DNA of 64,000 bases, from NCBI GenBank assembly GCA_965153455.1, contig OZ234493.1:30246213-30310212 (forward strand), in the 5' to 3' direction. Under the pieces are notes generated by a model. The model searched no databases. It saw only the letters and a list, made by a program, of their open reading frames with translations, and was not told where the DNA came from. Position 1 is the first letter of the stretch; every line of letters starts with the position of its first letter. The position numbers and the translations under genes were made by a program. The DNA is from Sphagnum compactum. Its lineage: Eukaryota. Below, one piece after another: positions 1-64,000 of the stretch.

Positions 1-367
1 GTCATATAAATCGTAAGGCAGGCCTCAAGCCTCATAGTAGCCCTCCAGAGCATATGAGACTCATTTGGGGGCCTGAAACTCCCTATTTCCACCTTCAACT
101 AGGTCTGAGGACAAGCTTCCCTCCAGACTTGATTTCAAATTTAACTTCAATACAACTGTTGATGAACTAGGTGGTCATATTTCAGAATTTGAAAGCATGT
201 AAACAAGCCCTTTATGAATTCTTGTGTAGACAGTAACTTCAGAAGTCTCTATATGAGGATGACATGATTTGGATTGTTGTGTTTGCCAACAGCAACATAA
301 AAACCCTGACCTCACAGATGTGCACAATGACTGATTAATAAGAAAGAGGAAGCAGGTGTGGCATTAC

Positions 368-3300
368 TTTGACATACTCCACAAATGGGAGGGAGAGGTG
401 ACGCCCAAATTGCATAAGCACAACAAACCGCAGAAGCTGAAAGCGGCCAACATCACGGACCAACAAAAGATGCACATTGCCATCATCATGCTCTGCGCCT
501 GGGGCCAGCGCCTGTGACTCCAAGCATTGCACGGTCTTGCACTGGTGGTTGCACATTATGACCCCAAGAAACATTCCACCCCTGCTCTCCCACTTCTCCT
601 CCTCCGAATGGCCTCTTATCTTCCCCAGATCAATCTCCCCTCCTCCAAATGGTGCATCCAGTGGACCCTCTAATGACCCCCACCGTGAACCTAAGGACTC
701 ACCCAAGCAACTCCCAGCTGAGTCTTTTCGTGACAGAACACTTAACCCTGATGAAGATCTGCTTCGTGATTTTGAACGGGTGCGTGCCCGTGAAGACGCA
801 ACAGAGCTGATTGTCACTGCATCTTCCGAAGAAGGCACCATCCACCCTGATGGCACCCGTTTTGTTTTGCCATCCAGGCCACGTACATAGTCTGAAGGCT
901 CAAAGCTTGCATCCACAATGTCAGTCAAGTTGCCATTGCTGAGTCGTGGGGGCACAACTAGCACTGGGCAAGAATCATTTGAGAGAGAGGAATCCAATTC
1001 CATGCAAACAGAGTCAACGCCCTTTACTTCAATATTGTTAGCTGCAGACGGGTGCATGTCTGAGAGTGCTGGGAGGTATTGCACTTCACAGGCATAATGA
1101 GACAGACACAGCAGGCGCAGTGTGCCTGCCACAAAGTACCGTAAAGGGCCCCATCGCTGCTGATACTTAGCCGAGCATTCCAGCACTGCAGAATAAAACC
1201 CAAAGTTCAAAACTCATCACCATAATACTGCCACAAGATTTCTTCTTGGCCAGTCTGCAGCAGACAGACTGTATTGTTTCACATTTCCCCTAGCAATCTA
1301 CACCTTTCTCTTGTAACTTCTGTAAGGAGTTGAAGGTAGCAAGATAACAACCTTTCACTAGTTGTTTTGATCTCTGGCCAGGACAACAAAGGTGAAGAGT
1401 GGCAGTCACACCCTCTTACAATTTTTAGTGACACATCCCTTGATCAGCTACCAAAACCCAAGGAATGTGACAAATACTGTTATCTTGACAAAGTTTAAGC
1501 TATGTCAGATCACATTTGGAGGTCATCTAATCCAGTCAACAGTGGAACAAACCTGTCCTCAGCCTGCTGGGCACTCTACATTCAGCATGTTCAGCACCAG
1601 AATTTGCCATGGAACTCCCACGCCATTTTGGAGTTCCATTCCAGTTTTGCTTAGTGATGCCATGATCATGTCTCTAAGTGTAGTACAACTGACAAGAAAT
1701 GGTGATGAATTCAAGACAGTTAGATGCACAGAGAAGAGAAGTAATGTGTTCAGCTTGTGGAGGTCGTTTACTCACCATCACTCATGAACCCATAATAAGC
1801 AACAGTGAGGCCCATATGCATGGCACCAGTCTTGGTCCATTCCACACCAATAACATCTGATGCCACCAGTCCCCCCTGCAATTTCACGCATGTAGAATCT
1901 TGTCATGATTCGCAGTTGTGCTGACCCTTATCACTGAACCTCTGAAGCTGTCTAAGTACACCACACTATTTCAAATCACACATCCACTTCAGGTCTGCTC
2001 ACAATGAACTCAATACCTTCACTATTGCAATGGCAGCTGAAATTGGGTCACGAATTCCAAGCACGGTCCAAACAAGGGAGTTGTCAGAGCCTGCTGGAAT
2101 GATACCCAGTGGAATCCTGCGTGCTTCTTCTGCATCATCTCGACTTAAGAGCCCATTGAGTACCTGCAATCACCACTCCTCTTCAAAGATTCATGGGAGG
2201 CAAATGTTTGCAAAACCAACCCAAAGAGGCAACAGAACGAGAATGTATGACAACATACTCTGCCCCCTGAGACACTGAAGGCACAAACTAACCACTTCCC
2301 AACAATGAAGTAAAGGATTCTTGAACTGCACAACAGAAGCACAAGGGTCATGCTCAAGTACCTCATTGACAATGCCATCACCACCAACACAGATAATGCC
2401 TGCATAACCATGTCTACTCTTCAGCATTTCAGTGCTTACAACTGTACATTGGCCATATCACCTACCCTTTCCTGATATTGGCAATGTATGATTGAAGGTA
2501 GTTCACTGAATTGAATTCCAGAAGCAAGTAATCCTTTCAAGTGGTTATTAACTATGGGGTCTTCTGTGGTGATAAGAGTTGTTTCATATGGTTCCAAATG
2601 GCCAATGAAGAAACATGATAAAACAGATGCGACGTAAATCTGGCTATGATCCATAGCAAAGTTGGATACAACTTTGAAATTATCTCCACTGACCAGTACC
2701 TCACAGCAATATGCAAGAATAACTGTTCACAACCAGCTGCACTTTCACCATATCTTTTAATCATCAGAAGCATTAAAATTGGTTCAAAAGCACTCAAAGC
2801 GATACCATCAGGACATTTTGAAAGATCGATAGTGGATGCAAGATTTTGGGCATGCCGTGCATGTGTTGTCTCCACCACCATCAGCTTGAACCCTGCAAGC
2901 TGCATCCTTCCCCTCACAAAAATGTCAGGTCACCACTGTCGTCACAAAGACTTTGAAATTCACACCATTCAAAGAGAGAAGCCACTGGTGCTCCAACAAC
3001 TCGTGAACTGACTTTAAACATCATGAACACAGAAAATTCCACCTGTCTGGTGGCACACCTACACAGTGGCTGATTTAAGAAGCAGATACTAACCATGTAA
3101 GCTCTAAATGACAGCCACCTACATGGTGGTGAAAAGTGTGCGCAAGGGAAGACTGAACTTGCCTCAAGGATTGGCTGCACTTTGGTGCGGAAGACTTTCC
3201 GAGCACGGCCTCGACCAGAACGTGGATTAAGTACCACAAGCATCCTATGCTGATAGTACCGTTTCATTGGCACGTGAATTACCACTTGTTCTTTAACCGG

Positions 3301-4346
3301 GCTCCCTTTTGCCTGTTGCTGTGATAGCTTTTCAGGACATGGCAGCAGGTTGACATAGCAACCTTGCTCCCCAAATGCTGTGGCCCAGCGCACAGCTTCC
3401 TCTGAGCTTGATGCCTTAAAATGCATATCCATGCGGCGTCGGCGTGGTTTGCCAAAGGAACTTGGCACCCACCGTGTTTTCACCCGTGCAAAAGAATGAA
3501 CTGTGATCTGCTGACTTCCTTCATAGCTTGATATCTATAACACACCTCTTCGAATGCTGACATTAGATAGACTCAAGTGATCTTGTCACGACCATGAAGA
3601 TGTTCAATCTCAATCTCAAATAAGGGAAAGAAAAATATTACATCTACATCATTTCGGAATGAGAAAACTTTGGTTTCAGATTGAATGGTATTTCAAGGAC
3701 CCCTGAAAGATTCTACACAGGAGGAAGTTACAATCCTTGGAAATGGAGATCCTGAGAACAACCACCAATATTTTCCAAACAGAAGTCTGAATCCAACTGT
3801 GCAGATTGGATTGCAGATACAACAGTGAGAAACTTTGTTTGAAGCATACTATCAGCATACACATGAGATGATCTGTAAAGGACATACCGCAACAATGTCA
3901 TCAAGGTAAAGGCAATGCAAAGCCCACATGAAGGCCTTTGTAGTCAGCTTGGCAGAAACCTCAACAGGAGCCATAAGCTTTGAAGGCAAGCCTTTGCTAG
4001 GTGGAGTTAGATTGCCAGTCATCACAATCTCACCCAAGAGGTCAGAGCATTCATCCACACTGATGTCAATCCTTATATTGCCATCCTTGGTTGGAGCAGA
4101 ACCATTCAATTTGCCTTCTGATGCCAACCACTTCATGCTCCTTGATCCAGTTTGCCGAAAGCTCCACCGGGCTCTGATGGGTGCCGGTTCTACATGGGTT
4201 ACAGCACTTGCATTTTCCTCTCCATTTGTTACTGCCTCCTGAGTGTGGTGGTTTGCATGATTGTGGTTAGCAGCAGCAGCAGCAGCAGCTCCGAGTGGGT
4301 TGATCTTCTGTGACAAAGCCCCAAGCTTTCCCCATGGTGCCCGCAT
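368..4346 (-). CDS. LCBK1: Long-chain base (sphingosine) kinase, LCBK1-like; 3' part continues beyond the left edge
   Basis: Spliced exons about 4346-3888, 3534-3163, 2899-2806, 2399-2362, 2163-2017, 1875-1776 and 1185-368 join in frame. They give DAGK/sphingosine-kinase motifs LVVLNPRSGRGRA, GIICVGGDGIVNEVLNGLL, IPLGIIPAGSDNSLVW, YYGFMSD, GPLRYFVAG and APGAEHDDG. Confidence 0.9.
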
Positions 4347-7300
4347 CTTTGACACCCTTCTACTTTTGTGGAGTAAAATCTTACGTAGCAGCTAATCTGG
4401 CTCTAGTGAAATTCTGAAGGGATTCTCACTTGAGAGATGTAAACACGATGATCATGTGAGGCATGATGCAATAATTGGCTACCAGAGGCATTTACATGTG
4501 TCAAATGAAAAGTCAGTTCCAATGACTTATGTTGCATGTTCAGAGGAAAAAAGTTCATAGTGAAGAGAGTGGAGACCAGGTTTATATCTTCAAGGAATGG
4601 ACATCTACAGTAACAGTTTGAACATCACTCTATATGGATCCTCCAAGCTTGAACAGCTATAGCTTGGAGGAGAGTAATGCAACATGGTGCAGCCCATAGA
4701 ACTACCAAACAACATGTTGCATTAGAGCTCCCTGCTGCCTCTCTATGCCAGCTTACAAGAAGAATGAACCACCAGTGTCACATGTCATAAGTTTCCTGCT
4801 TGTTTTGTTCCTTCACAATTTACAACTCCTTTACACTCCTGAGTTGTTTGCAGAACTGCACAGCATGGAGACAGTGCTCCCTCCCATTCAACACCTTTCT
4901 TTTCATTCATAAACAACACAAAAAAAGGTGCATAGTAGTAGACCTCACATTTGACCCACCCCCAACAGAAAAAAAATCAATTGTATAATAGTTACACAAA
5001 TCACTCTCCATCTCTCTCTCTTTCAGAAGCTCACATCAAGCACACAGGAAGACAAGAGGGAAAGATTGTGAAATAATTGAAGAGCAAACAACACCAGGAA
5101 GGCAGAAAGAAAAGAAACGCCTTGAGAGAAATGATGATGAGGGGTTTCTTGTCGTTCTTGCATCTGAAAGTTGTGTGCATTTTAGGGTAAAGAAGAAAGA
5201 TACCCTAATAATTTTGCCTCTGAAATGCACTTATGCATGTTACTATGAAGGAATCACTGACCGTGAGGGATCAAGAAGAGCGGTTGAATACCCATCACAA
5301 TAAAAAAACATCTGATGTAGTAGTACTGCAGCCTCTAATGATGATGCTCATCAAATTCTTTCCTTCCGTCAATTTGATTTGATTTGGGAGAGAGACACCA
5401 GCATCCCACAGATGTATGAATGTATGTATGTATATACTCCTCACCTGTGAAGACAAAAGCTGAGATTAGCGTTGAGTGTTATATAGAGAGCATGGAATGC
5501 TTGACAGAAACAAAGAATGCGCAAGAAACCTCAATCCCGATCAATTTCCTCCCTCCCGACTTCTTCTTTCCGCCGAGAGAGAAATCTGTACGCAACGACG
5601 ACCGATGGCCTCACCGGCCGGACTATACCGACTGACTACTACTCCTTCTTTTGCTCCGATCTCATTCCACTTTCAAATTACCAAAAAAGAAACAGAAAAC
5701 AAGAGGAAAAAAAAACAGTCTCCGCAACTGAGCCCGTGGTCGGATCGCCCTTTCTTTCCTTCCTTCAAACCCCAGTGCGTCTGTCCCCGCCTATTATTAC
5801 CTACTACAAAGCTAATGAAAACACAAAACACAAAAAAGAAAAAGGCTCATATCAATACAATAATATTTCCTTTCCTTCTTCCTTTTATGTTTCTTTTCTT
5901 TTCTTGGCTTCACTAAACATTTCACAAAAAGCGAAGGAAAGAAGAGAACGAAACACATACATACCGGGGCTTGCTTTTGCAATTCCAACAAAGACTCATT
6001 CTCGTCACAACAACAACAGAAAACAAAACAGAAACAAAAAGCAGAAAAAAGATTTGACCGCCGCAGAAGAAACCAAACCAAAAAAAACTAAAGAATATAC
6101 AACATACCTTAAAGCTATTACCACGGCGGCGGCGGCTTCATTGTGAAGAGACCTTGCTTGGTATGTGTTCTGTTGCCGCAGCGACCCAGCGACCCAGCGA
6201 CCGAGCGCGGCAGCAATTGCGGGAAGGGAAAGGGAAGTAGTGGGGATGGTGGCTATGGCGATGACGTTTGTTACGGGCAGGAAGGAATACGGGCAGAATT
6301 ACGGGCAGGTAAAACCAATCACGGGTGACATATCACGGGCAGGGCCACACACCTAATCACAGACAGGGTTTAAAATTAAAAAAGTGCTAACAACATCAAG
6401 TGCTTTTTGAGATTTTCAATAGCCAAAATTAAACCAAATTTTAAGAAAGATTGCCATAAAATGTTTTTCTACATATGGTTCAAGTATGTAGCCAAAAATA
6501 TAGCAGGATTTTTTTAAAACATTTTATTTTCATATTTAGCTTCTAGCTTTTAACCAAATTTGACTAAATCTTCTTGTGAATAATTGCCACTTTGGCTACA
6601 TCAGAAAATTGACTCAAAAATAAAACATTATAACTCGGAGTTTTTTTTTTTTTTTTTTTTAAAGGATTTTTGTGATGTAGCCAAGCAGTGACCACTCCAA
6701 AAAATTTAATTTGGCTACATACTATACATGAAATTTGGGTCTATATTTTCCAGGTTGAAATTTGGCGAAAGAAAAGCGCCAATTAAAAAAAAAAAGAAAT
6801 AGTGTAACTTAGGACTTTTTTATTGGTGAAACATTTGCCAAAAATTTGTAATTTAAAATTCAGAAATTAAGTGATTTTGGAGGTTTTCAATAGGTAGACA
6901 TGAGAGAAAATAGGAATAAAAATTGCCAGATTTATATACTTGGTTTTCAGCATGTAACCAAAACATACAAGGATGATTAAAGATTTGTATTTCATAGATT
7001 TGGCTAAATCTTCCCCGGGATGATTGCCACTTTTTTTACATCTTCCTATGGATGAAAGCCACTTTGGTTGCCAAAAAAAATTTAATTAACTAAAATAAAT
7101 AAACAATTTAAAAATATTTCTAATTTTTAAAATAATCTCCTCAAAAAAACATCACTGTTTAAACTTGCATATAATTCAGACACCATATGAGCATATCATT
7201 TCAGGCTTGCAAAATAATAATAATAATAATCCTAAGCATTTCTAATTTTACTACCCATTTCCAAACCCCAAAAAATAAGGGGGTGAAAAATAAAATAAAA

Positions 7301-7352
7301 TAAAATAAAAATCTAAAGTATGTAGCAAACTCTAGCAAAATTTTATTCAATC

Positions 7353-7592
7353 AACGGGCAGAAAAAAAAGCGGCCACGAATGTGGGCAGGAATTACGGGC
7401 AAGAACAGGGCAGGAAAACGGGTAGGAGCAAAGGCCAGTAATTCGGGCAGGAAAAGGAACGGGCAGGAATTCAGGTAAGAACGTGGGCAGGCATTCGGGC
7501 AGGACTTTTGGCAGGAGCAAAAGGGCAGGAATTCGGGAATGAACAAAGGCAATAATTCGGGCAGGGACGTGGGGCAGGATTACGGGCAGGAT
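7353..7592 (+). repeat. Degenerate array of CGGGCAG(GA) motifs
   Basis: About a dozen (c/t)gggcag-type motifs at 10-30 bp spacing. The same motif is clustered at 6272-6342. Confidence 0.75.
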
Positions 7593-7725
7593 ATCTAAAA
7601 TAGGTTCCAGCAAGTATCCCAACTATTAAAAGGATGCTTTTAAAAAAAATTCAATTTTCATACCTAATTTTTGCCCCAAAAAATTTCTAAATTCCCCATA
7701 GTAAGGAACAAATGTCTTTCATAGG

Positions 7726-8113
7726 TTCATCCCTCAATTGAAGGACCCCTTCAAAAATTTCATCCTTCCATTGAAAGACCCATTCCAAAAATTCATCCCT
7801 CAATTGAAGGACCCCTTCAAAAAATTCATCCTTCCATTGAAAGACCCATTCCAAAATTCATCCCTCAATTGAAGGACCCCTTCAAAAAATTCATCCTTCA
7901 ATTGAAAGACCCATTCCAAAAATTCATTCCTCAATTGAAGGACCCCTTCCAAAAATTCATCCTTCCCTTGAAAGACCCATTCCAAAAATTCATCCTTCAA
8001 TTGAAGGACCCCTTCCAAATATTCATCCTTCAATTCAAAGACCCATTCCAAAAATTCATCCTTCAATTGAAGGACCCCTTCCAAAAATTCATCCTTCAAT
8101 TGAAGGACCCCTT
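7726..8113 (+). repeat. 33-bp minisatellite (~12 copies, two alternating variants)
   Basis: Unit aaaaattcatccttcaattgaaggaccccttcc, alternating with an ...aaagacccatt variant. It reads as an 11-aa periodic ORF (LKDPFQKFILQ). Confidence 0.95.
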
Positions 8114-9865
8114 TGGTAATCACATGGAGACTTTTAACCATTTGAAATAGAAAATCGTTCACACTTTGCCTTGAGGCTTGCTCTCTTATGGGGCCTTCCC
8201 CTAATTTTCAGGCCTACTACACCCCTCAGGCTACCACCGTCAAATTAGGCCCAAGGTCCTCCGGAACAAGCTAGAGCAAGCCTACTCCTACACCTATCAA
8301 CCCTAGTGACAAGTATTTCAAATCCTGGAAAGGGTCTTAAACATAGGCCCTTGTCCTATACAAAGTTGAAAGTTAGAGGAGGAGTTTCAATTGTTTCCAC
8401 CCAAGTTCACTTCGTGGACCTAACTTGTGTTAAGGTCCATTGCGTTAGGGTCTTCACAAGACATTCCGTTCTTATGTAATTTTTTGGGGTTTTTAATCAT
8501 TAAATTCCCAAAAAAAATCCACAAACAATTGTTATATTAATCGATATTGCAACATTAAATTCTAAGTAGGTAGTGATTGATATCGAAGGAATTTTTATCT
8601 TTTTTTCCTTTCATATTATTTTTTTAATGATTAAAATGTGGTTTAAGTCTTCTTATGGATCATCACCACTTTGGTTAAATAACAAAAATTCAAAGTGAAA
8701 TGCAATCTTTTAGTCAAAATGGTCAATGGTCTCTAGTCAAATGAAACATTTAGTCAAAAATGGTCAATGTTTTTTAATAAATAATGATGAAAATCAAATA
8801 TTTGAAGTCCAATTTCGTGTTCTACTAAATTGATGTCTAATATTATTGAAACTAACTAAAATCACACACAATAAAAACATGCATGTCAATCGAGAAACGT
8901 GAAGACATGAAGACACCAACCACAAGGTTGGAATAGCTCCAAGCTTTTTCCATGGAAGCCAAACATCATAACTCTCAAGTTAAGTGAAAGAGAAGACATC
9001 AACCACAAAAGTTGGAGTTATTTTGAAGTTTTTCGCATGGGCGTCAAAAATGTTAAGTTGGGTCATCCAAAATTCATGGAATCATTTATTTTTGCTTGAT
9101 TTGGGAGAGCATTGTTGTACGTATCAAAAAGAATAATACCATGCATTTAGAATACCATGCACTTATTAAAACCATGTAATTTTTTTAAAAAATAAACATT
9201 TTACAAGTTGTAATGTTTCAAAATGTCCTTATGGTTTTCCTAAGATATCGAAAGAGAAACACAAATCTCTTTATTTTTTTCAATGTCTTTTGAAATCTTT
9301 GTGTCCTTTCAATTTATTTTTTGAATCATTGTGTCTTTCCAACACATATTTACATGTAATTTCATACAAATGTAAATATGTGTTATTTCATTTAAATATG
9401 TTGAAATTATTTCAAGAGATTAACAAAATTATTTTTTTTGAGATTAAACTCGTTTCTAATAAAAACTTCTGACTTAAATTAAATTATTTAATCCCCAGTT
9501 GTTTAGTTGATTTAATGTTTTTCCATTATAATTGCTTCCTAAATTTCAATGAATTAAAAACGAAGGTGACTCATTAAATCTCCCCTTGGCTAATAATTGG
9601 GTGATATTTTGTACAATTTGGATCCTATATATATATCTGAAAATAGCAAAGTTTTTAAATGTAAAAACCTTTATTTCTTTTTTGTCATTTCATTGTCACT
9701 CGTAGTGTGTAACAACATCCAACCCAAGTTGTAAATGTAAGAAAATTATTATTCTTAAAAGTATTGAAATCATATTTTGTAATAAAATAAAACAAATTCT
9801 ATCATAACAATGTGGTAGAAAAAATTCCACGCTAGTAGCTATATTTATAGGACATGTAATACCTA

Positions 9866-10698
9866 CTAGTTTGAACCCCGTGCCTAATGCACAGGTGTGT
9901 GTGTATTTGACGGTACATATTACAAAAATTACAACTACAAACTACATTTCCAAAACCTCTCTATATACCACATTGCTAGGTTCTTTTTGGGGGAATTTAT
10001 TTTTTCATTGTTTCAACCTGAAATTTCATTTTTTCTACACATTCTAACATTTTTTTGTGAAAAGGAATGTCCCTAATCGCCAAATTTAGAAAAAATAATT
10101 TGAATTCGCCATATACATATAAAGCATAAATATTCTTAAGTGTTTTATTCACTGTCATTTATATGGTGTATAGCCTAATTTGGCTAAATCCTTTTTGTGG
10201 GATAACTAATCACAAAAATTGAAAGAAAGCAAACCCTGTATAATAGGGTTTTTTTTTTCCAAATTCCTTAGGTAGGTGCAATGGCCAGGATCCCCAGCTT
10301 TAATTTACATTAAATGGCGACTGTCCTAGGCGACGGGCAGTAGAGTTTTTTCTGCAATCCTGCCTAAATCTAGGCAAGCTACACGGACTCACTGTCTAAA
10401 TCTGGCGAATGAATTTTTCCTTTTATTTTTTTTCTAAGAAATATGGCGAATGTTCTGGAAGTTCTTTTTTTTTAAATTCCTTCCTAGAGGTCGCACTGGG
10501 TTTTTTTTTTATTGCCAGTTGGCGAAATTTCGCCCAAAAAAAAAAAAAAACGCTGCTGTATAATGTGACTGTTTCTACGCTTACAGCAAAATCTTAACCA
10601 CATGGGCTGCAATGATGCCATCCATGGATGGATGACGAGATGGATGGATGGATGGATGGAAAAAGCTTCACGACCACGACGTCCTTTACTATATAGAA
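9866..10698 (-). mobile_element. Non-autonomous Helitron
   Basis: The minus strand starts (t)tctatatagtaaaggacg and ends cctgtgc-attag-gcacggg-gttcaaa-CTAG|T, i.e. a subterminal hairpin plus CTAG. Confidence 0.7.
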
Positions 10699-11366
10699 TA
10701 ATGTAGTCTTTATAAGCTTTTTGTAATTTTTTATGCCTAATTTATGGTTTGGTTCCATTAGAAAGCTTGTGAATTAATCATTGGATTTCTCGTGTTTTTT
10801 TTTTTTTTCCAGGTAGAAAATTGTTGCAAGGTGCAATACTAGGAAGGTTGGACATTATTGCCATCAACTAGGCCAAATCATCAAACAGACCAATAATAAT
10901 AATACCATACAATGTTGAGCTTTTTATTTTTGTTTGAAAACCAATTTAAAGCTTCTTCTGACTATTTTTTTAATTTTTTTTCATGCATGAATTTCAAAAG
11001 GAAAAGTTAAGGAAAATAATCATTAATATATGGTATCATTTTCTATTGGCAATTATTACCATATGCAACTTTGCAATGTCCAATCAAAAGATCAATTTTT
11101 CAATAGATAACGAGTGTGGCCTGTGCCAATTGGCCCCAAGCAAGTGTTAGGGTTTTTTTTAACTATTTTTTTTTCCTTTAAAAAAAACCTGGTTTTTTGG
11201 AATTTATTTGGATTTTCAGGGGGCAGAAAGCAGTTTTAAAATTTAATATCTGCCACTTTCTGAATCCAAATATTTACCAAATAAAATTCCATTAAATCCT
11301 GTTCATCAAGATCTTTCCAAGAACCAAAGAAAGGCACATTCCAATTCCTCCGAATTTTTCAGCTAC

Positions 11367-11672
11367 AATTTAATTTAATTTAATTTAATTTTCAGTGAAG
11401 AAATCATTCAATATTCAAGAACTTTTGCACCACAAGTCCAAAAAATTTAATTTAATTTAATTTAATTTTCAGTGAAGAAATCATTCGATATTCAAGAACT
11501 TTTGCACCACAAGTCCAAAAAAATTAATTTAATTTAATTTAATTTTCAGTGAAGAAATCATTCGATATTCAAGAACTTTTGCACCACAAGTCCAAAATTA
11601 ATTTAATTTAATTTAATTTTCAGTGAAGAAATCATTCGATATTCAAGAACTTTTGCACCACAAGTCCAAAAA
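11367..11672 (+). repeat. ~77-bp tandem repeat x4 inside a dispersed repeat
   Basis: (aattt)n-ttcagtgaagaaatcattcgatattcaagaacttttgcaccacaagtccaaaa occurs four times. Related diverged sequence appears near 14340-14680 and, inverted, near 55560-56060. Confidence 0.9.
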
Positions 11673-14600
11673 TGCACGCGATGGAACCAAGTAAGTCCAT
11701 TGCACCCATCCTTGTTGAGAGCTTTCCAAAGACACCAAGAAACAACGATCTGAAAGCATCTCATGTAGTTCGGTGGACCTCATAACTACAAAACAAAACA
11801 AACTACCTTCCTTCATAAATAGACGAGATTTTACACCAATAAAAGGATAAGTCTTCACTTTGTATCATTATTGCCTTTATTTCCATAAGTCTTGATCAAT
11901 GCAATGCATTCACATTTTGGATTATTTTATTCTTGACAATCATGATCGAATGAGTACATATATATATATATATATATATATTTGTCCCAAATAATGTCTT
12001 ACATCTCACATATCAACAACATGTGGATGAGAGTTTGAATCACATCATGACATGGAAATCAACTAGATGTGAATTTTTTATATGCCTATATATCTATCTA
12101 TTTATGAAAATTACATAGAGACAATCAAATAACTTTTTTCACCTTAGGATTACCAATTTATTTTATGTGCAATTTAGTCATAATTATTATGGCCAACAAA
12201 GTTAAACCAACCTTCCCCAAAGATGTAAAATCCCTTCAACTTGCACTCTTTGTATGACTAGTGTGCATATGATCAAACCCACATTCTAATTAAGTTAGAT
12301 ATTGTGGACATTGCACAATCTAACAATAACTTGGGAACACAACCATTTAAAAAAAAGTGGCCAAAAGACTAATTTATAAATGGTATTATACATTGTATGG
12401 GTTTTTGCATTTTGGGGGTAATAAAGTGATTTATAAAAGTGGCTTTTAAATTATTCATGTTGAGGCCATAAATGGTAACTAAAAATCAAGTATTATGTGG
12501 GGCTCAATTTTTAATTTTTAATTTTGGATAAATTATATTATTGGAATTAAATAATTGAATAGCACCACAATGCCATGGTCCATGGTGTGAGAACATCAAT
12601 CAAAGGTCCATATTCAAACTATTTGGTTGAAATTAACCAGATGTTAACCAATGTGCCTAAAAATTTAATTGTTGATGTTCAATATGTCATAATTGATGTT
12701 CATAAAGTTCTTGCATCATGTTGACCTTTATATTTTTCCATGATTTCTACCACCTATAATTGTTCAAAATTTTCCTAAAAGGTTGATTTTTTCATCAATT
12801 TTTTTAAAAATCCCCAATATATTCAAAATATAAACATTAAACTCCATCATTTTTTCATTGTTTTAGATTGGAAATAAATTGAATGTTGATGGGTTGGTGA
12901 GGATTGAACATTGAAAGTTAAACATGTTTAATTTGATAATTAAAGAAACAAAAATTCAAGGCAATTCCCAAGCATGTAAGCCAATATAAAATGTATATGC
13001 ATATAAAATGACAACCACTAACAATATTAAACACATATTAAGGGTAACTTGTAGATGTACCAATAAGTTCATAAATTTAAATTAGTTTCACACAATGAAT
13101 GAAGCCATATTCGGTACATTCAAATTATAAAACAATACAAAAAATATAACCAATAGTTTATTTTATATGATTTTTAATAGTATTTTAAGTTAATGTTGAA
13201 GATGTGTGATGTATTACCAAAATTGAAACCACGAGAAAACACCTTCGAACACAGACAATTTTTAGGAAGAAAAAAAAATAATTCTGGAAAAGTTGATAAT
13301 AATCTGAAATTTATAGTTAAATATTTATTATAATTACTTACTAAAATCAGTTTATTTGATTTTTATAAAACACGTGATCTTTTTCAAATCCAAGGAATAC
13401 ATTCCTTGTTAATTTTAAATACAATGTGGTGGGAAAGGAATTTTTTGAAAGGAATTGCATTAAAGATTTATTTATTTTAAATATTTCTAAAAAATGTATA
13501 TTAAAATTTAGGATACCATACAACTAATTGCAACTTTTAATTAGCTAAAGTGATTTCTAGACCCTCAGTTTACTTTAGACTATTGATTTGGGTTAAATTT
13601 TGGGAAAAAACGTGATTATGTAATTAGGGTAAAACTAGATTCATTCAAAAACTAAAAAACTCATAGATATCGTGATTAACCATGGTTGATCTTGGCATTT
13701 GATTCTCTAAATGGTTATTAAGTCTAATAATGTTTAAACCAACTATTGGTCACCCTTCATTATTTTTCATTTTAAACTTTTGAAAGTTTGATCATAAAAT
13801 TATTTGAGCCTAACATCACAAACTTTTTAGACCACAATTTGGCAATAATAATTGCATTGAATTTTATTTTTCATAAGTTTACATTAAATTTAGACATTGA
13901 TAGTGTGTGGTTAAAAAACTTATGAAACTTGTATCAGTAGATTGAAAGATTTTCATTTATGGTAAAATCTTGCATTACATTTATATGTGTTTCATATATG
14001 TTTTAAATACACAATAATTGTGTTTAAACTGAATGAACTTATGAAAAAATAAACCTAGGAAGTTTATGATGAAACTTTCATAGAACCTTAATTTGAAACA
14101 ATGCATCAAACTTGGCTTATGTTATTTTACTTTTAACAACAAATTAATATTTTTTAAAAAAAAAACCTAGCTATAATGTCAAAATAAGAACAACAATCAT
14201 AAGGTTATCCAATCATTATGATTGCTGAATTTTTCTAATAAATTTCATAAGTTATTAACATGACAAATGCCATTAACCCAAGTGTGAACACGACTTGAAG
14301 AACAAAGTTAAATTGTGAATTTAAAATTTTACATAAATTCCCAATGACACAATTTATTCAAAATTCAATATCTCCCTCACTTAGGTCTAAAAACAACTTT
14401 CAAGAAATCCACTCATGAAAGATTTTCCAACAATACTAAGACCTTGACCCAATTTCACTTTTTTTTTAAAAAGGTTTTAATTTTTGAAATTTTAAAATCA
14501 AATTATTCAATATTCAATAACTCTTGAACCATCAATCTAAAAATTACAAGACCACCTTAATGCACTTGATTACTCGTTCAAGGCTTTCCAATAGTATCAA

Positions 14601-15588
14601 GAGTGTGGTTGGGTTGGGGGCATCGTGGTTTGGGAGAATTCAATTCATGGCAAACAAAATACTTTCTTTCATAGATTGTTGTTAACATTTAATGTTATTA
14701 CCACAAATACCATCACATTGAACATATATGTCATTTTCCCATGTAGGGTAACTACAAATCACAATGCAATAAAAATGCATTGAGTTTGGTTTCCCCTTAC
14801 GTATTCTTTGAAGAAAATAAATTGTTAATCAAACCACTTAATATTGTGATTTTTGCACGACACCAAAATTAGGTGACCATTTATAAAGCATTGACATCTT
14901 TCTCATTGTGATTGAATATCTCTCAAATAAGAAAATGTTAATGTGATATGGACACTTATATTTTGTGATATTTAACAATTACAAGCAAAAGCTTGAAATA
15001 GAATAAAACCCTCACTATTTTAATGGACACCAAAGCCATTCATCCCCTCCAAATATGTTAGACTAAATTTTTTCCTTAATGTCTCCCTTTTTTTCCCATT
15101 GCTTTGCCATCATTGCACTAAGGGTATTATCTACACATTCAAGCATATGAAGAAGTGGATCATAATTAAGTCACATAATTCTTATGGATTAATTTTTTTT
15201 CTATGTATAAATTTTGGAATAATTTGCATAGATTGTCAACATGACTTGGGTAGTTTGTTAATGAACATGTATAATATAAAAATTGCAAAGTTGGACCTAA
15301 TCTCTCTTCAAGGGGTTTTCATTAGTTAGTAGGCCTAAGTGTTTTGAAGCTAGGGACTTTTATGTTGTTATGCTAAAATGGGTGAAACAAAAACATCAAT
15401 AAATTAAGATATATATGCTCATATTTTGTCATAGGTGAACTCCATTTTTTCCGCCTCAATTTTATAAGGTCAAAAAGTGGCAAAATTTTCCTCCATATAC
15501 AAAAAAAAAATTTCCAAATATTTTCTTGCCAGCCCAAGGGCAACACAAAAATCCAATTAAAGATCCATGGTTGGAACCATCGAAGAAG

Positions 15589-15750
15589 AGACAAAAAGGG
15601 AAGACCAAAGAAAGGCCAAAAGATGCACAACCCATATAGGAACCAAGAACAAAGAAGTGACAAAAAGGGAAGACCAAAGAAAGGCCAAAAGATGCACAAC
15701 CCATATAGGAACCAAGAACAAAGAGGAGACAAAAAGGGAAGACCAAAGAA
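15589..15750 (+). repeat. 69-bp direct repeat (2.3 copies)
   Basis: acaaaaagggaagaccaaaga starts at 15591, 15660 and 15729. Confidence 0.9.
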
Positions 15751-16665
15751 CAGAGAATTTACAACAAATAATTAATCCCTTATATTTTTTGACGTCAAAA
15801 GTTTGCAAATTTTCACTGGGAGAAAAAAAAAACAAGGGGTGTGTCACACTGTTGTTGGTGGCCTTGCCATTTACATTAAAACGTATCCAAAGGCAAAAGA
15901 AGAAGAATTATGGAAACTCAAATTATTTTCACCATGCAAAAACACAATCTTCAAAAAAATCCTCTAAAAGAAACCAAAATCATTCCAGAATATTATTATA
16001 ACTCTAATGATAACTAATATCTCAAGTTTCAACAGAAGCCAAAATATGTATCATCTTTCAAAAATCCTCATATAAAAACAGACCTATTATCATTACCTAG
16101 TAGGGGCCTATAAAAATCCCTTAAGCTACTATACTCTATAATGAATCTAAACACAATATCCTTCTTGCCCTCTAAGGCAAGGCCAAAAAAAACCCGCCCT
16201 ATAGTCAGAAACAATGTTCTTTTAGTATACAATAGAACCATGACAAATTCAAACATATCAGTGTTGATCAATTATTTTTTTTATTTTTTAAATTTTCATG
16301 ATGAAAAAAACAAAACAAAAAAAAAACCCATTGCAAAATATATATATATACACTCTTAAAAGATTCTTTATTTTACTTGACAAAAAAATTTACTTTGAAA
16401 AAGCTATTGTTTGAATATTTCATTGTTTCCGAAAATATACATAATATAATTCATGTGGGAAGGAGCTGCCAAGGTAGTCAAAGAAAGACCAAATCTGAGT
16501 TTGCTGGGCTTCATCATCTTCTTGTGAAGTAACTTCACTCTCTTCTTCTGCTTGGAAAGTTGAATCACTCAATTTCCACCATCAAGTGCGTGTCGGCCCA
16601 CCACTATGTCGTGATATGTAATTGTCCCTTAGAGAGAGATTCTACCTTTCATTGGAGTCTTCTTA

Positions 16666-17580
16666 GGGTCAATTGCTCTTTCAAAAATGCATTGTCACTT
16701 ACAAGACATTTCCACCTTTGACCCTAAGCTTTGAAGGGTCAATTGCTCTTTGAAATGCATTGTCACATAAGAGAGATTATGCTTTTCACCCTAAGCCTTT
16801 GAAGCGTCAATTGCTCTTTGAAATGCATTGTCACATACGAGAGATTATGCTTTTCACCCTAAGCCTTTCAAGGGTCAATTGCTCTTTGAAATGCATTGTC
16901 ACATATGAGAGATTATGCTTTTCACCCTAAGCTTTGAAGGGTCAATTGCTCTTTGAAATGCATTGTCACATAAGAGAGATTATGCTTTTCACCCTAAGCC
17001 TTTGAAGGTTCAATTGCTCTTTGAAATGCATCGTCACATACGAGAGATTATGCTTTTCACCCTAAGCTTTGAAGGGTCAATTTGCTCTTTGAAATGCATT
17101 GTCACATAAGAGAGATTATGCTTTTCACCCTAAGCCTTTGAAGGGTCAATTGCTCTTTGAAATGCATTGTCACATACGAGAGATTATGCTTTTCACCCTA
17201 AGCCTTTGAAGGGTCAATTTGCTCTTTGAAATGCATTGTCACATACGAGAGATTATGCTTTTCACCCTAAGCTTTGAAGGGTCAATTTGCTCTTTGAAAT
17301 GCATTGTCACATAAGAGAGATTATGCTTTTCACCCTAAGCTTTGAAGGGTCAATTGCTCTTTGAAATGCATTGTCACATACGAGAGATTATGCTTTTCAC
17401 CCTAAGCTTTGAAGGGTTCAATTGCTCTTTGAAATGCATTGTCACATACGAGAGATTGTGCTTTTCACCCTAAGCTTTGAAGGGTCAATTTGCTCTTTGA
17501 AATGCATTGTCACATACGAGAGGTTGCGCCCCTTAGCCCTAAGCTTCTAAGGCTCAATTGCTCTGTCAATATACATTGTC
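16666..17580 (+). repeat. 67-69-bp minisatellite (~14 copies)
   Basis: Unit gggtcaattgctctttgaaatgcattgtcacata(a/c)gagagattatgcttttcaccctaagc(c)tttgaa. Central copies are near-identical and terminal copies are degenerate. Confidence 0.97.
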
Positions 17581-19055
17581 AAATTTTACATTGTCATATA
17601 GGATGATGAGTAAAAGCACACCAAATGATCATGTTAGTTGGGGAGTAGTAGTAGTAGTAGTAGTTCTGACATAATGTTTTGGTATATAGCATAATATATA
17701 GGGCAGTGGCTGCTGGCTCACAAAAGCCAATCATGAGGGGGCTTTCACAAACAGAATCCCCCCTACCCATTCTCACCTACTTGACAATCAGAGGTTCCAA
17801 AGGTTGGCATATTGCAATCATTCATTCCATGGCCTCATGATGATAGGTATACTCCATACACACTATGCATACCATACAATGGGACCTTCACCTTCTTTGA
17901 GTGTGGCCTGGCCCACTTTGTTGTGGGTTTTTTTTTTTTTGGGTTTTTCCTCCTCAATTTTTGTGATGTTTGTAACTGGTAAAACCAAACTAAACTCGAG
18001 ATGATCCACAAGAAGATTTAGCCACATTTGATTACCGTAGTACCTTGGTGGGCTTTGGCATAAATTAAATTATTTTTTAATCTGTTAAAATAAATTTTTA
18101 TTATTTTATAATCTGGTCAAATTTTTTTTTATGAATTTAGTTTTTAATTTGTAAAAATTTCGAAAAAGTTGCTTTTTAAGATATAAAAGTTTGATCTTTG
18201 GTCTTTTTGAAAAGGAAAACATAAAATAGAGAGGTTCACTTGACCACTAAAACAGGTCAAATTGTTTGAAACAATGGGACCCTACAATATAATTTATTCC
18301 TTCTTATTGAAAATTTTTAAATAAAAAATTCAAGCACTAGACCAGGAAATTAAAGTTAAAATTAATTATTTTGACATTCTTTTTTCTTTTTAAAAAACCC
18401 CATGAATCAATTTAGGGCCCATTTTTTCCACAAAAATATTGGGGTTTTTAGTTTTTTTTACTGGAAAGTGCTGGTTCATCCAAAGGGCTCATGAGCCCAC
18501 TCCCTACTTACATGGATGGGAAGAGTCACCCAATAAGCCAAGGTCAAACCAGTTGTGCACTCAATAGGGGTTCATCCACAACTGACTCATAATGGGCCCT
18601 CATGTGTGGACTATTTATTATTTCTCCAAGTCTCAATTCCATATGAATGTTTGTTTTGTCTCCCAAAGATCATTTTATTCCCCCAAATTTTTTTTAAATA
18701 AATAAATAAAACCAATACTTGAGCTTCACATTGTTGTGAGTGACAATCAATTGATTAAAATTGATTTTATTTTTTTGAGAAATAAGTTCCATTGAAATGA
18801 AAATATTGAACAGGGTTTTTTTTTTCCAAATCCTCAAGTGGAGTGGGTTTTGTTGCATTTTTTAAAAAATCACATGCCAAAAAAAACTAGTTAATTTGGT
18901 CAATTATTTGGATGAAAGATTCACAATAGAAACCTTTGTCCACACCAAATAATTATCTTTCATTTGAGATTCCTTGCAAAATTACTTTGGCTCAGCCTCT
19001 TTTTTTGATATCGGTGAAATCTTGCCAAAAAGTGAAACAAAAAAAATAAAATTGC

Positions 19056-19420
19056 AAAAATGAATTGATTTTGGAGGTTTTCTCTATTGCCAGAAGTGAG
19101 AAAAAAAGAAACAAACAATCACCAAATTTCTATATTTGTTTCAATTGTGTAGTCATAAATATAAAAGGTTAATTATAGATATTTGGTTTTATAGCCAGAT
19201 TTGGCTAAATCTTCCTAGGGATGATGGCCATGTTTTCTAAAAATGAATTGATTTTTGGAGGTTTCTGTTGCCAGAAGTGAGAAAAAAAGAAATAAAAAAT
19301 CACCGGATTTCTATATTTGGTTTCAATTGTGGCCATAAATATAAAAAGGTCAATTAAAGATATTTGATTTATAGCCAGATGTGGCTAAATCTTCCTAGGG
19401 ATGATGGCCATGTTTTCTAT
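19056..19420 (+). repeat. ~180-bp tandem duplication of an abundant dispersed repeat
   Basis: aaaaatgaattgatttt...ggctaaatcttcctagggatgatggccatgttttcta occurs twice. The ggctaaatcttc...gccac motif also appears near 6560, 7000 and 35870. Confidence 0.85.
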
Positions 19421-22106
19421 GTCTTCTTCCTATGGAATAATTGCCACTTAATCTACATTAAAAAAATTCCTTGGAAAAAAGGACTAGGCTACTTTGAAGG
19501 CTTGGATTAAAAGATTGACAACCCATTTGACCTTTGAATACTTCCTTGATGATTGCACATGGATGAGACATGGGTTGAGTTGGGAGAGGAAAGTGTGATC
19601 GACTTCGGCACAATAATCATTTGTAGGTATTACTACTTTTGAAAGTTCTGAAATTCTTAAGAACAAATCAACTGACAAGCTCAAAGGCTACCTAACATGT
19701 CCAAACCAGGTATCAAATCATCAGTTCACAATTGGTACGTGACCCAGTCTAGGCCAATTTAGGTGCATTTTGGAGGTTGCATTGAGTGTTTTGTAGGCCT
19801 TGCCAACCAAAGCAAGGAGGATATATTGTGTTTGGATTCACTATAGAGTATAGTAGCTTAAGGTATTTTGGCCCCTAGGTAATAATAGCTCTATTTTTAT
19901 ATGAGGATTTTTGAAAGATGATATTTTGACTTGTGGTGAAACTTGAGATCAGTTATAGAGTTATAATATCTCGAAGGATTTTGGTTTCTTTTAGGGGATT
20001 TTTTGAAGATTACATTTTTGCATGGCGAAATATTTGAGTTTCCATAATTCTTCTTTTGCCTTAAGCTACTTTTTAATGTAAATGGCAAGGCCACAATGTG
20101 ACACACCCCTCGTTTTTTCAATCTTGTGATATTGAAAATTTTGCCAAGTTTTTTTTTAAAAATAGCACAATTAGTTGAATTTACAATAGGGGAAAAAAAA
20201 ATCCAAAATGTTCCCATTCTTTTTATTGAAAAAGCAACACGATTTGTCGAAAAAGAATCACTCACTGCATTTGTGTAGAGTTGTGGGAGAACATATTTGT
20301 ACATATATATTCAGCACATGGAACCCATTGTTGCAATTTAATGTGCTCAATTTTATCTGGGTTTAGGGTTTGGCATTGTTGCAAGGTTCTATAAAGAAGA
20401 TGAAGGTGGAATATAATTGGTTTCATCTTAAATTTTTGTTGCCATTTTTTGTAATCATAATATTAAAACATGGCCCTAAGTCTATCATAATACATGCAAT
20501 AATAATATATTTTCTGATTTCAGTTTTTGTTGTCATTTGTTGGAATTGTAAATATTGAAATGTGTCCCTAGGTCTATCATATTACATGCCATAACACTTT
20601 ATAGTTACACAACACTCATTGTAGCTCTATTTAGCCAAATTTTCATCTTAATAAGGGTGATATTTGATTATTTTTATTCTAAAAAAATACATATATTTTA
20701 TTATTGGATCACACATCACATCAAATAAATGTGTTATTTCAAATAAAGGAAATAAGGAAAATAATTTCCTTCTGTTATTATTCAAAACCAAAAAAAGCCT
20801 CAAGAACACAATCACTTATTTTTTCTAGCTTGTTAACATTGAAATGGCTTGAACCTTCTTTTTTCTTAAACAGTGTGTTAGCTCTTTACCTTTGAAATAG
20901 TTTCAAATTTTGTCAGCCATGGAATTAGATTTAAATAAACTACAATTTAAAGTGATGAAAAAAGTTGACCATCCCTCATATAAGATGACTACCTATTTAA
21001 AACGCCAACACATGATATGTTAAATGTGAGGAAAAGTTTCTTTCAAAGTTTGCTTATAATTAGCCGAAAAGTGGTGTTTTGCAGTAGTTAAAACATTTTT
21101 ACTTTTTAAGTCTTAACCAACACATTTGAAGGCGTCTGTGTCAATTGATAACAATGGTGTTTAATTACCAATAACGGCATGACTCTAAGTGCCATTTGTT
21201 AACCAATCAAACACATTCCAAACCACATCCAACTTGCATTCTTTCTCAACATGCGTTCATGTTTCAAAAGATGTGCATGTCTGTGAATGAGGCTCCAATT
21301 AGGTGATCAACCCAAGGCCATTAACCCACACAAAACTTGTGGAGTCCATCAATGTGCAGTGTCAAAAAACTACACATTGATCACATAATTGTCCATTCCC
21401 AAAGTGTGAAGACAAACACCCATTGCTAAACTTGTGATATCTCAATTCTGAAAAACATCAATGAACTCAAAGGCACAAGAAATTGAGCAAAAGTTAAAAG
21501 AACTCACCAAGAAACTGCAAGCGCTGGTTGTCCGTCTGGCCCAATTGTCCATCTGGCCCAACCAAAATAAACCAAACAGCATACCAGTAGCTGTTTTGCA
21601 AGATACAATTAACATGAACACAAAATGACAAAAAACATTTATCTTAACAAAATAGATCTTGTTTTCCGAAAATTGTTACCATATCAGGAATCTCCATGTT
21701 CTCCCTGATCTGCCTCAATGCCTTCTTTGTAGTCCATCAGAAATTGAATCAACTGCAGTAAACAGCCCAAATCATGGATGTGTTGCAGAAAACTGTACCT
21801 GACATCCTCACAAGCTTCTTCAAGATACTGGATGTTGTTGACAAGTGCCTTCCACCTGGGATTTTATAACTGTTCTGAAAAATCCATTGAAACAATAATT
21901 GTGCTGTGGATGATACATACAGGATCCAGTACTCAAGAAAACCAATAACTGACCAGTATGGCCAGATGAACAGGGGAAGCTTTCAACCAAATCCAGCACC
22001 AAAGCTTGTTTGAAATAATGGAACTGTGACACAGCTAACTAATGTGGCAAGTAACCTGGCAATTCATGAAACTCATACATCTATGAAATTGAAGAGAAAT
22101 CTCAAA

Positions 22107-22388
22107 AACAACAACTTGAAGGTAATAGAACAATGAGTGCAGTCATAACCTTATGAAAGTGTCCCTCATAAAGTGTCAGATCATCACCTTCATCATGAAT
22201 AGTAGTGACAAGCTGCCATGACTACCCACTGACTTCATCAGCTCCTGATGGTGTGTAGATAAGTACATAACAAATCTTCCCAAGACTTCAGGCAAACCAC
22301 TGTACCAAACCTGTGTCCTAAGTTTCTGTTGTATATCAGGAAGTGACAGGAAGACTAAGTCATGATGTTGGGTAGCACTCAAGAGACA
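22107..22388 (-). repeat. Dispersed ~280-bp repeat (SINE/LINE-tail-like), copy 1
   Basis: Shares agtgacaagctgccatgactacccactgactt and gtcatgatgttgg.tagcactcaagagaca with 61087-61361. Confidence 0.8.
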
Positions 22389-22427
22389 ATTCATGAAACT
22401 TCTGTGCATCTCTGTATAGATTAGCCT

Positions 22428-23916
22428 TCACTTTTTGACACCAATGGCTGGCTTGAAGCTCCAACCAGACAGAAAAAGGTTGATAATTTCATCCGACTCA
22501 TCAGAGTCATCATTCAACAGAGACTTAGAACAATCTGTTGGCATTTGTCTTGCACTTTGAATGTGTGGATCTTTTGTGTTGCATTCTTTTCCTGGACTTT
22601 GATCTTCCATAATTTCATCCTGCAAATCCCCATGATTGTGCACATCGCATTCAGGATGCTCATCTGTGGAGTCTTCAGGAGATTTATCTTGAGGATGGCG
22701 AGGTGTTTCAACCACTGCATCCTCATTCATGGCTTGCTCATCATGTTTCTGTGCCTCCATTGAGCTTTCATTCTTTGCCACTTCATCCCCAATCATTCTT
22801 TTCTCCTCCACATCTGTGTCCAACTTGTAAATCTGTAACACTGAAGCATTTTCTTCACGAACCAAAAGATCCTTATCTCGAACTGTGCTGTCCCTGAGAA
22901 GCCAAGTGGACCCTGCCAGTGCTAAAAAATGACCAATGATGCACACAATAGGAACAAAAATCCACAATGACAAGACTTTATTCACCAAATTGAGAGCCTT
23001 GTCTGACTTGGTCTTCACCAAAACTTCGTAATCAACCAACATATCAGAAACAGCATGTGCCACCCCCTGCATGCGAAGTCTGTTTGTAACCTTCCAAGAG
23101 AGGACATGCAGATCCTGGGCTCTATACACAATCGCTGAGATACCTGGTGCTCGTTTCTCAACCTCATGACCAATCAAACACAACTGAATACACCAACAAC
23201 AGGTAGACTGTCAATACTAGGCTGGAAGCATGCAGAGACTGCAGTACAAATTGGTCCCTTCTAGCTTGCACATGGGTGGACTTGCATGGCAATAAATTTC
23301 TGACTGCACAAGAAAAATAGATTTGTATATTGTCTAATGCTGCAGCCAGCAGTGGTGGCAAGGATCTGGTCCTCACCAGATCACAAGAACACAACCAACA
23401 CATTGCACAGTCAAGTGCAATTTCTTCCGGGTATTATGGAGTGATAGCAAGGTATCCAGTGCACCTTTCTAGGTCAATCAGGCTTGTTGCCTCGCAAAAT
23501 TTGTAAACAAGGATCAGGAGGAATTTCAGATACATGGATGATCACAGCTGTTGGAGTTGTCTCTCAACAACCAAGTGTGGTACTTGGTCAGGTAATTGAT
23601 TGGAAACCTTGGCCCTCCCAAACAGAAAGGAAATAAAGTTTTGGAGAATAGAAGCAAAAATACCAGTAGAGAGTGAGAAAAACCTGATCATCAATGCAAG
23701 ACAGCAAATGCAAGCTTTGATTCTTCACACAGGTGACCAGTGGTTGCATGGGGGGGCCAATGATATCTTCAACTAGTTTGATTGTTGATCCCAATGGAAA
23801 TGGTAACTGCTTCACTTTTTGAAGGACAAAATGTGAAAGAGAGAACACTCTCAATCCTATTCCCTCCAGCAGCTTCGGCCTCTCTTGTATGGTACCATCA
23901 TCCTGTTCCAAACTCC
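22428..23916 (-). CDS. REF/SRPP (rubber elongation factor / LDAP)-like lipid-droplet protein; start codon in an unresolved upstream exon
   Basis: Exons 23916-23684 and 23183-22428 with canonical splice sites join in frame. PLGSTIKLVEDIIGPPMQPLV..LLSCIDDQ|LCLIGHEVEKRAP..RMQGVAHAVSDMLVDYE resembles the REF-domain pattern. A GC-rich putative 5' region lies at about 25.6-25.9 kb. Confidence 0.65.
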
Positions 23917-26826
23917 CTGTTAATCCAGTAAGCCACCTTGAACGTCCTACTTACCTCACAACAACTCTCCATGATACAATCACCACAAATCCTATTTTTA
24001 CTTGGATCAGAAGGAGAAATAGATTCTTAATTCTGGCAAGTCCTTCGGATGGACTCCTACAATGAGGTAGGGTCAAAAGAGATAGCAGCAGGAGTGCTGA
24101 GAGAGAGGAACAGGTTGATATGACAGGAGGGTGCTTACATCACCAAGAGAACAAGTAGGTGCTCTTGTTTCTGCTGAACCCATTTTGGAGCATGTGACCA
24201 CCGCTCAAAATGCAGACTGCCACAGACCAAATCCATGTGATTGACATTTATAGATAGCACAATGCACAGTTTCACTATAACACTTGCATGCCATATCAAC
24301 AGTCTTTGTTGGAACCAAGGCAAGCTTCCTCTTTCAAGCATTCCAAAGATGCTTAGATGACCTTACATTTGCAAAAGAATGCTCTTTTCACAAGTGAAAT
24401 GCTCAATGCAGAATATTTTCTGATGTATGCCTTATCAATATCTTAGAATTTCAAGGAATATATCAATTACTGCTCAACAAGTTTCCTACACACACACACA
24501 GCACAGATTTTACAAGTTCCTGAACAATTCCATATCCAATCTTGTAAAGCATCTTTTGCAGAAAGAGGGCGTGTTCAGGTCTGCAAGGCCTCACTTCAGT
24601 ACACAATATTCTGAAACAGACCAATGAACTTCAACTCTCTGTACTTATGAAGTTCTCTGATCTCAAAGATACAGGTCTTCTCTGCAGCAGAGGCAGAGAG
24701 ATACATACCCCTTCACAAACCTTGAATGCCCCTCAAGTGGTGTCAGGAAACAGTATTGGGAAAATACCACTCCACTCCACTTATCTGAAAACAGAAGACT
24801 CAACTTCAAAACCTTTCTTCAAGGTACTTGTCTCAACCTGCTCCATGCTTTCCATATCAAAGATGTGTTATGCAGCGTCCAATTTTATCAGGACTTGTAA
24901 ATTATTGAACTTCAGAAACTGAAATAAAAATTTACTCTAAACATCACCAGAAAACTTCTGAGAGAGGGGATGATGATCCTTGTCTGTAAAAGTTATAGAT
25001 AGCATCAAGAGAATATTATGCTTTTCATGTTCTGATATCACCACCGTTTTCCTTCTGCGCGACGCCCGCCTCAAAGGCAGAAACCTTGTACAGAGTGCAG
25101 TGACACTGACAATGATTTACAGAACGTCCGATTTGCAACTCTTGCAATCCCGGGTATAAAATCCATCAATGTCGCTACACACAACGCGTACATACTCGAC
25201 GATAAACCTCATTCTCTCACTTTCTTACTCACCCTGTGAAATTATTCTCTTTCCTCTCGTTCCACGGAAACACGAGGCATCAATTTCTCACTGTTGCTGC
25301 CTCGATCAATCTCGTGTTAGAGAAATAACAAGAATCGACTCCGAAACCACACTTGCAACAGAAATAGCGGACAAAACTCTACCAATGGATTGCGATTTCA
25401 TCAAAATACTCGTTCCGGAACTGCGCAAAAACGGGAGAACTTGTCCACAAAACAGCAGCAGAAAAGCATCATCAATTGATCATCAAGAGCCACAGAAACA
25501 TTTTTGGTTTTCGTAGACTTTCGTAAGAGTGCTGGAGAGCAAGTCTAAATGTTTGCTCAGGGGAGATGATGAATTCAAACGCAGCAACGAGCATGAAAAA
25601 GGAAAAAGAAATGAACGAAAACTCACCTCAAAGGTGGCGGAATTTTGCCGCTGAAAAGTTTCGAAGGAACTGTGGATTCCACCTCCGTCTCCGAGCGCTT
25701 GGAAACTTGCAATCGGGACAAGGAGCAAGGAGACGAGAGATCCACAACGCTCGCGTGTGCGCGGGCGGGCGGGCGGGCGGGCACGTCACCGATGAGCAAC
25801 GCAACGAGGCGAAGGCAGCGCACGGTGTGTTCGCAGCGATGGCGCGGAGGACCCGAGGAGGACGGGGGGCGAGCCTCGGCACTAACTCCCAAACCCCTTT
25901 TGGTGTCTGGCAGGGCAGCAGCCAAAAACTTATGCCCGCTTTGCTTGTTTTTGCTCTATGTATTTGCAGGTACTTTTATAAAGCGTAACAGACATGTAAA
26001 GCATTTTAAAAACACAATTCCATTTTGTAAGAGCATGAAAAGGAGGTAGGCATTCCATTTTTTATTCAAAATGCCCACTGTCATTTTATATTTTCTTCGT
26101 GTGATACCCATTGATGGGTATCATTCAAGTAGCTATTAAAAAAAATATCACGGGAGAAAAATAAAAAAACAAAACAAACAAACAAACAAACAAACAAACT
26201 TTATGAAATTCAATGACCCTGGGCTAAGCCGCCGCTAAGGTGTTTCCCAAATTAACTAACAGGCCTGTTATTTTAGGAACACCCCCAACTCCTCAGGCAT
26301 TCATTACCCTACCTACACTTTATTCAAGTGCTAATAGAAATCGAAAGTTGAGTAGGATTGACTTGTCATTAAATCTAAATGTAAACAACTCCCTTTTTAT
26401 TTCTATGTGTACTTTGAGGGGTCTCCCCCAGCAGCAGAAGAACCCTACGGTGTTATGCCCCGGGAGCTCCTCAATTTTCTATGTTCCCAAGTTCCCAGGG
26501 AAATATTTCTTTCCTACAAAATTTCTTGATTCAAACTAGATGTGACCCCAGTACAGCACTATTTGGCAGGTACTTATTAGAGTTATCTGTAAAGTAACCC
26601 TGTCTTCACCCAGTCTTTGGGCCTCCTTTCACCCCCTATCCCCTCTTTCAGTGGTATCCGCAAAGTATAGACATTTGATTAAATCTCAGTATGAAATGCT
26701 GAAAATCAGCATTTAATGCACGAGGTCGTCCGAGACTAAATAATTGTACATAGTAGTTGTACAGTTAGTGAAAATATATGCAGCGGCAGTGGAGACGCTC
26801 AGGAAAGAGGAAAGACAGGATGAAAC

Positions 26827-28345
26827 TCAGTTTACCACCAAAATTGATGGTTCATTCACCTCTCTTGGCACGGGCTCGACTGCAACCAGATACGTTCCCT
26901 TTATGCCTGATGCTTCTGCCGCAGCAAATGTTTTAGGCAGTGTCATTGGAGATGCAGACGCGGAAGTTGGCGAATTTGTCGACGCTTCTTCTAATAGCAA
27001 CTGCCGAAATTGCTTAGAATTTATGAACAATTGCTTACTTAGAAACTGTTGAGCTCAGATGGAGAACTGCGGAGCATGGTGAAGAACGTCCTTCCGCAGC
27101 CTGCATACCATTACCGAGCCAGTCAGAGTATACCACCAACCTACATTGGCAGAACTGATCCCTTGAACCTTCCGCACCTCCCGCCTGTTGGAGATAATAT
27201 TCTGCACGCTCCAAGTACGCTAGAACCGTTTCTTCGCCGTGCACACTCGACGTAAGGAACTGCTTGATATTTTCTGCTGCAGATTTGAGCAGATTATTCC
27301 ATACTTGGAAGGGCTCCAAATTACTGGCTGTTTTGTCATTCGAGTGAATAATGAATTTCCACCATCTACGGCAGCTTTCAAAGCTTCTTTCACCCTCTGT
27401 GTTCCGTTTCAGAGCTGCCTCAGAGTGTCCTGTTGCTCCAATTGCCTTTGCGGCCTCCGTCAGTATCCAAAAGCGTTGCTCCGCGGAGATCCTAACCACC
27501 CCTAGTCGTAACAGTAGATTACAAGTCCCGATGGCTTCCGCCAGCTTTTACATGCTAAGGAGGCGCGTGATGTGGACAAGCTCCATTTCAGCCAGAAGGT
27601 GCTCTGGCTCCGGCAGCCCACCTCATGATCCTTTGCAAGAGAACGAGCGCGCTGAAGGTAGGCAGTGGCTGTCTCGTGTTTTCTCCTTTCGATAGCGAGA
27701 TCAGCCAGCTCGCGTGCCAGGTCCCAGGATAGCGATACTCCAACACCGTCCGCAAGTGTCTGGACGCATGAAGCCAACTGCTCGAGGAGGTCACTACTGT
27801 CGGCTACAGCTACCTGCCGCACCACAAAAGCTTCAATTGGCCAGAGCTCCTCGGAGGTCCCTGCTTCACCTGGCCACATGATGTCGATTTCACAACCATA
27901 ATTTAGACGAAGATGGCTAATATGATTCCTGGCGCACAGCAACACCAAGAACACTTATGGCTGATTATATGCTTTTATTACCTTGTACATCTTCCAATTC
28001 TGCTAGGATCCTGTCAGTATTGAATCTGTGAGATCGGACCATGATGCGAGCTGCACGGATTTTGGCTTCAAATGCAATGCCTATCTGGCCCAAGTCAGCT
28101 CCGACATTGGCGATGGTGTAAAATAGTGTCAGCTGCTGCTCGTCTATTCGTTTCCTTGGAGTCCACCAGCAGAAAACACGCTGCCATCGCTGCCCGTGGT
28201 GCGCCATTGTTGTTGAGGACTGATGACGCGGCATGCTCCAATAGATCGCATGCTCCGAGGTATTGCAAATCTGATTGCTCGTCCGGCTGCCAGCGAGAAG
28301 CAGCAAAAAGAATTGCCTAATGTGCGCTTTGTCCGGGTTTGACAA
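26827..28345 (-). pseudogene. Disabled gene for an unknown alpha-helical (TPR-like) protein
   Basis: Coding-like composition and one GT-AG intron (~27981-27870). Helical segments such as LARELADLAIERRKHETATAYLQRARSLA and ETVLAYLERAEYYLQQA are broken by frameshifts (~27620, ~27170) and in-frame stops. Confidence 0.5.
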
Positions 28346-28470
28346 TTTTGGAGTTAGGGTTCAAAGATTAGTTTGCAAATGTAAAGCTTTTTGGAAGTTT
28401 TTCATCATTTTTTATTTTGTGAATCGCAATATTTTCTTTTCTTGCTTTGGAGCCATCAATGGCATTTGGG

Positions 28471-28680
28471 TTTGTTGCACTTTGGGATGCTCATGCGCAT
28501 CATGGTTTGTTGCACTTTGGAATGCTTGTGTGCATCATGATTTGTTGCATTTTGGAATGCTTGTGTGCATCATGGTTTGTTGCACTTTGGAATGCTTGTG
28601 TGCATCATGATTTGTTGCATTTTGGAATGCTTGTGTGCATCATGATTTGTTGCATTTTGGAATGCTTGTGTGCATCATGA
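28471..28680 (+). repeat. 35-bp minisatellite (~6 copies)
   Basis: Unit tttgttgca(c/t)tttggaatgcttgtgtgcatcatg(a/g). Confidence 0.95.
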
Positions 28681-29966
28681 TGATTAACTCCAAACTTCAT
28701 GAAAGTTGGTAACTAATTTGTCAATGCCAAACTTTAGTTTTCACTCAAGAGGCTATTTTTGAGGACCGCCAATGGTCCAAATGCAAGGATTTTGCATCTT
28801 GGTTATTTTGTGTGTTGGTGGAGTAGTTGAAGTTTGGATGCGTGGACAAAAACTCCCTAGACAATATAGGTACAATCAACTTCCTTCCCCCTTGTTTCGT
28901 ATATGTATTACTATTTTAATATTTATTGTACTCCATGCAAGCAATTTCACCTTTCTCTCTCCAAGACTAATTTGAAGCTTGATATGATCACAAAATTCAT
29001 CTTTGACCATGTTGGTTCAAGCTTATTTCATTTTCTTTCATGGTTGACACGTTATCTGCATTCTCACACTATGGAGACTCCTAATTACCATGGTGTGTTG
29101 GTCTACTACTTTCCCATAACAAGTTGACCATGTCATTCATCATGGGCAATATATTATGGGTAATATTGACATATTATTTTCAAATAAAAGGATGTTTAAA
29201 TTGGGACATGTTAAATGAATATTTCTTCTCTTTTTAATATAGTTAAGGTTCTTTTCATGTGTGAATAAAATGGACAAAAACTAGACTCCGTGACTTTCTC
29301 CACTATGAGCATAAAAGGTTAATTGATTCAATGGATAACTAGGGGATGGATATAGCTAGAGAAGGTGCTTGCAAAATATGGAATATCCCTCCACCTAAAA
29401 ACCACCTCTTGAATATTCAAATGTGCATGAGCTTGAAGGCCACATAAATCTATGTTTTTTTTAATTAACCTTTGATATATCATAATATAGCCATAAATCC
29501 AAATTCAATTCAACATAGTATAGTTCATAGACCTTTGGAAAGGTCCCCACTTGCGATGATTCATAATAGAATGAAAATATAAGTTATAGAGTTAATAACA
29601 TTTTCAATGACATATTGGCCAACTGATGTGAAATTAGTGGTTCCATTATTATGTAGGGTTTCCATGTGAGCATAACACCATTTGATGCAAGACTAGAGAA
29701 CCCAACAAGCTTGGGTCAAATGAGTCCAAAATCAAAACATTGTGATGTCACCATTTTAAATTTTTTTAAAAATGATTTACCAAAAGGTGTATGGGAATTT
29801 GACAATGACATCAAAATTGATATAAGGTCTAACATATGTTTTTTGTGCCTACACATGCACCTGCATTTATTAAGGGCTCTTACCAAAACTTGATAAGTTT
29901 GAAACTTTTATGTGGAGAATCTTTGATTTGCTTGGTGTTCATGCCTTGTTGATTTTTGCAAGCATA

Positions 29967-32230
29967 CAGTAAACTCTCTCTAAACTAATATCCTTGGGAC
30001 CAACCGGAAGATATTAGTTTATGGAGGATATTAATTTACACAAATTATATGGGGGGTAACAAAAATCATTCCGAAACCTGCCAGAGCAGCATGGAAGGTC
30101 ATGGAGGTTAGTAGAAGGTCATGGATCATTGGGGAAGGTAACGGAACCTTGTGGAGCTTGGTGGAGGATCAAAGAAGCACGTAGAAGATCATATGACATG
30201 AGTGGTAGAAATCTTGGCAGAAAGTGAGGTTGTGGAAAGCTGCACTCTGGGTACTCTCAGAATACCCTCCTTCGCTCTATAAAAAGGGTTGTGGGCAATC
30301 AGCTGGTCAGTCTTGTCCAAACCCTCTCCCCAAAAGCAAGAGCAGAACAATGCCGCAGAAAGGAACTTTTCATACCACTATGACGGACAAGGTCCGCGCA
30401 GCTCTCTGCCAGTACAAAAGAGACAATCCTCGGCTTTCACAGAAAGACCTGATCAAATGGCTCGAAGACAACCACAGTATCAAAGTTAGCCAAGCTACCA
30501 TCTCTACCACACTGAAACGGTCGGCTGAGATTCTCGCCAAGTTTGACAATGAGACCAACCTCAATGCCAAGCGCCAGCGGACAGTCAGGTACCCGGAAAT
30601 GGAGTCCGCGCTGGTCAAGTGGTTTAGGACAAACCAGGAGCGGGCAAATGTGAGTGGTGAGCTTGTCAGAGAGAGTGCAACGAAGATTCTGGATCGGCTC
30701 TATCCTGGGCATGAGCCCTTCGAATTTTCAAGTGGCTGGCTTGAGGCGTTCAAGTCCCGCCATGGCATTAGGTCCTACCGCAGCTTCGGCGAAAGTGGTT
30801 CTGTCAACATGGCTACTCTTGCCAACACCCTTCTAGCCATACGTGACGTCCTGGATCAGTATGCGTGGAAGGACATCTATAATATGGACGAAACTGGACT
30901 TTTCTATCGAATGCAGGTACTGTAAGTTCAGATTTGTCTACTATAAATGTCTAAACATGATATAACTGATTGTGATTGTTTTCCAGGCCGATAACTCTCT
31001 TGCAAGCAAGCAGCTCAAGGGCCGTAAGCAAAACAAGGAGCGGATCACTCTCGCCATCTGTTGCAATGGAGATGGTAGCGACAGGCTCCCGCTTTGGGTC
31101 ATTGGAAAGTATAAGAACCCGCACTGTTTCAAGAACATAAACAAGAACACGCTTGGGTGCCAGTACTGGAACAACTCCAACGCTTGGATGACGCGGGAAA
31201 TTTTTCTGGAGTGGCTCAGGGGGTTTGACCTCCATGTTTCAGGGCGTAGGGTCCTCCTCATCATGGATAACTTCAGTGGCCACATTCCCCTTGATCAGCT
31301 TCCCAACCACATCTAGCTGAGAAATACCACAGTCTTCTACCTGCCCCCAAACGCAACCTCGAAGATCCAGCCATGCGATGCTGGGATCATCCGCAGCTGC
31401 AAGGCGTACTACCGTCGTCACTTCAATCGGCTTCTTCTGCAGCGCTTGGAGGACAATGTCACCGACCCTGAGAAGATCGACATCCTTGCCATTCAGATGG
31501 TCGTTCGAGCCTGGACATACGAAGTGAAGCCGGAAACAATTTTCAACTGCTTCCACCACTGCAAGATCCGCTCAACAAAGGAGCCAGTCGTTGATGCCAG
31601 TGAGGAGTGCCCACTGGATTTAGAAGTCATCGAAGACCTCGAGTCGCAAATCCGGCAATTCCACTATCACAACCCAATGGACATCAGGAATCTGTTGAAC
31701 TACCCAGAGGAGTAGGTCACTACTTACACACTCGATGTGGACGACGTCATCGAGGATCAACTCCAGGAACGGTCAGGCTTGCAAGTGGAAGTCAACGACG
31801 ATGAGGCAGATGACAGCCAGGAGCTCCCTGTAGTGAGTGCTGCCGAAGCCTATAGAATGGTTGAGATGCTGGAGAGGTTCTGGATGCAGCAAGACAACTC
31901 GGGTATTCCATTCGTTGCTGCCTCACAGAAGATGAAGGACAGTGTGAGTATGATCAGGACAAAGCAGTTGGTACAGAAGAATATTGATAGCTTCTTCCAA
32001 CGCATCTAGCTTTGTACTTTCGAAGGTGTTTCCTCTAATTTCATCGTTTTTTTGGTGCCATATGTATGATGTATTAGTTTATAAAATGTTATGGGACCGG
32101 AAAAAAATATTGAATATCAGTTTATGGAGAATTATTAAATTAAATATGAGGCCCGCCACGGGCCTGTGCCCGCATAGTAGTTTAGAGAGAATATTAGTTT
32201 ACACAGTATTAGTTTAGAGAGAGTTTACTG
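29967..32230 (+). mobile_element. Full-length pogo-family (Lemi1/Tigger-like) DNA transposon, 2264 bp
   Basis: Perfect 24-bp TIRs CAGTAAACTCTCTCTAAACTAATA, flanked by TA on both sides, enclose a transposase. Confidence 0.96.
30350..32009 (+). pseudogene. pogo transposase (CENP-B-type HTH + DDE_1) with two premature TAG codons
   Basis: Exon 1 30350-30916, intron 30917-30986 (GT-AG), exon 2 30987-32009. Motifs FSSGWLEAFKSRH, YNMDETGLFY, IMDNFSGH and QPCDAGII. In-frame stops at 31314 and 31713, with no frameshift seen. Confidence 0.92.
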
Positions 32231-35078
32231 TATATGGAATTTAAGCATGCTACATAAGAAGGGCAACATTAAAAGGCAATAATCAAGAATAAGGAAGGAG
32301 AACTTTAGTAAAAATATCTTCTCCAATATATGTTCCACAAAAAACTTCTATTATGGATCAACCCTAACTTTTGGAGTAGTATGTACACCCCAAATTGTCC
32401 AAATATAAACATTTTTTATTCTTGAGAAAAGGTTTTTTTTCTTGTTAATCGATTTTGAACTAAAATTCGATCCAAGTTTACATTCAATTTCCGTGACCTA
32501 CATAAAACCATGCAAGGAACCTAAAGAATTATGTAACATTCTTTATCATGCATTTTTCTCAATTCAACTTTTTTGTCCTTAATCATTGTGATATGATAAA
32601 GAGGTGATTTGCTCATGGCATTTGTGAAACTATAAATCAAACCAAAATATATATATACAAGAGGTTAAGGTAAGCCTAACCACATAGTATTCATTATCTT
32701 TCCCCTTGCTTGACATTCAACCAATCCATGTTATGGCATGTTTGTGCATTCGACCTATGTCAACTATGTTACATCTTTAGAGGTATGTTTTAAGAACAAA
32801 TAACATAAATATCCCCTTTTAATTTTTCCAAGTTTTCCATTTTCATGACATATTGCATTTGAAACATGTAATGACACATCTAATTGAAATGGTAAACACA
32901 AACCTAGCTACATAAATTGAAAATATGTACATACAACATGCTAAGCACTTTAAAGTTGTGTAAAAGTTAATAAAATAAGGCAACATTATCAAGCTTGATG
33001 ATTATTTAAAATTGAAAAATAAGGTTGTCCACTTGACCAAGTTTGTTTTGATTAGGAATCAACACTTTAAATTTGCACCAATTGAACAAAATTTTCAATG
33101 CACATCAAATGAATTTTGCTTTTATACATTGTTGGCATATCTTCTACTTTAATCCACATAATGAAATCTAAACTCTCCTTTATTTAAATTTTTCTTTGTT
33201 TTATGGTCATACCTTTATTACAAACAATCAACCATGTTGCTTCCAAACCAAAAGTTCCACATGGCAATTTTGTGTTCATATCAAGTGATCTAATGTGTAA
33301 TGCATGTGCCACTTTTTGATTCAATTGAACAGTTATTGCAAGAAGTTAGTCAAAACTAATGAAGTGTGAACTTATATATATATATATAACTAATTAAACA
33401 AAATTACAATGAGGTTTCAATGTATTGTTGACAAGGTTAGATATAATGTGCATGTGAACATGCTCAAATTTGTAAAATACACACATCATAAGGCTTATAA
33501 AGAAGTCAAGGTAGTGAAGGTAGGACTTTGAGGTTGTTCAATAAGAGGTACAAATACTTGGTTAATGAAAAGAAGTTTGTTAAAACATCTTGGTGCAACT
33601 AAATTCTTTGGTCCACTCCTTGCTAGCAAATTGGTAATGGTTGTACTAGTCTTGTAAATGTTTTGGCAACACATTCTTGTTTGTTAGGATGTGCTTGTGG
33701 ACCTTGTTTGTCCTAAACTTTATGGGCACAACAAATGGGACTATTACTTTCATAAAACATTTAAGGTATGCTATTATTTTTTTGAATTAAAAACGTAGAT
33801 TTTGCTTTAAATTGTGTATAACTCGCATGTTTTTTTTGAGATGACTTCTTTTTAACAAATGTCTTTTTTTTTCTTAAACATGTAAATTATCGAAATCCAT
33901 CAAGCATACTTAACACCATGGAAATACCAACAAAATATTGACGGAAACTAATTTGAAAAGGTGGGAGATATAAAAGATAATGTCGTAACATTTGACAAAC
34001 ATTATAATTATAATAGCTCTTTCCTAACACTTAAACTTAATGATATACAAGATTTTAAACATGCAATTTAAATCAATAAAATGATGGACAAATGCACCAT
34101 GTAAGACTCACATTCCCAAACTAACCAATAAATATATAGGTGTTTAGATGTTAGGAAAGAACTATTATTGTTATTGTTTTTAGGTCTTTTTCTTGATCTC
34201 AATTTGTTGCTACTAGTCTTGTTTTGTTTATCATTCTTTATATTGCTCGGTTGTGGGTTAAATAGATTTTATGAGAAGGTTGGAGGAAGTTGCCAAACTT
34301 AATAATAATAATAACAATAACAACATTTGATGTGAACAAGCACTTTGTGACAAGATTAATTGTAGGATACCATTTAACTTTGTGCACCCCATAAATATCA
34401 CATGATTTTGTTATCTTAATGGCTACCACCATCCTTGAAGTTGCACTCCTACCCATTTTGAAGAAGTTGATCATTGCAGATAACAAAGTAAGTTTTCTTT
34501 TAATCACATGTAATCTTTCCTAAATCTGTTGTTAAATACTAAACTATCCATGCATCAAAATTCCTTCAAGTTCTTGATGATCATTTTATTTTTAATAACA
34601 AAATCATTTTTTTTCTTCCCTTCTCCTTTGAATGCATGGCTCATTATTATGTTTCCTTCCATCTTCATGAATTATGTTTACTTTCAAGAATTTCATGGCT
34701 GCAAACTTGATCGTCATCTACAGATTTTAACAGATTTGAAATCACCACCCCTTTGTTCCACGTTACACAAATTGGGAGGCCTTTGGTGTAAATAGTGGAC
34801 AACGAGCATTCAAGGTCAGCAAAGCCTGTTTGCAATGAAAATAGTTAGCAATGATCATGAATCTACAACATGGGCAACCAACCAACAAATTGTGAGTCAT
34901 TTTCTAACAAAATTGGAAACATTTGGGATTTTTTTTAATGTAATTAATTAGGATATTGGTTATGATGTTGCCAAAGGTATGTTACATGTTTTTGCATCTA
35001 CAAAAGGCATGTTCATCACAACTTTTATTGACTATCACCTTAATATGGATCAAGGTCTAATTGTTTTCAGCAATCCTA

Positions 35079-35776
35079 TCTTATATATAAAGTACCTTGT
35101 CCGTGCGTGCGTCCAGGTCCTGACAGTGGAGGTCTTGAAACCCAGATCCCAACTGTCCGTCCGTGGAGGTCCTGAAACCCAGATCGGGACCCGCCTGTCC
35201 ATCCGTCTGGTTGAGGTCCTGAAACCTGCCTGGCTCCTCTTTTCCGGGTTTTCGTGAAACCCGGCAGTTCTGTGCACGAAAACCCGGCAGTTCTGTGATT
35301 ATACGTATTTAGAGCTCAGAGTTCTGGATGGGTGGTTATGAGGATGAGATATCATGTATTTGTAGTTCCGTCCAATTAGGAGGAATGATTTGTGGATGAA
35401 ACATTAAAGATTTTGTAGTTTTGTCCACTTAGAGTTTTCGATGGATTGATTATGTGGATGAAATATTATTCCGTGCAATGAGCTCAGAGTTCTGGATGGG
35501 TGGTTATGAGGATGAGATATCATGTATTTGTAGTTCCATCCAATTAGGAGGAATGATTTGTGGATGAAATATTAAAGATTTTGTAGTTTTGTCCACTTAG
35601 AGTTTTCGATGGATTGATTATGTGGATGAAATATTCATGTATTCGTAAGTTCCGTCCAATTAGGAGTTCTGGATGGATGATTATGCAGGTGAGTATGGGG
35701 TTTTTTGGGGTCTCCTTTGGACTCCCAGTTTTTTTCTAGTGCCGTGTCGTGCCTTGCAGGCACGGGAGCCCACTAG
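35079..35776 (+). mobile_element. Non-autonomous Helitron A
   Basis: A|TCTTATATATAA start; end is the cgtgcc-ttgca-ggcacg hairpin + ggagccca-CTAG|T; internal ~170-bp duplication. Confidence 0.85.
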
Positions 35777-35788
35777 TCTTATATATAA

Positions 35789-36478
35789 CTAGTGGGTAAC
35801 CTGTGGCTACGCCACTCCAGCCACCCCGAACGCTTTGTGCTTTCATGTTTGGATTTGTAGCCAGGTTTGGCTAAATCTTCCTTCAAATAATTGCCCATTT
35901 TTTCCACATCTTCCCACAGATGATGGCCATTTTGGCTACAAACAAAAACAATTCGCTAAAAAAAAAAAACCCACTGGTGCTATTATTACCATATGGTTGA
36001 AGAATGGGTACCTTTAAAATAAATACACTTATTATTACATTTTCTTTCAAGGAGAGGTTTACAAAATTTAAAATAATAATAATACAATTAATATGATTAT
36101 TTTTGGGTGCACAAATAGACAAATCCATTTCAGAAATGGAGAAATCCATAGTTTTGACTCTTACCCAAAATTGGATCTGGACTTCAAACCCCAATCTTTG
36201 AATTCGAAGAACCTGGATTGAGACCTAGTTTGGGAACCTCAAGTTGCACGTGGATCGAGACCTGGACCTGGAGCTGAACTTGAAACCCCAATCTTTGGCT
36301 TCGAAGAACCTGGATTGAGACCTGGTTTGGGAACTTCAAGCTGCAACCGTGGATCTGGACTTCAAACCCTAAATCTAGGGTTTGAAGAAGAAGAAGAAGG
36401 TTGGGACCTGGTTAGGGAACCTGAAGTTTTGTCCACACAGACGTACAGACACCACCATGTTTGCTTTAATATATAAGA
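35789..36478 (-). mobile_element. Non-autonomous Helitron C1
   Basis: Minus strand A|TCTTATATATTAAAGCAAACATGG ... gtggc-gta-gccac hairpin + aggttaccca-CTAG|T. Confidence 0.8.
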
Positions 36479-36483
36479 TTCCT

Positions 36484-36762
36484 CGAGTGGTTGGTAACCC
36501 GTGGCTACGCCACTCCAGCCACCCCCAAGAAAAGGAGGGAGGACCCAAAAAAAACGAAAAAAAAAAAAAACACCTCCCTTCACTCCCCCGTCCGGTCCTT
36601 TCCCGCCCGTCCCCCCCCCCTGCTGGCCCCCCCCTGCTGCCGCTCAGTAACTTCTTAACTGCCGCTCAGTAAAAAGTAACTTAGGTAAATTACGTAAAGG
36701 AAGGTAACTTCGAAAAGGTAAAAACGGACAGACGGACGGACAGACACCATGTTTGTAATTAT
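36484..36762 (-). mobile_element. Non-autonomous Helitron C2 (same family as B), 5' end clipped
   Basis: Minus strand ataattacaaacatggtgtctgtccg...ttttaccttttcgaagttacc... ends gtggc-gta-gccac gggttaccaacca-CTCG. Confidence 0.75.
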
Positions 36763-36838
36763 CTAGTGGGTAACCCGTGGCTACGCCACTCTAGCCACCC
36801 CGAACGCTCTGTTAAGCTTTATTGTCTGCACGATCATG

Positions 36839-39800
36839 TTACAACACCTCTGTGTAAACAACATTGCGAGTGTACACACCGGCAGGTGCATCTTCATGAG
36901 CATCCTCCCACCCATCCGTAACCAACAGTTTCACGCCCTCAGGGCACCCAATGCGCGACATGGCCACATACAACTGGCCATGTGTAAATACAGGCTTGGG
37001 CAGAAAAATGTCGACCATCTTCAATGTCTGCCCTTGCGCCTTATTGATGGTCATGGCAAATGCAGGGCGCACAGGGAACTGCCGACGGCGCAAAGTGAAA
37101 GGCATTCGTTCAGTGTCTGAAGGTGTGATGCTTAACCGTGGAATGAACACTCGTTGGCCCTTTGCAGGACCTGTTGCCACCTCTGCTTCAATGACATGCT
37201 GCATGAGTTGAATGACAATGAGCCTGGTACCATTAGCCAGGCCGTTGGTCATGTTGCGTAATAATATGATGGGACAACCCTCCTGCAAGTGCAGTTCATG
37301 GGGTGGTACGCCCGAAAAACTAAGTGTGTTCAAAAACTCAGTGGGGTAAATGCCATGTTGCTCCCCATGCACCACAGAATCCGCACTGTAATATACGCAG
37401 TGCTGTGCGGGCGAGCCATCGTGCTTTGTGAATGCATATTTGTCATTGATGAGTTTATTGAGTGCATCCACATCTTCGTTCAAAGGTGTAAGAATTGCAC
37501 GCTCAATGATGTATGCAGATCTTGTAGCATACTCAACAATAGATGACAGAGCGCCATACACTTCTTCAATCAAATCTGCCACAATAGGGCCATTGCAGCA
37601 CATGTCATGAGGAATAAGAATGGAGTCTTCACCAACAGAAGGATACACGCGCTCTGCGCCCTCCCCCACACGTTGCAAGTAATCAGCAAATGCCTGCAGC
37701 CGTGTGGCATCTGCCTGTGCATGCGCGCCACCCTGAGCCAGCAACCTCTGCACGCGCATGTTGGTGTGCAGCTTGAATACACGCACATGTTGCCATATGC
37801 TGGAACGGTTCAAAGCTGCACCGACAACATCTCCCCTGGTGCCGCGAGGCACAACAGGCAAAATTTGCCGAAAATCGCCGCCAAACACCACAACCAAGCC
37901 GCCAAAGGGCAGGAACTTGAATGCTGGGTTAATGACAGCCATGATGTCCTGCAAAGACCTGTTGACAGCCTCAAAAACATGCCTGTGCATCATGACAGCC
38001 TCATCCCACACAATGAGCGCAGCCGCTTGCAAAAGTGTTGCCAGCTCGGAGTCCCTACTGATGTAGCATGTGGACGTGATGTTGAGGCCTTGCACAGGGA
38101 TCTTGAAACGTGAGTGTGCAGTGCGTCCTCCATCCAGCAGCAATGCAGCAATGCCAGACGATGCCACAGCAATAGCGACCCGACCCTGTGCGCGCACGGT
38201 GCTCAACAAGCAACTGTAGAGAAAGGTTTTGCCAGTGCCGCCAAGGCCATCGACAAAAAATGCACGGCAGTCGACAGCGGCCATGACATTGTCATAGACA
38301 GCCCGTTGCTCAGGGTTAAGTTGCGGCACGCGCTCATCTCGTATGGCTGCTTGCGTTGCCACATCATACCTGGCAATTTCGTCTGCCACCACAGCACTTG
38401 CAGGTTGGGCCGTAGGCGTCGGCAAGCCAAATGCTGCCAAGCCTTGGCTGCTGTTGAGGTGTGCCAAGTGTAGCGCCAACTCCCGCAGCACCATGTCCCG
38501 GATGGCAGCATCGAGTTGCCGCGCTGGCTCGCCCTGCACGTTATAGGAGCACACACGACATAGTGAGCATTGAGCGCCGCACAACATGCAAACCATGACC
38601 ATGCAAAACCGCAAGGCAGGCTGACATGCAGAGCCATACACGGGCAGAGCTGAGCACCAACCTGGCGTGCTTGATACAGAAAGTCTTCTGCCATGTCTTC
38701 CTTGAAGCGCTCCCATAGAGCTAATGGGTTTGCAACATCATTGAACACCAACAAGGCAGCAAATAGTGCCCTGAGACATGAGGCACTGGCCATGTTTGCA
38801 GCCTCTTCCATGCACTGGGCCCACTCAGCATCGTCCTGTAGTAAACCACGCTGCAGACATGCTTCTTTGAAAGATGCGTGCTGCGTGGGATGTTGCAAGT
38901 GCCTGTTGGTGCATGCTAGGTCCTCAAAAGACGTAGCCGCAGGCACGTGATGTAGCAAAAGACGCAAGAAGTACCTCTCCCCCTCGGAGGGTTGCACAAA
39001 ATACATGCGGCCGACAGGCAGCAGACCTGGCGTCCGTGTGCGGAGTGCCCATTGCTTTTCCTTCTTTTTCCATGTGGCAATGCGTGGAAAGTCATGGTAA
39101 AGCGTGTTGAAAGCCAAGCGCAATGGTGCAGATGGATTGAGATGTTCCCGTGCTGTTTTGTTAAATGCAAACCATGCAGTCAAAGTTGTGTGAGGGTTCC
39201 GGTTAAGTACGGCCGCAGCATCAGTGCCCTCTTGAAACAGGATGGTCTGACGCCCTTTCAAGTGCACAGCAAGCCGAACGACATTGGGGTGCTCCTTGTG
39301 CAGATCAAAGCCATACAGACGGTGGATGGCCTCAAAAGCCGACACATACCGACCGTCTTGGTAGATCTTGATCTCATCCCGCATGCATGGCTGAGCGAGC
39401 GCAACGCCATCAGGTGCAGCAGCGTCCACCGGGCCAACGTCTACCTGTGCACGGTCGTGGCCCTTGTAGACGTACTTGTAGAGGTATTTGACAGCCGCGA
39501 CAGAGGTGCAGACCTCCACGTTGATGTGGCAATTGAAGAACAGGGACAGGTACGGGTTGTAGGGCACCACCCAACGGTTGTCAAAGGCAAACCCACCCCT
39601 GCAGCAATAGCAGCCAAACATCAATTGTTACGTGAGCGGTACCACAGGTCAATAAACGCAAACATGGCAGCATAGTCGTGCATGTTGTCAGTCCAAATGC
39701 ATGGTCCTACTGCTAGCACACTTACCGTTCAAATGTGCGGCCATCATCCCGGCAGCGGTATGTTGGGTAGGAGCCGGTGGTGTCGGTGGTGTGCTCTGTG

Positions 39801-42181
39801 AAGGCCTTAGGGTAGCCTTTTGAACAAACACCGTCAACCATGCAAGTGCAATGTGGGTTGATGGTGCCACAGGGGCCATGCACCATGCATCTTGTAACGA
39901 CTTCAAAAAGAGTGGGGTGTGCATCCTTATCAGGCAACTCTGCAGACACCATGCGGTCGTATTCATCGGGCCCTCGTGGTTTGTGATCGGAGTGCAGAAT
40001 GAGCAGAATGTGTGCATGGGGCAGGCCTCTCTTCTGCCACTCAATGACATGAATGTTAGCCACCACCTCGCCAAAAACGCCCTTCTTCAAAAGCCTGTCC
40101 AGCAAATGCTGTAATTTCCCAACAAAAACACGTGTCACCAAATCAGGGCGGTCATTGGCAATCTCGCCGGGCTTCAGCGCACTGACAATCTCTTCCCACT
40201 TAGGGTTGCAGGTCATGGTGATGAACAAATCAGGCTTGCCATATTGGCGGACAATGGCCATGGAATCTTGGTACAATTGAGCCATGTGTCGGTGTCCACC
40301 AGTGAATGAAGATGGCAATACAATGAGCTTGCCCAGGTTGTCGATGTTGGCGTCGTTATTGGCAACAGCATCAGCTACGCCACCATAAATTGCAGCATGC
40401 AAAGGGCCCTGGTTGTTGCGTATGTAAAACAGTCGTTGTGATTCCACTTTGCTGTATTGGTCAACACCCCACTCTTGATACAAACGTTTGCCATACACAA
40501 AGAGGGCGTGTGATGTCGGGTTCCTATCGTGCATGTGATAGCAAGCCCACTCCCGTGCAGTGATTTTTTTGCGTTGTGCAGGTTGTGCTGGTCGTGCATC
40601 TGTTGCAACATGTTCAACATCACCTTCCTCCTCGCTGCCATCATCCTGTGGAGGTTATGGTGGGCTAACAGGGGCAACAGCAGCATGGGGCATGTATGGC
40701 TGCCAATCGAGCTCACCATGAGGATGGAACAACACAAAGTGCAGCGGATCGTAAGCAGGGTGCAAATCACTAATCCTCCATAGCTCGCCGCCGCGTGCAC
40801 GCACTCTGATGTCCCTGCCTGTAACCGGCTCGTCACCGCCACCTGTGGAGGAGCACCAACATTTATGTCAACGAATGAGGAACATTGCATCAAGTGAGCG
40901 ATGGCAACAAACAAACAGCACATCAGCACACGTTGCTGAAGAACCTCACCTGGCAGCAGCCCAGCCACTTCGGGCGCGGTAGGAGCATTGTAGCGGCGCT
41001 TGTCAACGTTGCCGTCGACCCTGATGACAACTTCCCATTGAGGCAAGTCGTGTGCGGGCATGTCCATGACTTGTTTGAAACGTTGCACAAATGTGTTGTG
41101 ATCATGCAACATTTGTTGTAGCCCCACCAAAGTTGGCTGATGCAAAGCAGCGCCCGTAGCACCCAAAGCTGCAAGGCGTGCTGTGACTTGTGCATCCATG
41201 GAATCAATGATGTACAGCTGGGCGAATTGTGGCACATCATGCTCGGCAGGCTGCAAAGGCCCCAGCAAGTGATGCACAGCCCCTTTGATGGCAATCATGC
41301 TGATCCCTTGTTCCGGGGAATGGATGTGTAGGCCCGTTGAGGCCATCTGCAATGCAGAGTTGTATGCACGAATGTTCAACCTGAAATCCTTAGTGGTAGG
41401 TGACAAAGGCTGGTGCTCACTGGGCACACTGGTGAGCAAATCTCTGAGTGGCTGAGGTGCAGGGGCGGGGAAAGCATTGCTCAACCCAGACATCTTGCCA
41501 CCGCCGCAACACAAAGTGGTGCGCTTTTTCTCGTGCTGAAAGCGGAGTGCATTGCAGTGTGTGCACTTATGTGACATGGCACCCAATGAGTGTACCACCA
41601 ACCCCTTCCACCTCATTCGCAGTGTGCAGGGCTTGCTTCCCAGCTCGCCGGGCGCGAGCCCCTCGCCTCGCTGCTTGTCGCTGGTTAGAAGGCTCGGCTA
41701 CCCTGGCAGCACGCCTGGCAGAGGCATCCCGTTCCCTAACTGCCTGCTGGTGTTCAGCAGGCTGGGCTGCCCTGGCAACACGCTTGGCAGAGGCATCCCG
41801 TTCCTTGACTGCCTGTTGCTGTTCAGCAGACTGGGCTGCCTTAGCAGCACGCCTGGCAGAGGCATCCCGTTCCCTAACTGCCTGTTGGTGTTCAGTAGGC
41901 TGGGCTGCCCTAGCAACACGCTTGGCAGAGGCATCCCGTTCCTTGACTGCCTGTTGCTGTTCAGCAGACTGGGCTGCCTTAGCAGCACGCCTGGCAGAGG
42001 CATCCCGTTCCCTGACTGCCTGTTGTTGTTCAACAGACTGGGCTGCCCTGGCAGCACGCTTGGCAGAGGCATCCCGTTCCCTGACTGCCTGTTGTTGTTC
42101 AGCAGACTGGGCTGCCCTGGCAGCACGCCTGGCAAAGGCATCTCGTTCCCTGACTGCCTGCTGCTGTTCAGCACTCTGCAT
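36839..42181 (-). pseudogene. Helitron RepHel (HUH Rep + PIF1 helicase), ~1660 codons, near-intact
   Basis: Exons about 42181-40950, 40842-39726, 39598-38662 and 38533-36839 with GT-AG introns. Rep motifs KPDLFITMTCNPKW, IEWQKRGLPHAHILL and KYLYKYVYKG. Helicase motifs GLGGTGKT, IVWDEA, GGDFRQILPV, FAMTINKAQGQT and HGQLYVAMSR. One frameshift (~41603) and one stop (40655-40657). Start codon uncertain. Confidence 0.95.
41696..42178 (-). repeat. 69-bp coding tandem repeat x7 (23-aa unit) at the RepHel N-terminus
   Basis: QSAEQQQAVRERDASARRAARAA-type unit repeated seven times. Confidence 0.95.
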
Positions 42182-42747
42182 TGTACACAAAGTCCGGGAA
42201 CCATGACACACCTAAGCCACACCCATTATGTGTGTGAAGCTCCACCCGACAACCCCCTCCTCCTCCTCCTCCTTGCCTCCTGCATTGCTGCAACCCACAT
42301 CAATTCTTTTTCTCTTTCCTTCCTTCCTTCCTTCTTTCCTTACTGCATTGCCACAACCAACAACATCAATTCTTCTTGACAACCCATTACCAGATGTCTG
42401 ATTCTTGACCTACTTCTTATAACAGATTTGATTTTTTGATTCTTGAGCAAGTCTTACAGATAGATTGCAATGCAATATGTGTTATGAAAGCTGTAGTCAT
42501 AGATCAACTTACAGAAGCCAAATCAAGCAGAAGCCAAATCAAGCAGAAGCCAAATCAAGCTTAGCAAGCTCAACAGGATCAGCCTCACTCAAGAGATGAT
42601 GCAAATGTATCTTCACCATATATGAATGAAGAAGAAATGGGTCCCAAAAGATTCTGACCAAAAAACAAATTCTGATATAATAATACTTGTGGCAGTCTCT
42701 TGTGAATGGTCGCAGCCAGAACGACAATTGGGTGCAGTGCCTTAATT

Positions 42748-43221
42748 GGGTGCCCATGACCTTCGGACACTGTGAAGTCCCCCGGTTTCTTTGAAAAGGG
42801 CGGAGAAAAAAAAAAGAAAAAACCCTGGTATTAACCCTGGGCAGCCCGCCGGAAAAGGGCGGAAAAAAACAAAAAAAAAAAAACCCTAGTATTAACCCTG
42901 GGCAGCCCACCGGAAAAGGGCGGGGAAAAAAAAAAACCCTAGTATTAACCTTGGGCAGGTCCGGCGCCTACACAGCGAACCCGCCGGAAAAGGGCGAAAA
43001 AAAAAAAAAAAAAAAAAAAAAAAACCCTGGGTTTAACCCTGGGCAGCCCGCCGGAAAAGGGCGGGGAAAAAAAAAACCCTGGTATTAACCCTGGGCAGGT
43101 CCGGCGCCTACACAGCGAAAAAAAAAAAAAAAAACCCTGGGCAGCCCGCCGGAAAAGGGCGGAAAAAATATTTAGTGGGTGCCCGTGACCTTCGGACACT
43201 GTGAAGTCCCCTGGTTTCTTT
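42748..43221. repeat. GC/poly-A array bounded by 45-bp direct repeats resembling Helitron 3' ends
   Basis: About six copies of accctgggcagcccgccggaaaagggcg(a)n. gggtgccc.tgaccttcggacactgtgaagtcccc occurs at 42748 and 43177. Confidence 0.85.
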
Positions 43222-44532
43222 AAACCAAGAGGGACACACAAAGGCGCAAAGCAACCTTTTTTTTTTTTTTTTTTTTTTAAATTTCCCAATGAAAACATAC
43301 ATGGTGAACAAATCTGGCTATAAACCAAAATATGAAGTACACAACTTTAATCATCCTTCTATATTTTTGGCTATAGACTAAAAACCAAATCAAAAAAATC
43401 TGGCAAATTTTACTAAATTTTTCCCTTCACTTCTGGCTATTGAAAACACTTTTAAAATCATTTGAATTTTTGAATTTCACCATCAAGGAAAAGGCTGCTT
43501 GGAACCCATGTTTCTTAAGAGAGAGAGTTTTGTGAGGGTTCTGGGGCCGGTCACCAACAAATTTTTGAAACTCTTTAGTTTGCAACAATGGATATCGGGT
43601 TGCAAATTGAGGACTGGACTTCTTCATGTGGGATATGTTCCAAATTGGCCACTAAAGGCCGGAAAATAGATCCCTGGACATCCCTTTTTGTTTTTTTGTT
43701 TTTTTTTTTGGTGGTGGGTTTTGGTTGACACAATTTGTCATGGGCGGAAAACACAGACAGGCCGGAAACAACAATAAACTTAGCCCTTACATTTCAGTCC
43801 TGTATAGGCCCAAATTTCCAGGCTTGTGGTGTTTATTTTAGACCTAGCAGCGATTCCGAGAGCCACCCCAGTCCTTCCTTGATTGGAAAGCCGGCCTTCG
43901 ACGAAATCTAGGAGGAGACTACAATGGGGTTATCTATCTTGGAACTGTCCAAAGCTTGATTATTATTATTATTATTATTATTTTGGGTGATGGACCAATC
44001 ATGGATGCCCCCATCACAGAAGGAAACAAAATAAAATTGAACTTTGGGGGTCCAATTATGTGCAACTAATTAATACTGAAAAGGGCTTTGTGGGGGTTTT
44101 TTTTTTTTTTTTTTTTCTATTGTGTCATTTTGACTCCTTGATTCTAACTTAGGTGCTGCTCAAGGCAAGCCAGTTTCATTCAAGTGGGATCCACAGTACT
44201 CTACGCTGAAGGCAGTCTTCTGAAGTTGCTGGCTAAGCTCAACACAAATGAGATTAGTAATAATCTTCACCCGGAACCAGTTCTTGTCATGTCACGGACG
44301 GACAGACAGACCAAGCAAGTCTTGGAAATAGCTGCTGACGGGTTTCATGGTTGGGTATGAGTAGGGTGCCCACATGACTGACATTTTGCTTTGAAAAATA
44401 TTTGTAATCAGCTTGTCAATATCTGCTGACTCTTCAAAGTTTCAAGGAGGGATCCAACTTTGCATATTCCTTTATGAGTTCAAAGTGTTGGAGCAAAGTC
44501 TCCTGAATGATCTTCTCTCCAACACTTTGAAC

Positions 44533-45357
44533 TCATAAAGGCATATGCAAAGTTGATGTAGCTTTGTTGGAGTCCATAGCTAACGCCTCCAAATTGGCTG
44601 AAGATCCAAATGCTGGAGGTGCGTGCAAACTTGGTACACATCATCATGGATGGCACTTGGGTGAGTAAAAACATTTCTGGACACTGACACTTTAAAACTG
44701 CCATACCCAAATGAACAGCTAGTTCACTTTGGCATCCCAAGTGGAATTTCTTCAGTTTAGTAAAAGCCTGCATATAGCAATGGTTCGTTGCAGGAATGAA
44801 ATCACAGTGAAAATAGCTCATATTATATAGAGGACTTACTTGAGTTTAGAAAATGGTCGACTGGAAACTTCCTCATCCTGTGACTGGGGACTGGAACTTG
44901 GTGATTTGAATGCCTCGCCTGGAAGAACCACCAGAAGGAGCACATTCCTTCCCTTCCATCAGGCTACTACTACTGCTACTACTACTACTACTATTAGTCT
45001 TGTGGGCAACAACTCCCTGAATCCAAAAGATCTACACACTGCACATCATCAAGCAAATCTACACAGAAATCTATCAATCAAAGCAGAGACCAAGAAGAGA
45101 ACAAAAGAAGAATAAACACAAGCTTACATACATGAACTGCGCGCACATGGAAAGTTGGCTGATTCTCTGGATCCTTTGCATTTTGGAGCAAGGACTTGTG
45201 GGTTAACACATCTTCTGCTCTCTCTGCGTTTACATCTAACGCATATCTGCAGGAGGGCATACAGCAGCAAAAGTGTAGCAGTGATTGCTTAGTTCTCGTG
45301 AGCAGCAGCAATGACACCCACCACTACACCCAAGCTCTCCAAAATGTAACCCTATAC

Positions 45358-45418
<61 letters not shown>

Positions 45419-45731
45419 AATTTCGACCCATCCAAGATATTCACACACGCGCGCACACACTGTGTGTGTGTCTCTCTCTCTTTCTCTCTCTGAATTTCCA
45501 CCCACCCAAGATCTTCACACATCCCCTCTCTCTCTCTCTCTGTAACCTTGAATTTCTAGCAGGCACCCAAGATCTTAACACATGCGAATTTGCAAAGGGA
45601 ACCCAGAAAGGGCGGCGGCAGAAACAGGAAGGAAGAGAGAACCCAGACCTGGTAGGAAGCTGATTGAAATGCGCAAGAAGCTCGTCCGCGAAACCGGGTT
45701 GGTCCGCCACCGGATTCCCCCTCTTCTTCAA
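44533..45731 (-). pseudogene. N-terminal fragment of an STY8/17/46-like ACT-domain Raf-like kinase gene, introns retained
   Basis: Exons ~45731-45649, 45246-45132, ~44931-44840 and 44629-44533 give [37 protein letters not shown]...FHVRAVH|...|LHAPPAFGSSANLEALA. No start codon, ACT domain or kinase domain was found. Confidence 0.85.
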
Positions 45732-45919
45732 CGCTGATCACATCTAGATAAAATTATTGCGGTCGCCATTCGTCGTCGTCCTCCTCCTCTTCCATCTAGG
45801 GACTTCGATTTCAAGACCTGGTCCTGTCCGTCCGTCGAGGTCCTGAAACCAAGATCGGCACCTGGACGGACAGACAAACGGACAGACGGACAGACACACT
45901 GTTGTAATTATATATAAGA

Positions 45920-46387
45920 TTACAAACATGGTGTGTGTCCGTCTGTCTGTCCGTTTTTACCTTTTCGAAGTTACCTTCCTTTACCTAATTTACCTAAGTT
46001 ACTTTTTACTGAGCGGCAGTTAAGAAGTTACTGAGCGGCAGCAGGGGGGGGCAGCAGGGGTGGGGCGGGGCAGCAGGGGTGGGGGGGGGGGGGGGGGGGG
46101 GCAGCAGGGGTGGGGCGGGCCAGCAGGGGTGGGGGGGGGGGGGGGCAGCAGGGGTGGGGCGGGCCAGCAGGGGTGGGGGGGGGCTAGCAGGGGTGGGGCG
46201 GGCCAACAGGGGGGGGGCAGCACAGGTGGGGGGGGGGGGCCAGCAGGGGGGGGACGGGTGGGAAAGGACCGGACGGGGGAGTGAAGGGAGGTGGTTTTTT
46301 TTTTTTTTTTTTTTTCGTTTTTTTTGGGTCCTCCCTCCTTTTCTTGGGGGTGGTTAGAGTGAAATAGCCACGGGTTACCAACCACTC
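45920..46387 (+). mobile_element. Non-autonomous Helitron B (its first 12 nt lie at 35777-35788); G-rich interior
   Basis: Inverted homolog of C2 with an expanded (gcaggggtgggg) array. It ends atagccacgggttaccaaccactc. Confidence 0.8.
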
Positions 46388-46935
46388 CTATATAATTACA
46401 AACATGGTGTCTGTGCATCTATCTATCTTTGATGAATGAATTTTTTGGATGATGGTGGTGAAGGTGGTAGTTATTCGTCCAAACCCTCTAACTGCTGCTC
46501 AGTGTTTCTGATTGGCCCATCATAATCACTGGTCCATGTGGGGCGGGGGGGCCAGCAGGGGGGGCCAGCAGGGGTGGGGGGGGCCAGTAGGGGGGGGCCC
46601 CCATCATAATCACTGGTCCATGTGGGGTGGGGGGGGGCCAGCACGGGGGGGGGGGCGCGGGCGGGAAGGATCGAGCCACGGTCTCATGTCCCTGGGTTTT
46701 GTATGTGGGGTGGGGGGGGCCAGCAGGGGTGAGGGGGTCAGCACGGGGGGGGGGGGGGGGGGGGGCCACGGGCGGGGAAGGACCGGGCCACGGTCTCATG
46801 TCCCTGGGTAACAAAACCATGGCCTTTGTTGGGCAGGGGAGTGAAGGGAGGTGTTTTTTTTTCTTTTTTTTTTGGGTGCTCCCTCCTTTTCTTGGGGGTG
46901 GCTGGAGTGGCATAGCCACGGGTTACCTACACTCG
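46386..46935 (+). mobile_element. Non-autonomous Helitron G; G-rich interior
   Basis: Starts tcctatataattacaaacatggtg and ends gtggc-ata-gccac gggttacctaca-CTCG|T. Confidence 0.75.
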
Positions 46936-49900
46936 TATAATAAAAGACCATATGCCTAGCATGTTTTTAGTCAGTGGTTCTATCATATACTTGTCCTAAC
47001 TTGTCCTATAAAAATAATTAATAAGTAAAATATGAATGGAAGTTCGTGTTTTGGACACTTCAAAAAAATAGATTATGAACATTTATGTTGTTTATTGTTT
47101 TGTTGTGATATAGAGTCTAGTATCTAAATATGGTGAAGGTTGGTTTTATTGACCTAGTTGACTAGGGAAGTAAAGATATAAAACATTGAAAATCAAATTA
47201 AGAAAAAATTAGGGTTAAGTTATAAAACATTGCAACTTTGGGTCTTTTTTCAACGAAACATATAGTTTGTGATATAAATCACTCACTTGTGAAGGTTTGT
47301 AAGGTTGATTAAGGGGATACAAACCTTCACACTTGTGAGTGATTTATATCACAAACTACATGCCTAGCTAGAAAAAAATTCCACTGTCAACATGTCCATG
47401 GATGTAAATTAAAAAACAGATATGTTCAGAATAACATAACCATATAAAGATTGGCATTGTCAAATCACCGTGCCTTGTGACAAAAAGCTTTTAAACTAGC
47501 ACTAGACAAGATGAGAAGTCCTTTGTTCCAATTCATTTTTGTTATTTATTATGTTTTTCAAACGTTTACACATTCACAACTTTGTAAGATTTTTCAAATG
47601 AAATTTGATCACTAATCATGACATTTATTTTTGTAAATGTAGATGGGGGAAGTTGTGCATGGACTAGGTCACAATTTGAATAATTATGTTTACAATGAAA
47701 ATTTATCATGATGTAGTTAAATGGAGCAAGTGGACACATCAAATCAAGTTCAATTAGGCATGTACTTGTTTTAGGTTGGGCCATGAAAAGGAAAAGAAAC
47801 ATATAGGACCCTTGATGGATAGTATCTTAAAAACATTGAAACAAAATCATCGCATCAGTAAATTGGTGTCTACTTATGTTTATCATGCATCAAGGTTTCT
47901 TTAAATTATTATATTTTGTTAATTATTTTAAAATACACTTTTTAAATCTTCAAAACACATGGATTCATATATTGAATGTTGCATCTTGTAATGTATTTTG
48001 TCATGTATTTTTTTCTCACAATTTTCTTGCACTTCAATTGTTGGTGATTTATAATTTGGTAATCACTGGGGTTTGTGAATACCAAAATGGTAGTCGCAAT
48101 GAATAAATTACTGCATTTTTTGTGAGAAAAAAATGTCTTTCAATTTGAAGCATATACAATATCACAAAATCAACAAATCACATCAGCGTTTTGTTAAGCT
48201 TCAAAAAAATACACAATTCCTTCAATGATTATTTATTGGTATGATTCTAATCAATCTTTTAATTAAAATACCATATTTTTACATATATAATTAGTTTTAT
48301 TGATTTGTTGTTTTGACTTTGCTTACTAAAGAGGCTTTAATTTTGCAATGTTTTGATTTTAAAATGGGGCAATAATGGTCATTACATAGTTTATAATTAA
48401 GCTATGTAAGACATATGTTCCATCATGCTACAAAAGCATAATGGACCATTTGGGGGTTCTTGACATTCCAAAAAACTCCAATTTGCACAATTGGAAAGTG
48501 TAGTTCCAAAGCCACGTAAGGTTTTTGTTTCCATGTTTGTGATGTGCAAAAATAATAATTTAAGTTTTTTTAATTGGCTTTTAACAATCATAAGATGGAT
48601 TTCATGTGTGCAATGACCTTACTTTTCCAATATATTGTTTTGTTGCAAGGATAGGTTACTTACCATCAAGTGTCAATCATATGGTGGTTTTTAAAGAAAA
48701 AAGGCCAAAAGATTATTGGACCAAACAATATGATTTACAATATCATGTATTGCACTTTTTAAAATTGGAAAAATCAACCATTTCAATAGACAAAGGAATA
48801 TGTCAATAGTAGTGATGTAATACCTCATGATTGTCTTGAAGATTTATGTACTGAGGAAAATTGGTTGAGCAAAATACAAATGAATGCAAGCATGGGCTCA
48901 CAATGGGAAGCTAAAAATTTTGCGTTTTTGGTTGGAGGAAGAATTTATATAAAAATGGTGCTTATGGAAGGTATAAAAATTAGTCCTTGATGTTAAGGTT
49001 TTGGCAAATGAACTATTAATGCGTTTTAGATAATAATTTAAGATGATTTATTTACATCAATGATATGTAAGTATGTTCATCATGATGTTGAAGTCACAGG
49101 AAAAGCTCAAGGTTTTGCCCACAAATTCACTACTTATTTGAAACCATCATTTCCAATAGTGATGGAGGAGCTTGAATGTAGAAAGGCAAGACTAAATATC
49201 AAGGACAATGAAGGTTGGATTGTGAAAGGATCTCCTTTCATAACATTTGCATTGACACAAAACTATGAAGTCAAGGTCCATCAAGATAAAAACAATGATG
49301 GCATTTGCTTCATCTTAGGGTTGCGAAAAGATAAATTTTTATTTCATTTATATTAAATTATGTTATTTAATTAAAAAAACATAATTTGATGCTGATTTTT
49401 TGTATGGTACAAGAACTATGGAAGATCACATGAAGGAGAGGCATTTTTTGCTTGCTAGTGTATGAAATTAAATTTTAAAGCTAAAGTGGAACTGTTGTCA
49501 TGTCACATGTTGATCAAGTATATTATTGTACATTAACAAATCAATGTGATGGCCAATTTGGTATGGCATTTTTCCAAAAAACAACAATTTAAAACCATCT
49601 TAATCTTTTTTTTATTCATGTTATAATGAATAGAGTGAAGCATTTGATGAAATACTTTGATAATACCAACATTATTAAAATAACTATGTTGAACAAGTCT
49701 AAAATCTCTAACCCTTTTGAGGTTGAAATTTTCCTTTTACATAAAAATATGCAATTGGAGGTTATAAAGGTTGTCAAACCTTTTTTTGGAATTTTTGAGG
49801 TATTTTGATGCATGACATGCTCACAACATGATGATGATTAACTTTATGAAGCAAGGGTGGGGGTTGTGTGATGTGTGATTGGAGAAAGAACTTGTGTAAC

Positions 49901-50635
49901 AATTGAGCAAAGTTCTTCATAAAACCAAGTTCAATTTCCCTACTAGTTAGTTACTTTGTTTTGGATTTTGTCCATGTTGATTTTTTTCTAGCTAGGAGGC
50001 TAAGTTTGTACTCTTATATGTTTTTTTTTTTTAATGTAAAAAAATTAGAAATTTGATATGCATACCCTTTGTGCATAATTAAAAATTTGAAAACCAGCAT
50101 AATATTCATAATCGAAAAAGAAATTTTTCAAAAAATGGATTTGTAACCAACCAGCTGGTGTAATACTTATTGATTGAATACTTATTGTTCTTTGTAAAAG
50201 GGGGGGGGGGGGATATGCTTTATTGATATCCACAGGGTGGGCGTAAAAGTAGATAACCGGCCAACACTTGAGCAAGTGGCGTTCTTCAAGTCAAGGGCAG
50301 AGAAAAACAAACGCGTTTTCTTTCCAGACACCCAAGTTGCACTCTTCTTCCTCTTCTTCTTGTTTTCCTTTCTTCTTCTGAAGCTTTGTACCTCTCAAAC
50401 TTCATTAGATCTGCAGTTTCGTTGGCCAGATCTGCAGTTGCAAACTCGTATCGTCTTGCGTTGTGTCTGTATTCCTGCTATTTCTGTGTTTCTCTTCCAT
50501 TCTCTGTTTTTGTTTCGGCGGGTTTTTTTGGTGGTGTGTATCTGTGGTGTTGCGAAAGGGAGGGGGTTTTGTGCGTCGTGAGTTGTGGAGTAAAGAGAGA
50601 AAGCCGAAGAAGAAGGAGGAGGAGGAGGAAGAGCC

Positions 50636-51813
50636 ATGGAGGCGGTTGATTCAGTCGTGAACCCTATCAAGGAGTTTGCAAAGGACAGTGTGCGTCTTGT
50701 AAACCGATGCCACAAGCCTGACCGCAAAGGTATGTTGTTCGCCTGGACCCCTTCTTTGCGATCCTTCTCAGATCCCTAGACACACACCGCAACTCACTAG
50801 CCAACATCCAGTTTTTTCCTTGCTACTCCGCTGCAATATTGGCTCTCTGTGATGTAGTAGGTCCGTCACTGCGCATAGTGGTTTCAGAACGACGAACAAC
50901 CGGCCGACCGACCGACCGACCGACCGACAGAGCGCTGAATCTAGTCTGTGCAGTTCGCCTTCCTCCAGATCTGTCAGAATGCAGCCGATAATATCCTTGT
51001 TGGCTGGTTCTCACGGGAAGCTTGCTTGTGTTTTTGCGTTAAAATCCCGCTTGTTGCAACCTGGATGTTACCTATGTCACCCCACATGTGGCCGCCTGCC
51101 TGTAGAACAAGGTATCCATGTCGGCCATGGAGGGAATAGCACACAGCAAGCAGCCAAGCAAAAGCGAATATACATGGATGGAGAGGTTTAGTTGCTCTAT
51201 CCGGATGGTGGTGGTTTGCACAAAATTACACTCACAATCCAAGCGCTAAGTTTTGTGGCAGCTTGATTGAAGGGTGAAGGAAACTGACCAGAGTGCAAGA
51301 CCTACTCTTATTTATGATGTTGTCCACATGTGTATGAAGCCTATGAGTAGTGCAGATCTCTGTTTTCCTTTGGCAAATTCATATAGTTCTTTCAGGTATA
51401 GCACCATTCAATCGTGCAGGAACAGTGAGTACACTGAGAGGTTTAGTTGCTCCGTCAGGGAGGTGGTTTGCACAAAACCACACTCATAATGCAAGTTCAA
51501 AGTTTTGCAGCAGCTTGATTGCAGAGTGGATAAAACTGACCAGAGTGCAAGACCTACTCTTATGATTGTTGCTCACATGCTTATAAAGTCCGTGAGTAGT
51601 GCAAGTCTCTGCTCTCCTTTGGCACTTGTTAGATGACCTCGCTGTTTGGGTTTTCATTTGGTTCTGCTTGGGGATGGGTTTGGGTGCTTGTTTGCAGAGT
51701 TTTCCAAGGTTGCATTCAGAACAGGTGTAGGCTGTGTGGTGATGGGCTTTATTGGATTCTTTGTGAAGCTTCTTTTTATCCCCATCAACAACATTATTAT
51801 TGGCTCTACCTAA
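50636..51813 (+). CDS. SEC61G: Protein transport protein SEC61 subunit gamma (69 aa)
   Basis: Exons 50636-50729 and 51698-51813 (GT-AG) encode [69 protein letters not shown]. Confidence 0.97.
51181..51630 (+). repeat. Diverged direct duplication (offset ~255 bp) in the SEC61G intron
   Basis: gagaggtttagttgctc...ggtggtttgcacaaaa...aaactgaccagagtgcaagacctactctta starts at 51181 and 51436. Confidence 0.85.
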
Positions 51814-54800
51814 TCTGTGCATGGGTATGTGTACTTGCTCTGGATTTTTCCTTTGCATTTGTGTTTTGCTACTTTCAGTGGACAAAAGAGTTGCAGAGAG
51901 ATTTCTGTTCATGAAAACTAATGTTCTGTTTTTTGATTTAGAATTTGATGCTTTACAGGCTAGTGGAGGAGGGTTAGGCAAGACATTATGTTTTGTCAGG
52001 GCAGAATTTCAGTTGTGGTAGTGAGAAAGTGGAGGATGTAGGGAGTTGATGATGGCCATGTCTTGGTTGCAGGTGCAAGGAAAATTGAAGGATTCAAAGT
52101 TTGGAGCTCCTTGACAGAGCTCTGCATTTTTGGTATTATCACTTCTATTTCTCTAGATGGGAGAGTTTGCATCACTGTACTCTTCAGCAAGTAAGCTGGG
52201 TTTTGGCGATTTGTAGCAAAGCTCATGTTATGTTTACAAGCACTTGCTATGTTTGTTTTCACAAACATGATTGTGAATGTTTGCTTATAGTTGTGCTGAG
52301 CAAATGAAAATAATAATGTTTGTTTGGTACTCAAGTTTTCCTGCCACCATCAAGTCCACCCTAAATATAACCCTGGATGTGAAGACTACTTTGTGCACTT
52401 TTTTCATTACCCATTCTTATGACCCCTTCTTTCCTGTGGCCAAAAATGTAAAATCATTTTACTAACAATTTCAGTTGGGACATGTGGGGTGTTCTTTTTC
52501 ATGAGATTAGAAAACCTGTTGTTTTCCAAACTTTCTCTAGTGTAAATGAATTGAAACCAAATAGTTAAATTAAATGTTTTCAACATCAATACTTAGGCAA
52601 ATTTGGTGATTAGGGAGTTCATGGAATACTACAATTGGAATCAAGGAATTACAAGACATCTCACAAAGGGCACAGCCATTGAATATTGTGAACTACTTAG
52701 TGAATGATTATTTCTCAAAAGCAAACTCTTGAATACCTCCTGATGAATAATGTCTTTGAATTTAGAACAATATATTGTATCATGGTTCGTGATCATAGCA
52801 GTTAAAAGTATTGATTTGGAATCTACTTTTGAAGTGCACCCCAAATATGGATGCTTAATTATCATGAGAGAATCTCATAGAAAAATTTGCAACAAAACAG
52901 AAGTGCTATGCAAAGTTGTGTATTGTATACCCTCCACTTCAAAATTGTCACTAATGAGAAAGAAAATTCCATTGATGAATTTGGGTTTACTTTGTACCAA
53001 GATCTTGCAAAGTCTAGTCTCAATCTCCAAATACCTCATAATTTGGCATAGAACAAATCAAAATGAAATTAAATCACTTTGTTGCAAAGGATTATATGTC
53101 AACATTGATAAATTAGACAGCGCATGATTCCATTTATTTGTTACATTTACATAATAGAATATGTTTACATTTAGAAACATGGAATCATGATATTGTTTTC
53201 ATGCTGAAGCTAATGTTAATCTAATTCCAATCCCAAGCTTATCCAAATCTTCAAAAATAATTGTGTAGACAAAATCCTTGTTTAGGCATACCCAAAACAT
53301 TCACAACCCAATACACTAGAAACTAAGAAAATCTACCATGCAATATCGCTCTCAACCTTATTTGAGAGAGTCTCACCCAACCAATAAGTAAAATTAAATC
53401 AATTACCACTATTGTTTTCTAATTTGCTAATTTCTAAAGAGATAAACAACATGTATACAATACATGCATCATCTATCCATTCAGGTAATTTGTTTGTTTT
53501 GTTTGTTTTTTCACATTGAGATCTCCCAAATTGCTGGCCCCTACCACATCAAATCTCAACTACTACACCAGCTCTAATGTAAAAAAATTAATTGAATTTC
53601 TCATCAAACAAAAGTTTAAACATGATCTTTTGCTTAGGATTGTTGAAAGGACCAAGGAAAGGTTTGTATTTTCATCCCTTGAGCCATGTAACATTTGCAC
53701 TATATCTTTTGATCTTTGGATGTTAAAGGGAGGTGTAGGGTTTAGGGTCGTTTGTTCTTTTGTTCATGTCGTCCATTTTTTGAATGACAAGTGGTAGCCT
53801 TGTTCTATAACTATTGAATTTTTTGAGATTACAAACATATTTAGAAATGCCATGAATTTATAGATGAGCAATGTGCTTGCAAAACACAATTTTAATGCCC
53901 ATGTTCTTGCATATGTCAAAAATAAAAGGAATAATTTTTCCACCACAACTTTTGCATTAACCTTTGTTATGTCCTATGAAAATTTGCGATTGTCAACACC
54001 TTTTGTAAGGGCTTATTGAGGGCATGCAATGTCCAAATGTTGTCAATATGCCATAGAGGACTACAATGTATGTGTTGGCTTGACCTCAATCTCAATCAAA
54101 GAAACACATGTCATTGTGACATACAAGTCATGGGCACTACTACAAGTTCAAATGTGTACGTCAAATGTGACTAGATGGTTTGACACTTGACTCCAATGAA
54201 ACCCAAGATTTTGATGGAAAGCATCAAGTCTTTTGGCAACAAATGTAAAAACAAGTGGTACAAGTCCCAAACCTTTTCCTTTCATTTATGATTTCTTTTT
54301 TTTAAATCAAATATCACAACATGTTTGCCATGATGTTAGACCTCTGCTATAGGGGCTTAGGATTAATCATTCAATTTGTTGGCAAGCATAGAATATTGCA
54401 AATCATCAGTGAGCATGATTGCTAGGTAGGGTGCAAACTTGCAAACATGACCTAGACCCATAGCCTTTTGTGGTGTGATTATTAAGGAAACATTAAAAGG
54501 ATTTGTTCATTATCCATATTTTTATTAAAATTGCTTCTTTTTAAATTAATAACTAACTTTTATTAAATAAAGTTCAAGTTAGGGTTCAATCAAAAACCTT
54601 ATTACAAGTACAAGTCAAAATAAATTCAAGTTAATTTTCCAAATCATCATGATTATTTTTAAATATTTTTAAATTAAAAATTCAACTTTATATTCCATCT
54701 AAAATTAAAAATTAGAAATTATGGTTATATTTCTGAAACAAGAGTATTAAAGCACCAAAATTGATGATAAATAATAATGCATTGAAAGCATAAAAAGTTA

Positions 54801-57089
54801 GCTTCAAAAACCTCAAAAAGCTTGTGTCAATTGGTGTTACAAAAGGATTGTTAAAACTAGTTACAATGCTAAGAGAATCCTTTTGGACATGCAAAAATTC
54901 TCTGAAACACTTCAAACTTTACAAGTTTTATTAATAGATATTAAATGATAGTACATGAAAAGATTTCCATTTCACAATAAATTTTCACATGATTTGTTTC
55001 CATTTATACAATTTTTAGGATTAATTTCAATGATAATGGGTTGTGTTTTTGTGATTGCACCTAATATTGTCATTACTACAAAATATTGTTTTTATTAGAC
55101 AATTATATTATACACATGGCAAATGTGACACCCGCATGAAATTGTCCAATTTGACTATTGTGACTAATTATCCGAATATGACAACTTATGACTATCATGC
55201 TACTTTTGATGATGTGGTAACATTAAAATTGAAATATATAATTTTTTTAATTACTAAAAAAAATGAGACTATAACATAAATCTCAAGTTCTTAATTGTTG
55301 CTTATAATAATCAAGCTAGTAAGTAAAGTAGTTTTTTTTTTTTTTAAAATTATCACATTGATACTTCCGAAACCATGGCGCCTTCTATTGCATTATTTGT
55401 ACCATTGGACTTTGAATGAATATGGCCAAGTGGGAGAAAATGAAATGTGTTTTGGGTGCATCGAATTTTTGGACCTATGGTGCAAAATTATTGAACAATA
55501 ATTCTAATATTGAAAATTAAATTTTTTGGTGATAATGAAAATTGAAGAATAGTCTTAGGCTAAATAGTTTGAATGTACTCTTGGTGTTGTTAGAAAGCTC
55601 TCAATGACTAAAATTTATTGGTGGTGGTTTCATAAATATTAAACCCAAGGTGTAAGAGATATTGAATTTTAAGTAATTTTATATTTGAAAATTCAATGAC
55701 AAATAAAAAAATGATTTTTAGTGAAGACGAATTTTTAATTTCAGACTTAAGCTAAAGAATTTGGGGTAAACTTTTGGTGTTTTTGGAAATCTTTCAATGA
55801 ATAGGATTTAATGGATGTTGTTTTATAATTTTTAGACCTAGGATGCATAAGATATTGAATTTTGAATAAATTATGTTTGTCATTAAAATTTTACTAACAA
55901 ATGAAATCTTAATTTTTAATGAAAATGAAAGTTGGATTTTGGACTTAGGCTAAAAAAATTGGGGCACACTCTTAGTGTTGTTGGGAAAACCTCATGAAGA
56001 GGATTCAATGGAGATGTTTTGTAATTTTTGGACCTAAGCTGTAACAAATAGCGAGTTTTGAATATAACATTTCATTGGAAATCTAGTAACAAATGAATTT
56101 TTTAAAGCCTACATACATAATAATAATAATAACAATGACATTAAAGACATTTTCAATCAACTTCATTATGAAATGTATTGACATTTGATTACATTAAATT
56201 ATATATGTGTATTTCACATGTGGAATCGATTTCATATAAAATTACAAGATTAAATCACTTTCATAAGAAAATATTACATTTGAGTTTTTGAAATACATTT
56301 TAAAAATTAATTTAATGTTTATATGTATTTGGATTAGTGTATTTCATTTGGGTTGAAAAATGTGGGTGACACGGCCACTACTTCATCTACCGTGGAGGCA
56401 AAATGGCTAATAATGCATGTATATAAATGTCAAAACTAGTGGCACCTTCATAAAACCACAAGAATGGTTATGGCTACTTCTTGCAAACTAGCATCTAAAG
56501 GTTTGGTGATTAATTTTTAAATGTTCAGCTTTCATTGGCTATTTCAAAAAGTTCATTGTGTGTATATTGGCGATAATATTTATGAAATGTCAATTTTATT
56601 GGCGATTTGTGAATCTTGAATTGAAATTATGCTACCTAAACACAAATTTACAAGTTATAATGCATCAAAATCACATACAAACCTATACTAAACAATGATG
56701 AATCATGATAGAAAAGTTAAATGGATGACTTTTGGGAGAATTGAACCCCAATCTAAAAGGACCTTGCACTTTGCAACATAAGCATCTTGCCTAAATAAAC
56801 ACACAAAATGTTCGTTAAAGTCCAAATTTCACATAACATACAAAACTCCAAATTGGATAATAGTCATGTGACATCCCTCATCAACTTACCAGAATTATAA
56901 AACCCAAATAAAATGGCAGACCACCAATTGCGCGAAGAATTTATTAGCTATGCATTATAACTATAATGTGCACAAGTTTATGTTCCCAATATTGATCTTT
57001 GATTTGTGAAACAAAAATTGCCTTCAATGCCATACTGCCAATCTACCACTGCAAACAAAACTTGCACAAAAATGCTAGAAATGTAAACT

Positions 57090-58480
57090 TCAAGCATTAA
57101 TATTATAACAAACCTTCTTTTCCCTCAAGGCAACTATGGCCTTGGTATAAGGAAAAGACTCAAGGTTGTAAAAGTCTTGTGAAGACATTCTCACACACAC
57201 ATCAAGATGGGTGATGAGACGATTATAGAATTTGCCCTTCATGAAAAACAAAGTGCTAAAACAACGTTCATTTTCAACAAATCCCAAAACTTGGCACATA
57301 GCAAATTTGGCAAGCTTCACATACTCAAATATGCCCAAAATGAGCACCTTAAAACCTAATATAATTAGCCACATGCGCCTTAAATGGTTGCACTCTTTGT
57401 TATCTTTCTTCAAGATTTTAGAAGCATTATGGAACATGGTTGTTTTAAACAAAGAAGCTTGAGATTCAAGCTTCAACTTTTCAAGTGGAGCAACCACCAA
57501 CAACTTAGAATTAAAAGTTCTTTGTGGCACATAATAGAAAGACATGATGACCTCCAAGTGCAGAGGAAATGATGCCTCAAAACCTGTAGCAACCCAATAG
57601 TGTGGATAGACCATCCCCAAAGCATTCATCAACTCTCGACTTGGGAAGCACTAGTTTAGTTCATTTGAAAGTGCATCAGTTGTTTCAAAGCATTACAACT
57701 GAACAAAACCACAAATGCTAAAAAACAAAGTAATGTTCAAAGGTAAAGCAACCCTAGCTATCTAATCCCAAGAATGAACTAGAATAGTGTGACAATTGAA
57801 CTTTGTAGCACAACAATCATCATCAATGGTGGGGGACTTAATGAAAAGCAAAGGCACACATGATGTTTTCCAACCAAGAGGCTATGGAATGCATTAAAAG
57901 CTTCATATTTGAATTACATTTTAAATCAATGTAGAGTTCATATAATTTTGTTCTACACATCTTGACTTCCTCAACAAAACCACAAGTGTATACATCCCTC
58001 CCTTGAGCATATTTGATCAAAGTGTGAACCAACTTAAGAAATAGTAAAATGTAATGGAGCCCAAGAATTAGTTCCAAATCCAATAGCTTTTGCAAATTGG
58101 ATCTTGCAACTCAATATGATCTTTTGACATCTTTGCAATGATGGTCTTGTATTCAAGCACAACCTGCTTGCATGGAAACAACATGGAAATCCAATGGGTT
58201 TTAACATTTCGCAAGATTTTGTTACCTTTGGTGTACAAAAAAGTTGCAAACTTCTACAACTCAAGCACTATCTTGAGATTTCTTACAAAAAAGAATGAAG
58301 GGATTGCAACAAATCTTCTAGGCAATGCATTATGGATAGAGAAAAAAAGGTTTGAATGGTCAAATTTGTATGATGTGCACAACAATGTGCTACCACCAAA
58401 TAAGGAACCAATTGCCCATTGTTGTTGTTGTTGCACAACTGCAACATCTCAATTCTCCAAATTAAATCAACAATTATGAT
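57090..58480 (-). mobile_element. Decayed hAT-like transposase remnant
   Basis: Broken frames ending in AMCQVLGFVENERCFSTLFFMKGKFYNRLITHLDVCVRM, which resembles the hAT C-terminal dimerisation motif (ER.FS...K...RNRL). Confidence 0.65.
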
Positions 58481-59794
58481 TTTGCCATTACAAGTCGCAT
58501 ATCAAGATCATGATTCACAAATCTCAGTGTTGAACCCTAAATGATACAATACCTTACTATCCAACTTGTTGCATCAAAACTGAGTAGTGAGCAATGAGCA
58601 TCAAATGACATCTTGATTTTAAAGTGTCGAATCCTGAATCTCAAACTGTCAATGGTCCTTACATTGTGCACATTCAAACGCAAACATTGAAAGCTAAAAC
58701 AGCAACCTTCGATGATAGGTTGTAAGTTGTAAACATTGAAACCATGTTGGTCATTGCTCATAAACCTCATAGTGACTATTGAAAAATCAAAGATTGGAAG
58801 GCGAGAGCTAGCTGAACAACCTCTTACAATGAAATGGTATGTTGGCGAATGCTTGTGTTAAAGTGAAGAAAAGGCAGTGAAAGCAAAAACAAGTTGTTTT
58901 GATGATGGTGACCCTTGTCATTACTCAAATGCTTATTGGTGAGAGGAATGACATCCATCATTCGATGTGGCAATTTTGTATTATTAATCAATTGTTGAGA
59001 TGGCTACAACCCTAAACCTAATAGGAGCAAGATGACAAAAGCAATAACATTTCGTTGCTAGATCTAGTTATTTTGAGCCTTTTTTTTTCCAAAGAAATTA
59101 CATTACAAAATCACTAGCTTTGTCGGCATGTTGGGAAGTGACTATAAATTGTCAAAAAAAAAATTCATTGATTTGGATGTCAATGTTTTTCACCACGTGA
59201 TGTTGTGGTTGGATGATTAAGACTTTGTTGTATGCCAAGAAGGTGGAGAGTTTGATCCCGTCTTGTGTCATATGTTAAAAAGTTGACACATGGCATATTA
59301 TAACAATTAAAAAAATGAGAACCAAATGGAGAATTAGTCATGTGTTTTATGACCATTGGTAGTCTAGTTTGAGAATATATAAATTTGGTGATCTCATGAC
59401 AATCCAACAAATCATACTTGTGATATATATATATATATATTGGGTCATGGAAGATGTTAAGTCAACTTGACCTTTTTTAGACATGTTTTAGTCATTTTAG
59501 TCATTCAAACTCAATCGAGTTTATGGCATAAATGACTAGTCTATTTTAATTGTAGCCAAAATTCTCCACTGTGCATTTTGGCTACAATTTGAGTAGACTA
59601 TTTGAAACCCCCCAAATTCAGCCCTAACTACTGTGCTTTCGCCCTTGTCCCCTCTTACAGTGGTATCCGCAAAGTAAGGAAATTTTGTTAAATCTCGGTA
59701 TGAAATGCTGAAACTCAGCATTTAATGCACAAGGTTGTAAAGTAATTATAGTAGTTGTACAGTGAATATATATATGGCAGGCGCTCAGGAAAAA

Positions 59795-60123
59795 GGAAAC
59801 ACAGGATGAAACGCAGTTTACCACCAAAATTGGTGGAAAAACTAGTTTGGGTCCCAATTATTTCCTTTTGTAAAATTTTCATTCCCAGTTATGGCCTATT
59901 ATGCCCAAACTGGTCGTTCTTGCCCTCCTAATCGCCTGACTTTACGGATAACTCTAAATGGAAACACAGGATGAAACTCAGTTTACCACCAAAATTGGTG
60001 GAAAAACTAGTTTGGGTCCCAGTTATTTCCTTTTGTAAAATTTTCATTCCCAGTTATGGCCTATTATGCCCAAACCGGTCATTCTCGCCCCCCCTAATCG
60101 CCTGACTTTACGGATAACTCTAA
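59795..60123 (+). repeat. 165-bp tandem duplication
   Basis: ggaaacacaggatgaaac...ttacggataactctaa starts at 59795 and 59960; the two copies are near-identical. Confidence 0.92.
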
Positions 60124-60749
60124 TGTCCCACCTTCGTCAAAAAAAGGAACTGGAACCAAACCAGAACTGGTCCCATGAGAGACGTTAGAAATCAGAACCA
60201 CGAGTTCCTCCTAGAACCCAGGAACCTATGTTGCAAGAGTTGTTGCATATCGAACAATTTTGTCATTGAAAATTCAATAAAACCAAAACAAACAATTGTA
60301 GGTAATTGTGAGAGGGGGGGCCACTTTTGGTATTGTTTGAAAGTGCGGAAGGATTTTATGTAGGTAACTTTGTGAAGTGCAAGAGATATTTGAGTAATCT
60401 TTGTAATTGGAAACTCAATATGTATTCAAATTTCAAATTCAATTAGTTGGTCACTAAGTTCACACTCGGGCCAATGGCACAAGCAACACTGGATCTCTTG
60501 ATGATGGCTAAATCATTTCAAGACTGCCTCTTACAATCATCTTTTATACATACCTCATAAGCAGAGTTGCAAGAAAGATGTTGTATTTATGTCTCTATCA
60601 AAGCATTATAAAAATACCCAATTGATCAAAATTTGGCACCTGGCCCTTTGCTACCTACCTCAAACATCATATGTACTGCCTAATGCTCAAATATGCCAAA
60701 AGAATTGTAGCACTGTTTCCAAACCAGGTGCAAATTGACATGTTACATA

Positions 60750-63700
60750 CTAGAGTGTAGTCCAATCAATCATCAGTAGCATCACATAAAGACTGATGTT
60801 GAGCCCTGCTAAACTGACAATAGGGGCCAAAATCTGTATGATCTTCACTGATAAAGGATGGGCCTTCCGGCTAACAGAGCGCAAAATAGTACTTGGGGAT
60901 GGTGATAACCTGTTTGTGTCCATGGGTAGCTTCAGAATTGTATCCACATGCAGTTCATGACCTGTTCTTCTTGCCACTGTGCCCCTGCATGAAATAAAGG
61001 TCTCATTTTAAGACCCCTGCTAAAAATAAATTTAAAAAAAATAAAAATAAAACCGATGCTTTTTTTCCTAAAATGTAAGTACTCTCCACAACAATTTGAA
61101 GGTAATGGGCAATGAGTGCAGACAGAACCTTATGAGAGTTCACCCACAAAGTTTTAGACCATCGCCTTTGTCATGAATAACAGTGACAAGCTGCCATGAC
61201 TACCCACTGACTTTATTATGTCCCAACAGTGGGTGTATATATAAGTATATAATAATCAGCCCAAAATCTGGGCAACCCAAAATCTTCATCCTGAGTTTCA
61301 GTTGCATTCCCAGAAGCAACAGGAAGACTCGGTCATGATGTTGGCTAGCACTCAAGAGACATAGCTAATCAAACAAAAAACTCAATAGTATTGTCATTTA
61401 GCACAATACGGAAGAAGCTGCTGTTGACAATTTAATACAGAGGAAAATGGAAGACTTGAATTGGAAATCCTCAAACTGGAGCAAGAACTCTGCAAAAAAT
61501 TTCAACATGTGGACACAATAGAAAAGTATGGAACAATGATTTTTCTTACCGCGTGGCTGAGGTTTTACTAGATCCAATGGGAACTGCAGGAGTCTTGGGT
61601 CCCTTGTTGATTAGATGCATGCCACCCTCCGCATCCCACACCATCTCCCATTCTGCATCTTCATCTTTTGCTTTCAACCCAGAACCTGAGCGTATATTCA
61701 TCAGCATAGCTATGAACTTTTGGGTGCCATTAAGCAGTAGTCCTCTGGCTGGCCAAAGAAGGATGGCCAGAATTGTGATGATCAATAATATCCCATACCT
61801 GCACATCGAACAGGAGATTGATTGATATTGAAGCAGACAATATCCATTCAGCACCGCCTGTTGTAGCCTGGCCACATACTGCCCTGTCTCATCCAAGTTT
61901 GAAGATTGTGGTAAAACCCAATGAAAAATCAATTCTCTCTACTTGGGAAGGTGAAATACCAGATGTATACTGCAATCTGCACAGGAAGGAAGCACAGATG
62001 AGAGGCAACAACTGCCTCAGGAGAAGGAGAGTTTTGCGCATCATGTGCAATGGAAAGCAACATCATTGAAGGATACAAGTTGCCTTGTTGCCAACTGAAG
62101 CTTCCCACTGTGTACTACTCCCATCCCCAAACACACATATGACACAACTTTCATCTTGTATTTCACCAATTTGGATCCACTTCATGAACATGTCTCCACA
62201 GTAACACTTTGAAGGTAACCAGTATGTCAGTAAAAGAAAACAGGACACATATTAAGCACATCCATAACCTTGTGAGTGCCTCTCAAAAAGTTTCAGATGA
62301 TCACCCAAGGAGGAATATTGGCAGGATTACACAGACAAAAGAATCCTAGACTTAGTTTTCAATGAAACAAAAAGTGGTGAGTACCTCAGGAAATGATCCT
62401 TGTGTGGTCTCATGAACATGGTAGCACTGATCATGGTCATGTCCTGACAATACCATCACCTGTCCAGAGCCTACCAGAAAAATTATTGGATTGAAATGAC
62501 CATGGTTTTTTTAATCTGTGAAACAAATCAAAACAGAAGAAAAACTGCAACAGTTTTCTTGTCAGTTTGATTTGTACAGACTTACAGGTTTTATGGCATC
62601 TAGAAGCCTTGTAGATGATGGCTCTGTCAAGTAGTTCTGGTACCTGAGTTATGATCCAAGCACAAGATTAACATCAGGATGATTTTCTCCTGCCCAGCTT
62701 CATGTAAGAGAAGCCATATAATGATAACTGCCCAGCTAGACAGAAGAGATTAACCCCAAAACTGAGATTTTGAATGGTTGTCAATTGTCATCAACAAGCA
62801 ATGAGAGTAAGGATACAATTCCGGACTCACGAGATTTGGAATGGTTGAGATTGCATGCTTCGAACCCTCTGCACCCATCTCAAGCACAGAAAATTACTAA
62901 GGATTGTTCTGTCTAGAGGCCAGTAACTCTGAGATGATTGATGAAGGTTTTTGTAAAATTAGAAAAGCACAGGTGTCATGATGACCTGGTTGATCACAGG
63001 AGAAGCCCGGTTGGCCCCACATGGAGTGTCATCAGGTCGATATAGTGGAATATGTGTCACAAGCACCCTTGGCAAAGGATTCTTCTCTGCACAAACATTG
63101 CAAAGATAAGCAACTCTTAACTGAGACATGGAAACCCATAGTCTGGATAGCTGCCTGAAGACTCAATGACCACATTTCCCCAAGCTCCTGTTCCCCAAAG
63201 TAGAGAGAGAGAATTACCTTTGCTGATTTCTTGGATGAAGCTCCAAGAGCTGTTGGCTACATCTGCAACTGCTGCTGCAAAAGCCAGTTGAGCTGGTTGC
63301 TATATTAATCAGAGAGTTCTCTGGATCTAGACTTTGATACATAAACTTCTTGCCAAGTATTAGAGCATGTGAAAACAGTTTGAAGGAATATGGAAGCAAA
63401 AACTACCATCACTGGGAAAGCAATTAAACACAACCAGAGAAATGGGGCAGGCTTCACCATCAAGGACTTGAGCGTCAACAAAAACAAACTCAACACCTCC
63501 GATTTTGATTCTGTAGTCTAATCCACCAAACACCTGTTTGTAACGTGCCACCACCTACACACAGCCCTGAGTTCATCCTGTCAACATCTTGACCTGATTT
63601 TGCATCAACTCAAATGGTAGTACACAAGCACCTTCCATTATGGGTGACAAGAGAAAATCCTTAACCTCAGGAATTTGGGTTTGCACAGCTTCATAGCCCA

Positions 63701-64000
63701 GATCATGGTTGCCAGGGAGTGTATGCATTGGAATCTCTTTCCGACCTCTGTCCTTGATTGCTCCTTGTGATTGATCAAATATATGTCTAAAGCGCTCCAA
63801 GGACTCTTGCCATCTGCAGTTAGAAGCAAAAAGAAAATCAACACAGAAAAGCAACAAGTCAAGCCTGGATATTTCTTTTCAAAACAAAAGCAGAAGCTCC
63901 AGCAAAAAACGACCACGCACTCTTTTGGAGAGAGGAAAGGGCCACCATCAAACAAGTCACCCAAAAACACAATCTGTTCTGGCTCCAAGCCCAACACTGA
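60750..64000 (-). CDS. CDC1/MPPE1-like calcineurin-like metallophosphoesterase with C-terminal TM segments; 5' part beyond the right edge
   Basis: Spliced exons (e.g. >63997-63921, 63813-63666, 63554-63458) give FLGDLFDGG, LPGNHDLGY, THIPLYRPDDTPCG, VLSGHDHDQC, VGSFSWQQGN and EWEMVWDAEGGMHL. Stop at 60750. Confidence 0.9.
61087..61361 (-). repeat. Dispersed ~280-bp repeat, copy 2 (intronic)
   Basis: Homologous to 22107-22388. A partial third copy lies near 62210-62305. Confidence 0.8.

Follow-up and report, generated by a model that had tools for sequence, protein, structure and literature searches.

The 64,000-nt stretch of Sphagnum compactum DNA analyzed here (the window; contig OZ234493.1) harbors a compound cluster of canonical Helitrons that spans positions 35074 to 46935 (11,862 nt) and is built on three levels, as a nested stack of six Helitrons, each inserted into or beside the first dozen bases of another. 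It is a known kind of structure and no proof of a special self-targeting habit. The reading that we consider probable is that of a compound six-unit structure at the host site GCAA|TATAAT, in which Helitron termini are over-hit as a minority outcome and the units are able to travel together. We compared the cluster with contigs of four public sequencing runs, including X1, X3, X5 (a run of another sample) and X8 (carried under a different organism label), and with 122 family 3' ends in 120 public metagenome loci (681 kb, loci designated L), which yielded 100 unique flanks; the counts given below are distorted by the choice of loci, each of which had to contain a family 3' end, and by the breaking of metagenome assemblies at repeats.

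The outermost unit is a C-type, non-autonomous shell that is split after its fifth nucleotide and encloses two elements, A and B, in tandem; B in turn is split after nucleotide 12 and holds a reversed 10,131-nt string, H1-X-Z (35789–45919). Fusion of the plus-strand C stub TCCTA (35074–35078), i.e., the first five nucleotides of the inserted block, with the C remainder (46389–46935, plus strand) restores a 5' end that agrees with the restored B 5' end at 25 of 26 positions. The C remainder finishes with a hairpin and CCTACACTCG followed by the host T, and this same end plus T stands beside unrelated flanks in nine metagenome loci (L012, L027, L034, L065, L076, L089, L090, L105, and L110). Element A (35079–35776, plus strand), a non-autonomous Helitron of 698 nt with a TC start, a GTGCC..GGCAC hairpin (fold z −3.4) and a CCCACTAG end, belongs to the highest-copy family in the block (summed depth up to 31,026 in run X1) and contains an internal 156-nt duplication (168-nt spacing, 99% identical). 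Its CTAG is directly abutted by the 12-nt 5' stub of B (35777–35788, plus strand), which gives a head-to-tail junction. As the first-pass annotation had claimed, removal of the 10,131 nt between 35789 and 45919 joins this stub to 45920 onward; the 5' end of B thus restored is identical to the first 18 nt of that of the autonomous element at 45919 on the minus strand, and the starts at 46386 and 36762 align with it base for base. In the remainder of B (45920–46388, plus strand), a G-rich minisatellite has expanded, the hairpin is degraded, and the end reads CTCC, one letter away from the CTCG terminus.

The units of the reversed string lie on the minus strand. Element Z (35789–36478) is a non-autonomous Helitron of 690 nt with its 5' TC at 36478 and CTAG at 35789–35792, followed by T on its own strand; a Z-type homologue was found nested in metagenome locus L054. 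Between the TC of Z and the CTCG end of fragment X (36484–36762) lie five filler nucleotides, AGGAA (36479–36483, minus strand), and the junction is non-canonical. X is B-like and non-autonomous and represents an inverted copy of B (arms of 147 nt and 86 nt, both 94%); as noticed before, it is clipped at 36762, with the initial 8 nt of the family 5' end missing exactly at the point of contact with the CTAG of the 9.2-kb element. TC starts, CTAG ends, and a conserved subterminal hairpin are common to the elements of the cluster, and all five matches of the family 3' hairpin core in the 64-kb window fall inside it. In alignments, the halves of B, like those of C, match up with single-base precision, and four junctions in the window make canonical contact with a resident 5' end, namely behind nucleotide 5 of C, between A and B, and on either side of the insert in B.

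H1 (36763–45919, minus strand) is the coding unit, a 9,157-nt RepHel element with its 5' TC at 45919 and CTAG at 36763–36766, after which its own strand continues with A instead of T. Its Rep (HUH) frame (39722–40654, minus strand) matches Helitron_like_N (PF14214, 5.7e-59) and its PIF1-type helicase frame (36839–38737, minus strand) matches PF05970 (3.8e-72) and PF21530 (4.9e-16), so that, together with the TC starts, CTAG ends, and hairpin, the assignment to genuine Helitrons holds. H1 is 93.7% identical to L072 over 1,906 nt and 93.1% identical to L029 over 1,813 nt. Compared with the majority of copies it bears a 1-nt insertion and a 2-nt deletion (38547–38552, minus strand) that puts the Rep and helicase parts out of frame with each other: contigs of all four runs, as well as L072 and L029, have two extra letters behind 38549, and the frame map switches at this deletion. 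H1 is thus a now frameshifted RepHel element. Structural variants of H1-like elements abound, and other copies skip 42279–45769 (joint in X1, X3, and X8).

In one contig each from X5 and X8, position 35073 is joined directly to 46936, skipping 11,862 nt whose ends read TC..CG; the missing piece is 35074–35075 to 46935–46936. X1 carries the join as well, and its shorter side comprises 255 letters in X5, 204 in X8, and 26 in X1. The whole 11.9-kb block is a single presence/absence polymorphism at a host A|T site. The first-pass annotation had drawn a different second join, in which deletion of 35079–46935 fuses TCCTA with TATAATAAAAG to give an outer Helitron ending near 47499. The empty-site joint places TCCTA within the inserted block, as the own 5' stub of shell C, and an intact outer element starting with TCCTA plus TATAATAAAAG does not exist. 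The stretch 46936–47499 was accordingly rejected as a Helitron body: the empty-site contigs run straight into it, and the summed contig depth of 2–39 at 47263–47700, similar to that of the left flank (4–37) and compared with hundreds to 31,000 inside the block, identifies it as single-copy host DNA, with TATAATAAAAG beginning the right half of the target. Of the earlier picture, insertion near resident 5' ends stands for the sites after nucleotide 5 of C and nucleotide 12 of B and falls for the outer element; an empty allele, which had been suggested as a check, was indeed found, at a joint other than the one drawn.

Other genomes lack the tower as a whole, and it may thus have reached the site already assembled instead of having been built there. 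A ready-nested 11.9-kb composite, with the 5' TC and the CTCG end of C, would then have transposed once into GCAA|TATAAT, the nesting having taken place at one or more other loci. We regard this as a serious possibility, though not as the probable course of events. In the four runs the block is either there or missing in its entirety, and no intermediate allele with a partial tower appeared in their contigs, which are blind to rare alleles. Furthermore, the filled left junction in X1 and X3 already has A beside the TCCTA stub, two inner junctions are scarred, whereas A|TC and CTCG|T at the outer edges are canonical, the degraded hairpin of B favors read-through, and mobilization of a composite from its leftmost 5' end has been proposed for fungal elements (PMC5148889). 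On the other hand, the flanks differ from the empty haplotypes at 11 of 744 letters (X5) and 14 of 417 (X8), which leaves time for several events, and no second copy of any internal junction is contained in the 681 kb of the 120 loci (a small set, derived from other samples), where spanning HSPs were short and AT-rich or ran from terminus to terminus; we therefore only infer composite movement.

Two junctions of the cluster do not fit canonical insertion: at H1|X, an A comes after the CTAG of H1, compared with T in all 98 sample insertions, and X is short of 8 nt for which no stub was found anywhere; at X|Z, the CTCG of X runs into the 5-nt filler. It would be conceivable that mis-joined repeats or recombination between copies, and not transposition, gave rise to some junctions inside the block, above all to H1|X, X|Z, and the inverted X/B arrangement around H1. 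X and B are indeed 94% identical inverted copies flanking H1, two junctions are non-canonical, the H1-like copies in X1, X3, and X8 testify to abundant structural variants, and independent contigs confirm the filled state at the left outer junction only. Nevertheless, we consider such an artifact very improbable, because the outer edges are backed by empty and filled alleles in independent runs, the halves of B and C match to the base, and locus L054 (with its duplicate L067) independently presents the same succession of stub, full element and rest of the resident.

The metagenome sample revealed a pronounced target preference. T occupies position +1 after the 3' end in 98 of 98 independent insertions, A is present at +9 in 76 and at +10 in 67 of the 98, and the half-site T-N3/4-TATAA occurs in 17 of 99 flanks compared with 0.51% of 108,473 A|T site-orientations (about 33-fold). 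CTCG, which terminates 11 of 100 unique 3' ends, is a genuine Helitron terminus; CTCC, as needed for B, is not among these 100 termini. The host target GCAA|TATAAT lies at the 98.9–99.0th percentile of the target matrix of the family. A|T sites in Helitron 5' ends range from the 58th to the 90th percentile, with one at 98.5, so the matrix does not single out these ends and the enrichment there is unexplained by the measured motif.

Insertions in or at a Helitron 5' end account for two (strict) to four (lenient) of 98–99 unique insertions, where 0.12–0.16 were expected, and the ensuing 12–32-fold enrichment (binomial P from 0.012 down to 9e-6) rests on these two to four events. L054 contains a Z-type element behind nucleotide 7 of a resident 5' end, flanked by the two halves of that resident, whose 5' end it splits; in L027 and L082 the 3' end of another Helitron lies directly against a 5' TC. 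Apart from the 5'-end cases (L054, L092), a long flank match to Helitron DNA was obtained solely for L058, where it abuts a 3' terminus; the flank in L118 has a 30-nt match inside C. A generic preference for AT-rich or (TA)n DNA, with chance pile-up at a TA-rich spot, neutral retention in junk DNA and nothing special about termini, would agree with the strong general half-site, the 99th-percentile host site, the AT-rich preference of the same kind described for Helraiser (PMC4778049) and the small number of 5'-end events. We nonetheless deem it unlikely: tracts of (TA)≥3 number 16 in Helitron 5' zones and 301 elsewhere, and just two flanks begin in the 301 compared with two to four insertions in the 16 zones and the occupied ones, so that 5' ends are struck more often than any (TA)n tract, as the first-pass annotation had implied. 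Moreover, insertions within Helitron DNA fall at termini rather than in bodies, and independent nests exist at nucleotides 5, 7, and 12 of three different residents.

The enrichment and its recurrence at other loci thus bear out one part of the earlier proposal, according to which the 5' termini of resident Helitrons are an evolved, preferred landing pad, a putative safe haven whose use would disable the resident. This is also what the four canonical contacts in the window would suggest, and an excess over the half-site prediction is expected if the protein binds the resident left end. Evolved self-targeting is nevertheless distinctly unlikely. DNA other than Helitron 5' ends receives at least 94 of 98 insertions, so that its own terminus is not a specific target of the family. 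In an unrelated repeat (R), three different Helitron 3' ends share one and the same insertion position, and a further hit lies 8–9 nt away; with four of 11 unique copies occupied, R is hit at least as heavily as the Helitron 5' ends, of which three of 17 unique ones are occupied, two of the three having come in through locus selection. Hot spots are therefore not peculiar to Helitron ends. The outer element central to the proposal is, as shown above, nonexistent, an outcome that the first-pass annotation itself had named as refuting its idea. Insertions at 5' ends recur and are enriched, but "specific self-targeting" is overstated.

For the compound structure with over-hit termini, the target statistics combined with the published work on Helraiser suggest the following mechanism. 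The HUH/Pif1 transposase of the family would cut single-stranded DNA between A and T and favor an A/T-rich right half-site with T at +1, A at +9 and +10, and in many cases TATAA beginning at +5 or +6. Within their initial dozen nucleotides, which run TC, C or T, and then TATATA..., the present Helitrons would offer several such A|T sites on both strands; this stretch would at the same time be the binding and cleavage substrate of the transposase itself, so that termini would be struck about 10–30 times more often than expected from their share of A|T sites. Insertion at position 0 would produce head-to-tail pairs and insertion at positions 5–12 nests, as a minority outcome (2–4% of insertions). 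Nested units could then travel jointly, if transposition starts from the outermost 5' end and passes over 3' signals that are weak or mutated, and this would explain the clean outer junctions of each layer, the scarred H1|X and X|Z junctions and the behavior as a single allele. Bacterial elements of the IS200/IS605 family, such as IS608, use a single-strand HUH transposase and take as their target the sequence beside their own left-end cleavage site, a fixed 4-nt target that is read by base pairing. IS608 is thus a precedent for a target-like left end; in the present family, the likeness between half-site and own 5' end is loose, with position-0 sites at the 78th–90th percentile.

Helraiser, a reconstructed bat Helitron, is described as preferring AT-rich DNA, most strongly on the side flanking the transposon 3' end, and as having a left end that is AT-rich beside the cleavage site (PMC4778049). 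Like the present family, it inserts at A|T without duplicating the target, has alternative 3' tetranucleotides and shows read-through, but the description is one of general AT-richness, whereas here TATAA is positioned at +5/+6 and A at +9/+10; hits on resident Helitron ends, as seen here, do not figure in that account (PMC4778049).

Self-insertion, multiple 5' termini, and tandem Helitrons have already been published. Head-to-tail junctions or tandem arrays are on record for maize, rice, bat, and Drosophila genomes (cited in PMC5876387 and PMC5148889), with a 3' end against a 5' TC just as at A–B, L027, and L082. The published arrays are mostly described as copies of one element and ascribed to rolling-circle concatemers, whereas here different subfamilies adjoin (A and B; F2-type and Z-type in L082), which fits better with insertion at a resident A|TC boundary or with composite formation. 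Self-inserted or composite Helitrons with multiple 5' termini are reported for FoHeli of Fusarium oxysporum and, as three tandem copies, for Metarhizium acridum (PMC5148889). These systems resemble the present case in that a Helitron has inserted into, or immediately next to, the 5' end of a second one, full elements are preceded by short duplicated 5' pieces, and autonomous and non-autonomous elements are nested, also in opposite orientation (PMC5148889). The fungal elements are presented as non-canonical, being Helitron2-like with terminal inverted repeats and different target sites (PMC5148889), whereas those in the window are canonical, with TC...CTAG/CTCG at A|T. Beyond the fungal case, the Sphagnum cluster offers a stack of three levels, an allele without the insertion, and a figure for the frequency of such insertions.

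The stretch between window positions 35074 and 46935 (11,862 nt) is a real nested Helitron cluster and a new example of a known structure, the outer element of which had been misidentified in the first-pass annotation. Sequence reading of 34900-37000 and 45700-47700 together with a terminal-motif scan of the window gave six Helitron units on three levels: C, the outermost element, lies in host DNA, A and B stand head to tail after nucleotide 5 of C, and H1, X and Z, all reversed, follow nucleotide 12 of B. On the plus strand, A extends from 35079 to 35776, the 12-nt 5' stub of B from 35777 to 35788 and the remainder of B from 45920 to 46388, followed by the remainder of C up to 46935; on the minus strand, H1 runs from 45919 down to 36763, X from 36762 down to 36484 plus a 5-nt filler, and Z from 36478 down to 35789. 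The cluster accounts for all five hits to the 3' hairpin core of the family and for all four TCTTATATA starts in the 64-kb window. The only other TCCTATATA in the window, at 9623-9640, is preceded by A and followed by plain (TA)n with nothing Helitron-like, and is probably a chance match.

When 35789-45919 is taken out, the 12-nt stub of B adjoins 45920, as had been proposed, and the restored start is identical to the first 18 nt of H1 and aligns base for base with X and C. The removed 10,131 nt, read on the minus strand, start with the TC of H1 beside A and end with the CTAG of Z beside T. The earlier observation that X is clipped also held, the family's first 8 nt being missing where the CTAG of H1 abuts X. 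With the end of B placed at 46388 (CTCC, one letter from CTCG), the remainder of C begins at 46389, and TCCTA plus this remainder restores a 5' end that equals the restored start of B at 25 of 26 positions and leaves no orphan piece; a parse in which C is intact from 46386 and TCCTA is an orphan is less economical. The right end of C at 46935 is real, since C-type elements in the metagenome sample genuinely terminate in CTCG. Of the claim that insertions had landed within the first 5-12 nt of other Helitrons' 5' ends, the positions thus stand (after nucleotide 5 of C and nucleotide 12 of B), whereas the identity of the outer element differs.

Canonical junctions are present between host and C, between the stub of C and A, between A and B (CTAG|TC), at both outer edges of the insert in B, between B and the remainder of C, and between C and host. 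Two junctions are non-canonical: the CTAG of H1 is followed by A, with no stub of X anywhere, and the CTCG of X is followed by five extra letters before the TC of Z. These two scars would be expected had H1-X-Z already been joined, as an older unit, when it entered B. X and B are inverted copies, 94% identical, that flank H1. Several units contain internal repeats. A has a direct duplication of 156 nt (35312-35635, 99% identical, 168-nt spacing), and the repeat number is variable in its family, copies in public sequencing runs skipping 166 to 273 nt there. B carries a G-rich minisatellite at 46025-46290 (period about 19-20 nt) that is about 180 nt longer than in its inverted relative X (36587-36640), and C contains a related G-rich array with 83-84-nt repeats.

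The units were compared with an independent sample, obtained by scanning public metagenome contigs for exact matches to the pattern of the family hairpin, which was found in at least 120 contigs, yielding at least 120 loci totalling 681 kb. These loci hold at least 122 3' ends; four lack a recognisable terminus, one is too short, and the rest gave 100 unique flanks. The units have the features of canonical Helitrons (Helitron1). A, B, C, Z and H1 start with TC, then T or C, then TATA, X being clipped, and the same start is found in the 16 recognised 5' ends in the loci among the matches listed. The 3' ends of A, Z and H1 consist of the hairpin followed by CCCACTAG and terminate in CTAG, which is also the most frequent terminus among the 100 unique ends in the matches listed (CTAG 78, CTCG 11, TTAG 3, CTTG 3, CTAA 2, TTCA 2, TTCG 1). 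X, B and C share a common hairpin and end in CTCG, CTCC and CTCG, respectively, the CTCG of the C/X subfamily being a variant outside CTRR. The hairpin has a stem of 6-7 bp (GTGGCT..AGCCAC) and stands 14-16 nt from the end, in keeping with the short hairpin about 10-15 nt from the 3' end of canonical Helitrons; the evidence for it is recurrence and not energy, since only that of A folds better than shuffled sequences (z -3.4) and the other five of the six ends do not. The HUH Rep domain and the helicase domain of a RepHel protein are both encoded by H1 on the minus strand (PF14214, 5.7e-59, 39722-40654; PF05970, PIF1 helicase, 3.8e-72, 36839-38737). Insertion at A|T without a target-site duplication is seen in the empty allele, where ...GCAA adjoins TATAAT... 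with one ambiguous letter, and A occupies position -1 in 13 of the 16 recognised 5' ends among the matches listed, the remainder being two head-to-tail junctions and one ambiguous case.

The outer limits of the cluster were fixed by public runs that contain its left flank, and the contigs of four of them were placed on 34300-47700. One 5,505-nt contig of run X5 (organism A, another sample) and one 4,248-nt contig of run X8 (organism B) pass directly from 35073 to 46936, with 255 and 204 letters, respectively, on the shorter side; run X1 has the same empty-site joint with only 26 letters on one side. In all three, the skipped 11,862 nt begin with TC, finish with CG and are flanked on either side by an A|T site, and the joint can be shifted by one letter. 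The empty site therefore reads ...GCAA|TATAAT..., TCCTA (35074-35078) is inserted DNA, and host sequence resumes at 46936. This overturns the proposal that deletion of 35079-46935 would join an outer Helitron ending at about 47499: the supposed element is single-copy flank, and its degenerate hairpin candidate is an inverted repeat in that right flank (47245-47376; 47-nt arms, 81% complementary, 38 nt apart) and no part of a Helitron. Summed contig depth agrees with these limits, at 2-39 in the outer bins versus hundreds to 31,026 inside the block.

The filled form is represented by contigs of runs X1 and X3 that extend from the left flank into 35103/35104; where they end says nothing about whether TCCTA|A is repeated elsewhere, because the copy number of A is high enough to explain the breaks. 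Among the contigs of X3, which include the filled left junction, no empty-site joint was found, and missing cover proves nothing. Run X1 shows no difference from the window's flank haplotype in 774 letters, and contigs for both the filled left junction and, with 26 left-flank letters, the empty form are present in it, which could reflect a heterozygous individual, a pooled sample or somatic excision. Host DNA of the window, which is eukaryotic, is present also in runs labelled moss metagenome. The block thus has canonical outer termini and is present or absent as a unit, as expected of a composite Helitron. The tower may have grown in place or have arrived whole. No second copy of the internal junctions was found in the 681 kb of metagenome loci among the matches listed, where HSPs spanning a junction were short AT-rich or terminus-like similarities.

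The H1 copy in the window is frameshifted and must rely on other copies. Relative to it, contigs of all four runs have two additional letters behind 38549 and one letter fewer at 41606; the two letters at 38549, where the frame map switches, are also present in loci L072 and L029, which are 93-94% identical to H1. At positions of disagreement, the runs mostly have G where the window has A and C where it has T (in X1, at 53 and 43 places, the reverse at 14 and 7), a bias that fits C-to-T decay of the H1 copy in the window. In contigs of X1, X3 and X8, 42278 adjoins 45770, and other H1-like copies thus lack 42279-45769 (3.5 kb). At 42742-42795 and 43171-43224, this segment contains pieces that resemble the 3' end of another Helitron family; H1 probably holds further nested or captured DNA, and the nest probably has more layers. 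The same segment also contains A-rich repeats (61-140 nt), a bin in which depth is raised (42793-43239) and minus-strand open frames around 44480-44845. In the upstream part of the H1 coding region, a 69-nt unit is repeated seven times in tandem at 41602-42247 (copies 68-92% alike), and long open frames overlap there on both strands.

The flanks in the metagenome sample describe the target. Among the matches listed, the base after the 3' end is T in all 98 insertions with a credible terminus, A is found at +9 in 76 and at +10 in 67 of these 98, and 17 flanks have TATAA from +5 or +6. The corresponding class, A|T-N3/4-TATAA, accounts for 17 of 99 flanks compared with 557 of 108,473 A|T site-orientations in the loci, an enrichment of about 33-fold among the matches listed. 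In a target matrix built from 95 flanks, the window's host site lies at the 99th percentile, and Helitron 5'-end sites lie between the 58th and 90th, with one at 98.5. The idea that the half-site is a copy of the family's own 5' end finds weak support, the position-0 sites reaching only the 78th to 90th percentile.

Insertions in or at Helitron 5' ends recur in the sample. Two are clear: in L027 a TC start follows directly on a CTCG end, and in L054 (duplicated in L067) host DNA and a 7-nt stub are followed by a full Z-type element and then by the rest of the resident. Two are probable, namely a 21-nt 3' fragment ahead of a Z-type 5' region in L092 and a degenerate head-to-tail junction in L002, which is outside the 98. 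In L082, the CTAG of another family is butted onto a TC start. Such insertions amount to 2-4 of 98-99 unique ones among the matches listed, far from the majority in a single target that specific self-targeting, as suggested in the first-pass annotation, would imply. Across 588 kb in 103 de-duplicated loci, 138 of the 108,473 A|T site-orientations fall within zones 0-14 of the 16 recognised 5' ends (0.13%; matrix weighting gives 0.17%), which predicts 0.12-0.16 hits. Relative to this expectation, unweighted or weighted, the excess is 12-32-fold (P from 0.012 to 9e-6), calculated from only 2-4 events in a sample that was selected by 3' end and drawn from assemblies that break at repeats. The estimate is conservative because the loci over-represent Helitrons. 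For comparison, the 301 (TA)≥3 tracts that lie outside Helitron ends contain the start of only two flanks, among the matches listed. A 5'-anchored BLAST search for more interrupted 5' ends returned ten intact ends and no new case under overly strict filters. Candidates for reverse-orientation nests, in which a short 5' stub, reverse-complemented, comes after a 3' end, in L065 and L047/L063 were not counted, their other half being off the contig and about 0.6 chance matches being expected by a rough estimate. In L058 (and L082), the 3' ends of two Helitron families meet tail to tail in a palindromic ACTAGT, with one CTAG serving both.

Helitron ends are not the only such places. A dispersed non-Helitron repeat, R, which terminates in a hairpin with a 7-bp stem (CCTTGCC..GGCAAGG), has 11 unique copies in the window and, among the matches listed, in the loci, including window 16132-16192 and 19790-19861 and loci L001, L002, L003/L011, L013, L062/L104, L065, L068 and L105. 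Three kinds of Helitron 3' end occur at one identical A|T in R, about 27 nt upstream of its hairpin, and a fourth lies 8-9 nt further on; two of these four insertions are independent of the sample selection. R is a Helitron hot spot outside Helitrons; with 4 of 11 copies occupied, it is hit at least as often as Helitron 5' ends are (3 of 17), among the matches listed. The family therefore has sharp hot spots that the matrix misses, the elements' own 5' ends being one of them and not the sole one. Pfam scans of ten further open frames yielded no more than a Tc5-type HTH and a weak YegS_C match, which reveals little about the host. About 4 kb to the left of the cluster, an open frame (30209-30925) encodes a Tc5/pogo-type transposase DNA-binding domain (PF03221, 2.3e-16) and is another transposon relic.

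Insertions in or at 5' termini thus recur and look enriched, yet they are a small minority and not unique to Helitron ends. It is conceivable, if rather unlikely in our estimate, that the family's transposase is drawn to resident left ends beyond the target motif, because it would bind them as its own substrate, and that it systematically builds nested and head-to-tail composites that then move as larger units. On this view the 11.9-kb block, which is polymorphic and seems to occur in both forms in X1, would be a product of this process that was mobile recently. Composite structures as such have precedents. PMC5148889 describes self-insertion, composite elements, several 5' termini ahead of one 3' terminus and an element inserted 2 bp upstream of another's partial 5' end, and cites bat, Drosophila, rice and maize for tandem insertions; PMC5876387 cites tandem arrays and head-to-tail junctions. 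According to PMC4778049, A|T sites are targeted with an AT-rich preference that is strongest beside the transposon 3' end, the left end is AT-rich, and alternative 3' ends and read-through occur. PMC13286980 and PMC12001565 add further reports of A|T preference and of tandem arrays, and 10.1101/2024.11.21.624632 reports local amplification of one Helitron subfamily at subtelomeres. Our search, outside which papers on maize and plant centromeres lay, found no paper counting insertions in the first dozen bases of resident Helitrons.

The locus offers a clean three-level example with an empty allele and, with it, a first rough rate for insertions of one canonical family into the first dozen bases of another Helitron (2-4%, 12-32 times expectation, among the matches listed). 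Annotation software that relies on pairing the closest TC and CTAG would get every unit of such a stack wrong. Through the capture and shuffling of DNA, Helitrons remodel the genomes of plants, animals and fungi, and the origin of composite or chimeric Helitrons is debated, with rolling-circle concatemers, read-through and self-insertion as the proposals. If the excess is not genome-wide, the cluster is an ordinary by-product of AT-rich target preference; if it holds genome-wide, it would point to recognition of left ends in target choice and a route by which composites form and move together.
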